From Thermoplasmata archaeon (GTDB taxonomy: Archaea > Thermoplasmatota > Thermoplasmata > Sysuiplasmatales > Sysuiplasmataceae): DNA of 64,000 bases. The notes under the pieces were generated by a model. It ran no database searches and was not told the DNA's origin. It was given only the letters and a program-made list of their open reading frames with translations. Location: assembly GCA_021817225.1 (NCBI GenBank), contig JAKAVR010000001.1, positions 72,002 to 136,001 of the forward strand, given 5' to 3'. Below, in pieces: positions 1-64,000 of this stretch. Numbering within the stretch: position 1 is the first letter of the stretch; every line of letters begins with the position of its first letter. The translations under genes were made by a program, and so were the position numbers.

Positions 1-89
1 CTGCAGAGAAGAGAAGGCAGGATAAGGACAGCAGCCATGTGCAGGGGGACATGAACCAGTCTTTTCAATACGCCTGTCAGATTGGCGAC

Positions 90-2216
90 TCACGTCCCAC
101 TGTCCGCTGTCTTGAACCCTTTTTCAACTGCCTTGTCGTAAGCAACCATGGCCTGCTTTGCCTGCTTTGCAGTCGGCTCTCTTCCTCTTTGAAGTAACTT
201 GCCTACCGAGTAGAGAATACCTCTTTGCCAGCTTTCCAGATTACCAGTGACTCTCGCCCAACTGGACATTTCAAGCCAGACATTCGCCGGTATAGCTTTT
301 GTTTTATCGATCACGGCGGTGTCGTTATGATCGCCAGCGTAATTGTCCTTTGTGCCGTCAGTATGCCCAGATGCCTGGACTCCTATGGGCACCAATTCCA
401 ATCTCAGCTCTGGTGTCAAGTCTATGTCCAGATCGGCTAGAGAAGTCCAGCACTTTTCCCTTTTGCACCACTCGGTTATATTCTGGCCGTCGGGAGGATT
501 TGTTATGTGAGTGTGGACTCGATGGCTAAGAACCCGGATTTCATTAACAAGGGCAGGCGTAATACCTTGGTTTTCCCATATCTTCTGCAGATTGATACGC
601 TGGCCCGAAATATGCGAAATCAGAGCCAACACATATGTAACTACATTTGCCCGGTATCCGCCAAATCTCTCCGCGCTCACTATTTTCTCCGCCTGTTTGA
701 ACATTATGGCCTTGGCCACTAGGTTTTCAAAATACTGCTGATCTACACTGAGATCATGCCACTCACGCAAAGCTATTGAGAATTCAGCAAAATTCTTCTG
801 AGCTCCTCTACTCACAATGTGTGGAAGTTGATTCCACGTATTCTCGAATTTCGCCAGATCCGTCTTAGTGAAAACCTGATTTCGGGGGTGCATCACTTCA
901 AACACCCTTTCCTTTGTGGGGGTTCCTGACCTGACCTTTTCATCTAGATACTGTCCCCTTGCTCTTTCATAAAACCAGCGAGTGAGCTCTTTTCCTCCAG
1001 ACGGATCAGGTGCCCAGACAGTACGGGATAAAGACTCAACTTCCCGATGGAAGGGATCATTGGCGGCGAAATCTGCCAGATTGACTTTGTTCTGTGTGTT
1101 CGCATATCTGCTTATCAATGGAACAATCCTCTCGATATCATCAGTCTTGTTCACAACTGTCAATTTCATCTGAACTTGGATTTTAGACAGCTCTGCGCTG
1201 TCCCTACGCTTTGCGTGAAACAGCGATGCTGTCGTCTGACCTCCGTTTACAATCTGGAAGTCGGTCACTTTGAAAATTGCGAATCCGTCGTTGCCCTGTG
1301 ATCTCACATCTATACCGCTGGCGGTAACCGAGATTCCATTGTTGTATGTAAGGAACATGTCCGGTTCCTCAAGGATGCTGTTGCGAATGCCTTGGTTGAC
1401 TTTACCACGCGCCTGAAGGAAAGATCTCACATTCTTTTCCAGAATACGCGTTCCCCACTTTTCATATATTCTTCCCAATGTCTCACCAGGCACGATGGAA
1501 AGATAAGTACTGCAAAGACCAGTCTGATCCTGGGCCTTGAGACATCTCACAGGTCCTCCAAGCTGTTCAAAATCGATGACAATTTCCTCACGCTTCATCC
1601 CAGACGTTGCGCATCTGTATATGCGGTCGAGATCCCATAATTGATAACTGATTACAACATTTCCGTAATGTTCCTCGGAAATGGGCTCTCCGGGTGCGAC
1701 GCCATCAGTCAGTATGAAAATCCGGACACTGTCCAAATCGTCCTTCAACTCGAACAACGTTTGTGCGAGATCGAAGGCTTGGCTGGCCTCTTCGATGCGG
1801 CGATGGAGTCCTGAAAAACTGGCAATCAGGAAATTCTTCGCCTGTTTAGCAGCCTGTGCTACTTCCGTTCTTGACACTTTGGCAGGGGGGACATCATGTT
1901 TAAGATGGGTGACAAGGAGGTCAAGCATCCTATTGTCTTCGCTGATACTGTAGGCGTTAATTTTCATATCTTTCTTCTGATAGAAACAGACAAAAGTATC
2001 ATTCAGTTCACCAAATTCCTGCAGGTATTCGGCTATATTTTGGGTGAAGACGTCTTCTGTTTGGACGCCCTCAGGATCGGATTCCGTTTCTGAAGCCACC
2101 TTCAAGCGTAGTTCTTCAGCAAATGCGACAAACGGATCCTCGGTGATGATCATAGTTGTAAACCGCCTAATATCGGAAGTAAGCTTGTTTCCAAGTCCAC
2201 TTGGAATCTCAGACAA
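90..2216 (-). CDS. AIPR family abortive-infection protein
   Basis: 708 aa with the conserved 'NGGQTT' motif typical of AIPR. Last gene of the dcm-vsr-HATPase-Z1-PDEXK-AIPR arrangement and overlaps the upstream gene by 67 nt. Confidence 0.55.
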   Translation of the reverse strand: MSEIPSGLGNKLTSDIRRFTTMIITEDPFVAFAEELRLKVASETESDPEGVQTEDVFTQNIAEYLQEFGELNDTFVCFYQKKDMKINAYSISEDNRMLDLLVTHLKHDVPPAKVSRTEVAQAAKQAKNFLIASFSGLHRRIEEASQAFDLAQTLFELKDDLDSVRIFILTDGVAPGEPISEEHYGNVVISYQLWDLDRIYRCATSGMKREEIVIDFEQLGGPVRCLKAQDQTGLCSTYLSIVPGETLGRIYEKWGTRILEKNVRSFLQARGKVNQGIRNSILEEPDMFLTYNNGISVTASGIDVRSQGNDGFAIFKVTDFQIVNGGQTTASLFHAKRRDSAELSKIQVQMKLTVVNKTDDIERIVPLISRYANTQNKVNLADFAANDPFHREVESLSRTVWAPDPSGGKELTRWFYERARGQYLDEKVRSGTPTKERVFEVMHPRNQVFTKTDLAKFENTWNQLPHIVSRGAQKNFAEFSIALREWHDLSVDQQYFENLVAKAIMFKQAEKIVSAERFGGYRANVVTYVLALISHISGQRINLQKIWENQGITPALVNEIRVLSHRVHTHITNPPDGQNITEWCKREKCWTSLADLDIDLTPELRLELVPIGVQASGHTDGTKDNYAGDHNDTAVIDKTKAIPANVWLEMSSWARVTGNLESWQRGILYSVGKLLQRGREPTAKQAKQAMVAYDKAVEKGFKTADSGT

Positions 2217-3157
2217 GCAGACAGAGATATCTTGTAGTTGACTTCTGAAACTCCTTCCGGAACTTCGACGACCGAAGGGAATCCCTTCTCAACTCTGAAG
2301 AGAAACTCCTCCACCGCTTCATATTGAGCGGTGTATTCGGCAGCGTGAATGTCTAAATATCCTGCTTCCATCAGCTTCTGACGGAATAAATCAAATCCTG
2401 CCTGTTCAGTTTCAAATTCGGCCCGAAGCTCAGAAACTAACTCAGGAAGCGTCATTCCACCAGAACCCTTGGTCGCAACAGACAAGACGTACAAGTGAAG
2501 AGAAGGAATCCCCGCCGTATCGAGTTGGTGCTCGCTTGATATCCTAAAGGCGCGTGGTTCCTTTGAGCCAGTAGCTTTGACCTCCACTGAACCCCCGGGG
2601 AGTTCGAAATCATGAACCTTTTCTTCCGGGCCCTTCCAGCACTTCACTGCCGCCAACTTCGGAAGTCTGTGGAGAATGTGATATAGCATAAACCACAACT
2701 CTCCAAACAATCCAAGCTGTTCTTCGTGTGATAGCCCCTCAGGACTGTGAGTCATGAAAAACCGGTGCCATTTCTCAAAACGCTCAGAAAGAACGTATGG
2801 AACGTCCGGTCGCTTGCCTATAGGCGATAGCGTTTTATACAAGTCATTCGCAAACGCCGTGAATACATCTGTGAACCTTTCCGATATCAATGCAATCTTG
2901 ACAAGGATGGCATCTGGACTTTCAACATCTGTGGCAAGTTCAATCCGAATTTCTCTCCAGTTAGGGATGTTTCGTGGCTTAAATTGAATATGTGGTGCAA
3001 GTTCTACAATGAAAAGCCGTTGTCCGTTTATTAAATCGAGACCCAAGAAAAGGCCATCATCGCGTTCGGCGGTCAGCCGACGCCGCAAGATGCCTCCTTT
3101 AGTTCCGGGGGCTTCCGATCGCATCGATGTCCACAATGACTCAAAATCATCGCTCAT
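2150..3157 (-). CDS. PD-(D/E)XK motif nuclease-like protein
   Basis: 335 aa. 'GLFGELW ... HDFELPGGSVEVKATG' fits an E..D..EXK core. 4-nt overlap with the Z1 gene; synteny with Z1/AIPR. Confidence 0.5.
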   Translation of the reverse strand: MSDDFESLWTSMRSEAPGTKGGILRRRLTAERDDGLFLGLDLINGQRLFIVELAPHIQFKPRNIPNWREIRIELATDVESPDAILVKIALISERFTDVFTAFANDLYKTLSPIGKRPDVPYVLSERFEKWHRFFMTHSPEGLSHEEQLGLFGELWFMLYHILHRLPKLAAVKCWKGPEEKVHDFELPGGSVEVKATGSKEPRAFRISSEHQLDTAGIPSLHLYVLSVATKGSGGMTLPELVSELRAEFETEQAGFDLFRQKLMEAGYLDIHAAEYTAQYEAVEEFLFRVEKGFPSVVEVPEGVSEVNYKISLSACLRFQVDLETSLLPILGGLQL

Positions 3158-5982
3158 AGGTATTCGTCTTCGTAAACTTTGTTGACCACATAGTCTATTG
3201 CACGAGCATCGGGATTCGATGGAAAACTGATCGCAAGACCAATCACAGGCTCAGCGTAATGATCCCAACATGAAGCATCCGGGTCGATTGGGTATATTAG
3301 TAAGAGCCCCCTTGTTCTTGGTCTGTGGAGCCGGATGCTGGTCGGGGAGGGTATGTCTGGCTGCTCCTTTGCCACCGGAGCCTTGCCAGCCCCGCCTGCA
3401 GTCGCCTTCCGCCATGCTTCAATCGTGTATTCCAGAGCTGCTCCATATTCCTCCTTTGTCAAGTCTGAAGCTTCATGCTTGGGAGCCACTATTCTTTTCA
3501 AACCAACTTTGTCTTGAAAAATCAAGTCTTGTTCAAGCTTCCTTACAAAGCAGGAGATTGTCAATCCGCCAATAACCGCTTCACGTCCTTTATCACCTGA
3601 TTCGCGGCTAAGAAGTGAGACACACCACTTTGTGAGGTCTCCCTGTTCGACTTGCGACCTAATATATCTTACTAACAATTCAGTCTTTGCCCTTCTTGCA
3701 TCCGGATGCATGACGAAAGCGGACAGAAATCCGATTACGTCGTCCGCTGAGACATCGTCCCATATATGGCCGGGAGAATATGCATAAACGTTGTTGTTAT
3801 CGGCACGAGTCGGTTCTCCGAGGTGGGAGACAAACCGGTCAGTAGTCTGGAAATTGCTCTTTACAACCGATGGGTCTCTGTGAAAAACTAGGGTTTCATT
3901 CATAGTGTTGGAATAAGAAAGCTTCATTCTGGTACCAGAGCGCATCTTATTGATTGAGGTTATCAGAAGGCCACCGGGGTGTTGTCTCACTCTCAGGCCG
4001 AAATCGTTAGGTGTTGCACCGATGCTTTCCATGTGAATGAAGTCACGTCGGAGCTCCTCACTGGCCATAGCGATCCATCTGTACCAGCTGATCAGTTCCG
4101 GCGTTGTGTATATCCTGCAGAGATCGATATAGGTGTCTTTGTAGCCGAACCATCTACCCATCTGCAGCAAGGTGTCATACATACGTGTAGCACGGAGATA
4201 ATAGCTCGTGGTCAGACCTTCCAAAGTCAGACCCCTAGAAAGCTTGTCGCCTCCGATAGCGATGACTGAAACACCCTCGCTAGCATGTCTTCTGTAATCC
4301 AGAATGTCATTTGTGCTGCCGTTTATTGTTCTGATAATTATTTTAGAAGATGCGGTCTCAATTTCAGTCTGAATCTCTTCCCATGTTCTCATCAGTGAAG
4401 GATTCACTTTCGATGTTGTTGGAATGAAATCAGTCTCCCAAAGTTGCTTCAGTTTGTCCGTGATACTGTCCGATGAATCTCCATCTCCGTACCGCACTCT
4501 CCGCTGTATACTTTTCAGCTCCTCCGTGACTAGGTCGTACATCTGATTCTGAACAGACACGTATTTGGAGACGTGAATAAGCATGGAATTGTGCACTCTT
4601 TGTTCACCGCGTGCTGATCTTGCTGCGCAACTGAGTATGAAAGACAATATCGCTTCTTTTAGGGAACCGGGTAACTCCCGTACTGACCATAACTTGTCAT
4701 GACTATCAGGTATCAGAGTTTCGTTATCGATCACAGGGCGAAGTACTGGCATAGATTCTCTCAGTTCAAAGCCTAGTTCGTCGTCTCTGTCTATTCCAAA
4801 TACTTCCAGTGGTCCGATGTAGTTAGAAGGGGTGGGAAGACTTATAATGAAACTCTCAGGGAAAATATCTTCACCAAATCTAGTGTGTGGATTGCTTGGA
4901 TGAATGAATATGCTGGCGAATGGGGTCGCGGTATAGCCAACATATGCGCATTTCTCGAAGGCTTTCAGGAGGTTTCTTATTTCGGCATTGATTTTGGTCA
5001 CATCATAATCGGGGGCATTAAGTTCCAACGGCTTGGTATTTATCGATGCCTGATCGCACTCGTCATCTATAACCAGCAAGGGTACGCCCCGAATTAGTCC
5101 GTCATCTCCAGCAAGAATAGATCTTGCCCAACCGTTCAGGTTTCTAAGGACGGACACGTTCTTTTTTACAACTAGGAGAATGGGATCACCACCTGGCATA
5201 ACACCCACCTGTCTAGCGACTCTCTGATTGAAGTCCCCTTTGTCGTTGCTGCTTGTCAGAGAATGGATTCTCAGGAGACGCTCCCCTGAAAGTCTTCCCA
5301 CACCCATTCTGATATTGCCTTCGTCAAACTTGAGATTCTTGTCAGTATCATATCCCAGAAATTCATCGTCGAGACGGAACTGAGTCTGACTCCTCAGATT
5401 ATTATGGAGACCTGTCAGAACGAATATGAGCTTATATCCAGCATCTACTGCCTTGGAAATGAGGCCAATATAGTTCGAAGTCTTTCCAGATTGAACGCTC
5501 CCCACTACCATTCCACGCCGATCCCATTTCCCTTCACGTTTTGGATCTTCCAGTCTTTTGAGAATAGCTGTAGTCGTACGATCCATTGACCGTAGGACAT
5601 TTGGAGGCCACAACCTGACTTCCTGAAGGAATCGCTCATAGCGTTTCCAGAAATCCCACTTGATCTGAGGGCGATCCTCAGATATCACTGACATAGTGTC
5701 AGACAACCAGTCGATGTGGTCCTCCTTAACATCCAAGACTGAAATCGCACCGACCCATACATTCAGGCTAGTTTCGATGTCGATACAAAGCCTATTCACA
5801 TCACTTTCCTCTGCGTCAACCTCACAAGCCTCGAATGCAGTCTCCACTTTCCTTCGGATGAGATCCCTAGGAGGAGCCTCAACCGTGCTCAAGAGCTGCA
5901 GAGCAACAATTATGGCACGTTGATACTCCTGATCACTTATCATGTCAGTTCCCCAATAACGACTCAAGTTTAGCCAAAACAC
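3154..5982 (-). CDS. Z1 domain P-loop NTPase
   Basis: 942 aa with Walker A 'GSVQSGKTSNYIGL' followed by 'IFVLTGLHNNL'. Conserved partner of HATPase and AIPR in Dcm-linked clusters. Confidence 0.6.
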   Translation of the reverse strand: MFWLNLSRYWGTDMISDQEYQRAIIVALQLLSTVEAPPRDLIRRKVETAFEACEVDAEESDVNRLCIDIETSLNVWVGAISVLDVKEDHIDWLSDTMSVISEDRPQIKWDFWKRYERFLQEVRLWPPNVLRSMDRTTTAILKRLEDPKREGKWDRRGMVVGSVQSGKTSNYIGLISKAVDAGYKLIFVLTGLHNNLRSQTQFRLDDEFLGYDTDKNLKFDEGNIRMGVGRLSGERLLRIHSLTSSNDKGDFNQRVARQVGVMPGGDPILLVVKKNVSVLRNLNGWARSILAGDDGLIRGVPLLVIDDECDQASINTKPLELNAPDYDVTKINAEIRNLLKAFEKCAYVGYTATPFASIFIHPSNPHTRFGEDIFPESFIISLPTPSNYIGPLEVFGIDRDDELGFELRESMPVLRPVIDNETLIPDSHDKLWSVRELPGSLKEAILSFILSCAARSARGEQRVHNSMLIHVSKYVSVQNQMYDLVTEELKSIQRRVRYGDGDSSDSITDKLKQLWETDFIPTTSKVNPSLMRTWEEIQTEIETASSKIIIRTINGSTNDILDYRRHASEGVSVIAIGGDKLSRGLTLEGLTTSYYLRATRMYDTLLQMGRWFGYKDTYIDLCRIYTTPELISWYRWIAMASEELRRDFIHMESIGATPNDFGLRVRQHPGGLLITSINKMRSGTRMKLSYSNTMNETLVFHRDPSVVKSNFQTTDRFVSHLGEPTRADNNNVYAYSPGHIWDDVSADDVIGFLSAFVMHPDARRAKTELLVRYIRSQVEQGDLTKWCVSLLSRESGDKGREAVIGGLTISCFVRKLEQDLIFQDKVGLKRIVAPKHEASDLTKEEYGAALEYTIEAWRKATAGGAGKAPVAKEQPDIPSPTSIRLHRPRTRGLLLIYPIDPDASCWDHYAEPVIGLAISFPSNPDARAIDYVVNKVYEDEYL

Positions 5983-7486
5983 TCGGCATGCGATCGAACG
6001 GCTCTATAGAAGCCACTCGTTCATATGCGTCATTTGCCTCCAATCCCTCTCTAGTAAGAGCGTTGAAAATGTCTATCGCTCTCCGCTCCAGCGCTGCCTT
6101 GAATTCCCAGTCGTCTGAATCCGTAAAACAATCCGGATGCTCTGCATTCTCCATTACAATTGTCTGCAAAGGCACTGTATTCTCAACAAGCTCTATCAGC
6201 TCCCTTACCTTTCTAGCTGAGTATGAAGGCAGGTCCAGCGCATCCCTGACAATCGGATGTGAGCGGTTTATCTTGAAGAATACAGAATTGTGCCTGGACC
6301 TTCGCTCCCAAACGAGTTCGTAATTCAAAGCATGTTTTCGCTTCAGGATCCTTCCTCTGTTCCTGTAAACCTCACTGGCTCGAGCGCGAGTGACTTTTGC
6401 GATCCTAATCATGGGTCCGATCAATGCACCAGGAGGATACGCTACTCCTTTCTTTACGTCCACACGCCATTCATGATCCAATGTATTGGGAATGTCCACC
6501 TGTATTCTTGCCAGTTTGTAGTGCTCTTCTTGTTTGAAACCCAGATCGAGCCAACTTCCGGGAACAATGAGTCTCTCGTTCCGGTAAATGTAGAAACCCT
6601 GTTGTGCATTCCATCCCCGCGGACCAGCAGCAAGTTCGTGAATCGTCTCATCCAGACGGGACTTGTGTGGTAGGACGAAAGGGTGGACATTAAGCGATTT
6701 CCCGAAGATTTCAAGCGCCTCTTTACTGAGCTCTTGTGTTGCATCTTCATTCTTCAGGAAGGGATCCCATGCCTTTACAGCTTTGTTGTTGATATGGATT
6801 CTAAGCCGATCCTTGCCAGAAATGAATCTGTGGAATGTCATCGCAATGTGGCGTTCCACGATTTCCACTTTGGATAGGAATCGGTTCTTGGCATCGCTGC
6901 TGTCAGTTCCACTTTGATCAACTACCCTATCCAATCGTTGCCAAATAACCAATGTTCCATGATCTTCAATATTATTGAGCATTGATAACAACGGTTCTGT
7001 TTCCGATAGGGGGTGTTTCCGTAGCTCCCAATCTTTGAGTTTATCAATTAGGTCAAGATCCCAGGAACGCGTAGTATCGTGACCAGACGCTGTCTTGGAT
7101 CTGACTGTGAGTAATCTGCATTGGGACAGGGATGCCGTTTTGAGCCCGAGACCAAATCTGCCGAGATCGTCTGCGTTTCGTTCTTCAAGGGGGCTCTTAC
7201 TGCCGACCCTCATTGCTTCTGTTAGTTCGTTAGTTGCCATTCCACGGCCATCGTCCAGAATTGTGATGTGAGATTGTGGTCCCGACCAGTGAAAATCTAT
7301 CCAGACATTCTTAGTGCCGGCATAAATGCTATTGTCTACAATGTCTGCGACAGCAGCTTCGAGTGTGTAGCCAAAAGCCCTCAATGCTTCGAACATAGCA
7401 TCTGCTCTTGGGGGAACTTTCTCAAATTCTGACAGATCTATCGTTTCCACCAATTCAACCTCCTCTCGTGCGAGGCTTCTGTCCAT
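5945..7486 (-). CDS. GHKL/HATPase_c-type ATP-binding protein
   Basis: 513 aa with an N-box-like 'DIVDNSIYAG' and 'ILDDGRGM' G1-box near the N-terminus. Overlaps the Z1 gene by 38 nt. Confidence 0.6.
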   Translation of the reverse strand: MDRSLAREEVELVETIDLSEFEKVPPRADAMFEALRAFGYTLEAAVADIVDNSIYAGTKNVWIDFHWSGPQSHITILDDGRGMATNELTEAMRVGSKSPLEERNADDLGRFGLGLKTASLSQCRLLTVRSKTASGHDTTRSWDLDLIDKLKDWELRKHPLSETEPLLSMLNNIEDHGTLVIWQRLDRVVDQSGTDSSDAKNRFLSKVEIVERHIAMTFHRFISGKDRLRIHINNKAVKAWDPFLKNEDATQELSKEALEIFGKSLNVHPFVLPHKSRLDETIHELAAGPRGWNAQQGFYIYRNERLIVPGSWLDLGFKQEEHYKLARIQVDIPNTLDHEWRVDVKKGVAYPPGALIGPMIRIAKVTRARASEVYRNRGRILKRKHALNYELVWERRSRHNSVFFKINRSHPIVRDALDLPSYSARKVRELIELVENTVPLQTIVMENAEHPDCFTDSDDWEFKAALERRAIDIFNALTREGLEANDAYERVASIEPFDRMPSVLAKLESLLGN

Positions 7487-7824
7487 CTTCTACGGATGGA
7501 GGCATAATTGCAGCATCCGGACTTATAAAGATTGGTTGCAGAATCTCCCCTTTATTACTCAAGAAACGGCAAGAGTGCAACTGCCATTAAATTGAATACT
7601 CAGAAATTATATTACGAAGAAGATGATTTGATAGTTCTCCAATTCTCATACAGACTTACTCACTTCGTTCCTTGAAAAGTAATCTGCCATCGGAGCAGAT
7701 GTCCTAGGATGAAATATTACTAACTAAAGATCCTATGCGTGAGAGGAATTCTATATTACCACTGCCGGCTTCCAGCTGCTTATATTGTTGACAGCCGCTG
7801 TCCTGTATTCGGAGTAGAATTGCG

Positions 7825-8607
7825 TCAAGACTGGTTTGCCTTAACAACAGCCGGCGTAACTCTTGGACCTATCAGATTGGCTGATTGGCTTACGGAACCT
7901 TTCTTGGTTGATACTTCGACTCTAAGGACAGAAATCTCTCTTGCCCTGCCATCCAATCTGAAGTACAACTCCTGTACAACTTCTTCATTTGTGTGCAAAT
8001 TGATTTTCTGTTCGTAGCGTCCATTAAGCTCCTCATGGCCATCAATTCTCATTTTCACGTTCAATGGTATGCTAATTGCCAGCTTGATCTCGGTTAACGA
8101 ATTCGTCTTATTTTGAATAAATAAGGTTATAGAATCCTCACTATACTCATTGTATATCTCAAACTCATGAGGAGTTAATTCAAATCGGAGCTTTCTCCAA
8201 TACCTAGAGTTAAGCATGCCCCTCCAAATAGGTATTGATGTGAATGCTGAAATCACCAAAGGGAATAATAGTCGTTCCCAGACAGCATTACTAAGGACAA
8301 ACAGTATCTGTTCAGATATGACAAAGACGCTTGCGACTGAAAACAACATCGTACTAACATCTAGGGCATCTTGCCCATACTTAAGAGTTGAGAATTGATC
8401 AAACGGCAATCTTGTGTAATTTCTGATGGTGGTTAGAAGCACCAGCTGGATTATGCCAAAAGAAAAAAACACTGCATAGGCCGCCAGATAAGCTTTGAAT
8501 CCAGCAGTTATAGCCCCAAAAACCATCACGAATATGGATATGGTCATCTGGAGCTCGAATTTGTAGTCTATCATAGGAATCAGGCCCTTATCGAAGGTAC
8601 TTCCCAA
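7825..8607 (-). CDS. hypothetical membrane protein (N-terminal ~4 TM helices, C-terminal soluble domain)
   Basis: 260 aa. Strongly hydrophobic N-terminal half ('ISIFVMVFGAITAGF', 'AVFFSFGIIQLVLLT', 'MLFSVASVFVISEQILFVL', 'LFPLVISAFTSIPIW') and a charged C-terminal half. AT-rich codon usage unlike its neighbours. 20-nt overlap with the upstream ORF. Confidence 0.45.
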   Translation of the reverse strand: MGSTFDKGLIPMIDYKFELQMTISIFVMVFGAITAGFKAYLAAYAVFFSFGIIQLVLLTTIRNYTRLPFDQFSTLKYGQDALDVSTMLFSVASVFVISEQILFVLSNAVWERLLFPLVISAFTSIPIWRGMLNSRYWRKLRFELTPHEFEIYNEYSEDSITLFIQNKTNSLTEIKLAISIPLNVKMRIDGHEELNGRYEQKINLHTNEEVVQELYFRLDGRAREISVLRVEVSTKKGSVSQSANLIGPRVTPAVVKANQS

Positions 8608-9595
8608 GCGTGTCGAGAAAGATTTTGCTAAGAATATCTATAACGTCACTCTTTATGGAGGGATCGCCTATACCGCTTCCCAACTCATTGATGTAAACCT
8701 CTGCAACGTATTGCCCGCTGATCAGTAAAACAAACCCTACTCTGAAAGCAAATCGAACGTCCTTGTAGATGAGACGACCTCCGATGTTCAGTATTTTGCC
8801 TCCGTGAACATCAATTTCCTCTCTCACATCCGGGTGGTTGAAAATATCCTCCCTACCTCTAAATGATTTCTCTTTTATCTTACCAGTGGGATAATAAAAT
8901 TTCATCGTGTTTATTTCTATAGAGCGCCCAAGACCTCCTGTGTTATGTGCACCACACCTGTTCGCCATTTCGCGAATGATGTGGCTGAATTTGTCTTCAA
9001 GAACCTTACTGTTTGCACTCAGAATTGTTGGTGAAGCATGCATTATACCCAAGTCTTTCATTGCGGAAAGAACGCTACAAGCCGCTGAAGAACTGCCCAT
9101 GAGTTGTGTCAATTTATCGTGAGTGCCAAATCGTAATCCGACATGCACATCTCTCTTCACGACCTGAAGATTGAAATTCGCATCCAAATCCGTGTTGGTG
9201 GACAAATACCAATATGTGGTCAATAATGCACCATCGGAGACGTGAGTCTCTTTTGTGTCAAATCCGTTCTCCTCCACGTGTTGGTCCTTGTCATCCAGTT
9301 TGAAGGGGTTTTTGTTAACTATTGAGTTTATAGCTCCCACTGTCTGTGGCTTCTCAAGGGCACACCACACAAGATTTACTGGCTCTAGCTCGTCGTTGAG
9401 ATATTCGTATGTCCTGACAAAGAGATTGACATCGTCTGGAGTAGAGCGACTAATCAATGATGCGATAATTTCCTGTCTGCTATTCAAACGGACACCCTCT
9501 AGCTTTCCCCGCCCCAACCTGAGTAACAATCTCAATGGAAGTGCTTTCAATAAATTGGTAAGTTGCTCTTCACTGAGGTCTTCATCCACGGTCAT
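8588..9595 (-). CDS. hypothetical protein (no recognisable motif)
   Basis: 335 aa in a clean ORF, translationally coupled to the membrane protein, in an AT-rich segment. No signature I can assign. Confidence 0.45.
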   Translation of the reverse strand: MTVDEDLSEEQLTNLLKALPLRLLLRLGRGKLEGVRLNSRQEIIASLISRSTPDDVNLFVRTYEYLNDELEPVNLVWCALEKPQTVGAINSIVNKNPFKLDDKDQHVEENGFDTKETHVSDGALLTTYWYLSTNTDLDANFNLQVVKRDVHVGLRFGTHDKLTQLMGSSSAACSVLSAMKDLGIMHASPTILSANSKVLEDKFSHIIREMANRCGAHNTGGLGRSIEINTMKFYYPTGKIKEKSFRGREDIFNHPDVREEIDVHGGKILNIGGRLIYKDVRFAFRVGFVLLISGQYVAEVYINELGSGIGDPSIKSDVIDILSKIFLDTLGKYLR

Positions 9596-10215
9596 TCACC
9601 TCACTAAGATCATTCTTTCCATTTAATCTATGGAATTCAGAATTGGAATCGTCCAAATGTTCATCCAAAACCTTTGTCAAAGATGCAAAACTTACTGAGA
9701 ACGACCACCTAATCATGCTACTGGCAGAGATTTCTAAATTCTCGCAAGATCACATTGCGAATCGAATGTCTATTCCCTTGGGCAATAAAATGCCAATAGA
9801 CGATAACCGTCTGCCTTTCCACCAAGCAAAGTAAGACAGTATGACCATTTAAAACTAATTCTTCGTCTCTGTTCCCAGACAAGTTCAATTCATTAGTGAC
9901 TTGTGTTTCAGATTCTTGCAAGCGATAGAATGGCAAAAGGTAAGTGAATTCCGCAGAGGTTCAATGTGGCATGTGGCCTAATTAACGCAAATGACATTAC
10001 AATTGCAAAGACATCACTTAAACCGCTTATTCCCCTTCTCATACCGGATTTCGCGAACAAGTAGACTGAAATGGCTTAGAAAGTCACGCACAGTCTAGCA
10101 TTGCTTTCACTCTTTGATATGAATTTGAACCGTCATCAAGATGGATTTCCTCTAAAGAAAAGCAACAATTAAGTTGAACACTCACTCAGAAGTCAAATGC
10201 AAAAGCGTGGCATCA

Positions 10216-10647
10216 TCAGATATTTCTTATGCCATGATTAGATGCTGGACCTATGACTTTCACAACTCTTGCTAACTCCCTCTCAAACTGCTCTTTGATT
10301 TCGCATTCCCACAAAGTGACCACCCTCCATCCCATTGCTTTTAACTGCCCATTTACTCTCTTGTCCCTATTCTTGTTGTTCCCAAGTTTCTCAGCCCAGA
10401 AATCATGCCTTGTGGTAGGAATAGTCGATAACTTGCAACCATGCGAGTGCCAAAAGCAGCCGTTAATGAATAATGCCACCCTTTTCTTAGGGAAGACAAT
10501 GTCTGGGTGGCCAGGCAACGAAGAACGTAATCTGTACCTGAAGCCTAATGCATGCAGAGCCTTTCTCACTTCCAATTCCAACGATGTGTTACTGGACCTT
10601 ATTCTTGACATATTCCAGCTTCGACGCTCTTTGCTTATCTTGTCCAC
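10216..10647 (-). CDS. vsr: very-short-patch repair endonuclease
   Basis: 143 aa with 'DIVFPKKRVALFINGCFWHSHGC' matching the Vsr core, immediately downstream of the C5-methyltransferase. Confidence 0.8.
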   Translation of the reverse strand: MDKISKERRSWNMSRIRSSNTSLELEVRKALHALGFRYRLRSSLPGHPDIVFPKKRVALFINGCFWHSHGCKLSTIPTTRHDFWAEKLGNNKNRDKRVNGQLKAMGWRVVTLWECEIKEQFERELARVVKVIGPASNHGIRNI

Positions 10648-10805
10648 GGCTTCAGTCTCCCCATTTTTCTATAAACTGCTATGAGATGAGCGGGTCAATA
10701 TAATTTCTGGATTAATTGTGGCCTTTACCGGATTTGAGTAGTGTCCTGGGGGCAGCGGTAGTTCAAATTAACCGAAACCAAGTGGGCAGGCAAAGACATG
10801 TGCCA

Positions 10806-12413
10806 CTAGGCATCCGCGATTCTCGATATTGGTTTTTGGTGATTTTCGGGGTCTTGACTACACGCTTTCGAAAGTATTCCGTACACAATCCCGGCTATCT
10901 GGTACGCGAGATAAGGCGGAACTGCATTTCCTATCTGTATGTACTGCTCCGTTCTGCTACCTTCGAAGTAATAATTATCTGGAAATGTCTGTATGCGAGC
11001 TGCCTCTCTGACTGTAAGGCTCCGACATTGCCTTGGATCGGGATGAATGTAGTAGTGGCCATCTTTGCTTATGTGAGACATTATTGTAGTCGCTGGTCTT
11101 GTACTCACTTGCACCCGGAACCTGTCAGTAAAACTGTTCTTGACTTTAGCTGACTTCTTCGCACTTTTATGTTTTGGTTTCAATTCCTTCGGAAAATCTC
11201 TCAGAGTTGGGCTTTTCTTGTTCACCTTGGCGTAACAGGCTGCATAAAAGTACCTGTAGAGATCCCTACGCATGTGAGATCGCGCAGTGTGATTGCACAC
11301 ACCTTGCATCCGGAGATCGCAATACCATTTATTGAGGTAGGCCGTAGGATATTGACCCTTAATGAAGTCACATCCGGTTCCTGCAGCGGGCGGCCGTATC
11401 ATTCTCAACTGGTTTACCATGTAATCCCTCAATTTGTTCCCACATGGTCTCTGGATTATTGACCCCATCCAAGAGCGATCTTCTTGATTCCTCAACAATT
11501 TCAGCCATTTTGCATCAGAATCCGCGCTCTGTGAATACATACTTCTCAACTTTGGTAATCCTCCAATAACCTTTGATATTGGAATTTCATCCTGTAAGGC
11601 TAGACCCCCCGGATTCTGGACATTCAGATCATTCCTTATTCCCAGCAGAATGACTCTGTGTCTCGATTGGGGGATACCGTGCAATTCGGATTTCACCACC
11701 GCAGTGTAGGGAGAATTGTCGTCAATTAGTCCCTCGCTGGTCAATGAGTATATGGAATATGTATGATGATAGCTTTCAAGCGTATCACGTCCCTCTCTTT
11801 CAAGTGCTTCAGCAGGATTGCGCAGATCGCCAAGCATTCTGCCGAATATTCCCTGTTCCTTGAAAGTTGCCGAGAGCAATCCCTTTACATTTTCCATAAT
11901 GAAAACAGCAGGTTTGTGATCTGACAATATCTGAAGGTATTCCACGTACAGTTTCTGTCTGACATCTTTTTCAGGATCATATTTGGGGTTGCCAGCGTTC
12001 CTAGATCTACCTGCGAGAGAATACGCCTGACAAGGTGGTCCGCCGATCAAAACACTATTGTCTGTCCGCTGCAATCGGTCGTTGATTTTACTGCGTATGT
12101 CCATTATCGTTTTTCGGTCGGCTCCTATTGAGGCTTTCAAGCTCCTTTCAGCTGCGGCTTTGGCTGCGACTGGATAAGATGCATAGAGGGCATCAATCCC
12201 GATTTCTCTACGTAAGTATTGATAATATTCTTCAGGTATATGGGGCCAAGAAAGGTGAAAAAACGATCTCAGCTTGAGAGTTCTGAAAGCATAATCTTCC
12301 TTCTCTATCGATAATACAATTTCAAATTTCCTATCTCCCTGTGCATCAGCAAACGACGAAAATCCCTCGCCGAGCCCGCCGGGGCCAGCAAAAAGGTCGA
12401 CAACTTTGAACAT
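10806..12413 (-). CDS. dcm: DNA (cytosine-5)-methyltransferase
   Basis: 535 aa. Motif I 'VVDLFAGPGGLGEGF', motif IV 'GGPPCQAYSLAGR', motif VI 'ENVKGL', motif X 'QIGNAVPPYLAYQI'. Confidence 0.85.
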   Translation of the reverse strand: MFKVVDLFAGPGGLGEGFSSFADAQGDRKFEIVLSIEKEDYAFRTLKLRSFFHLSWPHIPEEYYQYLRREIGIDALYASYPVAAKAAAERSLKASIGADRKTIMDIRSKINDRLQRTDNSVLIGGPPCQAYSLAGRSRNAGNPKYDPEKDVRQKLYVEYLQILSDHKPAVFIMENVKGLLSATFKEQGIFGRMLGDLRNPAEALEREGRDTLESYHHTYSIYSLTSEGLIDDNSPYTAVVKSELHGIPQSRHRVILLGIRNDLNVQNPGGLALQDEIPISKVIGGLPKLRSMYSQSADSDAKWLKLLRNQEDRSWMGSIIQRPCGNKLRDYMVNQLRMIRPPAAGTGCDFIKGQYPTAYLNKWYCDLRMQGVCNHTARSHMRRDLYRYFYAACYAKVNKKSPTLRDFPKELKPKHKSAKKSAKVKNSFTDRFRVQVSTRPATTIMSHISKDGHYYIHPDPRQCRSLTVREAARIQTFPDNYYFEGSRTEQYIQIGNAVPPYLAYQIAGIVYGILSKACSQDPENHQKPISRIADA

Positions 12414-12580
12414 TGCTCATGCAACCCAAACGCTGGAGCCTCTTGGCTTCATTCGGCGTTCGTACGCAAGCATAGGTAACATGCCACATTTTGGAATCCA
12501 GTCAACAAATAGGCTTGTCTGGTACTTGAGGGCTATATGATTAACGTGCAATGGCACTGATGCCGGATCAAGCAGAATGC

Positions 12581-12880
12581 TCACCCCATAAGGACTTCGT
12601 CCATCTTTTTCAGCAATTCGGCAACCTTCTTACCTTTTTGCGTCAGGTTCAACATGTTTCTTGGAGGGTACGAAGAGGTATCTCGCCGGACTGTAATCAC
12701 ACCCAATTCCTTTGCCTTTTCAACAGATGCATATAACGGGTTGGGATATAGATGATACTCGTCGATAAGTTTCTGGAAGTTTATCTCTCCTGCGTGGTTT
12801 AGAATCACCAGGAGCCGAAGCAGACTTGACTGGCGTTCAAAAGGTTTCAGGTTTTCTCCTAGCATAGGCATTGTTTCCAT
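12581..12880 (-). CDS. small winged-helix DNA-binding protein (element-borne regulator)
   Basis: 99 aa with HTH-like 'NFQKLIDEYHLYPNPLYASVEKAKELGVITV'. Sits between dcm and the integrase. Confidence 0.35.
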   Translation of the reverse strand: METMPMLGENLKPFERQSSLLRLLVILNHAGEINFQKLIDEYHLYPNPLYASVEKAKELGVITVRRDTSSYPPRNMLNLTQKGKKVAELLKKMDEVLMG

Positions 12881-13173
12881 AAGTAATTAGTATTTAATTA
12901 CCCTTGCTTACTTATCGGATATGTTAGTGATAAGTATTTATAGAGAATGGATATTACTTATAGTAGTGATAAGTACGGCAAGAAGCCAGATACGGAATTG
13001 GCTCCTCATTCTTGAAGACGAATATCAGCTAGACGTTTCATCATACCCTGAGAGAATAGAGCTCAAGAAATCGATAAATCAAATTCGTCTGAGAGAACTG
13101 TGCCAGACCCTCAGAATTTACGGGTACCTCTACACGGATCCACTGAAGGCCTTTCTGAAGGGGGAGTCTGCTC

Positions 13174-13428
13174 GTGAAGTTTGATCGAACGCTTCAGAGG
13201 AGTTGCAGGGGATGTGGCTTCTATTACCTTTCACCGGCTGAGAAATGGTGTTGTTCATGGTTGAGTGATTTCACGGTCACAGCCATGATTACTGATGGAG
13301 GTAACGCTGTATACTATCTGGGACTGGATGATGACAGACCCTGGTTGAAGTTGAAAGACCTCAAATTCTGTCCTTTTTGCGGAGATCGATTCGAACTTTC
13401 ATCCAACAGGGTAGAAATTGAGAGGTGA
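13174..13428 (+). CDS. small Zn-ribbon protein
   Basis: 84 aa with 'CRGCGFYY' and 'CPFCGDRF' CxxC pairs. 4-nt overlap with the integrase start. Confidence 0.35.
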   Translation: MKFDRTLQRSCRGCGFYYLSPAEKWCCSWLSDFTVTAMITDGGNAVYYLGLDDDRPWLKLKDLKFCPFCGDRFELSSNRVEIER

Positions 13429-14429
13429 ACAAAATGGACACGCCGAATGATCATGCGCAGTTCAGGCAAAAACTCAATGAATTCCGATTGTGGGCTTCAG
13501 GGTGCGGCCGATTCTCATTCTCGACAGTTGCCCGCCAGGTGAGACGCCTTCAATATATATCAAAACATATGGACCTCCTAGAATTCAATCTGTCTGATAT
13601 TTACACCTACATTGAAGCAGAACTCAAGAAAGGAAAGAAGAAGAAGTCTGTAAACAACGACATGAAGGATGTCCAGGCATGGCTCGATTTCCTTGGCAAG
13701 CATATAGACCTTCCACGGTTCAAGGGAGAACCAGCTCCAGAACCCTGGATGCCCACGGATGACCAGCTCTCACAGATAATCCGTTACTGCCGGAAGAATT
13801 CAAACAAGGGCTTGGCAAAACGCAACGAACTGATGTTTGAAATACTTGCATTCGGGGGTCTGCGTATTGGCGAGATGCTTGGGCTGAATATCGAGGATGT
13901 TACTCAAAGAGGCATCTATGTACGTTCAGAGAAAGGTGAACGGGATCGGACCGTAGGCCTTCCGGATGGCCTAATCATCTCCCTCGAGGAATACATTCAT
14001 GCATACCGCTACAACACGGATCCCAAAGCCCTGTTTACAAGCAGTCGCGGGAGAATAGAATACAATTACACAAGGAACCTGATCAAGAGAATTGGCATCG
14101 CGCTGGGTATGCCTCTTCTTCACGCACATGCACTAAGACATTATTGTGCCACAAGCCTGTTGAAAGGCTTCTTTGGCTCTGAACCGCTCGACATCAGGGA
14201 GGTTCAAATCCATCTGGGACATGCCCGCATCGAGACGACAGCAATTTATACTCATATTTCGCAAAAGGAGGTGGCGGAGCATGTGCGACTCCGCTACAAT
14301 TCCTTCTTTCCAGACAGTCACGGGCAAGGAGAAACGGAAATCGTAATTGCAGAAGAGGTGACAGGTTCGTATCCCAGTGAATCCGAACCAGAACTATGTG
14401 CGGCTGCCGGGATTCGAACCCGAGTTTGA
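13425..14429 (+). CDS. int: tyrosine recombinase / integrase
   Basis: 334 aa with catalytic-region motifs 'ARHYCATSLL', 'HLGHARIETTAIYTHIS' (R..HxxR..Y). The last ~31 nt overlap the 3' half of tRNA-Gly. Confidence 0.85.
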   Translation: MNKMDTPNDHAQFRQKLNEFRLWASGCGRFSFSTVARQVRRLQYISKHMDLLEFNLSDIYTYIEAELKKGKKKKSVNNDMKDVQAWLDFLGKHIDLPRFKGEPAPEPWMPTDDQLSQIIRYCRKNSNKGLAKRNELMFEILAFGGLRIGEMLGLNIEDVTQRGIYVRSEKGERDRTVGLPDGLIISLEEYIHAYRYNTDPKALFTSSRGRIEYNYTRNLIKRIGIALGMPLLHAHALRHYCATSLLKGFFGSEPLDIREVQIHLGHARIETTAIYTHISQKEVAEHVRLRYNSFFPDSHGQGETEIVIAEEVTGSYPSESEPELCAAAGIRTRV

Positions 14430-14469
14430 AGCTTGGGAAGCTTCAGTCCTACCACTAGACTACAGCCGC
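14399..14469 (-). tRNA. tRNA-Gly(CCC)
   Basis: The minus-strand read GCGGCTGTAGTCTAGTGGTAGGACTGAAGCTTCCCAAGCTTCAAACTCGGGTTCGAATCCCGGCAGCCGCA folds as a canonical cloverleaf. 7-bp acceptor, D-arm GTCT/GGAC, anticodon loop TTCCCAA, T-loop TTCGAAT. Confidence 0.85.
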
Positions 14470-15042
14470 TTGACTTCCCATGGGGGTCAGGCACTGTTAG
14501 GCGCTGAACCAAAAGATGTGAAACGTAGCTCTCTATTTAAATCCAGTCAGCATGAACGCTTCGCTGAATTGATGAAACAATACTGCCCATCAGCCGCCAA
14601 GAAGTCGCTCATATTCGCGAGGCTTGTAATCTTCACAATCTGGCGCTTTGCGTGCCTGTAGCACATTTGTGTAACGGTACGCGGGATGATGGCCAGAGTC
14701 ATATTGATAGGGCCCGCATCGAGACAGGGGAAATCCCTCGTGGTACTTTGGCCTGACTCATTGTTGCCATGGGAGCTTTGGTCAGAATCGGCAGTGCGAC
14801 AGCCGATATTAAGCGGATGTGAGTCATGTGTGAAATTCAGTGGCTCGTTATAGGAACATTGATGCCCGGGGCACTGTAGCAGCGCACCGGGAGACTCGTA
14901 TACAGTGCAGCTCAACTCGTTACCTCGATGCTTCGGACACATGCCAGGAGGCTTTATGAAAAAAGCGCATACATCGAAACAGGAGAGTGATTGATAATGG
15001 ACATGCAGGCTGCGTACTCCGGCACACAGCCTTAAATGCCGT

Positions 15043-15315
15043 TTATTTCAGCGTTTCAAGCTGGCTCATTATGTTCCAGATTATTGTCCTGCCGTGAAGC
15101 GGAATATTCGGGTCGTTTGCAAGTTCATCCAGAATTATGTTTGCACTCGCCGAACGCACGTCGAGAGCTTCCGTCTTTGACATGAGTTTGTTGATTGCCT
15201 CGGTTGCGCCCTTTCTTATGTTTCTGGGGACAGAAGTGTCTTCTGCAAGCTGGTTCAGTACGTCAATTATCTGCTTGAGCCTCTCATCATTGGTCATGAT
15301 CAGTTCACCGTCCAT
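15043..15315 (-). CDS. UPF0147-family small conserved archaeal protein
   Basis: 90 aa helical protein resembling the UPF0147 family ('LKQIIDVLNQLAEDTSVPRNIRKGATEAINKL'). Confidence 0.5.
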   Translation of the reverse strand: MDGELIMTNDERLKQIIDVLNQLAEDTSVPRNIRKGATEAINKLMSKTEALDVRSASANIILDELANDPNIPLHGRTIIWNIMSQLETLK

Positions 15316-15476
15316 GGGGGAGTCCTTCCTTCTACTGTTCGTTCAAATGTAAAGTCTCTCTCTATATTAGCTTTCCATCTGACACACAGTTCCGATGAAG
15401 ACCTGGCGGCTTATTAAAAGGCTTCCGAGGCTGACAACGCCCTGGCCAGCCCGGCATTCTCCGGACTTCGGCCCTG

Positions 15477-15806
15477 TTATCTGGGGACTCCTATGTCTTC
15501 GATTTGCCCGTTCTCCTTGAAGGCCGTGACAACCATCATTGTTTTTGTTTCCTTGACACCCTTTATCGCACCAAGCGTGTCGACAAGGAAACGTTTGACA
15601 TTCGAATAGTTCTTGAATTTCGCCTTTACCACTATGTCTGCGTCGCCAGTTACCATGTAGACGTCAAATATCGCCTCGTGCTTTGCAACAGTCATTGCAA
15701 TGCTGTCGGCCTCCTTTGTGTCAACCTTGAGCTGTACAATGGCTGTGACCGCTTCGTCGCCGTAGAATGAACTCATCACTTCTTCTATGTCCGGTTTATC
15801 CTTCAA
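15477..15806 (-). CDS. stand-alone Lrp/AsnC-type RAM (ligand-binding) domain protein
   Basis: 109 aa. 'YMVTGDADIVVKAKFKNYSNVKRFLVDTLGAIKGVKETKTMMV' matches the AsnC C-terminal domain. No HTH is present. Confidence 0.5.
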   Translation of the reverse strand: MKDKPDIEEVMSSFYGDEAVTAIVQLKVDTKEADSIAMTVAKHEAIFDVYMVTGDADIVVKAKFKNYSNVKRFLVDTLGAIKGVKETKTMMVVTAFKENGQIEDIGVPR

Positions 15807-15816
15807 GTTATGCGCC

Positions 15817-16092
15817 TCACTTCTTCTTCAAGGCATCCTTCGCTCTCTTGACCGCTGCCTTTTCCATATTCCTGAGATCCTTTGTCATTTCAGGAATAGC
15901 TTTCTCAAAGGCCGCCGCAATGGCGTCCGCCAGATTCATCAGATCCTTTCCCAGAGGCTTGGCATCCCTTGCCATCACTACGGCGCCCTCAGAGGCTTTT
16001 TTCAGCGCATTGATACCTTTTTTTACCTGCTTCTGGGCATCCTCGACAGACTTCTTGAGCATCTTAACCGTTCTGTCTTCGCGTGCTGTCAT
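15817..16092 (-). CDS. hypothetical small coiled-coil protein
   Basis: 91 aa, K/A/E-rich helical sequence, translationally coupled with the RAM-domain gene. Confidence 0.3.
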   Translation of the reverse strand: MTAREDRTVKMLKKSVEDAQKQVKKGINALKKASEGAVVMARDAKPLGKDLMNLADAIAAAFEKAIPEMTKDLRNMEKAAVKRAKDALKKK

Positions 16093-16184
16093 ATCCCCTC
16101 CATATGACCTCCGTCACTTTATCTCTTTTGCATGCATTTTGCCCATGTAACAAACTTTAACTGATAATGCACATTTAATCACCA

Positions 16185-17249
16185 ATGGTCGCGATATTCC
16201 AGAAGAGCGCAGCAGTCATAAACGATGAATCCGAGGCAAGCAGGATACATAACAAGGGCTGTTACGGGGAACCACAGAGCGGCGGCTCACTCAAACTGAA
16301 CCTCCTGGAGACGCTCTATCTCTTCGAAAGTGAAAGACTCAGCGTAGCCGACCAGGAGGGTCAAGTCATGGACTTCGGCCAGCTGCTTACCTATGCTTCG
16401 AGGAGAATCTCGAATTTTGAGGTCCGTTACATTGCATACTGTGACATGAGGAAAAGAGGGCTGATTGTCAATCTTGCCGAGGGCAAGCCGGAGGGCATAG
16501 ATTTCCTTCTTTACGGCCGCGGGGAGACGCCGAAGAATTCATCGCCCAGGGCATTTGTCCTTACGATTTCGGAGCGCTCTCTTTTTGATCTCGACGATCT
16601 CTTTTCAATCTGCGAAGGCGCAGAGGGAACAGGCAAGGATGTAATCCTGTCAGTTGTGGATGAAGAGGGGGATATCACTTACTACAGGATCAAGATAGCC
16701 CAGCCATCAGCAAGGATGCGGGAGAGCTTCGATGCAGTCTTTCAGGGAATAGCTCTCGTCGACAGGGTTGTTGTAAGCGATGCCGAGGCGGCGGACAAGA
16801 TAAGGAAGACAGGGTTCTATGGAAACGCCATGGGTCCCGGTCTGCAGATTTCACTGCTCGAAGCAGTCCATCTGATGATGAAGAAGGCGCTGAAGGTACG
16901 AAGTGCAAAGACCGGGAAAAACGCGACCCTTGGTTCAGTCACTGAGGCGGCAGCAAGGATTGATCCAGAATTTGAACAGAAGCTGGGGGTATACCAGGAC
17001 CTGAAGGATCGCGGTTTTGCGGTCAAGACAGGTTTCAAGTACGGCTCGCATTTCAGGGCATACGATTCCGATCCTGAGAAAGCACACGCCCGCTTCCTTG
17101 TTCATGCTGTGACCAGGGGATTCATGTCCACATGGCCCGAGATATCGAGGGCGGTTAGGGTCGCCCACGGTGTCCGGAAGGAAATACTGTTTGCAAGGGT
17201 GGGAAATTCAGGCGTGCAGTATCTGGAGCTGAGTCGCCATTTGCCCTGA
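16185..17249 (+). CDS. endA: tRNA-splicing endonuclease (two-repeat single polypeptide)
   Basis: 354 aa. N-terminal 'KGCYGE...LETLYLF' and C-terminal 'GFKYGSHFRAYDSDPEKAHARFLVHAV' catalytic region. Confidence 0.8.
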   Translation: MVAIFQKSAAVINDESEASRIHNKGCYGEPQSGGSLKLNLLETLYLFESERLSVADQEGQVMDFGQLLTYASRRISNFEVRYIAYCDMRKRGLIVNLAEGKPEGIDFLLYGRGETPKNSSPRAFVLTISERSLFDLDDLFSICEGAEGTGKDVILSVVDEEGDITYYRIKIAQPSARMRESFDAVFQGIALVDRVVVSDAEAADKIRKTGFYGNAMGPGLQISLLEAVHLMMKKALKVRSAKTGKNATLGSVTEAAARIDPEFEQKLGVYQDLKDRGFAVKTGFKYGSHFRAYDSDPEKAHARFLVHAVTRGFMSTWPEISRAVRVAHGVRKEILFARVGNSGVQYLELSRHLP

Positions 17250-17257
17250 ATTCTCAA

Positions 17258-18241
17258 TCAGAGTTCCACTTCTATGCCCAGCTTCTCTGTCAGTTCCTTG
17301 TACCTGTTCCTGATTGTCACCTCGGTGACACCAGCCACATTTGCAACTTCACGCTGCGTCCTCCTCTCATTGGCTATTATGGAGGAAACGTAGATTGCAG
17401 CAGCGGCGACCCCTGTCGGTCCCCTTCCAGAGGTAAGCTCCCTCTTTCCAGCTTCCTTCAGTATCTCCGCCGCCTTCGACTGCACGTCCCCGCTGAGTTT
17501 AAGCTCGCTGCAGAACCTGGATACATAGTCCTGCGGCTTGGTTGGCATGAGCTTGAGTTTCAGTTCCCTTGTCATGAACCTGTAGGTCCTTCCTATTTCC
17601 TTCCTTCCGACCCTGCTTGATCCAGCGACTTCATCCAGCGTCCTTGGAACATTGCACTGCCTGCAGGCTGCGTAAAGCGATGCTGCCACAACCCCTTCAA
17701 TGCTTCTTCCCCTGATCAGATTGTTAGTGACAGCCTTCCTGTAGATCATTGCAGCCGTCTCCCTGACATTCCTGGGAAGTCCCATTGACGAGGCCATTCT
17801 GTCAAGTTCACCAAGGGCAAAGGCAAGGTTCCGCTCCGTCGCGTTGCTTACCCTGATTCTTCTCTGCCACTTCCTGAGTCTGTATAACTGCGCCCTGTTC
17901 CTGGTGGGTATGCTCTTTCCATAGCTGTCCTTGTTCTTCCATGAAATTTCAGTAGAGAGACCCTTGTCGTGTATCGTATATGTCATCGGGGCACCAGTTC
18001 GGGCCCTCTTTTCCCCTTGCTCGACGTCGAAAGCCCTCCATTCAGGTCCCTGGTCGATCAGCTGGTCATCTATCACCAGACCGCATTCCTCGCAGATGAG
18101 TTCGCCCCGCTCGTAGTCTCGAACCAGGTGAGTGCTACCGCACTCAGGGCATCTCTCAACTTCTTCCGTGCCTTCTCTTGTCTCCCTTGCTCTTGCCATC
18201 GGTCTCCCTTTCCTTGATGTAAAGTTCCAGGCCGCCGACAT
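17258..18241 (-). CDS. tfb: transcription initiation factor IIB (TFB)
   Basis: 327 aa with Zn ribbon '[24 protein letters not shown]' followed by two cyclin-like repeats. Confidence 0.9.
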
Positions 18242-18434
18242 GCTCCTTTCTGATCAGCCTGCTCGCACTGACGGAGATATATGGTTTGTCGACATTCCCG
18301 AAAATCTCGGCAACATAGCCTATTTCAGATCCTTTTCTGTCGTACACTCTCTCCCTTTCCTCAGGAGTGAAAGTGCCTGCAACCAAGACACGCCCCGAAG
18401 GGCTCTTGCACTTAGCTATTCCTAGGAGGCGCAT
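18156..18434 (-). CDS. gar1: H/ACA RNP protein Gar1
   Basis: '[22 protein letters not shown]...[21 protein letters not shown]' with a basic tail. The start was chosen at the internal Met. Overlaps the tfb 5' end. Confidence 0.65.
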
Positions 18435-18439
18435 CGGTT

Positions 18440-18470
18440 CACAACTTGTATTTAAAAGATACGGCAAGTA
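18440..18470. promoter_or_regulatory. TATA-like elements in the divergent gar1-tfb / por intergenic region
   Basis: 'TATTTAAAAGATACGGCAAGTATAAAAGC' lies immediately upstream of gar1 (minus). A further 'CAGTATAAAG' at ~18820 lies ~45 nt upstream of porGD. Confidence 0.35.
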
Positions 18471-18871
18471 TAAAAGCTTAACCATCAACTTTTTTCTCAA
18501 CAGGTCTGAGGACCGGTTTCCGTTCGAAATCAGGCCAGACGAAGGCCATGTTGACGTGCATCATGCTTTCAAGTGACAGTGCCCTCTGCCGAGTGAAGCG
18601 TTGCATATCCCTGACATTTGCTATTCAGGCACCAGCAGCTCGGGATGGTGTGCTATCAATGCACAGACTTCCAGGCATGACAACATGTTGCTAAGAACTC
18701 GAATTGCCCACAGACACTCCTCATGACTCCTGCATCTCCAATGGGAAGTTGGAAACACTGTCACAGTTTGACATAAAATTCTGCTGCATCATAAAAAACT
18801 GTACGAACAAAAGACATACAGTATAAAGACAATATGTATAACCGATAATTTCCCATATAAATACGACTCGT

Positions 18872-19765
18872 ATGTTGTTACGTATACGATTCCACGGCAG
18901 AGGAGGGCAGGGTGGAAAGACAGCAAGCAGGATTCTCGGGAGCGCTGCCTTTGATGAGGGACTCAATGTCCAGGATTCGCCGGTCTATGGAGCCGAAAGA
19001 AGGGGAGCTCCTGTCACCGCGTTCACGCGTATCTCCGACGGAGAGATTCTGGAACGGGGATTCATATTCGACCCGGATGTTGTCATTGTCATGGACGAAA
19101 CGCTTCTCGAAGACCCTACAGCGAGTCCGCTTTCGGGCCTCAGGGAGGGCGGGATACTTTTTGTCAACAGTTCCAGAAAGCCCGATGAACTGAACGTGAA
19201 CCTTGACGGAGTGGAGGTGGTAACACTGAATATCACCGATATGGCTCTGGAACTGCTTGGAAAACCCATCCTGAGCACTGCTTCTGCGGCCGTGGCAGCC
19301 AAACTCATCTCGGTCGTTTCACCAGATGCCGTTACCTCAGCAGTGAGGGGCGAGCTTGGCGAGGGCAGTCTTTCTCCGGAAGCGATTCAAATGAATGTGG
19401 CGCTTGCCGGGAGGGCCTTCAGTCTGGTACCATCGTTCAAACTGTCAACGAAAGAGAACTACTCCCCCGGAACAGTGGTGCCTATAGGTGTGATAAGCGG
19501 AATGGAGGGAAGCGAGGACATACTGCTTGTCGGCAACTCTGCCCTGAGAAAGACCGGAGACTGGAGGATATATGCTCCCACGATCGACTATGAGAAGTGC
19601 ACAAACTGCATGATATGCTATGCCTACTGTCCCGAGTCGGCAATGGTCATAGAGACGGATGGAAGGCCAGTCATAGACATGGAGAATTGCAAGGGCTGTC
19701 TCATATGCTACAGGGAGTGTCCGACTAAGGCAATTTCGATTACAAGGGAGGTGCGTGCATTATGA
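18872..19765 (+). CDS. porGD: 2-oxoacid:ferredoxin oxidoreductase gamma-delta fusion subunit
   Basis: 297 aa. N-terminal 'IRFHGRGGQGG' gamma domain and C-terminal 2x[4Fe-4S] 'CTNCMICYAYCPE ... CKGCLICYRECP'. Confidence 0.8.
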   Translation: MLLRIRFHGRGGQGGKTASRILGSAAFDEGLNVQDSPVYGAERRGAPVTAFTRISDGEILERGFIFDPDVVIVMDETLLEDPTASPLSGLREGGILFVNSSRKPDELNVNLDGVEVVTLNITDMALELLGKPILSTASAAVAAKLISVVSPDAVTSAVRGELGEGSLSPEAIQMNVALAGRAFSLVPSFKLSTKENYSPGTVVPIGVISGMEGSEDILLVGNSALRKTGDWRIYAPTIDYEKCTNCMICYAYCPESAMVIETDGRPVIDMENCKGCLICYRECPTKAISITREVRAL

Positions 19766-20997
19766 AGAGTTTGTCTCTCATGACAGGAAACGCAGCTGCA
19801 GCCTGGGGAGCAAGGCTTGCGCGCGTTGATTACATCCCCGCTTACCCTATCACTCCACAGACTGAAATTATAGAGACACTTTCCAGTTGGATAAGGAACG
19901 GCGAAATGGATGCAAAGCTGGTTCAGCTTGAATCGGAGCATTCCATGCTCACCGCCGCCGGTGCCGCGTCCTCCACAGGCGCTAGGGTGTTCACGGCCAC
20001 GTCAAGCCAGGGGCTTCTGTATGGCATGGAGATGCTGTATAACATAACGGGCTGGAGGACTCCGCTTGTTCTTGTGAACGTCTCAAGGGCGCTGGCCGCT
20101 CCAATAACACTTGAGCCTGACCACAATGATGTTCTTGCTGCAAGGGACAGTGGTTTCCTTCAGCTCCACGCTGAGAACTGCCAGGAGATAGTTGACATGA
20201 TCCTTCTCTCATACAGGCTCGCCGAAGACAGGAAGGTCATGCTGCCGGCCATTGTGAATCTCGACGGTTTCTACCTGTCTTTTACAAGGGAAAGGGTCGC
20301 GCTGCCTGACATGAAGAAGGTGGCAGAGTTCCTGCCTGAATACAATGGGTCCAATCCGTTCCGCGCGTCACGACCTGTTGCCAAAGCCTCTTCAGTCCTG
20401 TCAAGCAACCTCTACAGCTACTTCAGGTATCAGATGCACATCTCATCCCTCAATGCCCTTTCACTGCTTGGCAGAATATCGGGCGAATTTGAATCCCTCT
20501 TCGGCAGGTCATACGGACCGGTGGAGGAATTCATGACTGATGATGCAGACTATGTCCTTGTCATGACAAACTCATTCTCCACCATTGGAAAGCAGGCAGT
20601 TGTCAGGATGAGGTCAAGAGGCGTCAGGGCCGGGCTGCTCAGGATACGGATGCTGAGGCCATTCCCCGCTGACGCCATCGCCTCTGTGCTTGCCGGAAAA
20701 AGAGCTGTTGCCGTATTCGATCAGAACATCGCCCCTGGTTCAGGCGGAATAATCTACCCGGAGATTGTCTCTTCCCTGTATCACCTGAAGAACCGGCCCG
20801 AAGATGTATTCCCTGTCATCGGCGGCCTTGGAGGCAAGCAGATAACAATGGGAGAAATGGAGATGATATTCGAAATGATGCACAAGGGTCACTGGTCCGC
20901 TGAAGGGCCGCACAGTCCCCTGTACCTGATGAGGAATGATGAAATAGAATCGGTCAAGAAGAACCTTCAGATTGCAGGACAGGTGGTGAGACAATGA
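19762..20997 (+). CDS. porA: 2-oxoacid:ferredoxin oxidoreductase alpha subunit
   Basis: 411 aa, typical POR alpha sequence, 4-nt overlap with the upstream gene. Confidence 0.85.
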   Translation: MKSLSLMTGNAAAAWGARLARVDYIPAYPITPQTEIIETLSSWIRNGEMDAKLVQLESEHSMLTAAGAASSTGARVFTATSSQGLLYGMEMLYNITGWRTPLVLVNVSRALAAPITLEPDHNDVLAARDSGFLQLHAENCQEIVDMILLSYRLAEDRKVMLPAIVNLDGFYLSFTRERVALPDMKKVAEFLPEYNGSNPFRASRPVAKASSVLSSNLYSYFRYQMHISSLNALSLLGRISGEFESLFGRSYGPVEEFMTDDADYVLVMTNSFSTIGKQAVVRMRSRGVRAGLLRIRMLRPFPADAIASVLAGKRAVAVFDQNIAPGSGGIIYPEIVSSLYHLKNRPEDVFPVIGGLGGKQITMGEMEMIFEMMHKGHWSAEGPHSPLYLMRNDEIESVKKNLQIAGQVVRQ

Positions 20998-21959
20998 TGT
21001 CAGATGAGGCATACCGGACGGTAAAGGACCTGCCCACCGAGGAGTTCATGGTTCCTGGGAATCCGCTGTGTGCAGGCTGCGGGGGCCTTCTGGCCGTCAG
21101 ACTGTTTCACAAGGCGTTGGGAGGAAAGGTTGTCTGGGTCAATGCTGCCGGATGCATGACTATGCTGTCAGTCTATCCGTATTCACCACTTCAGTCAAGC
21201 TGGCTCTATACCGCTTTTGCGAGCGCGCCCGCGGGCGCTCAGGGAATAAGGGATGCTCTGGACCTGCTGATGAAGAAAGGGAAGATTTCACCAGACGAGG
21301 ATTTGAAGGTTGTAGTTGTCACAGGGGATGGAGCGGCCTACGACATTGGTTTGCAGTCTACGCTTGGTGCAGTGCAGAGGAATCTGGACTTCTACTACCT
21401 TTGCTACGACAACGAGGCTTACGGTAATACGGGCTTCCAGATGTCCTCAGCCACACCATACGGTTCGTCGTCTGCAACCACGGAACCGACGGGCTCTTTT
21501 CCGGAGGGTAACACCGGGCATAAGAAGGACCTGTTCGAGGTCTGGAAGTCTCAGAAACCCGCCTATCTCGCAACCATCTCGGCTGCGCGCACTGTGGACT
21601 TCCTCCAGAAGGTGGAGAAGTCCATGAAGATATCCGGTCCGAAGCTGTTCATCTCTCCCGTTGGCTGCCCGACAGGCTGGGGGTACGATCCGCAGGATAC
21701 GATAAGGATCGAGAAGCTGGGCATAGAAACAGGCATGTGGCCGCTGAAGGAGTACATTGATGGCAAGGTGAAGCACACGTACGTGCCACGTGCATTGAAG
21801 CCTGTTGAACAGTATCTGGAGACACAGTCGCGCTACAGGCATCTCTTCAAACCGGCCAGGAATGAAGATGCGCTGGCAATCATCCAGGAGGATATCAACA
21901 GATACTGGGCGGAGGCTTCCAAGGCAGAGGGATTCGAGATAAGGCTGATAGGCACCTGA
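20994..21959 (+). CDS. porB: 2-oxoacid:ferredoxin oxidoreductase beta subunit (TPP-binding)
   Basis: 321 aa with a 'CAGCGG...' Cys cluster and TPP motif 'VVTGDGAAYDIG'. Confidence 0.85.
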   Translation: MMSDEAYRTVKDLPTEEFMVPGNPLCAGCGGLLAVRLFHKALGGKVVWVNAAGCMTMLSVYPYSPLQSSWLYTAFASAPAGAQGIRDALDLLMKKGKISPDEDLKVVVVTGDGAAYDIGLQSTLGAVQRNLDFYYLCYDNEAYGNTGFQMSSATPYGSSSATTEPTGSFPEGNTGHKKDLFEVWKSQKPAYLATISAARTVDFLQKVEKSMKISGPKLFISPVGCPTGWGYDPQDTIRIEKLGIETGMWPLKEYIDGKVKHTYVPRALKPVEQYLETQSRYRHLFKPARNEDALAIIQEDINRYWAEASKAEGFEIRLIGT

Positions 21960-21971
21960 TTGACTGCATGG

Positions 21972-22472
21972 CTAACTGCCACCAGGAGGAAGGTTGAATC
22001 TGTGCCCCATGAGCAGTGCCTTCCATGCGGATGTTATCACGACAAACTCCAGGGCCGCCAGTCCAGCCAATCCAAGGAAGCCTGGAAGCGGGTTGCCGTA
22101 TGTCGCCGGAGGAAAGGTCCTCAAGCCGCTGGTCAGGAAAAGGTAGAGCGCCATGGAGACAGCTGCGAGTACCATCCCCGAAGGCAGCGTAATCAGCGTC
22201 CTGCCACGTGTCATGGCGAAGACACCCATTCCCAGAAGCAGCGAGGCACCGACTATCACTCCAACCGGTACGAACTGAAGATTACCGTAAAGGAAAACGT
22301 ACTCCGGCCCGTGAGGCCGGTAAACGGAGAGCACAAGCGCCGCGGCGTTCATCAGCAAACCTGCGGCCGCAAGTATTCTGCCCTCCTGCTGTGTGGGAAT
22401 AACGGTGCGTGTCCTCCCGACGCGAATCCTGACAATCGTCCTGAAAGTCCATTTTGGCTGTCCGTCTTCCAT
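21972..22472 (-). CDS. hypothetical membrane protein
   Basis: 166 aa with 4-5 hydrophobic helices. Confidence 0.35.
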   Translation of the reverse strand: MEDGQPKWTFRTIVRIRVGRTRTVIPTQQEGRILAAAGLLMNAAALVLSVYRPHGPEYVFLYGNLQFVPVGVIVGASLLLGMGVFAMTRGRTLITLPSGMVLAAVSMALYLFLTSGLRTFPPATYGNPLPGFLGLAGLAALEFVVITSAWKALLMGHRFNLPPGGS

Positions 22473-22517
22473 TAGCGCCCGCCACCGCGGTGCATTCCGA
22501 TGTGATGCACAGTGCGC

Positions 22518-23315
22518 TCAGGCATCTAATAGTTTTCTTCTGAAATGCAGCTCTGAGCCGACACGCCTGAAGCCTGCCCTCAGGAGTATGGGCATCGAGG
22601 TGGATTCTCTGGCGGTTACAACGGCATATCTGGCGCCGAGTCTGAAACCTTCGGAACACCTTGCCTGCACCAGCGCGCCGTACATGCCTCTGTTCCTGCA
22701 GTCAGGATGGGTGCCCCCGCCCCAGAGTTTGAGTATGTTTCCATCTAATGTGGCACCCCCGCTCGCGACTGTCTTTCCATTGCAGGAAACTGTCATGGAA
22801 ATGCTCTTTTCCTCCTCAGATTCCTTTACAATGTTCTCCGCCCTCTCCTTCGTCTCCTCGTCGCTGGATGCAGTACGCTGGAAGGCCCACTCACTTACTT
22901 TCAGTGACTCCATTGCGTCCTGGACGGTCCTGATCCTTTTCACCTCTACGCCATCGGCGATCCTCATGCGCGGCAGGACAGGCCACCTTCCTTCTCCCAT
23001 GTCAAAGTAAAGGTAGTCCAGTCTGTCATCCGGGACATACCCGTGCCCGATGAGCACCTGCCCCATATCAGCCGGTACGCTGCCTGGCTTGCACTGCCAT
23101 GTCACCACATTCCTCTCATTGCTCTTTACAAGCTTCTCGACATCCGCAATCAGGACATCAGTATCTCTGTCGTTGAACCTGTCAACTATGTTACTCTCCG
23201 TTGAAAGTTTCCAGAGCGTGAGCCTGAAGCGGTTGCTTTCAAAAACGATGGAACCGGGCGGACACCAGTACCAGGCTGCGATGACAGCCGCGAGCTCTTC
23301 TTCGCTCATTTCCAT
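22518..23315 (-). CDS. GNAT-family acetyltransferase (probable)
   Basis: C-terminal 'RNRGMYGALVQARCSEGFRLGARYAVV' resembles GNAT motif A. Confidence 0.45.
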   Translation of the reverse strand: MEMSEEELAAVIAAWYWCPPGSIVFESNRFRLTLWKLSTESNIVDRFNDRDTDVLIADVEKLVKSNERNVVTWQCKPGSVPADMGQVLIGHGYVPDDRLDYLYFDMGEGRWPVLPRMRIADGVEVKRIRTVQDAMESLKVSEWAFQRTASSDEETKERAENIVKESEEEKSISMTVSCNGKTVASGGATLDGNILKLWGGGTHPDCRNRGMYGALVQARCSEGFRLGARYAVVTARESTSMPILLRAGFRRVGSELHFRRKLLDA

Positions 23316-23394
23316 CGGCGTGCGCCCACCATTGTGTTTAGAAGCACGGCTGGACCGTGCCTCGTTTCGAGATTTTCAGGAAACAGCCCGGCGC

Positions 23395-23700
23395 TCAGCC
23401 AAACAGGGCGCCCAGACCAGCTGCAGCTTCTTCTTCGGAAACAGCCTCTTCCTTCTTCTCTTCCTTTTTCTTCTCTTCCTTCTTCTCGGCTGGCGCTGCT
23501 GCCTGCGGTGCGGGTGCTGCCATCATGGCTGCACTTGCAATTGCTTCCTCTATGTTGACGCCGCTAAGGGAGGCGGTAAGAGCCTTTATTCTTGCCTGAT
23601 CTGGCTCAAGACCGGCCGCCTTGATGATGTTCGCAACACTCTCGTCGTTTATCTCCTTGCCAGCGCTGTGCAGCAGCAAAGCACTGTATATGTACTCCAT
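23395..23700 (-). CDS. rpl12: 50S ribosomal stalk protein P1 (L12)
   Basis: 101 aa. '[18 protein letters not shown]', KE-rich hinge, C-terminal 'GLGALFG'. Confidence 0.9.
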
Positions 23701-23730
23701 TCCTATACCTCCGTTTTTCCGTTTGATATT

Positions 23731-24594
23731 TCAGGCATCCCCTGTCTTCTTCTTGAGCGCGGATGCCTGTGCAGTTGCCTTTGAAAGGAGCAGTTTCACC
23801 GTCTCCTTCGTCGGTATTTCTGCGTACACGCTCAGGTTGACTGCGTTCTTGTGCGCGTCTCCAAGCAGGTGTCTCACACTTAAGGGCGTGAAGTATCTGC
23901 TCTTGACTGCAAGCGATAGAGCCTGCCGGGAAGCAGTGGCCAGGTCTGACAGCATTCTGGCGTCGTCGACCTGAAGCACATCCTTCCTGAACAGCAGCCC
24001 CTCTTCGAACATTGCCTTGACTTCGAGTCCGGCCACCAGAGGGAATATCTCCATTCTTGTCAGTGCGGATGCGATCGCGGGAGCAATCACGTCCCCTTTC
24101 TTGACAAGCAGCTTGTCCTTCTTGATTACCACCTTGCCGCCCTCGATGCTTGCCGGCAATCCCGCCTTCTGGAGCTCGCCCACGATCGGTCCGGGCTTGA
24201 ACGAGGTCTCGCCGGCCTTGATTTCTATATCCTCGGGGGATATCTCGCCGCCCCTGGCTGCCAGGCGCGTCTTGTTCTTTTCAAGCGTCCTGTAGAGGGC
24301 GAAGGGATTCTGGTTTGAGCATATGAGCGCCGTCTGGTCGTGGGAAACAAGTTCTTCAAGCTGGCCCAGACCCTTGACGTCCTTTCCGACCTGATCCAGT
24401 GCCATCTTGATAAGCTTGCCCCTCGATACGTGTATCTGTGCCACACCGCTCAGTTTCTTTCGAATCTGCTGGAACTGGGCTGCCGGGAGTCCCCTGATGC
24501 TTACCACTCCTACAACCTTCGAGGTTCTCAAGCTGTCAGCCAGCACTTTCAAGTTTTCCGTTTTCCAACTTCTTGAGTGAGCCATTGACAGCAC
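23731..24594 (-). CDS. rplP0: 50S ribosomal protein P0 (L10)
   Basis: 287 aa, typical acidic ribosomal P0. Conserved order after L1. Confidence 0.9.
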   Translation of the reverse strand: MLSMAHSRSWKTENLKVLADSLRTSKVVGVVSIRGLPAAQFQQIRKKLSGVAQIHVSRGKLIKMALDQVGKDVKGLGQLEELVSHDQTALICSNQNPFALYRTLEKNKTRLAARGGEISPEDIEIKAGETSFKPGPIVGELQKAGLPASIEGGKVVIKKDKLLVKKGDVIAPAIASALTRMEIFPLVAGLEVKAMFEEGLLFRKDVLQVDDARMLSDLATASRQALSLAVKSRYFTPLSVRHLLGDAHKNAVNLSVYAEIPTKETVKLLLSKATAQASALKKKTGDA

Positions 24595-25293
24595 CTACAT
24601 GATCCTCACTGCGGGCCCCATTGTCGTCTTGACATAGGCCGATTCGAGGTTTATCCTTCCCTTCTCCAGCCTTCCGATCACCCTGTTCAGAACAGTATCA
24701 ATGTTATCTGCCAGATCTTCAGGGTTCATAGACCTGGTGCCTACATGAGCCTGAAATGTCTTCTTCTCCCTGGTTCTCACAGAAGTTGTTCTCTTGAGGG
24801 TGTTAATTATGGGCGCCGGGTCGGAACCAGGCTGTATCGGCTTCGGCATTTTTCCCCTGGGACCGAGAACAACTCCCATTTTTCTTCCAATCGTTGCCAT
24901 CAGCGGGGCTTCGGCTATGAAATAGTCATACTGCCTTGCCAGGCTCTTCGCATTCTTCTTGTCATCCATGTACTTGTTGAACTCATCCGGCGAGATGACG
25001 AGATCTGCTGCCGCCCGTGCCTTGATCGCCATTTCCCCTCCACCGAACAGGCAGACCCTGATGGCCTTGCCTCTTCCCTTGGGGAGTATGATGTCCTCCT
25101 GTATCCTGTTCTTCGGAACAGACAGGTCTACATCCCTCAGATTGATGGCAACTTCAACGCTCTCCTCAAACTTCCTCTGAGGTGCTATCGTGATTGCCTT
25201 CTTGACAGCTTCTACTGTTTCCTTGTTTGCCAAATAATCATCCTCTTGTAGTGCAGCGAACCTTTCCGGTTCTCCTACAACGGCAGACCACAC
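24595..25293 (-). CDS. rpl1: 50S ribosomal protein L1
   Basis: 'GVVLGPRGKMPKP' signature. Position between L11 and P0. Confidence 0.85.
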   Translation of the reverse strand: MWSAVVGEPERFAALQEDDYLANKETVEAVKKAITIAPQRKFEESVEVAINLRDVDLSVPKNRIQEDIILPKGRGKAIRVCLFGGGEMAIKARAAADLVISPDEFNKYMDDKKNAKSLARQYDYFIAEAPLMATIGRKMGVVLGPRGKMPKPIQPGSDPAPIINTLKRTTSVRTREKKTFQAHVGTRSMNPEDLADNIDTVLNRVIGRLEKGRINLESAYVKTTMGPAVRIM

Positions 25294-25416
25294 TTAAGGC
25301 GACCAAGATTTAAAGTTTTGCCCGCTCCCCATCAGCTGCCATTGCCTTACGGTGTGCCATGGCTCATGTTTTGCACTTGAACCGGGAAGATCCATGTTGT
25401 GACGGAGTGCCTGCTT

Positions 25417-25890
25417 TCACTTCAGCTTGCTGTCCCAGGTGCCCTTGTTGATTTCATCAATAACTGCTTTGGGCTCCTTGCCCTCCACTGTTACACCTAC
25501 AGACACGCACGTGCCAACGACTTCCTTCGCTCTTGTCTTCACAGTTGCACCCAGGGACGACTCCTTCTTCATATCGGCTATCTTGAGAACCTGTGCCATT
25601 GACAGGTTGCCGGCCTTAGTGCCTTTGGGGTTTCCAGAGCCCTTCTCCACTCCCAGCTCCTTGAGTATAAGGGCAGTAGTGGGCGGCGTTCCGACAAGTA
25701 TGTTGAACGTCTTGTCCGCGTTTACCTCTATAGTAACCGGGACCTTCATCCCTGAAAACTGCCTGGTTTTTTCATTTATTTCCTGCACGATCTTCGCAAC
25801 GTTGACACCCAAGGGTCCCAGTGCAGGTCCGAGCGGGTTTCCGGGTGTTGCCTTTCCAGCATCAATGAGTGCATTTATCCTGTCAGCCAT
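25417..25890 (-). CDS. rpl11: 50S ribosomal protein L11
   Basis: 157 aa with 'PPTTALILKELG' and 'KIADMK' L11 motifs. Confidence 0.9.
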   Translation of the reverse strand: MADRINALIDAGKATPGNPLGPALGPLGVNVAKIVQEINEKTRQFSGMKVPVTIEVNADKTFNILVGTPPTTALILKELGVEKGSGNPKGTKAGNLSMAQVLKIADMKKESSLGATVKTRAKEVVGTCVSVGVTVEGKEPKAVIDEINKGTWDSKLK

Positions 25891-25918
25891 CAGTCATCAC
25901 CATCTCTTGTGAATCAAT

Positions 25919-26845
25919 TCACTTATCCTTCTCAATAACTCTGACATGGTCCCCTCTGACCGTCACCGGTATGGGGACAACTGCCTCGAATAACTCGACC
26001 GTTATTTCCTCTTTGCCGTGATCAATGCGCTGAACACGTGCCTTTTCACCCTTGAACGGTCCAGACACGAGCTCCACAATATCGCCTTCGACAATTCCAC
26101 TGACCGTTGGTTTCGGCGTAAGGAAATGGCTTACCTCATCAAGCGAAGTTTCGCCTTTGACGAGGCCGTGGGTCTTCCTTATCCCGCGGACAGCGTTCTC
26201 TATCTTGTCGCTGTTCATGGCCTCGATAAGCACGTAACCCCTTATTGTGGATGGGAGAAGAATTGAATATATGCCGAGCTGGCCGTCCTTTGCCCTTGCG
26301 CCAATGGAGTCAGCAACCTCTCTTTCCTGGCCTATGGCTGTCTTCACAGCAAGTATGGATGGCCTGACAGCAACCTTGAACCTGGGAGTCTGCGTGGCCC
26401 CCTTCGATGTAATGGAAACGCCGACTTCCGTTGCATCCCCAAATGATGCACCGGGCGCAACTGACACGCCCACTGTGACCCAGTGATCCCCCGTGCTTAG
26501 GTTTGCATCAAATTCAGCAGGAAGGCTTGTGTAGCTGTCCCATTTGACCACGCCGTCAAGGTATACCTTCACCTGCCAGTCGGGCGATCCCTCAACCTCG
26601 GTTATGAGTCTTGGTTCCGCCTTGAAATGAAACGAACTGTCACTTTCCACCTTGAGTTTGGCGCTGAACTCTGCATTTCCGCCAACGGGTACGACGGCCT
26701 CCTTCTCACCAGGCACTTCCATTACGAATGACTTTATACCCTGTCCCTGCGAGACGCTGCTTCCAGTTTCATAGGATGACACTTTCAAAGACCCCCAGAG
26801 GTTCAACCGAATATTCCCGAACTGATTGACGGGAAGTATGTCCAT
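25919..26845 (-). CDS. spt5: transcription elongation factor Spt5 (NusG) with an in-frame ~150-aa N-terminal extension
   Basis: The C-terminal 150 aa are the NGN domain ('ILAVKTAIGQEREVA') plus KOW ('GDIVELVSGPFKGEKARV'). The frame stays open upstream through a beta-rich region to near the secE stop. Confidence 0.75.
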   Translation of the reverse strand: MDILPVNQFGNIRLNLWGSLKVSSYETGSSVSQGQGIKSFVMEVPGEKEAVVPVGGNAEFSAKLKVESDSSFHFKAEPRLITEVEGSPDWQVKVYLDGVVKWDSYTSLPAEFDANLSTGDHWVTVGVSVAPGASFGDATEVGVSITSKGATQTPRFKVAVRPSILAVKTAIGQEREVADSIGARAKDGQLGIYSILLPSTIRGYVLIEAMNSDKIENAVRGIRKTHGLVKGETSLDEVSHFLTPKPTVSGIVEGDIVELVSGPFKGEKARVQRIDHGKEEITVELFEAVVPIPVTVRGDHVRVIEKDK

Positions 26846-27063
26846 ACCAGGTAAAGGAGAAAGCCAAGTCCTCCGATGAGGAAAAGGCCAAGAGCGACCA
26901 TCTTCACTACCCTGACATATTCATCCATGGTTGGCTTTCTGGCCATTTTGAATATTCTTCCATACTTTCCCTTACCGATGTTTCTGAACCGTTCCTCAAG
27001 CTTCCGCTGGGCCTGGTAGGTTGTCTCGGTAAAGTCGAAGTTGGTTATCGAATTGCTCATCAC
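26803..27063 (-). CDS. secE: preprotein translocase subunit SecE (Sec61 gamma)
   Basis: 'ARKPTMDEYVRVVKMVALGLFLIGGLGFLLY' is a single C-terminal TM. Position upstream of spt5. Confidence 0.7.
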   Translation of the reverse strand: MMSNSITNFDFTETTYQAQRKLEERFRNIGKGKYGRIFKMARKPTMDEYVRVVKMVALGLFLIGGLGFLLYLVWTYFPSISSGIFG

Positions 27064-27233
27064 ACGTTCCCTTCTTCACGATGCGCTTTGGTGTGGCGCA
27101 TTCGCTGTAAACTGGAGTCAATTCGGTCTACTACTTAATATTTCTTTGCAATAACAGGTTCTGGTCCTGCCCCTGACCATGAAGAAGTCACTCCGCCTGC
27201 CAGCGCAGGGACCAGTCCGGCAAGGTGCCTGTA

Positions 27234-28373
27234 TCACCTTATGAAGTCCATGTCGAGGGACTTTGTCTCGACATTGTCTGCCGGGCCAAGGATATGCTTG
27301 GACTTGACTCCTGTGAGGACAACCATGACTCTTACCTTCTTCTCCATGGCTGGGTCGATGGCAGCACCCCATATCAGCCTGGCCGAAGGGCTGATCTTTG
27401 TCTGGATCATCTCAGCCACCTTTTCAGCCTCGCTTACCGTCATGTCCGGGCCACCCACAACATTGACAAGTGCGCCGTTTGCTCCCGATATGTCCACATC
27501 AATCAGCGGAGAATTTATCGCCTCCATGACAGCGTCGCTGGCTCTTTCCTCGCCTTCGCCCTCACCCAGGCCAATCATGGCAACTCCCCCGCCCTTCATT
27601 ATTGTCTTGAGATCGTTGAAGTCAAGGTTGACCAGGCCGGGCTTGGTAATAACCTCGGTTATTCCCTTTATGCTCCTGACAAGCACTTCGTCCGCAACCT
27701 TGAATGCAGCATTGAGGGAGAGTCTCGGCACCAGTTCGAGCAGTTTGTCATTCGGTATTACAATGACTGTGTCAGCCACATTCCTTAACCTCTCCAGTCC
27801 CCATTCGGCGTTCTCAGCCCTTATTGCGCCTTCGGCTTTGAATGGTGAAGTGCATATGGCGATTGTGAGCGAGCCCATTTCCTTGGCCAGCTGTGAAACA
27901 AAAGGAGCCGCGCCGGTGCCTGTGCCGCCGCCAAGTCCTGCAGTGACAAAAACAATATCCGCTCCCTGAATTGACTTCCTGAGGTCGTCCTCGGCTTCTC
28001 TGGCAGCTTCCTCGCCAACCTGTGGCAGCGCACCTGCACCGAGTCCCCGCGTGCTTCTCCTGCCGAGCAGTATCTTGTGGGGTGCCCTGACAATAAGGAG
28101 GTGCTGCGCATCCGTGTTGGCGGCATACATTTCTGCCCCCGTTATGCCTGTTTCGACAAGCCTGTCTATGGTGTTTGTTCCGCCGCCGCCACAACCGACG
28201 ATCTTTATGTTTGTCTTCAGCCCGGAAAGAATCTTTATTAACTCATCGTCTTCCGCGCTGTACCCGTCCCCTGCCAGTTCAGGCTCCTCTGAGCCTTCAT
28301 CCTGTGACACTCTCGATATTGCATCATTCACTAACGATTTCATAAGGCTGACCTCGCATCCCACCCATCCCAA
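27234..28373 (-). CDS. ftsZ: cell division GTPase FtsZ (paralogue 1)
   Basis: 'VGCGGGGTNTI', 'AANTDAQHL', 'GLGGGTGTGAAP'. Confidence 0.9.
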   Translation of the reverse strand: MGWVGCEVSLMKSLVNDAISRVSQDEGSEEPELAGDGYSAEDDELIKILSGLKTNIKIVGCGGGGTNTIDRLVETGITGAEMYAANTDAQHLLIVRAPHKILLGRRSTRGLGAGALPQVGEEAAREAEDDLRKSIQGADIVFVTAGLGGGTGTGAAPFVSQLAKEMGSLTIAICTSPFKAEGAIRAENAEWGLERLRNVADTVIVIPNDKLLELVPRLSLNAAFKVADEVLVRSIKGITEVITKPGLVNLDFNDLKTIMKGGGVAMIGLGEGEGEERASDAVMEAINSPLIDVDISGANGALVNVVGGPDMTVSEAEKVAEMIQTKISPSARLIWGAAIDPAMEKKVRVMVVLTGVKSKHILGPADNVETKSLDMDFIR

Positions 28374-28589
28374 GGATCAGGAATTATAGGTATTGTATAG
28401 GTCTATCGTTTTGAAACATTAATAAGTTTCCATAGGTGATCGCCTCATCCCTGATTCTCGACTCGTGCTTCACACCCGCCCTCCATGCTCTCCGGTTCCA
28501 AGCCTGGAATCAGCGTTCTGATTCACAGGCAGCTGCTGACAGGGCAGGAAGCAGTTTTAACAACACGATGCGATTCGCGGGCGTTGTAG

Positions 28590-29312
28590 ATGCCTAAGTT
28601 CAGAGTAATCCTTGTCAGGCCCGAGGTGGAGGGCAACATAGGTGCGGTGGCAAGATCGATGGCGAATTTCGGTTTCGATGAATTGTACATGGTCTCGCCT
28701 GTGGGAATAGGCACCGAAGCACGCAACAGGGCGAAACATGGCAACTTCATCCTCGACGGTGCCATCCTGACGAAATCACTGGAGGACGCCCTGGAAGGCT
28801 GCGATATGGTCATCGGAACAACAGGAATAAGGAATCTCGGAGAAAAGAAATTTCTCAGGAATTTTGAGACGCCAAGGGAGTTTGCTGATAGGGTCTCAAA
28901 GACCAGGAGGAAATACGCACTGATTTTTGGGCCGGAAGGTCTGGGACTTTTCAACGAGGAACTCGCGAGATGCGACGCGCTGGTAAGCATTCCAGGTTCC
29001 CCCGAATACCCAGTGCTCAACCTGTCCCATGCAGTCACAGTGGTGCTGTACGAACTCTTTCTGACAGGCTATGTGAAAGACTCGGTTAAACTCTCTGTCG
29101 CATATGAAAAGGAGAAACTAAACAATCATTACTCAAACCTGCTGGATGCCATCTCTTACCCCGAGCACAAGAAGGAGAAGGCAAGGCTGATGTTTCGGCG
29201 GCTGGTTGGCAGGTCCGGCTTATCCAAGTGGGAGTTTTTCATCATGATGGGTGTGATCACCAGAACACTCTACTCACTCAGGCATTCCAGCGGAAGATAT
29301 GCGAAGAAGTGA
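28590..29312 (+). CDS. SpoU/TrmH-class RNA 2'-O-methyltransferase (TrmJ-like)
   Basis: 'FRVILVRPEVEGNIGAVARSMANFGF' and 'ALIFGPEGLGL ... SIPGSPEYPVLNLSHAV'. Confidence 0.7.
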   Translation: MPKFRVILVRPEVEGNIGAVARSMANFGFDELYMVSPVGIGTEARNRAKHGNFILDGAILTKSLEDALEGCDMVIGTTGIRNLGEKKFLRNFETPREFADRVSKTRRKYALIFGPEGLGLFNEELARCDALVSIPGSPEYPVLNLSHAVTVVLYELFLTGYVKDSVKLSVAYEKEKLNNHYSNLLDAISYPEHKKEKARLMFRRLVGRSGLSKWEFFIMMGVITRTLYSLRHSSGRYAKK

Positions 29313-30266
29313 TCACCAGGATTCGGGCCTGACGCCGGCGACTATGGCAGTCACGCTCAGCACACCGTCGTTTCTGTCTACCTGCCTTGCTCCCATGATT
29401 ATATGAGCCCTGCTCCCGATGAAATCGGATATACCCTTGAGTATCCCGTGCGTCTTCTCAAGCGTAAGCGCCTCTCCTCCCGAGACATGGACGACAGCGC
29501 CTGAAGCCCGGGCCAGGTTTGTCTGAAGCAGAGGATGCCTTGCGGCATCGTCTACGAGCGCCCGGACATCCTCGTTTTCGCTGCATATTACCGTTGATGT
29601 GCCTCCGCCTCTGAAGATTGTCCTCATGTCCGCATAATCAATATTCATCAGGGATGGTTTCAGGAGGGATCCTGACACGTTTGTTACAATCTGGGAAGTA
29701 AGCGTGTCCATGACGGCAAAAGCCTGCTGCATTGTCAATTCGGGAAACTGTCTGACAAGCCTGCTGTTCTCCATAATGACGGTGCTGTCCGACTCGTGTA
29801 TGAGTTCCCTCACATAATCCCTGGCTCTCTCGACCCTTCCCCTTTCAAAATCGAAGGGCATCGATGTTATCGAGACTGCAAGCGCGCCCGTCTCTCTGGC
29901 GACAGAAGCCACTACCGGAGCCGTTCCTGTTCCAGTGCCACCGCCCATGCCCGAGAGTATGAATACAAGGCTGCTTCCGAGCAGCTCTGTTTTCAGACGG
30001 TCGCGGCTCAGTTCGGCAGCTCTCCTTGCCAGCGCGACGTTTCCGCCCGCTCCGCGCCCGCCTGTAAATTCCCTCCCGATGAGTATCTTCCTGTTCGCCT
30101 TTACCCTCACAAGGTGGCCGGCATCCGTATTCAGGGCTATTGTTTTCAGGTTGTCTGTGCCCTCAAAGTCCAGGTTGTTCAGAGCATTGTTGCCTGCACC
30201 ACCGCATCCCACGACTGCTACTCCAAGTCTCGGAGCAACAATCTCATCTCTCTCAGAAATGATCAT
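29313..30266 (-). CDS. FtsZ paralogue 2 (FtsZ2/CetZ-like tubulin-family GTPase)
   Basis: 'VGCGGAGNNALNNL', 'ALNTDAGHL', 'GMGGGTGTGTAP'. Confidence 0.85.
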   Translation of the reverse strand: MIISERDEIVAPRLGVAVVGCGGAGNNALNNLDFEGTDNLKTIALNTDAGHLVRVKANRKILIGREFTGGRGAGGNVALARRAAELSRDRLKTELLGSSLVFILSGMGGGTGTGTAPVVASVARETGALAVSITSMPFDFERGRVERARDYVRELIHESDSTVIMENSRLVRQFPELTMQQAFAVMDTLTSQIVTNVSGSLLKPSLMNIDYADMRTIFRGGGTSTVICSENEDVRALVDDAARHPLLQTNLARASGAVVHVSGGEALTLEKTHGILKGISDFIGSRAHIIMGARQVDRNDGVLSVTAIVAGVRPESW

Positions 30267-30284
30267 GCATGTTCCGCGTGCCGT

Positions 30285-30608
30285 CTACTTTCTCTTTTCG
30301 GACGGCTTCGGTGTCAGTCTCCGTCTTAGGTACTCTCTTACCGCATTCCTGATGGCATCGTCAACAGAAACAGAGTCTCCCTTCTTGACGAGTTTCTGCA
30401 ATTCAACAGCGTTGCCCTTTGGCAGTTCAACCGTGACCTTCTGGATATGCTTCGGAGAGAAGTTCCTGTCGATGAACTGTTCGATTGCGGCCCTCATCAC
30501 CTCAGATATGTTCGCATATTTGCCGCTTGAAACAAGCGACTCGAGAGTCGTAAGACTCTCCTGATCAAGTCTTATTGTAACCCTCTCCGATTCTACCATG
30601 ACATTCAC
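30285..30608 (-). CDS. ribbon-helix-helix (CopG-like) DNA-binding protein
   Basis: 107 aa. The N-terminal 'RVTIRLDQESLTTLESLVSSGKYANISEVMRAAIEQF' is RHH-like. Immediately downstream of ftsZ2. Confidence 0.5.
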   Translation of the reverse strand: MNVMVESERVTIRLDQESLTTLESLVSSGKYANISEVMRAAIEQFIDRNFSPKHIQKVTVELPKGNAVELQKLVKKGDSVSVDDAIRNAVREYLRRRLTPKPSEKRK

Positions 30609-30885
30609 CTCATCGTACGCTGCTGTCTGACGATTTCCTTTATAACCGCTGACAGTAATATGCCACGGCTAATATATATGATTATGGTCAGGTTGCTCGT
30701 AAACAATCCAGCGTCTCACCTTGTGACTGCAATGATGCTTGATTGAGTCAAGCCTTGTCCCGGCCCGACCGGATGCGCCTTTAGTTTGCTGTTGAAACCG
30801 AATGATGCGAAGAAGGGACGGGAAACGGTGCCCTGGCTCGATCACTCAGAGGCCAGTATGCAATCTTGCCCGGATGCTTCAACAC

Positions 30886-31836
30886 TCAGACTGCCTTTTC
30901 CACCATCTGCAGGTAGACCGGAGTGAGCCAGGAGGCAAATCTTCTGTCCTTCCCTCTGATGACAGCCTCAAACGCATTGATCAGTTTTTCGGTCACATTC
31001 CCGATCTTGCCATCGCCGACTGTTCTTCTGTCAACGCTGCCAATCGGTGTGATCTGCGCCGCTGTGCCGCACAGGAACAGCTCGTCGCATGTGTAGAGTT
31101 CGGTCCTCGAAATGTCTCTTTCCACCACAGGTATGTTGTGGTCCTCTGCCAGTCTTATTACCGAATCCCTTGTAATGCCCTCCAGTATATCCGCGGAAAG
31201 TGGTGGTGTGACCAGGACACCATTCTTGACCATGAATATGTTCTCACCCGAACCCTCACAGACATAGCCGTTCTGCGTAAGGAAGAGCGCTTCGTCGAAG
31301 CCCGACTGTGCAGCTTCTGCGGAGGCAATCATGCTGTTCACGTACGCACCTGTCACCTTGGCACTTGGCGGAAGTGAGTTGTTTGTTATCCTTGTCCATG
31401 ATGAGACGCAGACGTTCAGCGGTTTTACGCTTGCGAAGTAGCCGCCCATCGCCTGCGAGAATATGAAGTAGTCAGTCGACTGCTTAGCAGGCCTTATCCC
31501 TATGCCGCCCGCTCCGAAATAAATCATTGGTCTGATGTAAACATCACTCTTGTGATTATTTACTCTTAGCAGCTCGACTATCTTGTCTACAAGTTCCTTT
31601 TCACCGATCGCCGGTTTGAGGTTCAGTATCTTGGTGTTGTTCAACATCCTTCTTACATGTTCCTTCAGCCTGAAAACAGACAGCTGCTTTCCTTCGTGGT
31701 CCATGTATGCCCTAATGCCCTCAAAAACACCCGAGCCGTAGAGAAGTCCGTGCGTGGAAACATGCACTTTTGCATCTTTCCAGTCTACAAAGTTGCCGTT
31801 CATTACAACTTTTCTTATTTCCTCTACCATTTGCAC
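30886..31836 (-). CDS. ilvE: branched-chain amino acid aminotransferase (class IV)
   Basis: 316 aa with 'GSGVFEGIRAY' and 'LFLCGTAAQITPI'. Confidence 0.8.
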   Translation of the reverse strand: MQMVEEIRKVVMNGNFVDWKDAKVHVSTHGLLYGSGVFEGIRAYMDHEGKQLSVFRLKEHVRRMLNNTKILNLKPAIGEKELVDKIVELLRVNNHKSDVYIRPMIYFGAGGIGIRPAKQSTDYFIFSQAMGGYFASVKPLNVCVSSWTRITNNSLPPSAKVTGAYVNSMIASAEAAQSGFDEALFLTQNGYVCEGSGENIFMVKNGVLVTPPLSADILEGITRDSVIRLAEDHNIPVVERDISRTELYTCDELFLCGTAAQITPIGSVDRRTVGDGKIGNVTEKLINAFEAVIRGKDRRFASWLTPVYLQMVEKAV

Positions 31837-31924
31837 TACCGATTCACTAACGGTCGACCCGTGATTTAATCCTATTCAGAATTAATTTCTCTTAGACAAA
31901 TCATTGCACGGAGCGGGATTGGTT

Positions 31925-32042
31925 CGGGGCCGAGGGGAAATCCGGCTTGCGCTTTCGGACCCCTGACCTTCTGGTTAAAAGCCAGTTGCTCTGTCCAGGG
32001 AGTTCAGCGTGTGAGCCTCCTACCTAGCTGAGCTACGGCCCC
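31925..32042 (-). tRNA. tRNA-Lys(UUU) with two putative non-canonical introns (~28 nt in D-arm, ~15 nt in T-loop)
   Basis: The minus-strand read GGGGCCG-TA-GCTC-AGCTAGGTAG-[GAGGCTCACACGCTGAACTCCCTGGACA]-GAGC-A-ACTGG-CTTTTAA-CCAGA-AGGTC-AGGGG-T..[15-nt insert]..-CCCCT-CGGCCCC-G. Acceptor, D, anticodon and T stems are all complementary, and the anticodon loop has U33/UUU/A37. Total 118 nt, mature ~75 nt. Confidence 0.6.
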
Positions 32043-32398
32043 TGTCCATCAGCAAGGCACCTTCTTTATTAAAAGATTGGTCAACGCGGCATTGCCCATG
32101 CAGACCTTTGTTCCAACTTTGCTCTTCCTCTGTTGGTGCAAACAGGGATGTATGTGCGGCCCACCTGACTGACCTCGTACCCTTGCATCTAATGAAAGAG
32201 AGGGATTTGAATCCCGGAGGATGTGGATTGCAGCTTTCGGAGAAGATGGCCATGTGCAAAGCGCATGGCCTTCCCTCGTTTGCACAACCCCTACAAGGAA
32301 AGGATGAGGTGCACGCAACAGGGCAGCATATCCGCTGCGGTATGCAGTGCGAAACTGGTTGCCTCAGGAGGGTTGATTGAAACCCGTCGACCTGCCCG

Positions 32399-32698
32399 TC
32401 AATGGGTTTTCATTGCCTTCTTTGCCGCCCTCGCAATCATGATGGTCATTATCACCGCAATTATGGTCACAACGACCGCATATGCTAGGTTCGGTGCAAT
32501 GCCGCTGGTGGTCCCAAAGATCTGCTGGAACAGGGCAAGAATGAATCCATTCCATGCCAGTGCTGCCACCAGACCGAAGGCTGCCGTTATGAGCGCCGCC
32601 ATCTTGTCAATTACTTCTTCCCTGAGACTTTTATTTTCGTCGGCCATTTTTACCAAATCTGCTATATTCGTAAAGTCATATATCAATGGACTATGCAT
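32399..32698 (-). CDS. hypothetical small membrane protein
   Basis: 99 aa with two hydrophobic helices ('AALITAAFGLVAALAWNGFILALF', 'AYAVVVTIIAVIMTIMIA'). Confidence 0.35.
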   Translation of the reverse strand: MHSPLIYDFTNIADLVKMADENKSLREEVIDKMAALITAAFGLVAALAWNGFILALFQQIFGTTSGIAPNLAYAVVVTIIAVIMTIMIARAAKKAMKTH

Positions 32699-32800
32699 AG
32701 AATTCAGATGTAGGCGATTGCATGCTATTAATTGTCATGCAGTCTTCCCTTTCAACAACTGTATAGCTTATATACGTGGAAATTCTCCGAATCAAAGTCT

Positions 32801-32971
32801 ATGATGGCAGAAGAGGTAAACTGCAGTTCATGCGGGATCATGCTTGTCGGTCATGCCGTCACATCTTTCCCGTGCCCGAATTGTGGTGAAACGAGGATAG
32901 GCAGATGCGCGCAGTGCCGGGATCAGAGCGTGAGCTACACCTGCCCTGCTTGCGGATTTTCAGGACCATGA
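32801..32971 (+). CDS. Zn-ribbon protein (COG2888-like, translation-associated)
   Basis: 'MMAEEVNCSSCGI ... FPCPNCGETRIGRCAQCRDQSVSYTCPACGF' has four CxxC pairs. Directly upstream of aEF-1beta. Confidence 0.55.
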   Translation: MMAEEVNCSSCGIMLVGHAVTSFPCPNCGETRIGRCAQCRDQSVSYTCPACGFSGP

Positions 32972-32980
32972 GGTGTTCCT

Positions 32981-33247
32981 TTGGGTAAGGTCGCGATGAC
33001 TTACAGAATGATGCCCGAGTCGACAGACTTTGTTTTTGACGGACTTGAGTCAACAATCAGGTCAAGACTTCCAAAAGGTTCTGAATTCAGGGACAGCAGG
33101 ATCGTCCCAATAGCTTTCGGCCTCAAGTCATTTGAAGTCATGATTGTTGCCACGGATGAGGAAGGGGCGGCAGACAGGGTAGAAGGCGTTCTTGCTTCCA
33201 TAGAGGGCATACAGAGCGTCGAGGCGACAGAGACAACTCTCCTCTGA
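32981..33247 (+). CDS. ef1b: elongation factor 1-beta (aEF-1B)
   Basis: 88 aa. 'MTYRMMPES ... RIVPIAFGLKSFEVMIVATDEEG ... SIEGIQSVE'. Confidence 0.85.
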   Translation: MGKVAMTYRMMPESTDFVFDGLESTIRSRLPKGSEFRDSRIVPIAFGLKSFEVMIVATDEEGAADRVEGVLASIEGIQSVEATETTLL

Positions 33248-33307
33248 CGATCCGGACCTCCTCTGCTCACTGTTATATTCAAGTATCCCGCTTCCACAGC
33301 AGTTGGT

Positions 33308-34372
33308 ATGCTCGGCTTCGAAACCCAGCCAAGACTTCTGGCGATATTCCCCTACACGGCAGAAGCAAGGTCCTATATCATTTCAAGCAATTTCGACCTT
33401 GACGCAATATTGACCAACTCTCTGTTCGAGAGGGTGAGGGAGAAGGGAAAGGAACGTGTTCTTTCATCGCTTCGGGACATGAAGCTCGGGGAGCAGAAGC
33501 TGTACAACAGCGAGGAGTGCAAGGTTGAGATTCTTTCATTCATTGTCTCAAGAATGATGGCCTCTGTCATCGGTGACAGATTCCTCATCAACAGGCTCGC
33601 CGTAACCGAGGGCAAAGCTGCTGAAGAAAGACTCAACGGAGAATACTCCTCCATGCTTGTTCCGCTTGCACGGGAATTTGGAATCGACCCACAGCCCTTC
33701 GGCGATGCCTACAGACTCAAATTCACCGCCTTTCTGAAATACTCGTCGAAGATGAGATCGCCGGAATGGAAGCTGCTCTACCAGAAAATGGACCACGGGT
33801 ATGTTGTTGTTGAGAAGCACAGGCTGACAAGGCTCGTGGAGCAGGCGATAACCGATTACCTCTCAGAAAGGCTCCCTCCTTACACCGATGCCATAAGGAA
33901 CTCTCTGAGGAGGGAGATAGCGGAGGTAACAGAAGCTCTTGAATCAATAAAGAAGGAATATCAGAGGGACACGCTCGGAGAGATAGAGCCCGCAAGATAT
34001 CCGCCATGCATGCGTGAAATACTCAGGCAGATTCAGAATTCTGAGAATGTCCCTCAGATGGGGCGTTTTGCCATAGTCACTTTCCTGCATGCCATAGGCA
34101 TGACTCCGGAACAGATATTCGAAGTATTCAGCTCAGTCCCAGATTTCAGGGCAGAGAAGACAAGGTACCAGATAGAGCACATCACGGGCAAGATATCCTC
34201 TACCGAATATTCGGTGCCAGAGTGCAGCACAATGAAGTCGTACGGCATTTGCTATAATCCCGACACGCTCTGTGCGCAGCCATGGATGAAACATCCTCTC
34301 ACATACTACAAACAAAAGGGAAAGAAGACTAGAGCTGCTTCCAGGAAGCAACCGCCCGATAAACGGCAGTGA
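33308..34372 (+). CDS. priL: DNA primase large subunit PriL
   Basis: 354 aa. The C-terminal Fe-S domain has 'YPPCMREIL', 'VPECSTMKSYGICYNPDTLCAQ'. Confidence 0.7.
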   Translation: MLGFETQPRLLAIFPYTAEARSYIISSNFDLDAILTNSLFERVREKGKERVLSSLRDMKLGEQKLYNSEECKVEILSFIVSRMMASVIGDRFLINRLAVTEGKAAEERLNGEYSSMLVPLAREFGIDPQPFGDAYRLKFTAFLKYSSKMRSPEWKLLYQKMDHGYVVVEKHRLTRLVEQAITDYLSERLPPYTDAIRNSLRREIAEVTEALESIKKEYQRDTLGEIEPARYPPCMREILRQIQNSENVPQMGRFAIVTFLHAIGMTPEQIFEVFSSVPDFRAEKTRYQIEHITGKISSTEYSVPECSTMKSYGICYNPDTLCAQPWMKHPLTYYKQKGKKTRAASRKQPPDKRQ

Positions 34373-34961
34373 TGTTTCCGAGCACTGCAAAGACAAGAAG
34401 CAGCCAGTCGAATGTTGTAAGTGAAAGGAGTTCCGGCCCATGCGTGCCGTACGCAGGGGAACTCAGTGCAAGCTGGATGATGAGTGCAATGAGCATAAGG
34501 ACAATCCTGTCCGCCCTTCCAAGCACGCCGCCGTAGTTCCTTTTCAGGCCAACAGCCTGGGCCTGTGTGCCGAGGTAGCTCGTCATGAACACGCCGACAA
34601 GCGCCATTATGCCTATCGGAACGCTCGTCGTGAATACACTGAATGTGAAACCGAGGACCAGCGCTATGTCCGAATACCTGTCGAGCACGTGGTCCATGAA
34701 ATCTCCCCTCGGGCCGCTTGTTCCTGTCACATGGGCGACTGCCCCGTCAAGTGCATCCAGAAATCCGCTGAAGACTATCAGCACCAGGGCAGCGAGAAGG
34801 AGATCAGTGCTGTGAACTGTGGAGAAAAGGATGGATGCGGCAGCAAGCACCGCGAGCACGAAGGAGGCGAATGTGAGCAGATTTGGCGAAACGCCCTTCA
34901 GCCTGATGGCAAGCGGATCAAGAATGCGCCTTGTTCCTGTTCTTGCCCTGTCTAGAACCAT
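34329..34961 (-). CDS. CDP-alcohol phosphatidyltransferase family protein
   Basis: 'FLDALDGAVAH ... GDFMDHVLDRYSD' is the D-G..A-R..G...G...D...D motif. Multi-TM. Confidence 0.75.
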   Translation of the reverse strand: MVLDRARTGTRRILDPLAIRLKGVSPNLLTFASFVLAVLAAASILFSTVHSTDLLLAALVLIVFSGFLDALDGAVAHVTGTSGPRGDFMDHVLDRYSDIALVLGFTFSVFTTSVPIGIMALVGVFMTSYLGTQAQAVGLKRNYGGVLGRADRIVLMLIALIIQLALSSPAYGTHGPELLSLTTFDWLLLVFAVLGNITAVYRAVASWKQL

Positions 34962-35566
34962 TCTTCGATCTCACCTGTCCAGTTTATCCTTCCCGGCCTG
35001 AGAGAGTCAGGCATTTTCCCGACAGCGTCCAGCACAATGTCCGTGGCAGAGGTTACTTCCCTGCCTGTCGTGTCAACCTCAAACACATCCTTTATTCTTT
35101 CCGACGCTTCCACGAGTATGACATCAAGTATTTCCGCCCTGACATTCTCCAGTATCTTCGCCTCGTTCCATCCTCTTCGCCTCAGTCTTTCATGCAGCGT
35201 ATGCGGCTCGCACCTTAGAACAACAGCGGTGCCGCATGTGGCGAAGTGAGAGAGGTGTCCCGAAAGGAATAGCATGGCCGGCTTCATTGACGAGAGATGC
35301 CCATCCACCTTTGTTCTCAGTTCGTCCGTGTCCACCTCCCTGCTACTGTATTCAGGATTGAAGCTTGTGCGCACGTGCAGGCTGTCTATGAGCGCCGCGA
35401 TCTCAAGGACCGCATATCCCCTTTTTTCCAGCTCGGCCGAGATGCCGCTTTTCCCGGTTCCGGGCGTTCCTGTTAACGCCACGACCCTCAAGTCATCGAC
35501 CCCCGGGCGGCAAGCATTCCCTCCAGGACGGCAAGTGCCCTGCTTGTGTTCATGCTTTCTGACCAC
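34952..35566 (-). CDS. Fap7/adenylate-kinase-6-like P-loop kinase
   Basis: Walker A 'LTGTPGTGKSG'. ~180-aa core; the true start is probably downstream of the listed ORF start. Confidence 0.55.
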   Translation of the reverse strand: MVRKHEHKQGTCRPGGNACRPGVDDLRVVALTGTPGTGKSGISAELEKRGYAVLEIAALIDSLHVRTSFNPEYSSREVDTDELRTKVDGHLSSMKPAMLFLSGHLSHFATCGTAVVLRCEPHTLHERLRRRGWNEAKILENVRAEILDVILVEASERIKDVFEVDTTGREVTSATDIVLDAVGKMPDSLRPGRINWTGEIEEWF

Positions 35567-36297
35567 CTGACCGCACTTTCTCCTTTCAGCGGCACGGGAC
35601 GGAATGTCATTCCATAGTCGACATCCATGAGGATAAGATACTGCGGAGGGGCGAGACCGAAGCTTTTCGAGCCTTCGCCATTCAATGCTCTCAGCACATC
35701 ATCTTCCTCGACAAGTCCGTTCGCCAGGGCCTGAGCCGCAGCAACCACCCTCCTGATCATGTTGTGCAGAAAACTTCTGCCGTAGAAGTCTATGAGCAGG
35801 CACCCGTCTCCCTCCGAAATGAGTATCCTGTCAATGCTCCTGTAACGCCCCTTTGACCCGCTCTTGGAGAAATTCTTGAAATCCCTCCGTCCAACGAAAT
35901 GGGAGAAAGCGCTGTTCAGTCTTTCCCTGTCGATCCTGTCGTAGAAGAGGTAACGGTACTGCCTCATTCTCGCTCTCCTGGGACTGAATGTTGCGCTGAC
36001 ATCCAGGTACGAGTGGAAGAGTATATTCCTGCACTTCGCGTTCAGGCCGTCAATCAGCTCATCCGGATTGAAGTGGGTGTTGAATGCAACTACATTTCCA
36101 AGTGCATGGACACCCCTGTCAGTTCTGCTTGCGCTTGCAAAATCTGCGCCTTCAGCACTCTCGAATGCATGCATCCCGAGACATGCGGATATTATGTCCC
36201 CTTCCACAGTCCTTACGCCTGGCTGCCTCTGGTAACCGTAGAAGGCTGAGCCGTTATATCCGAACTTCAAAGCCAGTCTTTGCATTTCATCTGCCAT
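35488..36297 (-). CDS. truA: tRNA pseudouridine synthase A
   Basis: 'LKFGYNGSAFYGYQRQPGVRTVEGDI' is the TruA N-terminal signature. Confidence 0.8.
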   Translation of the reverse strand: MADEMQRLALKFGYNGSAFYGYQRQPGVRTVEGDIISACLGMHAFESAEGADFASASRTDRGVHALGNVVAFNTHFNPDELIDGLNAKCRNILFHSYLDVSATFSPRRARMRQYRYLFYDRIDRERLNSAFSHFVGRRDFKNFSKSGSKGRYRSIDRILISEGDGCLLIDFYGRSFLHNMIRRVVAAAQALANGLVEEDDVLRALNGEGSKSFGLAPPQYLILMDVDYGMTFRPVPLKGESAVRWSESMNTSRALAVLEGMLAARGSMT

Positions 36298-36358
36298 TAT
36301 TGCTCAACTGTAATAACAATTATCTTGTCGTCTGCAATCATGTTACCTGCTCAGTGGT

Positions 36359-36640
36359 GTGTCTGTGTCCAGTATGGCTCTCAAGGTTAAATTCAGGGGT
36401 CATGTTCAGGGAGTTTCTTTCAGGTTCTATGCCAAGCGATTTGCAGACGCAAATGATGTCAAGGGGTGGGTGCGGAACCTGAGCGACGGAACGGTTGAGG
36501 CTCTCTTTGAAGGCGAGGAGGGACCCGTGATGCGTGTTGTAGAACAGTGCAGGACAGGAAATCCCTATGCAGGCGTGACACAGGTGGAGACGGTCGAAGT
36601 GGATTACACCGGCAGGTACCAGTCATTCATAATCAGGTGA
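36359..36640 (+). CDS. acyP: acylphosphatase
   Basis: 93 aa. 'VQGVSFRFYAKRFADANDVKGWVRNLSDGTVEA'. Confidence 0.8.
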   Translation: MSVSSMALKVKFRGHVQGVSFRFYAKRFADANDVKGWVRNLSDGTVEALFEGEEGPVMRVVEQCRTGNPYAGVTQVETVEVDYTGRYQSFIIR

Positions 36641-36642
36641 AT

Positions 36643-37491
36643 TCACGCGGTCTTCCTGAACCATTCCTTTCCGTACAGTTTTGCGGGATTTTCATAATTG
36701 ACCTTCCAGATGTCCTCTTCGGAGAATATGCCGGCCCCGAGCAGTTCCCTCGTCCTTTTTGGAACAGTTGCAATGCCCAGGACTGCCCCTGGTCTGGCGG
36801 GATCGTCGATGTAGTCTGTTTCCATCACAAAGCGCTTTCCCTTTTTCGCAGCCGATAACACAAGTTCCCTTGTCGCCTTCACCGAGGGGAAGATGCCCGA
36901 ATTCTCATCGTCGTATACCAGGTCGGTGCAATGGTGCTTGATAACCCTGCCTCTTTCCATACCGACTGCATCTGCAATGCCAGCTATTTCGGCAAGACTT
37001 GACGGCGATGGGTCTTCGGTGTGGAGTATTACCGAGCAACCAGCGCTCTTTGCCTGTCTGAAGCATGCCTCCATAATCCTGTTGCTTGCGGCCAGGAGTT
37101 CCTCACTGACCGGGAAATGAGGCCGTCCCACTTCGCCGATTGCATTGGCCTTCCCTTCCATAATGAACTCTCCTGCAAGTTCGACTCCGCGCACCATTCT
37201 TTCTTCGGCCTGCTCAATTCCAAGCTGCCCGGCAAGCCCGAGAAGAGTCACTGGATATGGCCCGATGGCGAGGAGGGCGTCAACATCTGCAGCTTCCTCC
37301 GCTTCCTTTTTTATGGACACTCCCTCATCGTACATCCTGAGGAAAAAATCATCGTTCAGCAGCCCTTCGTCCGGTGGAAGGGCGACAAGCATGAAACCAG
37401 TGCCTCCCTTCCTCTCGAACTCTTTTACGGCGTCGGTGAAACGCCCTTTCCGCTGCAGATGGACGTGATTGTCAAAAACGGGATATGCCAT
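36643..37491 (-). CDS. TatD-related metal-dependent hydrolase
   Basis: N-terminal 'VFDNHVHL' and later His residues consistent with an amidohydrolase/TatD fold. Confidence 0.5.
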   Translation of the reverse strand: MAYPVFDNHVHLQRKGRFTDAVKEFERKGGTGFMLVALPPDEGLLNDDFFLRMYDEGVSIKKEAEEAADVDALLAIGPYPVTLLGLAGQLGIEQAEERMVRGVELAGEFIMEGKANAIGEVGRPHFPVSEELLAASNRIMEACFRQAKSAGCSVILHTEDPSPSSLAEIAGIADAVGMERGRVIKHHCTDLVYDDENSGIFPSVKATRELVLSAAKKGKRFVMETDYIDDPARPGAVLGIATVPKRTRELLGAGIFSEEDIWKVNYENPAKLYGKEWFRKTA

Positions 37492-37493
37492 GA

Positions 37494-38048
37494 TCAGTGG
37501 AGCAGGCCAGCTCCCTGCAGCTCTTCCATGATCTTCTGCACCGCATCGCCGACATCGGATGGTTTCCGCGCACCTGTGCAGACAAGCTTGCCGCTGCCGA
37601 AGAGAAGGACCACGACCTTCGGCGAATCAAGCCTGTAGACAAGACCGGGGAACTGTTCAGGTTCGTACTCGACCTTCTCGAGACCGAGACTGATGGCAAT
37701 TGCATTGAGGTTTATTTCCTGCCCGAGATCGGATGAAGCGACAATGTTCTGCACCTCGATCTTGGGTTCTATCTTGATTTCAATGCCTGCCCTTCCAATC
37801 TGCTTTGAAACCTTGCTGATTGCGAGCTTGACTTCCTCAAGGCTCTTGGCACCGGTGCAGACGACTTTTCCACTCCTGAAAAGAAGAGTCGCCGTCTTCG
37901 GCTCCTTCAGTCTGTAAATCAAACCGGGGAACTGCTCAGGCTCATATTCCGCACCGTCGAGTGCAAGGGCAATAGCCTGCAGATCAAGTTGTTCGCCAAG
38001 AGATGTCGATGCGACCACATTCTCTATCTTAATTGTTGGCATTTTCAT
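37494..38048 (-). CDS. tbp: TATA-box binding protein
   Basis: 184 aa with two direct repeats ('IENVVASTSLGEQLDLQAIA...FPGLIYRL' / 'VQNIVASSDLGQEINLNAIA...FPGLVYRL'). Confidence 0.9.
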   Translation of the reverse strand: MKMPTIKIENVVASTSLGEQLDLQAIALALDGAEYEPEQFPGLIYRLKEPKTATLLFRSGKVVCTGAKSLEEVKLAISKVSKQIGRAGIEIKIEPKIEVQNIVASSDLGQEINLNAIAISLGLEKVEYEPEQFPGLVYRLDSPKVVVLLFGSGKLVCTGARKPSDVGDAVQKIMEELQGAGLLH

Positions 38049-38110
38049 TCCCCTGTAAACGGAAACAATCTAAAGATGTTTAAATACCTATTTAAAAGAT
38101 TATATAAGGT
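38049..38110 (-). promoter_or_regulatory. tbp promoter region with TATA-like boxes
   Basis: The minus-strand read has 'TTTTAAATAGGTATTTAAAC' ~25-45 nt upstream of the tbp ATG. Confidence 0.4.
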
Positions 38111-38963
38111 TAACAACGGAAATGGCTTTGTGACAAAAGTCCTCTTCTGTGATTAAACTTCATTTTCTGTGACAAAACTCTCCTCGATCAGCGTCCTCTA
38201 GCCGTCCTCTCATACTGGGGAGGAATCATGATTTCGTCATGGCTCTGGTGCGTTCTGCCCCGTCTATTCTTGGTACTCGTCATTCGCGAAGTCGAGAAAT
38301 AGCTTCTCGATGTCGTATAGCACAATTGGTTCATAGCCATCAAGGTGATCCACATTAAACATAACCTCAGACGCACAGTTACTCAGGAGAATGTCACCCG
38401 TAATCTCACTATCACATTTTGCGCAATACCAAGTAGCTGCAAGTGCAGTGTCAACGTCTGCGCCCGTCTCTCTTTCTTCCCACTCCCGATATGAGGTCGT
38501 CCATTATCAGAAACTGCAATCTGCCACCATAGAGTGTCACAGTCGCGCCCGTGAGCGCCGACGATGCCCCGCTGATATAGAAGAAATCGCCGACTTCGAG
38601 TCAGGTAGCGCTGTTGCCGCTAAGTGTACCGAAGTTCACTCCTACGCTTGAACATGCTATGGATAGATTCATCACTTTCCCGCCGGGAGTTGGCACCGTG
38701 CTATGTTAATCTGCACCGAAGTTCCTGCTACTGTGAGCTTTATGCTGGTCAGCGCTATGCTGGACGCTGAGACACTTGATACCGACACAGGTGTCACTTA
38801 TCATGTACCTGAGTCCGGCCCTCCGTTGGGGGGCTTTCGCCAACATTTCTTGCAGAATTGTGTGATTTCTCAATACGCATCAATGGCGATGGGCTGTTTC
38901 CGGCGCTCTCCTTTTGATATTCTCAAATATCTATACTGAACTGTGTGATAGAGGCTAACAGGA

Positions 38964-39515
38964 ATGGTAGACGCGGCGCTTCATATGTTTGTGGATACCG
39001 AGACGACTGGTCTCGGGCATATAGGTAAACCTCCCAGGACAGACGGAATTGTGCAGATAGCATTTGCATGGCGGGATTCGGGTAGGAAGGTGAAGAAACA
39101 ATCTTGGCTCTGTAATCCTGGAAAGATAATGCTGGCGGACAACAGGGCTTTGGAGGCATTTTCAAAGAGTAATCTGAAAATGAAGGATATCCAGTCAGCC
39201 CCGGCAGCCAGGGAGGTGGCGGCTGAAGTCCGTCACTTCCTGAAGGAAAACGTCGACTCGCGAGTCGTCTTCCATGCCTACAACCAGGCATTTGATCAGC
39301 CCTTCCTGGAGGCAAGTCCTTGGAGACTGAAATTGAATTGGGGCGACGATGTCATGATTACGGCGTCGAGGTATCTTGGCTACACCTACGACTGCCTGGC
39401 GCTGGAGAAGGCCATAACCAGATTGGGGTTGGATAGACGTGTAAATGGACCGCGGCACAGAGCGGACAGCGATGCTTATGCGGCCCTTCTTGTTTGGGAA
39501 GAAATAAACAAATGA
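38964..39515 (+). CDS. DEDD-family 3'-5' exonuclease (DnaQ-like)
   Basis: Exo I 'FVDTETTGL', then 'HAYNQAFDQPFL' and C-terminal 'HRADSDAYA'. Confidence 0.7.
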   Translation: MVDAALHMFVDTETTGLGHIGKPPRTDGIVQIAFAWRDSGRKVKKQSWLCNPGKIMLADNRALEAFSKSNLKMKDIQSAPAAREVAAEVRHFLKENVDSRVVFHAYNQAFDQPFLEASPWRLKLNWGDDVMITASRYLGYTYDCLALEKAITRLGLDRRVNGPRHRADSDAYAALLVWEEINK

Positions 39516-40510
39516 TTGTAGATATCCCTCTTCATGTCGCACTTCCAGATAAGCTGCGCCGACTGTGGCTGTTTCCCCAAAGAGTGCAGGAAAAGCGCTT
39601 CAACTGAAACTTGTCCCAACTGCAGGCTTGCCGTCTGCTGTTGCTGGCCCGTTACCTGAATCATTCCGGTTAACCTTTTGGTGCAAGGCTCATAAGGCCC
39701 TCAACAGGATAGCACACCGCCACACATGGCGGCGGTGCCGAATGGTGTGCCCGGCATGAATGGAGGTCAGAAGGTGAAAGTCCTTTACGGGGTTGCAGCA
39801 GCGACCGTTAGCCGAACGACAAGGGTGTCAGCCGCGAGGCTGAATCCGAAGGAAGTCGCAGGCAAAGTCCCGGCCCGACGAACAGAAACCGTATATGAGG
39901 CGGAGAACAGACAGGGTGAGTTCGCCATCCAGAACAAAACACAATCGCCGCAAGTGTCTGTTTGCGTATATGCGGCGGGTATATGGGATGAAGGCATCCG
40001 TTCTTACCCGGGGAGATCTGGCATCATGCGGCAGCATGTGAAACGGACCGGAGTTTCGTCCGTACAAGCATGTTGCGGTAAACAGTGCAGCAATGCACTG
40101 CCGAGATGCCAGAAGTCAGCAGAAGCCATAGTACATGCGGGAGCATGGAAGGGCAGAAGGTCAGTAATGGAGTGACAACGTTGAGTTCGAGTTCAGGGCA
40201 GAGAAGACAGAAAACCTCGAATGAGGGCCGCCATGCGGGAGGAACGGTGAAACCGCTCGAACTGCATGGGGCGTCCAGTCCTGAGACGGCACGAGACGCA
40301 GTGTCAACCAGAGCAGACAGCATCTGCTTCAAAACTGACTAACCGCTGTATGCCGGACGGTACGTACAGTGGTGTGGGAGGTCGGGAGTTAATCACTCCC
40401 TCCTGCCCGATATATTCGGCCAATAACATCTGTTTTCAACAGACCGACCTGTTACTCTGCATTTCCACTTCCGGGCAATAATATATATCGGCGCAACGAT
40501 CCGAATTGAT

Positions 40511-40990
40511 ATGGTATCGGGCACCCATGTTTCCCCTCGTCCGGAAACCGCAGTGCTTTACTCGACGACCGTTGCCCAACTTGCACTGCTCATCATTCAA
40601 CTCGTTCTGGGATTTTGGCTTGCGTTATTTGCCGTCTTTCCTCCATACCGCCAGACCGCCCCATTTTCCATGTGGTACATGATGAACTCCATGTTCGGAA
40701 TTCCAGCCCTGGCGCTGCACATGTGGCTTGGAATGGTGATAACATTAGTTTCTGTGATGATCCTGATAGTGTCGTTGCTCTCGGGGCGAACCAGCTACAT
40801 TGTGATGAGCGTCGTTGCGATGGCAGCGATCCTCTTTGCAGGGACAGGTGGCATGGGCTTCGTCTGGTCAGGTTTCGGAAATGATGCGTTTTCCTTTATC
40901 ATGGCAATCGGGGCACTGGCAGCAGTTGTTGCATACTCTATACAGTTCGGAAGCATCTCGGCGAGTGCGGGAAAGAAGGCAATACCGTGA
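40511..40990 (+). CDS. hypothetical membrane protein
   Basis: 159 aa with 4-5 TM helices. Confidence 0.4.
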   Translation: MVSGTHVSPRPETAVLYSTTVAQLALLIIQLVLGFWLALFAVFPPYRQTAPFSMWYMMNSMFGIPALALHMWLGMVITLVSVMILIVSLLSGRTSYIVMSVVAMAAILFAGTGGMGFVWSGFGNDAFSFIMAIGALAAVVAYSIQFGSISASAGKKAIP

Positions 40991-41259
40991 TATCCTTCCG
41001 GTTAATCTTCGGAACACAAAAGTTAACTTTTCACTAGTTCCGGCTGGCATTTCCGCCCGTTTTCCTTGCGGCGATCCTGGGAAAAAGTTAATCATTCCGA
41101 AAAAGTGTTAACATGCAGCTGAGGCAGGCGGAGCAGATGTCACACACGAAACTGTGCAGGTGCGGAAGGCCTGTTGACGGCATCGGAGCATGCCCGATGT
41201 GTGCGCGTCCTCCCTCATTCTGCAAATGTGAGCATGTCGGGCCGCCGCCGAGGGGTTGA

Positions 41260-41826
41260 TTGTCGATGGACAGGCTGGCATTGTATTCCCGGAACGCGCT
41301 CAGGCTCAAGGAATATGACAAGCTGCCCCCGCATATCACCAGGGTACAGTATCTCGATATGCTCGATGCAGTTGAAAGGAAACACTCAGCTGCCGGACAA
41401 TGGGCGAAGAAGGCGCGATATTACAGGGACAGGGACAAACTGCTCCTGCGCCTGATGCGGGAGGCTGGAGGCAGGATTGGCGACATACTCAACATCGCAC
41501 CGGTCGATTTCGATTTTGACAGGAAGATTCTCAACCTGAAGGTCAGGAAGAGGAGGGATGTCAACTCGATTCTGCTCGGGGACGGCATTCTCCTTGATGT
41601 GAGCAACTACCTCAGAAATTACAATCCAGGAGCCAAGCTCTGCGATTTCTCGAAGGTTCAAGGGCGGAAGATTGTGAGGCAATACGGCAGGCTGACGGGC
41701 ATCGACGTGCATCCACACATGTTCAGGCATGGTCTGGCAATACACCTGCCCGAGAACAACGTGCCGATACCGATAATCTCAGCGAGACTCGGCCACTCGA
41801 GCGTGTTGACGACGATAAGATACTAA
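41260..41826 (+). CDS. short tyrosine recombinase (catalytic domain only; possibly truncated)
   Basis: 188 aa. 'MFRHGLAIHL ... ARLGHSSVLTTIRY' is the R/H-x-x-R ... Y C-terminal box. Confidence 0.6.
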   Translation: MSMDRLALYSRNALRLKEYDKLPPHITRVQYLDMLDAVERKHSAAGQWAKKARYYRDRDKLLLRLMREAGGRIGDILNIAPVDFDFDRKILNLKVRKRRDVNSILLGDGILLDVSNYLRNYNPGAKLCDFSKVQGRKIVRQYGRLTGIDVHPHMFRHGLAIHLPENNVPIPIISARLGHSSVLTTIRY

Positions 41827-41903
41827 CTTGTGATCACTCCAGAAGTGCAGAGGCAATTCATTGCGGGCAAACTATAACATGGAGACGAGGTGAGAAGGAA
41901 CAA

Positions 41904-42245
41904 ATGATAGACTGGGTCGCGGTGTCGATTTCAATAATAGCGGTAGGATTCACGATTCTTATCTGGCTGGAAAGTAGAAAACAAAGTCAGCTGCTTCAGG
42001 TCATGTTGAAGGGCTTACCATACGTGCAGAGAACAAGAAGAAAGAAACCAGATCAAGCCAAGGCAACACACCCAGCCAGTTCGATGCCCAAAATGTCAAC
42101 AAGCGCGGCCGAAGAAAGACGAAGGCTAAAGTTGGAGCTTGAAAAGGAGAAACTCCAATGGCAGAAAAACAAGGACATCGCCAAAGGAATCGCGTGGTTC
42201 ATCGATCGACTTGGAGAGTCCGATGAGGAGTATGAAGATGAATAG
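41904..42245 (+). CDS. hypothetical small protein (N-terminal TM, K/E-rich coiled coil)
   Basis: 113 aa next to the recombinase. Confidence 0.3.
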   Translation: MIDWVAVSISIIAVGFTILIWLESRKQSQLLQVMLKGLPYVQRTRRKKPDQAKATHPASSMPKMSTSAAEERRRLKLELEKEKLQWQKNKDIAKGIAWFIDRLGESDEEYEDE

Positions 42246-42744
42246 AGGTTCTGGGCGGTAAACAAGTGACATGAAATACCCCAAGTGAAACTGGAGCCTG
42301 ATATGGGTACGAAGGGTCCCTGTCACACACGGATTTGTTTGCGGGGCCGTCAGAATGAAGGAAGAAGACCAAAGAATTAGAGGAATGAGTTGTGAGACCG
42401 CCTCTGCGCAAACTGGACTGAATTGAGGGATGCTGCTGCACGGAATAATCGTAAAGATTCATAGTGTGTAATGGGGGGAATGGCTGATTCCTTCCGCAGG
42501 CGGCTTTCTCGCTTCAGTATTGGAATCACAGGAGAGTTCCCCGTAAGGGGAAAGGCAGTTACTTTCTCGAGTCGAGCGGCAGGAGAGTCAAGAACTGTTT
42601 TAAGACGGAGAAGATTGACCGAGTCTGCATTCAAGGGGGCGAACGTCCATTGGCGTTCTGAAAAACAGAAACTTTCTCCGGCTGTATCTGGCATCTGCCA
42701 CCTCTGCCGGTGGCGCCTCGATAGCACTCGTTTCGATTTCATGG

Positions 42745-43869
42745 GTGGTCTATAACTCAACCAGGAGTGCCATTGCAGTCACTTATGTCGGCCTCGCTGG
42801 CATTGTACCCGGCCTGGCGCTCGGTCTCGTTGCAGGTGTTCTCGCGGACCGTTACAACAGGCGGCGGACGATGATTGTCTCCGATGTCTCAAGGGCGCTA
42901 ATAATGGCTTTCCTCGCAGGTTTCCTGTATCTCCGCGGATTCAATCTTCTGCTCATACTGGGTGTGTTTGTAATTGTGAACAGCTTCACAGCCATCTTCT
43001 TTCCTGCCAGCTCTGCTATGCTGCCGAAGCTAGTCCAGAAGAGCGAACTGACACAGGCCAACGGCTTTCTTCAGGGCACGACACAGGGGGCGCAGATGAT
43101 CGGGTCTGCCGCAGGTGGGGCGGCGATTGCCTTTGTTGGTGTTGTTCCAGGTCTGGCTGTCAACGCAATCACTTACGTAATCTCTGCGGTGCTGCTGCTC
43201 CAGATAGCCTCGACATTTGGCCGGACAGGTGGCGCCGATGTCAAGGGTGCGGCCCGCCCTCCATTTCGAACGGAAATTGTAGAGGGCCTTTCCTACATGA
43301 GGGCCAATCTGCCGATAATGGAAGTGACTCTTGGTTTCCTGCCGGGAAATCTCCTCTGGGTGATGGTCACTAATTTCACCGTTGTCTATGTCGCATCATA
43401 TTTTCCCGGTTCCCCGGCAGCCTACGGATATCTTGTTGCCGGACTTGGCGGCGGTTTTGCACTTGGCGCCTTCCTTGCCACAAGGCTGCACCTGAGCAGG
43501 CATTCTGGCATTGCAATGGCTTCCATGGTCGTGATGGAGGGAGCGGCTGCGCTTGGGCTGAGTGTTTCCCACTCATACGCTCTCTCCCTTGGGCTGTCCG
43601 CATCCCTTGGTGCGGAAGCAGGGGTAATCAACGCGGTCTATTATTCAACGATGCAGGCCATAGTTCCCGACAACGTCCTGAACCGCGTGCTGAGCGTGGA
43701 CCAGGTAGGCAGCTTTGCGGGCATACCTGCCGGTTTGCTCATTGGAGGTGTGCTGGCAGGCAAGTTCGGAATCGGTCTCGACTACGCTGTCGCAGGACTT
43801 GGACTGCTTGCCAATGGCGCTTTGATGCTTTCTCTCCGCGACCTCCGCTCCCTCCGCTACACCGGTTGA
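42745..43869 (+). CDS. MFS transporter
   Basis: 374 aa, ~12 TM, 'GVLADRYNRRRTM' MFS loop motif. Confidence 0.75.
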   Translation: MVYNSTRSAIAVTYVGLAGIVPGLALGLVAGVLADRYNRRRTMIVSDVSRALIMAFLAGFLYLRGFNLLLILGVFVIVNSFTAIFFPASSAMLPKLVQKSELTQANGFLQGTTQGAQMIGSAAGGAAIAFVGVVPGLAVNAITYVISAVLLLQIASTFGRTGGADVKGAARPPFRTEIVEGLSYMRANLPIMEVTLGFLPGNLLWVMVTNFTVVYVASYFPGSPAAYGYLVAGLGGGFALGAFLATRLHLSRHSGIAMASMVVMEGAAALGLSVSHSYALSLGLSASLGAEAGVINAVYYSTMQAIVPDNVLNRVLSVDQVGSFAGIPAGLLIGGVLAGKFGIGLDYAVAGLGLLANGALMLSLRDLRSLRYTG

Positions 43870-44750
43870 GGATCGGCTTCAAGCAGATTCGGATTGAGTC
43901 GGAAGCCATGCTCCAGGCAGGCTGCATTGAAGCGGCGCAGAGTACGAATCTGCATAAGCAACCGGCACAATTGCGGTCCGTGAACCAGCAGGACTCCGGT
44001 TCCCGGAAAGGGATTTCTGTGCGAAGAATAACGGAGTTGCCAGAACTTGAAAGTCTTCAGATCGAAGGCATATCCTTCTTCGATCCTTTCCTTAAGCAGT
44101 TTGCGCTGGAAACAATGCTTTCCGGCGGGGAAGTTCACGTCGCTCAATTTGGTGACGGCAATATAGGCGGAATGCTGCTCTACGACGATATTGAAAAGGC
44201 AGGCAGCATTTTCACAAGATCCGGGGAAACGCTCGAGGCGCTCTTCAAGCTCAAGGAAAAAATGGTATTTTTCTCCGAGCTTCAGCTTGAACTCAGAAAG
44301 GAGGACTATCTCATATACACCATAGACATGACCGGCTACTCCTTTTCCCACCGCTTCAATCATGAAGTCAGCGTCGCAGGCGAGGATGACCTGGCTGAAA
44401 TTCTCGGTCTGATGACTTCTTCATACTCCAGGATCAACACACGCTGGATCAAGATTGCAATTGCTGCCGGTGAAAAGTGTTTCATTGTCCGGACCCATCA
44501 TGGAATAGAGGGAGTCGCATGGCTGTCGGTGGTTGGAGGGAAGGGCAGACTCCACTCGCTGGTTGTCTCTCCCCAGTTCAGGAAGCAGGGAGTCGGGACT
44601 GACCTGCTGTTTGCGAGGCTGCTGTGGCTCAGGACCATAGGCGGAAGGTTTGCATTTTCCGAGATCGCAGAATCAAACAGGCACTCCCGGGCGATTGCCC
44701 TCAGCGGCGGGATGCGAGAGTCCGGAGTCATGTATCAGTACCGCAGCTGA
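43866..44750 (+). CDS. GNAT-family acetyltransferase domain protein
   Basis: C-terminal 'LHSLVVSPQFRKQGVGTDLL' motif A. 4-nt overlap with the MFS gene. Confidence 0.45.
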   Translation: MRIGFKQIRIESEAMLQAGCIEAAQSTNLHKQPAQLRSVNQQDSGSRKGISVRRITELPELESLQIEGISFFDPFLKQFALETMLSGGEVHVAQFGDGNIGGMLLYDDIEKAGSIFTRSGETLEALFKLKEKMVFFSELQLELRKEDYLIYTIDMTGYSFSHRFNHEVSVAGEDDLAEILGLMTSSYSRINTRWIKIAIAAGEKCFIVRTHHGIEGVAWLSVVGGKGRLHSLVVSPQFRKQGVGTDLLFARLLWLRTIGGRFAFSEIAESNRHSRAIALSGGMRESGVMYQYRS

Positions 44751-44789
44751 CTCCCCGTCCCTTTCATGGGTTCATGGAGAACTCCGAAA

Positions 44790-45857
44790 TCAGCTTCTCG
44801 GGGCACCGCACACCGGACATCTGAGGGCCGTCGAGTCAATGAGCGTACCGCAAAACTGGCATTTTACCTTAACCACTTCCTTGACAACAATCTGCTGCAC
44901 CGGCGGCTGCTCCGGGGTGAAGCTTATCGGCGGCGGTCCCGGAGGCTGCTGCGGGGGTGCACCCTGCTGCGGCGGCACGGGCGCATAACCGTACCCAACT
45001 TTCCCCCCGCCAGGGTGCTGAGGCAGCTTTGCCCTCCTTCTTCTGGAGAGCGAACGCAAGACAAGCGCAGTAATAACCAGCATGACAATGATCACCAGGA
45101 CGGCAATGACCAGTATGTCGTTCAGGTTCAGGGATGGAGGCTGGGATGGTGCCTGGCCTGGCGTCAGGCTGTAGGTTGTGTGTGTCACATACAGAATCTC
45201 TGTGTAGGTGAATCCGTCACCGAAACTGTTAGCGTCGTGCTCGGTGTAAACGTAGCCGACAATATAACCGGTCGATGTGTCAAAATATGCCTTCCAGTTG
45301 TATGTCGCTGTGAAGCTTCCGTAGACGTCATTTCTCAGGTAGGATCCGTTCCCCTCGGAGAATATCGTCTTCACATACGATCCGGTGGAGGGGAGTTTGT
45401 AGCTGTAGCCTGTTGAGACAACTTTCATCTGAGTGTTCAGCAGGTAGAACTGACTTCCCTGGGCGAGAGAGTTGTTCATGTAAAACCAGACATATGGATT
45501 TGAGTAACCAGTCTGGCTGTCTGTCCCGTTCACGTATCTGTATGTCTCGTAAGAGAAGGTGAAATTGCCTGCTGAGCTTCCGCTGCTCGAGCTGCCTGTG
45601 TTGTTGCTGAATGTCCAGAAATACTGATAGAACGAGGATGCAACATTTCCCGGGAGAAGGGATGTTATGTGCTCCGTGCCGTTGACGTACTGCTGCTCTG
45701 TATACCCCGTGTAGTTGCCCTGTCCGCCGTTGACCGTTATCGTCTCGTAGTAGTTGAAGTAGTCACCAGACTTCGGCGTGTAGTGTGCCGTCGCAGCCGA
45801 CGGCATGAGCAGCACTGAAACAAGCGCTAATGCAATCAGACCCTTCCACAAAATCAT
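44790..45857 (-). CDS. type-I membrane protein: N-glycosylated Y/S/T-rich ectodomain, TM, PQ-rich linker, C-terminal Zn ribbon
   Basis: Signal/TM 'LIALALVSVLLMPSAATA', many N-x-S/T sequons, TM 'ILVIAVLVIIVMLVITALVL', and a C-terminal 'CQFCGTLIDSTALRCPVCG'. Confidence 0.5.
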   Translation of the reverse strand: MILWKGLIALALVSVLLMPSAATAHYTPKSGDYFNYYETITVNGGQGNYTGYTEQQYVNGTEHITSLLPGNVASSFYQYFWTFSNNTGSSSSGSSAGNFTFSYETYRYVNGTDSQTGYSNPYVWFYMNNSLAQGSQFYLLNTQMKVVSTGYSYKLPSTGSYVKTIFSEGNGSYLRNDVYGSFTATYNWKAYFDTSTGYIVGYVYTEHDANSFGDGFTYTEILYVTHTTYSLTPGQAPSQPPSLNLNDILVIAVLVIIVMLVITALVLRSLSRRRRAKLPQHPGGGKVGYGYAPVPPQQGAPPQQPPGPPPISFTPEQPPVQQIVVKEVVKVKCQFCGTLIDSTALRCPVCGAPRS

Positions 45858-47386
45858 CCGTAAAACCCTCCAAGGGCATGTATGTGTCCGGGGTGGGCCC
45901 CGCCGATGCCGCTGAAGGTCGAGTAATACGAGGAATGCACTATGATCATGGGCATGAACAGAGGCACGAACGGGCGTGAGGCCGCATATGTGAACTGGAC
46001 GGGCGTCTCCGCGATGCGTGCGGTGCTGTCCAGGTCCCTGACAAGCTCATTCTTTATTCCGTGAATCATCCTGACTGCAAGCGCAATCAGTTCCGACTGC
46101 TCAAGTCCCCCGGCCTTTGAACCTATGATTGAATATGTCTTCTCAAGCAGGTTGAGCGTCTCGTTCGCCTCCATGACAGGGATGGAAGTGAGTATCGCTG
46201 CCGCAACGAGCGGGTATTCCAGATAGTGCTTGATCCCTTCCGTTATTATCGCAAGCTTGCTCTGAAAACCATCGGCCGGTAGATCGGATGCTGCCAGGTA
46301 TGCCGACGAAAGCTCCGTATCCTCGGACACTTCAAAGCCCCATGAATTGAAAAGGGTTTTCGTCGACATGAATTTCCTCTTTATATCATCCGGGGGGCTG
46401 TTGATTATCGACATCAGGGCCGCGGATTCGTATGAATTTGTGAGCTGTCTGAAATCACGGAACGAGTCAAGCGGGAATGTGCCGTCATACCTCTTCCCGA
46501 AGAAGAGAATGGAACTGACACCCGCAGAGATCTCCTTGGGAACATCAAGGTGATGCCTGACCTGGTGGTCAAGGTCGAACAGCTCAGGGATTGTGCTGTT
46601 GAGGTCTGCGCCTGAACATGCGAGCACCTCGGCAGCGGTCATCCTGTTTTCCATGTTGTGAGATATCTTCTCAATCCCCTGAAACGCCTGAAAGAACCTG
46701 TTGTCAAGGTCCCCCGGGTTCCCCTGAATCTTGGCGAGGCCGATTGAAGTGCTCCATCTTTCCGATATATCGGCCTCTCCCAGTATCTGGGCAAGATAAC
46801 GGAAATGGTTCACCCCCCTGACGGCTATTCCGTCAAGCTCGCCGAGAGTCTGGTTCAGCTGCTGCACGTATGCGGTGAAGTCGGTATCCGATACCCTGTA
46901 CATCCTTATTCCAAGGTCTTTCATCGAAAGGAGACCGGTCTCGGTCAGCGCCACATATCCATCCGAGTAGGAGACGAGCTTGTCCAGCAGCGTCTTCTTG
47001 CCTATGAAAGAGGCAAGCGTTGACTCCTTGCCTGATATGTCTGCACCAAGCTTACCAAGCGTTTCCCTCTCCTGCTGTGCCTTCTGCATTTCAGCCTGTT
47101 CCTGCTCCCTGGTGTGCGCGATTCGGAAGAATATGGACTGGACTTTCTTGAAATCAGGCTCGAATTCCCTTGACTCCTGCTCCTCGGCCGTTTTCTGCTG
47201 GGCAATATCTCTTGTGAGCTGCTCCATCTGTCCAACATCGGCCGTCAGCTTGCTGTAGTCGTCTTTTGTGAGGGTCTGTATGTAGCCTGCTGTCTTCAAT
47301 GATTCAATGTCCGCGGGTGCCACATTGACAGTTATCGTTCTAGCTGCAATCTGGTTGAAAAAATAATACACTTCAGAGCACTTCAT
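45854..47386 (-). CDS. hypothetical protein (510 aa)
   Basis: Clean ORF with a 4-nt overlap at both ends, so it sits in an operon. No motif assignable. Confidence 0.5.
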   Translation of the reverse strand: MKCSEVYYFFNQIAARTITVNVAPADIESLKTAGYIQTLTKDDYSKLTADVGQMEQLTRDIAQQKTAEEQESREFEPDFKKVQSIFFRIAHTREQEQAEMQKAQQERETLGKLGADISGKESTLASFIGKKTLLDKLVSYSDGYVALTETGLLSMKDLGIRMYRVSDTDFTAYVQQLNQTLGELDGIAVRGVNHFRYLAQILGEADISERWSTSIGLAKIQGNPGDLDNRFFQAFQGIEKISHNMENRMTAAEVLACSGADLNSTIPELFDLDHQVRHHLDVPKEISAGVSSILFFGKRYDGTFPLDSFRDFRQLTNSYESAALMSIINSPPDDIKRKFMSTKTLFNSWGFEVSEDTELSSAYLAASDLPADGFQSKLAIITEGIKHYLEYPLVAAAILTSIPVMEANETLNLLEKTYSIIGSKAGGLEQSELIALAVRMIHGIKNELVRDLDSTARIAETPVQFTYAASRPFVPLFMPMIIVHSSYYSTFSGIGGAHPGHIHALGGFYG

Positions 47387-48558
47387 TCATTTTCCCAGTC
47401 AACGATCGGAAACGACTTATAAAGACTTTCTTCGTTTAATTTATTCCTGATATTCAATATTAGGGAGTTGCTGCTTTCAGACACATCTATGAATGGATCG
47501 CTCCTGAGGGCTTCGGCCACAAGAGTTCCAAACTGTATCTTCCTGTCGTTTCCGCCACCGAAACGTGCCGCCCGCTCCCGCTCTATCTGCTCGTATGCAA
47601 ACATGAATTCATACAGGGAACGGTGCAGCTGCTCCTCTATCTTGTCCGCGACTCTTTCCCTTTCCACATTCCTTTCTTCTATTCCTTCAAGGTCAACAAA
47701 GTAGACTGTGCCGTCGGGGGATATAACCGCATCCTTGTCAAGCCAGACGTCGTTGAAGTCGAGCCCTTCATATCTCCCGTCGTCCCGCATGGACATTGTT
47801 CTTGGAAACAGTGTGAGGAGTGCTATGCAGCTTCTGATGAAGTTGCATTCGAACAGGTATGCTTTGTCGTTGCTGTCTATGTGGAACATGTCGAATATTC
47901 TCTTCATGTTCCGGCCAATGACGTTCCCAGCATGGAAATAGACTCTTATGTTGGAGGGGACAAGACGCAGCTCCTGGACAATCCTTCCGGTAAACCTCCT
48001 GTACCAGTATATCTTTTTCAGCTGCTTCTCCAGCTCCTCCGGAAGAAATGCTATGCTGACTACAGGCGCGATTCTGAAACCGTTTATCGATGTGATGTTC
48101 GCCATCTCGGAGACCCTCATCGCAGTGGCCGCATGTTCAAGGCCCTGTCCTCCGTAAGGTGAGCCTCTGAGCCACAACTCTCCTGTTATGAAACGGGCGG
48201 GACCCCCGGCCGAGCCTCTGAGTATCTTTTCCCTGAGGTTCATGTCCCGGACCAGCGACGAAACATACTCGCCATTGAGAAGTTGCATGGAGAACGGGTC
48301 GGTTGTGGAACCTATTCCTTTCACAGAGAGATGGAATTCGGTTCCATCGATGGTTGCTACGGGTTCAGGAGAGATGGCTCCCCTGTTGTCGTCCTCCACA
48401 AATTCCCTTTTCCCTTCACTCTCAGCCCTCATCAGTGGAACGACCGACTCGGGCAGGTAGACTGAATTGAACCCCTGAACGGATGAAAAATGCCTGCTTG
48501 TCGAAACGCCATCGGCCGCATACGAGTACAGGTCAAGCCGTGTCCCGAGCATCTCCAT
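47383..48558 (-). CDS. hypothetical protein (391 aa); weak kinase/ATP-grasp-like motifs
   Basis: 'VYFHAGNVIG ... YLFECNF ... VYFVDLEGIE' may correspond to nucleotide-binding catalytic motifs. Unverified. Confidence 0.45.
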   Translation of the reverse strand: MEMLGTRLDLYSYAADGVSTSRHFSSVQGFNSVYLPESVVPLMRAESEGKREFVEDDNRGAISPEPVATIDGTEFHLSVKGIGSTTDPFSMQLLNGEYVSSLVRDMNLREKILRGSAGGPARFITGELWLRGSPYGGQGLEHAATAMRVSEMANITSINGFRIAPVVSIAFLPEELEKQLKKIYWYRRFTGRIVQELRLVPSNIRVYFHAGNVIGRNMKRIFDMFHIDSNDKAYLFECNFIRSCIALLTLFPRTMSMRDDGRYEGLDFNDVWLDKDAVISPDGTVYFVDLEGIEERNVERERVADKIEEQLHRSLYEFMFAYEQIERERAARFGGGNDRKIQFGTLVAEALRSDPFIDVSESSNSLILNIRNKLNEESLYKSFPIVDWENE

Positions 48559-48743
48559 TGCATGTCTCCGCGAATTTCATACAAATAGAGGACATGGGGC
48601 TATTAACTCTTACACAAATTGCGATGTCCCAGAAAGGCTCTCTGTTGCTTCCGACTGACTTTCAGCGTCTGCCGGTCGAAATAGGTCCGGTGCGTTAGTG
48701 CTTCACCCTTGAAATCTTCTGTTTCGAGTGCACATTCGGCCCC

Positions 48744-49526
48744 TCAATCCCTCGTGAACCTGAGTTTCACCAGGAATTTCAGGTTGTTCCATCCGTCTTT
48801 CCAGGTCCTGAGCTTCTTCTCTCCCTGCCTGAGGCTGAACTCCACTGGAATCTCCTTGAAGCGGACGTGCTTCGCCGCCTTGATCTTTATTTCCTCCGAG
48901 AACGGAAATCCGTTGCTTCTCACATTCAGCTTTTCGAAGACGGACTTCTTCAGTATCCACATACCGCTCTGCGTGTCGCTCAACCTTACACCGAACAGAA
49001 CTCTCGTTGTCACATTCAGTATCCAGTTGCCGAACCGGTGAGTCCTGTTCATCGCTCCTTCCCTCATCTGGCCGAATCTGTTCGCTGTAATGAAGTCAAG
49101 CTGTTCCCTGTTGAATATGCCAAGCAGAAATGGTATAGCCTCGGGCGGGTATGATGCGTCGGCATCCATTGTTATAATTGTCTCCCCCGCGGCAGCTCCA
49201 AAACCGGTCTTGTATGCCCTGCCATAGCCTCTCTCCGGCTCCCTTACGACCCTGCATCCCTTCTGCTGCGCTATCTCTGTGGTCCTGTCCCTGGAGTTGG
49301 TATCCACTATGATGATTTCGTAGTCTCTTGTCACCGAGTCCAGATTTGCTCTGATCCTGTCCACTACGGGGCCTATGGACTTTTCTTCGTTTATCGTGGG
49401 TATGATTACCGATATCACGGTGCTACAACGAGGATTGAACGTTCCTCCCCTAATAATCATTGTCGTTATATTCGCAGCCCTGCGCATGCTTGGGCAGGCC
49501 GATCTTCCGGGTCCAGGTGACGCCAT
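48744..49526 (-). CDS. family-2 glycosyltransferase (Dpm1-like)
   Basis: 'ISVIIPTINEEKSIGPVV ... YEIIIVDTNSRDRT'. Confidence 0.8.
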   Translation of the reverse strand: MASPGPGRSACPSMRRAANITTMIIRGGTFNPRCSTVISVIIPTINEEKSIGPVVDRIRANLDSVTRDYEIIIVDTNSRDRTTEIAQQKGCRVVREPERGYGRAYKTGFGAAAGETIITMDADASYPPEAIPFLLGIFNREQLDFITANRFGQMREGAMNRTHRFGNWILNVTTRVLFGVRLSDTQSGMWILKKSVFEKLNVRSNGFPFSEEIKIKAAKHVRFKEIPVEFSLRQGEKKLRTWKDGWNNLKFLVKLRFTRD

Positions 49527-49573
49527 TCATAAAGGCACGTGGTTTCGGTCCCGAATCACTGCACAGGGCAGAA

Positions 49574-50359
49574 TCAGGTCTCGATCCTTCCTTCTCCGAA
49601 CAGTTTGTACGCCACATAACCCATGAGGGCCGCGAATACCCTGATCATGGAATACATTGTCATCTTCCTCTTGAAGAGCTCCAGCGGTCTGTAGCTTGAC
49701 CAGAGCCTGCCGTATTTCAATGTGAGCTGCTTTCTTCCGGCACCATTCCAGAAAGCCTGTTTTGCAAAGGAATAGAGGTTCTCCCTGGTCTTGTGGTAGA
49801 CAACAGCCTCCTCGTTGAACATGACCGGAAAGTGGCCGTCGACGGCCCTGATGTTCAGGTCGATATCCTCCGCCGTTATGAACCACCTGTCGAAGAATCC
49901 TATCCCGTCAACAACACTCCTGTGATACACGAGGTTGCAGGAAGGGTAAGTAACATCCATCCCTCGTCTGTACAGTTCGACTCTTTCCAGCCCGATATAC
50001 GGTCCCTGGCCTATGTAAACGGTCTTGCCTGCGACCACTCCAGGTGAATTCATTTTCTTCTGCACTTCGGGCAACCAGTTGCTGTCTGCAATGCAGTCTC
50101 CGTCTATGAAAGCAAAGGCATCACCCCTGGCCAGGTTGATGCCTATGTTACGACCTTCCCCCCTCTTGCAGCCCTGGACGACCAGATGTACGTAGTCATA
50201 CTTTCCCGCAAACTCCCTGACCGTGTCCGCTGTGCCGTCCTCACTGTCGGAATCTACAACAATGATCTCCTTGTCCACACCCTGCCTCACGAGGCTGTCT
50301 AGGAGGTCCCTTATGTTTTCCCCCTCGTTTCTCACTGTTATGATGACGCTGAACAGCAC
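49574..50359 (-). CDS. family-2 glycosyltransferase
   Basis: 'FSVIITVRNEGENIRDLLDSL ... IIVVDSDSEDGT'. Confidence 0.75.
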   Translation of the reverse strand: MLFSVIITVRNEGENIRDLLDSLVRQGVDKEIIVVDSDSEDGTADTVREFAGKYDYVHLVVQGCKRGEGRNIGINLARGDAFAFIDGDCIADSNWLPEVQKKMNSPGVVAGKTVYIGQGPYIGLERVELYRRGMDVTYPSCNLVYHRSVVDGIGFFDRWFITAEDIDLNIRAVDGHFPVMFNEEAVVYHKTRENLYSFAKQAFWNGAGRKQLTLKYGRLWSSYRPLELFKRKMTMYSMIRVFAALMGYVAYKLFGEGRIET

Positions 50360-50401
50360 AACTGGGCATTTGTGTTACGCTTAATAAACTGACACCCCTG
50401 A

Positions 50402-50971
50402 TCATGCGGACCGGGGCGCGCTGCGCAGGTAATCGTCAACAGCCTGCAGTATGCCCTGCTTCCCAACAATTGCATACTTCAGGCCAGCCCTTCTTGCCAT
50501 CTCACCGTCAATGTCATCCCTGTCACCTATGACATATTCGTCGGAGGAGCCATGGTCCTTCCTTGCCTGGGCAATCAGTCCGCTGAGCGGCTTCCTGCAT
50601 CCGCAGCCGTCATCAGGTTTGTGCGGGCAGTAGTATATCCCGTCAATGTGGGCATCATGTCCAGCAAGCTGCCTCTTCATCTCGTCATTCACCTCAGCCA
50701 TCTGGGTGACGTTGAAGTATTCCCTCCCTATGCCAGACTGGTTCGTCAGCACTATCACCGTGACACCACTTCTGTTCAGCCTGCTGATGGCTTCGCCTGC
50801 TCCTTTCATCAGCCTCACCTGCTCCCTGCTGCTGCAGTAGGGGCAGTCTTCGATTATCGTATTGTCCCTGTCCAGGTATACTGTCCTCTTTCCCATGTCT
50901 CCTGCTGTGATCGGAATCATCCCACATGCATGAATGTTTTCCAGGTGAAAACATTTTACAGCACCCCGCAA
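50402..50971 (-). CDS. HAD-family phosphatase (GmhB / histidinol-phosphatase type)
   Basis: 'VYLDRDNTIIED', 'CGCRKP' signature, 'GDRDDIDGEMA'. Confidence 0.7.
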   Translation of the reverse strand: MRGAVKCFHLENIHACGMIPITAGDMGKRTVYLDRDNTIIEDCPYCSSREQVRLMKGAGEAISRLNRSGVTVIVLTNQSGIGREYFNVTQMAEVNDEMKRQLAGHDAHIDGIYYCPHKPDDGCGCRKPLSGLIAQARKDHGSSDEYVIGDRDDIDGEMARRAGLKYAIVGKQGILQAVDDYLRSAPRSA

Positions 50972-51423
50972 TGCCTGTGGTCATGGCAGACGACAAGCTG
51001 AGTGCGTTGCTCAACACTCTGCATGTGCCTCTCCCCGAGCTCAAGAAGGAAGAGAATTTCGGCCTGAAGATGCGCATCCAGCATGTTGCATACATGCTCC
51101 AGTTTGTCGGGGAGGAGGGCTTCAGCTTCTCATTCTCAACCTACTTCAGGGGACCGTATTCGGTTGATCTTGCCAGGAAATGCTCTCTCATGACAGAGAA
51201 TCCGGAGGGGGCGATAGGCAGAAGCGAGCTTGCAAGATGGTTCTTCGATCATGACCTTGAATGGCTCAATGCCGCCGTTACAATAATGATGCTCAGTTCT
51301 TCCCGCAGCGGCGGGGAGAGGGAGTGGTTCGAAGCTGCCCGTCAATACAGGGAAAGGCTGAGTGAGGAGGACTTCAAATCCATCCTCGTGGAACTCCGGG
51401 AAAGGAAGATAATCGCCGACTGA
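50970..51423 (+). CDS. hypothetical protein
   Basis: ~150 aa with protein-like composition. Start uncertain. Confidence 0.3.
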
Positions 51424-51425
51424 AT

Positions 51426-54329
51426 TCAGCTGTTTTTCCCGGCCGCTGTCACCCTGCTCAGCTGGAGCCCGGCTGATCTCGCAAGCAGCAGAAGTGTCAT
51501 CTCGGGCGCCCGTCCCGTCGCCTGCTCTATCTGGAGCGCACACTCTTCACCGTCAGTGACAAGCACAGTGCCCTCATCCATTTCCCTGCCCGCCTCAACA
51601 AACACCTTCTTGCCTATCTCCATCGACAGATTGAAGGTCTCCTTTGCAAAACCGTAGCTTCCGCCTGCGCCGCAGCATCCTGCGTGTATCTCCTCAATCT
51701 CTGCACCGGGAATCATGTTCAGCAGCTCAACGACCTTCCTGTCCGTGCCGAGCGCCCTTGAATGGCAGGAGGGATGATACAGTATTCTTCTCGCTACGGG
51801 CTGGAAATCAAGGCCCGTCTCCTCCTCCCTTATGACATCGAGCAGGAATTCGTGAACGTCCACTACCCTCCTTGCCACTGTCCTGGATCGTTCATCGTCG
51901 ACAACGCTCAGGTAGTCGTTCCGGAGGGCCATCACAGCCGATGGCGAGGAGCAGACAACGGGCGTCCCCCTTACGGCGAACGGATAGAGGTAGCTTACAT
52001 TCTCAAGCACGTATTTGCCTGCCTCCCTGAGCATGCCAAGATATATCAGCGGCAGGCCGGTGAAGTGCTGTTTGGGGAAGAGTGTCGCGTAGCCCGCCTC
52101 CTCCAGAATGCCTACAACCGCCCTGCCAATCCTCGAGTCGAAGTAATTTGCATACATGTCGGAGAAGTAGGCAACCTCCCCCTTCTTTCCTGGCCTGGAG
52201 ACATGTTTCTCGAACCACTCGCTGAATGGCTCGAGGTCAAACTCAGGGATCTTCCTCCGCCTGTCGATTCCGAATGCGTGCTCAAGAGCAGATCTCGCAT
52301 TCCTTGATTTTATCAGCCTGTTTGAGAGCCTGGCCACGCTTGAGGCAATCATCGTGTACAGCTCGTAATCCGAGAAGAACCTGGAAGTTCTCCCGACTGT
52401 TCCAGCGCCGGTACGTTTGACATGCTGTGCCCTCGCCTCAATCATGATCTTAGGCGTATTGACATGGCTCGGGCACTCGGCCGCACACATCTTGCATTCA
52501 ATGCAGTAATCGTAGATGGAACGTGCGTACTCGCCGCTGTACATCGCGATTGTGGGCACACCTCCCATGTTGCTCAGCAGCCTGACAAGGTTGTTCAGGC
52601 CCCGCGGAGAAGTGAGTTCACTGCCTGTTGTCTTGTACACCGGGCACTGCGTCTCAATGAATGAAAGCGTTCTGCACTCTCCGCATCCGTGGCATGCCTC
52701 TATTTCATCTATCATTGACAGGGGTCGCTCGTCGAATCTGGAGATTACATCAGGAGTGTTCCAGTTGAGCCTGGGCCTGAATGGCCTTCTCTCGTGCTCG
52801 GGGCCAAACCTGTATGGCTGCTCTTCCTCGGTGTCTGGCTGTCTCTGCCCGCCAAGTATGTTCAGTGGATCGAAACTCTTTTTCAGAAGCTCGAAAGCAG
52901 TTGTGAGTCTTTCATCCATGGCATAACGGACGTAGGGCAGAAGCTGCAGTCCTATTCCATTCTCCGATGATATCCTTCCCCCCTCCGCCTTCAGTGCGGT
53001 TGCGAGCTCGGTCATGAATGATGCGAGCTTTTCTCTGTCGTCGGATCTCCTGAGGTTGAGGAACGGCCTGATGTACATTATGCCCTCCGCCGCATGTCCG
53101 AACACGAGCGACCTGAGGGCATAGCGCCTCGAAATCTCTTCCACCGCAATCATCAGGTCGGGTATTTTTGCAGGCGGGACCTCCACTCCCTCTGCCGCGA
53201 CAACGTACCTTCCGGAGGGAGACGGCCTCTGAAGCCCGTGTATCGCATCCTTGAGGCTCTGCACGACTTCTTCCGGGCTACCCCCGACATCAACGATCTC
53301 CGCTGCTCCCCTGCCTGCAAGATCTTCTTTCGAAAGACCGTCTGATTTGAATATTGCCAGAAGCCAGTGCATCACGTTCCGTGGAAAGGTGAACCCCTGG
53401 TGGACGGACCTGAACGCGGATGCAAGTGTCTGGTCAATGTATTCCAGGCAGACCGCATCCTCCCCGGCAGTGGCTGCAAATCTGAATGCATCCTTCGCAG
53501 TCCCGAATCCTATCAGCACGGAGCGAGCCGTGTCAAGCCTGTCAACTATCCTCATTGTTGCAGAGGTGAATATGGTGAGTGAACCCTCTGAACCGATCAT
53601 AAGGTCAACGAAGTCGATGCTGTCCTCTTTGAGCGAAGAAATCCTGTAGCCGCACGTTCCACGGAATGGCGCAGTGGTCTCCTTCAGCAGCGGCAGCAAC
53701 TTTGACTTCAGAATATCAATATCCGGATGCTGTATCTCGCCCGCTCCCCTCTTCAGCTCTAGTCTCCTGCCTTCCGCGTTTACAGTTTCTATTGCAACAA
53801 CAATGTCGTGCATTCTGCCGAAACCAGTCGAAAGAAAACCGCCCGCATCATTCGATATGCATCCACCCACTGTGCACTTCCAGCCCTTGACAGGGAAAAT
53901 GGGAACCATCTTTCCGTATTTCTTAAGTTCAAGATTCAGTGCCTCTATGGTTATCCCTGCACTTGCTGTGACGAGACCGTTTGCTATATCCAGCGCGAGG
54001 ATGGAATTCATGTTGCGGCTGAAATCAAGAACAATGCCGTGGCCAAGGGCTGCATCCGTCACGCTTGTTCCGGCACCCCTCGGAGTCACTGGTATTGCGT
54101 ATCTGCGGCAGAACTGGAGAGTCTCGACGACATCGTCCGCCCCCTCTGGTGCAATGACGGCCAGCGGCTCAATCTCGAAGTTTCCCGCATTTGTCGAATA
54201 GGAGCTTTTCTCTATCGCCGAATCGGCGATCTTGCCGCTTATCCTTCCTTCGAGTTCGGCTCTGTGCCTCCTCCAGACCTCCTCGAATCCGCCAGATGTG
54301 AGAAGTGTCATTATTACAGCTGGAAACAA
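51426..54329 (-). CDS. FAD-linked oxidase fused to Fe-S (CCG-domain) oxidoreductase (GlcD-GlcF-like)
   Basis: 967 aa. N-terminal FAD-binding PCMH-type region and C-terminal Cys clusters 'CHGCGEC ... CIECKMCAAECP'. Confidence 0.75.
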   Translation of the reverse strand: MFPAVIMTLLTSGGFEEVWRRHRAELEGRISGKIADSAIEKSSYSTNAGNFEIEPLAVIAPEGADDVVETLQFCRRYAIPVTPRGAGTSVTDAALGHGIVLDFSRNMNSILALDIANGLVTASAGITIEALNLELKKYGKMVPIFPVKGWKCTVGGCISNDAGGFLSTGFGRMHDIVVAIETVNAEGRRLELKRGAGEIQHPDIDILKSKLLPLLKETTAPFRGTCGYRISSLKEDSIDFVDLMIGSEGSLTIFTSATMRIVDRLDTARSVLIGFGTAKDAFRFAATAGEDAVCLEYIDQTLASAFRSVHQGFTFPRNVMHWLLAIFKSDGLSKEDLAGRGAAEIVDVGGSPEEVVQSLKDAIHGLQRPSPSGRYVVAAEGVEVPPAKIPDLMIAVEEISRRYALRSLVFGHAAEGIMYIRPFLNLRRSDDREKLASFMTELATALKAEGGRISSENGIGLQLLPYVRYAMDERLTTAFELLKKSFDPLNILGGQRQPDTEEEQPYRFGPEHERRPFRPRLNWNTPDVISRFDERPLSMIDEIEACHGCGECRTLSFIETQCPVYKTTGSELTSPRGLNNLVRLLSNMGGVPTIAMYSGEYARSIYDYCIECKMCAAECPSHVNTPKIMIEARAQHVKRTGAGTVGRTSRFFSDYELYTMIASSVARLSNRLIKSRNARSALEHAFGIDRRRKIPEFDLEPFSEWFEKHVSRPGKKGEVAYFSDMYANYFDSRIGRAVVGILEEAGYATLFPKQHFTGLPLIYLGMLREAGKYVLENVSYLYPFAVRGTPVVCSSPSAVMALRNDYLSVVDDERSRTVARRVVDVHEFLLDVIREEETGLDFQPVARRILYHPSCHSRALGTDRKVVELLNMIPGAEIEEIHAGCCGAGGSYGFAKETFNLSMEIGKKVFVEAGREMDEGTVLVTDGEECALQIEQATGRAPEMTLLLLARSAGLQLSRVTAAGKNS

Positions 54330-54390
54330 ACGGTGGCGCGTATTTAAACGAATTCGACGCTGTCGCTTTACCGCGGAACAAACGATTTAA

Positions 54391-54882
54391 TTGAAGCAGG
54401 CAGTTATGTTCATTCCCGGAGGCAATGGAATGGTAAGCGTAGGTGACAAAGCACCCGATTTCAAACTGAGAGCGGACGACGGCAGGGAATACAGTCTCGG
54501 ATCGATGAAGGGCAAGAAGGTTGTCCTCTACTTCTATCCGAAGGACGACACGCCCGGATGCACCGTGGAGGCCTGCGGCTTCAGAGACGGCATTTCCGCA
54601 ATATCGGGGAAGAATGCTGTTGTCCTCGGCGTAAGCAGGGACACTGTCGATTCGCACAGGAAGTTCAAGTCGAAGTACAGTCTCAATTTCCCTCTTCTTG
54701 CAGACACCGAATCGAAGGTATGCGAGGCATACGGTGTCCTAAAGGAAAAGACGATGTACGGCAAGAAATCAATCGGCATCGTCAGGAGCACGTTTGTCAT
54801 AGATGAGGCAGGCAAAATAGCCGGTGTTATTTCGCCCGTGAAACCCGAGGGGCACGAGAAGGAAGTGCTTCAGTACCTGTGA
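54391..54882 (+). CDS. bcp: peroxiredoxin Bcp
   Basis: 'VGDKAPDF ... KKVVLYFYPKDDTPGCTVEAC'. Confidence 0.85.
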   Translation: MKQAVMFIPGGNGMVSVGDKAPDFKLRADDGREYSLGSMKGKKVVLYFYPKDDTPGCTVEACGFRDGISAISGKNAVVLGVSRDTVDSHRKFKSKYSLNFPLLADTESKVCEAYGVLKEKTMYGKKSIGIVRSTFVIDEAGKIAGVISPVKPEGHEKEVLQYL

Positions 54883-54893
54883 AGTTGCAGGTG

Positions 54894-55589
54894 TCAGGCA
54901 TCATCAAGGATGTGCCCCATTTTCCTTTTCTTTGTGCTGAGGTAACGGGAGTTGACCCTGTTGCCCTTGACTCTCAGGGGCTCCCTTCCGGTCACCTTCA
55001 CGCCCAGTGTCTTCAGCTGGACTACCTTGTCAGGATTGTTTGTAAGGAGCACGATTGACTTCACGCCGAGATCGTTGAGGATGTATGCAGCGCCGTCGTA
55101 GCTTCTCTCATCCGGCTCGAAGCCAAGGAGCAAATTTGCCGCGACTGTGTCAATGCCCTGATCCTGCATGTGGTAAGCCCTCACCTTGTTCAGCAGCCCA
55201 ATCCCCCTTCCCTCCTGCCTGAGGTACAGTATTATTCCTCTCCCCTTCTTCTCAATGGCACGCATCGACTTCCTCAGCTGCTCACCGCAATCGCACCTGA
55301 GCGAACCAAGCGCATCACCCGTGAGGCATTCACTGTGGACCCTTACAAGCACATCCTCCCTTCCCCTGACGTCCCCTTTGATGATCGCCAGATGATCCCT
55401 CCCGTCCACTGCATCCTCGTATGCAATGGCACGGAAATTGCCGTAACGCGTGGGCAGCTTTGCCTCTACCGTCCTGATGAAGTCGCGTTTCCTCCCGGAA
55501 GCACTTCCATTTCGAGCCCCTTTTGCCATCGGTCTTCTTCTCCCTTGTAACAGCTGCGTACAGCACTTAAGCCTGACGGATCTGCACAT
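54894..55589 (-). CDS. ribA: GTP cyclohydrolase II
   Basis: 'VRVHSECLTGDALGSLRCDCGEQL'. Confidence 0.8.
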   Translation of the reverse strand: MCRSVRLKCCTQLLQGRRRPMAKGARNGSASGRKRDFIRTVEAKLPTRYGNFRAIAYEDAVDGRDHLAIIKGDVRGREDVLVRVHSECLTGDALGSLRCDCGEQLRKSMRAIEKKGRGIILYLRQEGRGIGLLNKVRAYHMQDQGIDTVAANLLLGFEPDERSYDGAAYILNDLGVKSIVLLTNNPDKVVQLKTLGVKVTGREPLRVKGNRVNSRYLSTKKRKMGHILDDA

Positions 55590-55634
55590 TCAGCAGGTTG
55601 GCAACTGGATTCAGTTTATTTATCCCCTCAATGT

Positions 55635-56702
55635 TTGACACCCGATACGATGGCGAGACAGGCAGTGTCCAGGAAGTCGCTTCTTTCCAAGCCGGTGAAG
55701 AGCATTGACCTCGAGGATGCGGACAGCATCACAAAACTTGTTGATGCCTTCAAGTCGGCCTCAATCCAGGCAAGGAACATCGGCAAGGCTGCCGAGGTCT
55801 ACGAAAACATGCTGACCGATGACGACAGGCCTACAGTGATTCTTGGCCTTTCTGGTGCGCTAATCGCCGCGGGACTGAGGAAGGTCATCAGGGACATGGT
55901 GAAAAGAGGACTCGTGGATGTCATTGTCTCGACGGGAGCAGTGCTGTACCAGGACATGTACCAGGCGAGGGGGTACAAGCATTACGTCGGCAGCCCATAT
56001 GCGGATGACACGGTGCTCAGGGACATGGCCATCGACAGGATATATGATACCTACGTGGATGAGCTGAAATTCGAGGAAACAGACAGGTACATAGCCTCCG
56101 TGATAGAGTCGATGGGTCCTGGCGTCTACTCCTCGAGGGAGGTAATGGCCGCTCTCTCATCCAGGCTCAGGGACGAACAATCCATACTCTACACTGCGCA
56201 CAGGCTCGGTGTCCCTGTTTTCAGCCCGGCGCTGAACGACAGCTCGATCGGCATAGGCCTCACGCTGCTTCATTTCAGGCAGTTAGGCTTGAAGGACAGC
56301 TTTGTCCTCGATTCAATCAAGGACAATTACGAGCTTGTTGAGATAATACTCAAGTCGAAGAAGACAGGGGTCATTTACATAGGGGGCGGCACCCCGAAGA
56401 ACTGGATCAATGATGCAGAGGTCATGGCCGGATACGCTTTCAACACCGACATCAAGGGTCACAGTTACGCTCTGCAGCTTACAACCGACGTGCCCCACTG
56501 GGGAGGTCTCAGCGGAAGCACCCTGGAGGAGGCGAGATCATGGGGGAAGATACAGAAGAAGGCAACAACGGCCACCGCATATGTCGAGGCCAGCGTGTCA
56601 CTCCCTCTCATCGCAGGCTATGTGCTCGGAAAGAAACTTTACAGGGGAAGGAAGAGGCTCCGGTTCAAATGGGACAGGAATGGCAGTCTTGAGCTCTCCT
56701 GA
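55635..56702 (+). CDS. dys: deoxyhypusine synthase
   Basis: 'ILGLSGALIAAGLR', 'VDVIVSTGA', 'IGGGTPKNWI', 'GGLSGSTLEEARSWGKI'. Confidence 0.75.
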   Translation: MTPDTMARQAVSRKSLLSKPVKSIDLEDADSITKLVDAFKSASIQARNIGKAAEVYENMLTDDDRPTVILGLSGALIAAGLRKVIRDMVKRGLVDVIVSTGAVLYQDMYQARGYKHYVGSPYADDTVLRDMAIDRIYDTYVDELKFEETDRYIASVIESMGPGVYSSREVMAALSSRLRDEQSILYTAHRLGVPVFSPALNDSSIGIGLTLLHFRQLGLKDSFVLDSIKDNYELVEIILKSKKTGVIYIGGGTPKNWINDAEVMAGYAFNTDIKGHSYALQLTTDVPHWGGLSGSTLEEARSWGKIQKKATTATAYVEASVSLPLIAGYVLGKKLYRGRKRLRFKWDRNGSLELS

Positions 56703-56767
56703 GCACCTGAGTATCAGGCAAAGTTTATCTACACAACCATTTTCATAATCAGCTTGAGAAGTGAAGT

Positions 56768-57106
56768 ATGGCAGGCAATGGTACGATTGACAAACCGATG
56801 GAAGTGACAGACGACACGTTCAGCGATACAATCAAGAAATACCCAATGGTGGTCGTCGACTGCTGGGCGGGATGGTGCCAGCCCTGCAAGATGATAGCAC
56901 CCTCGGTGGAACAGCTGGCAAAGGAATTGAGCGGCAAGGTCGTCTTCGGGAAACTGGACGTGGACGCAAACGCTTCAACACCGGCGGAATACGGTATAAT
57001 GAGCATACCGACGCTACTTATTTTCAAGAACGGCAAGCATGTTGACACGATCATTGGCGCAGTCCCCAAGTCGATGATAAAGGACGCAATTGACAGACAC
57101 ATGTGA
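56768..57106 (+). CDS. trx: thioredoxin
   Basis: 'VVVDCWAGWCQPCKMIAP'. Confidence 0.85.
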   Translation: MAGNGTIDKPMEVTDDTFSDTIKKYPMVVVDCWAGWCQPCKMIAPSVEQLAKELSGKVVFGKLDVDANASTPAEYGIMSIPTLLIFKNGKHVDTIIGAVPKSMIKDAIDRHM

Positions 57107-57801
57107 GAAACATGTGCAGGATGATGGGTGCAATTTCTTCAGGCAGCCTTCCTGTTGAGGAGTTTGAGCTGTTCGGCAATTATGCCATTTCCGAATGGTC
57201 ACCCAATGGAAAGGGGCATGCTGACGGCTGGGGCATATACACCAGTGACGGCCAGAGCGGCGGGTATGCAGGACGCGACTCGTCCAGTGCGTACGGCAAT
57301 CTGAGATTCCTTGCCTCTGCCGAGAAGCTGAGGGGAAAGCACGGAATTGCCATGGTCCACATAAGGAACGCCTCCTGCGGCACCGTCAGGACAGAAAATT
57401 CACATCCATTTGTTCAGGGAAGGTACGCCCTCGCCCACAACGGTACAATCAAGTTCCCGAAGGGTTCTGAGGATGTCACGGACAGCGAGCTTCTTTTCAG
57501 GCACATTCTTGGCAAAGTCCCGGCGATGGGTTTCCGCGATGCCCTCGTGGATGGAATAAACACGGCAAGGGAAGCAGGCTTCTCCGGCCTTGTCCTGCTT
57601 GCAACAGACGGTGAGACGCTTTACGGCTTCAGGGACTACTCCGAACGTCCGGATTACTACACGCTCAGCTACTGTGGCATAGATGGCGGAGCAATGATAT
57701 CACAGGTCAGAAGCAGCGGTCACGACTGGACCGACCTTCGGAAGGGGCAGCTTCTTTCCGTTCGTTCCGACGGAACTCTGCTTGTTGAAGATTTGGCGTG
57801 A
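57103..57801 (+). CDS. class-II (Ntn) glutamine amidotransferase domain protein
   Basis: N-terminal Cys after Met ('MRNMCRMMG'), 'HIRNASCGTVRTENSHPF', 'ALAHNGTI'. Confidence 0.55.
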   Translation: MRNMCRMMGAISSGSLPVEEFELFGNYAISEWSPNGKGHADGWGIYTSDGQSGGYAGRDSSSAYGNLRFLASAEKLRGKHGIAMVHIRNASCGTVRTENSHPFVQGRYALAHNGTIKFPKGSEDVTDSELLFRHILGKVPAMGFRDALVDGINTAREAGFSGLVLLATDGETLYGFRDYSERPDYYTLSYCGIDGGAMISQVRSSGHDWTDLRKGQLLSVRSDGTLLVEDLA

Positions 57802-57803
57802 AT

Positions 57804-58064
57804 CTACTCCTTGGTTGGAAGCATTTCAAGGCCGAGATGCTTGTTACGGCTCTCTTCCCTGCAGTGCATCTGCCAAGCTCGCTCAACGTGTTCGCAGGTT
57901 GCAAGTCTTTCGAACGCAGGGCAGTCGCAGAAAGTCCTGTCCTTGACTATGCTGACCGTCCTTGTCCTGCCCGTGGACTCGGCCCTTATTGCATAGACGA
58001 AAATCCATTCGTCCCCTTTTCCCTTGATAGCCATCAATGTGCATCCCGACAACCATGATATCAT
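57804..58064 (-). CDS. small SWIM-type zinc-finger protein
   Basis: 'FCDCPAFERLATCEHV' is a CxC...CxH pattern. Confidence 0.4.
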   Translation of the reverse strand: MISWLSGCTLMAIKGKGDEWIFVYAIRAESTGRTRTVSIVKDRTFCDCPAFERLATCEHVERAWQMHCREESRNKHLGLEMLPTKE

Positions 58065-58101
58065 TTCTCATTCTTAAGCCTTGTGAAGAAATGCCATTTT
58101 G

Positions 58102-58578
58102 TCATGCATCTGTCTGACGATTATCCTCTTCGGAAGATGTGAACCAGGCCGGCATGAAGGGGAACAATTGCGCATCATGCTCCTCGAGCGCGATGCTGTT
58201 TCCGTCTGTGTCGCGCAGCAGGGCATATCTTCCCCAGAATGTCTCCCCGATGGTGCCTTTTGCTATGGTGCCGTCTGCCCTCATGCCTATCTCTATTTCC
58301 TCGAAAACCGCTCCCCTGCCTTTCAGAGTTGCCACAGCCTCGTCCATGCCGTAGACTTCAAACTTCAGCTCCTGGCTGCCGCTCGCCTGGCCATAAGAAA
58401 TCTCAAGCGAAACTCCCCTGCAGTCAAGCACCACATACATTTCCTCTCTCCTTAGCGCTCTCAGGCCGAGGACATGCGAGTAGAAGTCACCGAGTCTGGC
58501 TGGATTGGCGCTCCTGATTGTCATGACGGCAATGCACAGATTCATGGAAGAGGAATCTCCCGGCGGGTTATCAACCAT
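58102..58578 (-). CDS. VOC/glyoxalase-family protein
   Basis: 158 aa with beta-alpha-beta-beta-beta-like repeats typical of the glyoxalase fold ('FYSHVLGL', 'ALLRDTDGNSIAL'). Confidence 0.5.
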   Translation of the reverse strand: MVDNPPGDSSSMNLCIAVMTIRSANPARLGDFYSHVLGLRALRREEMYVVLDCRGVSLEISYGQASGSQELKFEVYGMDEAVATLKGRGAVFEEIEIGMRADGTIAKGTIGETFWGRYALLRDTDGNSIALEEHDAQLFPFMPAWFTSSEEDNRQTDA

Positions 58579-58589
58579 GCTCCGTCACA

Positions 58590-59087
58590 ATGTACCTATA
58601 TTTTTATATCTTTGACATCGATTCGGTACGGATGTCATTCGAAATTACAGTTGTTTCAAACACTCCTCTCACACCGCTTGCCGACATGGATGAGATACTC
58701 TCGATATTCCTCTCCCAGGTCGGGTACATTCCACCGGGATATACCCCAAGGAATGCGGCCGCGGATGTCGAAAGCAGCATTCCATTCAGGATATTCCGTG
58801 ACTACTTTCTCAGGAAGCCTGACAGGGTCTGGCTCATAGACGAGATTGCCGCAGACATTGAGGCCACCAAGGCCTCGGTGTACAGGCACATAAACAAGCT
58901 CAAGTCGCTCGACCTCCTGGAGGAGGGATACATCGACAGGAAGGGAAGCCAGAAGAAAGGGTACAGAATCAGGTACGGCAATCTCAGCAAGGCATGGAAT
59001 TTCACAGAATCCAATGTCCAGGCTGCAATGGATTCGTACAGGAAGACAGTTGATCACATCCAGCGTCTTTCGGAGGGATCAAAGTGA
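58590..59087 (+). CDS. winged-helix transcriptional regulator (putative)
   Basis: 'LIDEIAADIEATKASVYRHINKLKSLDLLEE' is an HTH. Confidence 0.4.
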   Translation: MYLYFYIFDIDSVRMSFEITVVSNTPLTPLADMDEILSIFLSQVGYIPPGYTPRNAAADVESSIPFRIFRDYFLRKPDRVWLIDEIAADIEATKASVYRHINKLKSLDLLEEGYIDRKGSQKKGYRIRYGNLSKAWNFTESNVQAAMDSYRKTVDHIQRLSEGSK

Positions 59088-59362
59088 ACGAAGATGAGAA
59101 CTACTCGCTCGTGAAGGGGTCAGTCTACAGGGTCAGCAGCGCAAGCCCCGCCGACGCAGCGGTCGAAACGGAAGGCGTGTTTCTCGGTTACCAGCAGTTC
59201 GGCGAGGAGAGTGCGCTTGCAATAAGGATGACGGGAAAAGGAAAGACGGAGTCAGTGAGGATAATACCGTGCAGCGCTGTGCTCTATGTTGACGTGATTA
59301 AGCAGGAGAAGGAAGCAAAGAAACAGAAGGCAAAGCCCGAAAAGGTTGAATTCTACGGGTGA
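59084..59362 (+). CDS. hypothetical protein
   Basis: 92 aa, 4-nt overlap with the regulator gene. Confidence 0.3.
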   Translation: MNEDENYSLVKGSVYRVSSASPADAAVETEGVFLGYQQFGEESALAIRMTGKGKTESVRIIPCSAVLYVDVIKQEKEAKKQKAKPEKVEFYG

Positions 59363-59572
59363 ATGCAGGAGACTCCCGCGCACATCGGGATTGGCATGGA
59401 TGAACCGGCAGGGTGAACGCCCATATGCGGCAGAAAAGGCTCATCGGGGCAGAAGTCGAGAGAAGGCTGAAAGACATTCGGGGATGGTCGCCGGAGGAAG
59501 GGAAGCTCACAGTGCTTTTTGTTTTCAGCCATATGATGCACTGGCAAGTTTCTTAGTCTTATCACTCATAGA

Positions 59573-60649
59573 GTGGTTTGGATGATCGAGGAGCAATTCA
59601 CAAAAGTAAAGGCAATGGTCTTCCCCAGGATGGTTCTTGCCGGCCATGGTGTGATCAGGAAGGTGGGAGATGTTGTCGTCGAACTGAAGCTGGGCAGAAA
59701 GGCATTGCTCGTCACGGGCGGAAGAACATCTGCAATAGCGGGCCGAAGAGTCGCCAGACTGCTGGAGAAATCATCGAAGACGGTGCGAATCGAACTCAGC
59801 GGCCAGGCCACCAAATCAAACCTTGATTTGCTTGTGGAGAAGGCCAGGGCATTCGCACCCGATGTGGTTCTTGGGGTTGGCGGAGGAAGCAAGATTGATC
59901 TGGCGAAGATGACAGCCAGGATTGTGGGTTCCGAATTTGTGAGCGTTCCCACATCCGCATCGCATGACGGCATATCCTCCCCGAGGGCATCAATAAAGGT
60001 TGACGGCATCAGCTCCTCACTTGAGGGAGCTCCGCCAATTGCGATCATCGCCGACACGCAGGTAATTTCCCGTGCTCCGTACAGGATGCTTGCCGCAGGT
60101 TGCGCCGATGTGCTCAGCAATGCAAGTGCATTGAGGGACTGGGAGATCGCTGTAAAGGCAGGCAGGGAAAGCATGAGCACCACAGCCTACGCCCTGTCGA
60201 GCTATGCAGGCAACTCCATTATGCGCGATGCGGGCCGGATAAGGAAGAACCACGAGACATCGACCTGGCTTGCCGTCAGGCCCATAATTGCATCGGGACT
60301 TGCGATGGGCGTAGCCGGCTCCTCAAGGCCGGCCAGTGGCTCTGAGCATCTGTTCTCACATGCACTGGACTCGATGCAGTCGGGCGGCGCAATGCATGGT
60401 GAGCAGTGTGGCGTCGGGGCTATCATGATGACAGCCTATCAGGGTGGCGACTGGAAGGGAATCAGGGAGGCGCTCAGGAAACTCGGGTGCCCTACAGATG
60501 CCAAGGGCCTTGGAGTAACGCCCGAGACGGTAGTGGAAGCGCTTCTCAGGGCAAGATCGATACGGGAAGACAGGTATACCATACTCGACAGAAAACCATT
60601 CACAAGGCAGTCGGCGATGAGACTTGCCAGGCGGACAATGGTCATCTGA
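59573..60649 (+). CDS. egsA: sn-glycerol-1-phosphate dehydrogenase
   Basis: 358 aa. 'LLVTGG ... LGVGGGSKIDLAKM'. Iron-ADH-like fold; archaeal lipid hallmark. Confidence 0.8.
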   Translation: MVWMIEEQFTKVKAMVFPRMVLAGHGVIRKVGDVVVELKLGRKALLVTGGRTSAIAGRRVARLLEKSSKTVRIELSGQATKSNLDLLVEKARAFAPDVVLGVGGGSKIDLAKMTARIVGSEFVSVPTSASHDGISSPRASIKVDGISSSLEGAPPIAIIADTQVISRAPYRMLAAGCADVLSNASALRDWEIAVKAGRESMSTTAYALSSYAGNSIMRDAGRIRKNHETSTWLAVRPIIASGLAMGVAGSSRPASGSEHLFSHALDSMQSGGAMHGEQCGVGAIMMTAYQGGDWKGIREALRKLGCPTDAKGLGVTPETVVEALLRARSIREDRYTILDRKPFTRQSAMRLARRTMVI

Positions 60650-60900
60650 CAAGTGCGCCTGCATTCATCATCCCGCGGAAGCGCAGCAGAATTCGAGACA
60701 GCGCTCCCGGACACCGTCTCATTCTCAGGTTGGATTGCTGACAAATAAACCGCGAGCGCATGCCCGCGATTTCGATCGTGGGATGAAGTCAGGCCATGTG
60801 TGCCCGGGTTGAGTTACGAAGACACATTCATGTATTCGAGAAGCAATAGCCAGTTCCATGTCACGATCATTCTATCTGATTTCGAAAGGAGCTGGTTTTT

Positions 60901-61323
60901 GTGGCAGGCATCACACTGATAGGAGAGCATATAGCAAGGGTAGGTACGCAGTTTGTCTTCAACGGCGGTGCACCTGAGTGCAGGGAGTGCAAACTCAAGA
61001 TCGCGTGTCTTAATCTCGAACCCGGTCAGCACTACAGGGTAGTCGAGGTAAGGCCAAAGCATCATGACGAATGCGTCATACACGAACAGGGAGTGCGCAT
61101 TGTCAGGGTGGAGGAAATACAGAGTCGGATTGCAGTAAGGCGCAGGCAGGCGTTCGAGGGTTCAATCATAACACCCGACGAGAGGAAGTGCCACGTGAAA
61201 AGCTGCCCCAATTACAGGCTGTGCTTCCCGCTTGGTGCAAAGAGGGGAAAATACAAGGTGCTCAAGGACCTCGGGTCCGTCCAGTGCGCCATAGGCGAGG
61301 ATCTCCGCCTGATAGAGGTATGA
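60901..61323 (+). CDS. UPF0179-family conserved archaeal protein
   Basis: 140 aa, Cys-rich ('ECRECKLKIACLNLEPGQHYRVVEV ... CHVKSCPNYRLC'). Confidence 0.45.
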   Translation: MAGITLIGEHIARVGTQFVFNGGAPECRECKLKIACLNLEPGQHYRVVEVRPKHHDECVIHEQGVRIVRVEEIQSRIAVRRRQAFEGSIITPDERKCHVKSCPNYRLCFPLGAKRGKYKVLKDLGSVQCAIGEDLRLIEV

Positions 61324-61340
61324 AAGCACCGGGCGGCAGG

Positions 61341-62537
61341 TCACTGCAGCATTTCGACAAGGACCTTTTCGCCGTTGCGTACTGCAATGCCGCTTGGCTG
61401 CATCACAATTCCATCCGCTTCAGAGATGCTCGTGATCGCACCCGATTCCTTGAAAACGGGATAGCATTTCTCGCCCTCGAGTCTGACGGGCAGCAGGTGG
61501 GCCATGTGCTCATCCGCTCTCTCTGCGCCGCAATACCGGGCAGCAACAATTCGATGGGCGCGAATCTCTGGAATGCCTGCCATCTTTCTTACCGAAGGTC
61601 CAACAAGATAGTGGGCGCCGAGGAAGGATGAGACCGGATGCCCGGCAAGCCCGAATACAGGCTTTCGCTTCACGACGCCCAGCATTGTCGGTCTCCCCGG
61701 CCTTATCCGTACCCCGTGGAAGAGAAGTCTGCCTTCCTCCCTGATTACGCCCGAAACAAAATCCCTCTGCCCGACGGAGCTGCCGCTGGCAAACACACAT
61801 GCATCATACTTCAGCGCATTGCGCAGGGACGACCTTATGGATTCCCTGTCATCCGCTGCCGGCGGAAGCATTATCGCGCTTCCACCTGCTCTCTCTATCA
61901 CAGAAGAGATTGTGTGAGAATTGACATCGTATATCTGTCCCCTGCCAGCCTTTTTCCCGAGGGGCGCTATCTCATCTCCCCCCGGTATCACTGCAACAAC
62001 CGGTTTTCTGGTGACAGCAACATGTGTCATGCCCTGAGAGGCAAGCGCTCCTAACAGACCTGTCGTCAAGACACTCTCTCTTTCAGCTATGACTGCACCT
62101 TTCTTTATGTCAACGCCCTTTTTCGAGACTTCCTCCCATCTCTGAATGCGGCGCCTGAATGAAATCATTCCTTCCGCTTCGTCTGTGTGCTCGAACATGA
62201 CTGACGCATCTGTGCCTTCGGGCATTGGCGCCCCCGTGGCAATCCTGACGCACTTACCCCTTCCGACCCTTCCCTTGAAGAACGTTCCTGCCCTTGCTTC
62301 CCCTATAACCCTTAACCTGCTCTCTCCGTCTGATGTGTCTCCGCTCCTCAGTGCGAAACCGTCAACGGTCGATCTGTTCCATGGAGGCACATCCACCTTG
62401 CCTTTCACAGTGGCAGAAATCACCCTCCCCCAGGCGCTGTCCAGAGCAACCCGCTCAACTCCTCTGACACGGACTGAATTTGCGATCGATGCACTGACTG
62501 CTTCCTCGAGCGTCCTGTAGTTCCACCTGCTGCTCAT
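61341..62537 (-). CDS. moeA: molybdopterin molybdenumtransferase
   Basis: 398 aa. 'IATGAPMPEGTDA', 'FASGSSVGQRDF'. Confidence 0.85.
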   Translation of the reverse strand: MSSRWNYRTLEEAVSASIANSVRVRGVERVALDSAWGRVISATVKGKVDVPPWNRSTVDGFALRSGDTSDGESRLRVIGEARAGTFFKGRVGRGKCVRIATGAPMPEGTDASVMFEHTDEAEGMISFRRRIQRWEEVSKKGVDIKKGAVIAERESVLTTGLLGALASQGMTHVAVTRKPVVAVIPGGDEIAPLGKKAGRGQIYDVNSHTISSVIERAGGSAIMLPPAADDRESIRSSLRNALKYDACVFASGSSVGQRDFVSGVIREEGRLLFHGVRIRPGRPTMLGVVKRKPVFGLAGHPVSSFLGAHYLVGPSVRKMAGIPEIRAHRIVAARYCGAERADEHMAHLLPVRLEGEKCYPVFKESGAITSISEADGIVMQPSGIAVRNGEKVLVEMLQ

Positions 62538-63020
62538 CTGTTCACTTCTCTGACAATGTGTCTGATTTCAGGCAGAATGATTCTTTCTGTCGCCAGTCTT
62601 GCTGCTTCAGGGGAACCGGGAAGGCAGAACACAATTTTCCTGCTTATCACACCCGCAATAGCCCTTGACATTACAGCAGCAGTCCCTATTTCCTTGTAGC
62701 TGAGGTATCTGAAAACCTCTCCAAAACCGTCCAGCACCTTGTCCATCAGCGGCCGGAGTGTTTCGTATGTCACATCCCTTGATGTTATTCCTGTCCCGCC
62801 GGTGAAAACGATTGCGTCGCTACCCTTCTCGATTGACTCCTTCAGCGCAGTGAGTATCTGTGACGGCTCGTCCCTGACAATGCTTCTTGCCGCAACCGCA
62901 TGCCCCTCCCCCCTGACAAGTCCTTCAATCACATCCCCGGAAGAATCAGTTTTAGCATGCCTGCTGTCACTGACGGTGACAATGCCGAAGGTGATTTTCC
63001 GAGGGGAGGTTTCCCTGTGC
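62534..63020 (-). CDS. moaB: molybdenum cofactor biosynthesis protein B (MogA/MoaB)
   Basis: 'ITFGIVTVSDS', 'VFTGGTGITSRD'. The start was trimmed to avoid overlap with moaC. Confidence 0.8.
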
Positions 63021-63035
63021 TCATGGACCGCCAAA

Positions 63036-63497
63036 CTATCCCGCCTTTTTCTTCCTGACCACCGATATGCCACCGATAAGCGTCGACGGATATTGTCCGC
63101 CTTCGTCCTTCTCCGTCTTCTTGACCATGTCCCAAACTGTAAGCAGTGCAACGCTCACAGCCGTCAGTGCCTCCATTTCAACACCCGTCTTCCAGTCTGC
63201 CTCTACCCTGCATGTGCATGACACGCTGCCCCCCTTAATCCCGAGTTTCACATCAACAACATTCAAAGGTATCTGGTGGCAAAGGGGTATGAGTTCCGAG
63301 GTCCTCTTCGCTGCATTTATGCCTGCAATCTCGGCGACTGCCAGCACATCCCCCTTCGCGCTCCCGTCCCTTATGGCCCTGATGCTTTTTCCGCTCAGGC
63401 TGATGCTGCCCTCCGCGACTGCAATCCTGTGCACTGATTTCTTTGGTGTTATGTCCACCATTGAGATCTCAGGCATCAGTTTCTTTCTGACTGCCAC
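63036..63497 (-). CDS. moaC: cyclic pyranopterin monophosphate synthase accessory protein
   Basis: 'ELIPLCHQIPL', 'GVEMEALTAVSVALLTVWDM'. Confidence 0.85.
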   Translation of the reverse strand: MAVRKKLMPEISMVDITPKKSVHRIAVAEGSISLSGKSIRAIRDGSAKGDVLAVAEIAGINAAKRTSELIPLCHQIPLNVVDVKLGIKGGSVSCTCRVEADWKTGVEMEALTAVSVALLTVWDMVKKTEKDEGGQYPSTLIGGISVVRKKKAG

Positions 63498-63886
63498 TGT
63501 GTCCTCTCCCCGATATCCTTCTTCCAGATAGGTACTTCCTGCTTAATCCTCTCGATTATATCGGCACATCCTCCAAACGCATTCTTCCTCCGCTCGGAGG
63601 ATACAGCGACAACAACGCTCAGCTCGCCTGCTGGCACGTCTCCCACCCTGTGCAGCACCGTGGCATCTGTCAGCTTCCATTTTTCAACAGATTCTGAGAC
63701 AATCTCCGCCATTCTCTTTGTTGCCATCTCCGGATAGTGCTCGTAGTGCAGCTTTTCTATCCTGTCCTTCCCTTCCCACGGTCTCACGGCGCCGGAGAAC
63801 ACTACCACAGCTCCAGAATCAACTTTGCTCAGTCGTGCCATCGCCTGTTCCACATCTATCTTCTTTTCTGTAACTTCTATGTGCAT
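63476..63886 (-). CDS. moaE: molybdopterin synthase catalytic subunit
   Basis: 136 aa with an 'HYEHYPEM' region typical of MoaE. Confidence 0.75.
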   Translation of the reverse strand: MHIEVTEKKIDVEQAMARLSKVDSGAVVVFSGAVRPWEGKDRIEKLHYEHYPEMATKRMAEIVSESVEKWKLTDATVLHRVGDVPAGELSVVVAVSSERRKNAFGGCADIIERIKQEVPIWKKDIGERTQWQSERN

Positions 63887-64000
63887 TATCCACCACTCAC
63901 CGGCGGCAGCGCGGCCACCCTGTCGCCTGCCTTGAAAATGTAAATGTCCCTTGCGATTGTCTCATTCACCGCGAACATGGTGCTGCCCATTCGTCCGGAG
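63887..64000 (-). CDS. moaD: MoaD/ThiS-type sulfur carrier (3' end only; gene continues beyond the window)
   Basis: The minus-strand frame ends '...ARDIYIFKAGDRVAALPPVSGG*', i.e. a C-terminal Gly-Gly. Immediately upstream of moaE. Confidence 0.6.

Follow-up and report, generated by a model that had tools for sequence, protein, structure and literature searches.

Three overlapping ORFs on the minus strand of a 64,000-nt stretch of Thermoplasmata archaeon DNA (the window) raise the question of what their products do, and of whether they act together with the glycosylation genes that lie beside them. A first reading, made from the sequence alone (the sequence-only reading), had proposed a coupled set of three genes whose products belong to no described family. 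Both gene junctions can be read directly in the sequence as ATGA overlaps, ...GAA AAT GAA TGA / ATG AAG TGC between A and B and ...TAC GGA TGA / ATG ATT TTG between B and C, and this part of the reading stands. The features discussed are listed in Table 1.

Table 1. Features of the A-B-C-G locus and of its 5′ neighbours; positions are those of the window.
Feature	Position	Strand	Description
Gene A	47383-48558	minus	ORF, 391 aa
A residues 56-84, DDNRG...SVKGIGS	48307-48393	minus	proposed nucleotide-binding hairpin and invariant lysine (R59, K80, G81, G83)
A residues 270-292, DVWLDKDAV...DGTVYFVDLEG	47683-47751	minus	proposed catalytic and metal-binding segment (D274-K275-D276, D282-G283, D289, E291)
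Gene B	45854-47386	minus	ORF, 510 aa
B C-terminal tail, aa 470-510	45857-45979	minus	hydrophobic/aromatic stretch, SSYYSTFSGIGG, HPGHIH, Gly-rich stretch, terminal FYG
Gene C	44790-45857	minus	ORF, 355 aa; type-I single-pass membrane protein by predicted topology
C ectodomain, aa 25-246	45120-45785	minus	Y/T/S/G/N-rich, 7 sequons, no known family
C transmembrane helix, aa 247-268	45054-45119	minus	Kyte-Doolittle 19-residue window mean up to 3.56
C cytoplasmic zinc ribbon, aa 331-355	44793-44867	minus	VKCQFCGTLIDSTALRCPVCGAPRS; CxxC...CxxC conserved across 70 homologues
Gene G	43866-44750	plus	two-domain GNAT acetyltransferase, convergent with C; ORF begins TTG 43866
Two GT2 genes	48744-49526, 49574-50359	minus	5′ of A
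GmhB-like HAD gene	50402-50971	minus	5′ of A
TATA-like element TATTTGTA	48580-48587	minus	centred ~25 nt upstream of A ATG; candidate archaeal promoter, read by eye
TTAATA	48601-48606	minus	second candidate promoter element, read by eye

Database homologues are found for A (1319, with E down to 1e-259 and ~57% identity in other phyla), for B (764) and for the C ectodomain (243); judged by these homologues the three ORFs are real genes, and chance is excluded. None of the 1319 A homologues carries a Pfam domain, and those of B are also without Pfam domains. Searches of A, B and the C ectodomain against Pfam, NCBIfam, PADLOC, PHROGs and PDB sequences returned no match, in agreement with the earlier statement that no described family accommodates them. 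The A family comprises only 139 clusters among the 1.84 billion representative proteins searched. On sequence grounds A is a putative enzyme whose family has not been described before.

The gene that adjoins the trio at its 3′ side is a convergent GNAT gene, G, which was unmentioned in the sequence-only reading.

The order A-B-C followed by convergent G is present in 80/80 genome loci with enough DNA, as well as in all main-family metagenome loci. At every testable locus, B is directly followed by a C orthologue (E 1e-70 to 1e-120), and C by a G orthologue in convergent orientation (E 1e-45 to 1e-70). Any other neighbour is shared by at most 12 of the 80 loci. Thus A-B-C and convergent G form one self-contained four-gene module that occurs in varied genomic contexts. 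The claim of a tightly coupled A-B-C unit is borne out in every testable genome, and with the linkage conserved and no described family matched, the core of the earlier proposal survives; the description as a trio does not, since G is equally conserved.

A sister branch of more distant A-like proteins displays a second arrangement. In 24/24 testable loci of this branch, the C ectodomain and transmembrane segment are fused to the GNAT as a single ORF. The A-like gene comes immediately after it, often with its start codon overlapping the stop codon of the fused ORF, and is itself followed by the B-like gene. Signal and transmembrane pattern of the fused proteins are those of C, whose ectodomain makes up their N-terminal half (E 6.5e-44 in locus L089). 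The proteins that lack the zinc ribbon are exactly those with a fused GNAT. The fusion of ectodomain, TM and GNAT beside A-like and B-like genes therefore links all four components to one another.

Hundreds of uncultured archaea of soil and peat carry the module, and its fused form is found in other archaea and probably in some bacteria. A is encoded in the genomes of 245 species, almost all of which bear the label Thermoplasmata or Bathyarchaeia, apparently in one copy per genome. The copies from Bathyarchaeia make up a tight clade (mean 76% identity) inside the more diverse Thermoplasmata copies, and cross-phylum pairs reach 84% identity. Neighbours of the module are housekeeping genes, e.g., Trm1, RNase HII and ribosomal proteins, and no copy was found in plasmid or phage collections. 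The window has an integrase ORF and a fragment of a group II intron at a distance of 3-5 kb, and the gene beside G in the window is an MFS_3 gene of EntS type; an MFS-family gene is present beside the module in only six loci, four of which are from the window species or a 94% relative.

The AF2 model of A is confident (pLDDT 86.9, pTM 0.89). Its only fold matches are weak. Foldseek searches against the PDB gave protein kinases, atypical kinases and NIS synthetases (E 1e-3 to 1e-2, probability up to 0.97), and in BFVD, a second and independent library, the best matches are viral kinases. TM values are low (0.2-0.43), none of the matches has E <= 1e-3, and no ATP-grasp protein is among the top 50 from the PDB. 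No HMM ties A to a kinase, ATP-grasp or NIS family; the IucA_IucC, FhuF and ATP-grasp HMMs did not match even at E 10. The predicted fold is protein-kinase-like and A is probably ATP-dependent; the weak fold matches agree with the kinase or ATP-grasp-like hint of the sequence-only reading.

Residues R59, K80, G81 and G83 of A show at least 90% conservation or strict invariance in alignments of the close family and of distant relatives. The segment that contains them maps to strands 49-57, 60-70 and 73-80 of the model, and K80 may correspond to the kinase beta-3 lysine. The D-K-D, D-G and D289 residues, to which a catalytic role can be ascribed provisionally, are invariant in alignment A1 and also in A5, the alignment of the sister branch; both branches likewise keep K80, D274-K275-D276 and D289 without exception. 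Among the motifs pointed out earlier, VDLEG is real and strongly conserved, with D289 invariant throughout the wider family, whereas H209 and N239 are invariant in the close family only. Many other Arg, Lys and Gln residues are invariant as well (R187, R198, R205 and Q195, in addition to R59 and K80). The loop at aa 122-139, TGELWLRGSPYGGQG, is invariant in sequence and has low model confidence.

B is all-alpha in its AF2 model (pLDDT 74.6), with a small winged-helix-like N-terminal part that is split by a long coiled-coil hairpin, followed by a helical repeat domain and a conserved tail. Its model has no significant fold match (designed alpha/alpha toroids reach TMt 0.45-0.5), and sequence matches to an MCM6 winged helix and Rio2_N are all sub-threshold. 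Thus neither A nor B shows a confident tie to a known enzyme family. The final residue of B is Gly in 120/120 database homologues, and HPxHxH is found inside the last 20 aa in 119/120. An aromatic/M/V-Gly C-terminus is also present in 17/17 complete B-like partners at fused-type loci. The tail that follows HPxHxH varies in length (4-11 residues) and in Gly content. Conservation of the terminal Gly under such variation points to selection on the very C-terminus. The pLDDT is below 50 across aa 444-510, and the tail is predicted to be disordered, though conserved. Since the A loop and the B tail are both conserved yet disordered or of low confidence, folding on mutual binding is suggested. The helical body of B has many invariant acidic and His residues, and for this reason B could itself be an enzyme and not a substrate.

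C has an N-terminal hydrophobic signal (aa 1-24, likely cleavage ATA|HY) and an ectodomain rich in Y (13%), T (13%), S (12.5%) and G (11%). The Arg-rich sequence RSLSRRRR directly after the TM helix is a positive-inside signal; a P/Q-rich linker and the C-terminal CQFC...CPVC follow. Zn_Ribbon_1 is matched at E 3e-4, under the Pfam cut-off, and precomputed PF13240/PF13248 matches are present on many C orthologues. The topology predicted from these features is the one described earlier (signal, ectodomain, one TM, P/Q linker, ribbon), and trans-membrane signalling or scaffolding is a reasonable but unproven reading of C. The ectodomain had also been called full of N-x-S/T sequons. Seven sequons are indeed present; however, their number is not significantly above that expected from composition (shuffle mean 4.2, P ~0.10), and each is kept in only 18-47 of 70 homologues.

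The true start of G is likely GTG 43980, which gives 256 aa; gene calls on near-identical contigs give 256 or 211 aa. Acetyltransf_1 is matched with 27.4 bits against a cut-off of 20.7, and the acetyl-CoA motif RKQGVG is visible in the sequence. The G profile has its best PDB sequence matches in RimI (1e-11) and in 6wqb, the tandem-GNAT VipF (PMC10936415) (9e-11), followed by Naa30 and archaeal Ard1/SSO0209. Small-molecule acetyltransferases (phosphinothricin, aminoglycoside) are also among the matches, and the IucB-type Acetyltransf_8 is matched at E 0.013. By sequence affinity G is closest to RimI/NAT protein acetyltransferases, an affinity that does not fix its substrate.

Taken together, these features may describe a membrane-anchored, ATP- and acetyl-CoA-dependent device for protein modification or signalling, a reading that we favour tentatively. 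The module would assemble a complex on the cytoplasmic face of the membrane, with C as a type-I membrane protein whose conserved and probably N-glycosylated ectodomain faces outward. The cytoplasmic zinc ribbon of C would dock G, replacing the covalent link of the fused form. A, with its protein-kinase-like fold, invariant Lys and D-K-D...D-x-E acidic set, probably binds ATP-Mg. B would be a shared adaptor or substrate, in which the winged-helix-like/coiled-coil N-terminus and helical repeat body lead into the invariant disordered tail, with its S/T/Y-rich segment, HPxHxH, Gly-rich stretch and aromatic-Gly C-terminus in that order. A might phosphorylate this tail or activate its C-terminal carboxylate, and G might acetylate B or A. 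The ectodomain of C would link these reactions to something extracellular. Docking of G by the ribbon, and the tail of B as a substrate, are suggested by conservation and by the fusion. If this is true, the module is a receptor-linked protein-modification or signalling device and not a glycosylation operon.

The sequence-only reading had the trio adjacent to, and upstream of, two GT2 genes and a GmhB-type gene. These are on the same strand at higher coordinates, and thus upstream (5′) of A. A role of the trio alongside them, e.g., in sensing or scaffolding the glycosylation of proteins or the making of envelope glycans, would suit the 185-nt gap between the GT2 genes and A, the resemblance of one GT2 to AglJ or dolichyl-phosphate hexose transferases (under curated cut-offs), and the sequons of C. 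However, these genes are neighbours of the trio solely in the window species and a 94%-identical relative (L004-L006, L009), and are absent from at least 76 other loci, including the 68%-identical L010; the sequon count of C is not significantly higher than composition predicts. In addition, the candidate TATA-like element in the gap, plausibly a separate promoter that would yield a near-leaderless transcript, would allow A-B-C to be transcribed apart from the GT2 genes. Since the linkage is not conserved, this version is largely refuted and has next to no probability; the module is unrelated to the neighbouring glycosylation genes. An anti-virus defence or other conflict system on a mobile cassette is highly improbable. 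Such a system would account for the patchy distribution, variable context and signs of inter-phylum transfer (the nested Bathyarchaeia clade and the closely similar cross-phylum pairs), and for the integrase ORF and intron fragment nearby. But the negative PADLOC and PHROGs searches, the absence from plasmid and phage collections and the housekeeping neighbours argue against it, the apparently single and very well conserved A copy is unlike fast-evolving defence genes, and the module has no nuclease, protease or pore-forming effector.

Biosynthesis of a small molecule or envelope component is unlikely, though less so. Here A would act as an amide ligase that activates carboxylates in the manner of NIS synthetases or ATP-grasp enzymes, G would acylate an amine intermediate, the toroid-like body of B would be a third enzyme, and C would do no more than anchor the pathway at the membrane or bind its product on the outside, be it a siderophore-like compound, an envelope component or a modified lipid head group. 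The best Foldseek E-values of A are indeed to NIS synthetases (AcsD 1.2e-3, IucC, DesD with TMq 0.43), and the GNAT-NIS fusion DfoC (5o7o) is also matched. The invariant Arg/Lys/Gln residues of A are as expected for an anionic substrate, and its D276-x12-D289-x-E291 spacing is one that we take to resemble ATP-grasp metal ligands. The many invariant acidic and His residues in the helical body of B, the small-molecule GNATs among the G matches and the adjoining EntS-type gene are further points in favour. However, A has 391 aa in comparison with ~580-600 aa for three-domain NIS synthetases, and the HMM searches and top fold matches described above do not place it there. G is nearest to protein N-terminal acetyltransferases and not to the IucB type, no further biosynthetic or transport gene is conserved nearby, the MFS-family gene being confined to six loci, and a conserved 220-aa ectodomain on a single-pass protein fused to a cytoplasmic GNAT ill suits a pathway anchor. 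Doubtful, too, is the possibility that B is a carrier or precursor whose C-terminal aromatic-Gly carboxylate is activated by A as an acyl-phosphate or adenylate for ligation to a protein lysine, lipid or small molecule, in a manner analogous to ubiquitin-like modifiers or to RimK, LysX and TTL-type C-terminal ligation, or that the His-rich tail is a metal-binding sensor. The terminal Gly kept in both branches is in favour of this, as is the presence of carboxylate-adenylating NIS synthetases among the best fold matches of A, and three spaced His beside a free carboxylate could bind metal. Yet B, with 510 aa and a large conserved body, resembles none of the known small modifiers or RiPP precursors, no conserved E1, E2, protease or transporter partner is found among the neighbours, contact of A with the tail is an assumption, and the terminal Gly could be a mere part of a flexible Gly-rich tail.

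The favoured reading of a modification or signalling device can be set against known systems. Atypical members of the PKL superfamily (UbiB/COQ8A, Rv3197, the ROP5 pseudokinase and ALK2-type kinase domains) are the best, although weak, fold matches of A in the PDB and BFVD. A appears to share their bilobal plan, with strand-strand-strand(Lys)-helix and then a helical lobe with an acidic loop and a D-x-E/G motif. It differs in lacking sequence or profile similarity at any threshold, in TM-scores against kinases of merely 0.17-0.29, in a putative catalytic loop that reads W-L-D-K-D and not the canonical HxDxxxxN, in a 60-residue insert that carries the invariant TGELWLRGSPYGGQG loop between the Lys strand and the putative alpha-C helix, and in an extra small beta-domain formed from its N- and C-termini. 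NIS synthetases of the IucA/IucC family (AcsD, IucC, DesD, AlcC, DfoC) give the lowest Foldseek E and highest TMq (0.37-0.43), and also pair with GNAT acyltransferases, DfoC having the PDB title acetyltransferase/NIS synthetase. Unlike A, these are three-domain proteins of ~575-590 aa; A matches neither the IucA_IucC nor the FhuF HMM and, unlike siderophore clusters, the module has B, C and a NAT-like GNAT as partners of A, with no conserved hydroxylase, decarboxylase or receptor genes nearby.

C-terminal carboxylates are ligated by several systems: ubiquitin-like modifiers with E1; RimK, LysX-LysW and TTL; and ATP-grasp plus GNAT graspetide clusters such as that of microviridin. The module differs from these in that B is a 510-aa multidomain protein and not a small modifier or precursor peptide, A is neither an E1 nor a recognisable ATP-grasp enzyme, and protease and transporter are lacking. 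It resembles them in the invariant C-terminal Gly of B, the adjacent putative ATP-dependent A and the GNAT in the cluster.

RimI/Ard1/Naa30 N-alpha-acetyltransferases and VipF (PDB 6WQB) share with G the R-x-x-G-x-G acetyl-CoA motif of RimI/NAT-type enzymes, and, as in VipF (PMC10936415), an extra GNAT-size N-terminal domain precedes the catalytic GNAT; that of G matched nothing in profile and sequence searches. G also differs from RimI/NAT enzymes in being dedicated to the module and in its sister-branch fusion to a signal-ectodomain-TM unit. We know of no RimI/NAT enzyme described with such a fusion. In the mycobacterial cAMP-regulated Pat/KATmt, the GNAT is covalently joined to a domain that binds a ligand, so that a signal controls protein acetylation. 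The putative sensor of the module is extracellular, with a membrane span between sensor and GNAT, two more obligatory partners, A and B, are present, and the sensor domains are without homology. However, the logic of the fused form, a sensor domain coupled to a GNAT, would be the same.

Three overlapping minus-strand ORFs, here called A, B and C, had been described in a sequence-only reading of this stretch. Their positions are borne out, and the A/B and B/C junctions are both ATGA stop/start overlaps. At E ≤ 1e-3, A has 1319 homologues, and those from other archaeal classes are about 57% identical to it; those of B number 764, and the C ectodomain searched alone has 243. By these numbers the three are genes rather than chance ORFs. 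A fourth gene, G, which encodes a two-domain GNAT protein, converges on C. The earlier observation is confirmed, apart from one statement on direction that is in error, and its interpretation is supported in part; a better description is that of a membrane-associated module of four components, conserved and so far undescribed.

Positions of the module genes in the window, and of predicted features in protein C
Feature	Position	Strand	Description
A	47383-48558	-	391-aa ORF
B	45854-47386	-	510-aa ORF
C	44790-45857	-	355-aa ORF
Signal peptide of C	aa 1-24	-	predicted
TM helix of C	aa 247-268	-	one helix, Arg cluster after it
G	43866-44750	+	convergent GNAT gene; start probably at GTG 43980, the one called on near-identical contigs

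Linkage was assessed by searching the 80 best loci with the four window proteins. At every locus with sufficient DNA the order is A, B, C and then the convergent GNAT gene, so that the trio co-occurs in other genomes. Across loci, C orthologues match at E 1e-70 to 1e-120 and GNAT orthologues at 1e-45 to 1e-70. The latter are far tighter than generic GNAT similarity, and G is therefore a dedicated orthologue. A contig of GCA_027314305.1 encodes proteins identical to those of the window, and among named genomes a Thermoplasmata MAG is closest, with 94% identity. By a pattern scan with one genome per species, A is found in 245 species genomes. Almost without exception these are MAGs that bear a Thermoplasmata or Bathyarchaeia label and come from acid sites, bogs, peat and soil; SPRUCE, Stordalen and Microflora Danica are peat and soil sites that supplied them. 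No module copies are found in plasmid and phage collections.

Bathyarchaeia copies form a tight clade (mean identity 76%) among more diverse Thermoplasmata copies (58%), and some cross-phylum pairs reach up to 84% identity, a pattern that suggests transfer between phyla, or some mis-binning. Module copies are also present in MAGs labelled Candidatus Acidoferrum (locus L045), “bacterium” (L080) and Nitrososphaerales (L041). These copies are most closely related to ones from Bathyarchaeia or Thermoplasmata, with A at 65-84% identity, and probably reflect mis-binning of contigs, not true presence. In two Bathyarchaeia loci, L001 (1-931) and L003 (1-4756), the upstream region holds large genes of AAA-lid/AAPxQ/VWA (Mg-chelatase-like) type, one or two in number; these are not conserved over the wider locus set.

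A sister branch displays the module in a fused form. Contigs of distant A relatives were inspected and metagenomes were scanned with a sister-branch profile, and a single ORF of 500-600 aa lies directly upstream of the A-like gene in all 24 loci that have upstream DNA. The fused protein has a signal, a C-type ectodomain (the C profile matches at, e.g., E 6.5e-44), a TM helix and a G-type two-domain GNAT (E 4.7e-37), but no zinc ribbon; after the A-like gene, the B-like gene is next in order. The fusion indicates that the GNAT works jointly with the ectodomain-TM unit; the zinc ribbon of the split form occupies the place of the covalent link in the fused form. One fused-type cluster is named Deltaproteobacteria by its source and another adjoins archaeal ribosomal genes; the fused sister form is present in other archaea and probably in bacteria.

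When 1.84 billion representative proteins were searched by HMMER with the A profile, 139 clusters only were returned, among them full-length A relatives at 17-33% identity. The most distant A-like genes, at L090 6126-9300 and L095 6001-7362 (proteins P0350 and, from a DPANN archaeon of Parvarchaeota type, P0362), are without GNAT, B-like or C-like partners, and the L090 gene stands between two unrelated genes without assigned function, of 281 aa and 314 aa. Thus the A fold may be used in other contexts. Matches of the A profile to the giant repeat proteins P0343 and P0351 and to a beta-propeller protein (probably P0378) are spurious; the propeller protein contaminated one alignment (A3), which accounts for meaningless PDB propeller matches.

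Among the module proteins, G alone joins a known superfamily. Its C-terminal domain scores 27.4 bits against the Pfam Acetyltransf_1 cut-off of 20.7 (fused homologues, 45-56 bits), and its acetyl-CoA motif reads RKQGVG, with the G-x-G at least 90% conserved. By the two criteria used, an Acetyltransf_1 score above the curated cut-off and a Q/R-x-x-G-x-G/A motif, G is assigned to the GNAT superfamily. The N-terminal domain shows no match. A single G sequence finds nothing in the PDB and a profile is needed; the closest PDB sequence matches are then RimI (1e-11), VipF (9e-11), identified as the tandem-GNAT match (PMC10936415), Naa30 and archaeal Ard1. The closest known things to G are RimI/NAT and tandem GNATs. 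The RimI equivalog TIGR01575 gives 26.5 bits against a cut-off of 86.4, and G is RimI-like but no RimI orthologue (ribosomal protein bS18-alanine acetyltransferase).

Several other features of the window should be noted. At 42745-43869 (+) is an MFS_3 transporter gene (EntS-type “transmembrane secretion effector”), whose last 4 nt overlap the long, TTG-started version of the G ORF and which is a neighbour in the window lineage only. A 188-aa tyrosine-recombinase-type ORF at 41260-41826 (+), whose equivalent in locus L004 carries Pfam Phage_integrase, may be the scar of a mobile element; its distance from the module is about 3 kb. About 1.1 kb from it are group II intron domain D1-D4 fragments at 39828-40002 and 40079-40154 (+; Rfam RF02001 137.7 bits, RF01998 63.4 bits). 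The window ORFs include no evident full-length reverse transcriptase, and the fragments (39828-40154) may represent a degraded or ORF-less group II intron. On the other side of the module, the 967-aa ORF at 51426-54329 (-), called as 961 aa on a near-identical contig, unites FAD_binding_4, FAD-oxidase_C, Fer4 and CCG in one polypeptide, a large fused GlcD-type oxidoreductase. Positions 8001-12000 have a G+C of 0.42-0.45 vs about 0.52 elsewhere in the window and may be a foreign island; the sole tRNA gene of the 64 kb is tRNA-Gly(CCC), at 14398-14469 (-).

The layout of C proposed earlier (signal, ectodomain, one TM helix, P/Q linker and CxxC ribbon) is recovered in the predicted features. The ectodomain is rich in Y, T, S, G and N. 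It had been described as full of sequons; 7 are present, a number not significantly above that given by composition (shuffle mean 4.2, P ~0.10). Past the TM helix and Arg cluster are a P/Q-rich linker and a conserved CxxC-x11-CxxC ribbon, kept as CQFC-x11-CPVC in 70 homologues. Zinc-ribbon membership was judged by two CxxC knuckles about 10-15 residues apart together with an HMM match. The window copy scores 20.8 bits, sub-threshold to the cut-off of 25, and many orthologues carry precomputed PF13240/PF13248 matches; on these grounds the terminus is classed as a zinc ribbon, generic zinc ribbons being the closest known thing to it. An ectodomain-only search returns same-architecture orthologues alone, with no other fusion partners. 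Pfam, NCBIfam, PADLOC and PHROGs searches with A, B and C give only the sub-threshold Zn ribbon and a chance DUF1598 match. The earlier statement that the trio could not be assigned to a described family holds for A, B and the C ectodomain, as Pfam, NCBIfam and PDB sequence searches yield no family assignment.

For A, AF2 yields a confident model (pLDDT 86.9, pTM 0.89); Foldseek, which had been proposed as a check, gives it no match at E ≤ 1e-3. The best PDB fold matches are weak: the NIS synthetases AcsD (1.2e-3) and DesD (TMq 0.43), the atypical kinases/pseudokinases ROP5, COQ8A and Rv3197, and receptor kinase domains. A viral structure library gives protein kinases only. The closest known things to A are the protein-kinase-like fold and NIS synthetases. 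No Pfam/NCBIfam match is found at E up to 10 for A, 44 close homologues and 35 distant relatives, and A shows neither profile/HMM similarity to kinase families (Pkinase, APH, RIO, ABC1, Kdo and others) nor a PDB sequence match. Invariant in both branches are N58-R59, K80-G81-x-G83, G136, P165, R187, Q195, R198, P201-S202, R205, D274-K275-D276, D282-G283 and D289 (in D-L-E-G). The features sought for a kinase were an invariant ATP-binding Lys, an HxDxxxxN catalytic loop and a DFG-type metal-binding Asp; the loop of A reads D274-K275-D276, not HxDxxxxN. The order of the invariant residues along strands and helices, mapped to kinase positions by secondary-structure order only, would fit a kinase-like nucleotide site. 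The loop at aa 122-139, TGELWLRGSPYGGQG, is strictly conserved and has low confidence in the model. The D-x12-D-x-E spacing presumably resembles that of ATP-grasp; no ATP-grasp HMM match is found, and the top 50 PDB fold matches include no ATP-grasp protein. With 391 aa vs the ~600-aa three-domain layout of NIS synthetases (IucA/IucC), and no IucA_IucC/FhuF-type Pfam match, A differs from that family. By profiles, A falls outside the kinase, NIS and ATP-grasp families.

The model of B is all-alpha. A long coiled-coil hairpin interrupts its small N-terminal part, which is winged-helix-like; helical repeats make up the body, and the tail is disordered. B has no significant fold match (Foldseek against the PDB) or sequence match, 44 family members having been scanned at E ≤ 10; the B profile retrieves only a non-significant MCM6 winged-helix match in a PDB sequence search, and family scans of distant B-likes are without any match. 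No feature of B is better conserved across the superfamily than the tail. The last residue is Gly in all 120 homologues, 119 of the 120 have HPxHxH among their final 20 residues, and the 17 complete distant B-likes all end in aromatic/M/V-Gly, e.g., HPVHAHYMYG and HPLHVHYVPWFG. A C-terminal tail-anchor TM was rejected, the Kyte-Doolittle mean being about 0.8, below the usual threshold (a hand calculation over one 19-residue window of one orthologue). Also rejected were a terpene-synthase-like role (FPPS match E 2.1, probability 0.04) and a lanthipeptide-synthetase-like split of kinase and LanC-type toroid, there being no LanC/LanCL among the fold matches and no Cys-rich core.

What the loci display is a four-way genetic coupling, a fusion and a predicted membrane topology. 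In the mechanism proposed, C would present its ectodomain outside the cell, and its zinc ribbon would hold G at the inner membrane face. A (probably ATP-dependent) and G (acetyl-CoA-dependent) would act on B, the most likely targets being the invariant tail for A and an amino group for G. With these roles the module would join an extracellular domain to cytoplasmic protein modification. We tentatively favour this reading, a membrane-linked protein-modification system with an extracellular domain coupled to A and G acting on B, while holding it as somewhat short of probable. A pathway of small-molecule ligase plus acyltransferase could draw on the partial fold overlap of A with NIS synthetases (TMq up to 0.43), and the size and profile results for A weigh against it; it is unlikely, and if the product is a small molecule, A would represent a ligase family that is new and, in acidic soils, of interest to ecology. 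The constant end of B could also mean that the core chemistry is C-terminal Gly activation/conjugation, or that the tail binds metal, which we regard as quite improbable. Aminoglycoside resistance by an APH + AAC pair was rejected, as it leaves B, C and the fusion unexplained.

The genomic contexts bear on two further explanations. A role in defence is very unlikely: there is no PADLOC match, and the neighbours are housekeeping genes with no defence island. A glycosylation-linked role can scarcely be credited at all, despite the GT2, GT2 and GmhB-like genes beside the module in the window. These had been described as downstream, but by transcription they stand upstream of A. The GT2 and HAD adjacency is found in L004-L006 and L009 only, with a weak GT2 match in L042, and is confined to the window's species and its 94% relative; in a test for Agl-type glycosylation linkage, GT2/HAD genes are absent from other loci. 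Clustering of flanking ORFs shows no other gene that recurs in more than 12 of the 80 loci, apparent clusters being shadow ORFs. With no recurrent neighbour and lineage-limited GT2/HAD genes, the module is therefore self-contained and its contexts differ between genomes; the adjacency to glycosylation genes in the window is incidental.

The strong conservation, strict four-gene linkage and Rosetta-stone fusion thus argue for a real molecular machine. Three of its four proteins, A, B and C (the last by its ectodomain), have no described family, yet Thermoplasmata and Bathyarchaeia, abundant uncultured archaea of soils, peat and bogs, share about 57% identity in A. No description of a system with this composition was found in the literature. 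If the extracellular domain couples to cytoplasmic acetylation and phosphorylation (or ligation), trans-membrane signalling or protein modification would gain a new type and the kinase-like fold a new branch, and the four proteins would make a compact system that experimentalists can test. The fullest form of the favoured protein-modification reading is a previously unrecognised trans-membrane system of archaea and probably bacteria, in which a receptor-like ectodomain is coupled, covalently or via a zinc ribbon, to a cytoplasmic acetyltransferase, which together with a new kinase-like enzyme acts on the invariant HPxHxH...aromatic-Gly tail of a dedicated partner; in this full form it is conceivable but doubtful. 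If true, its signalling or protein-conjugation chemistry would be new, no variant of two-component, Ser/Thr-kinase or ubiquitin-like systems.
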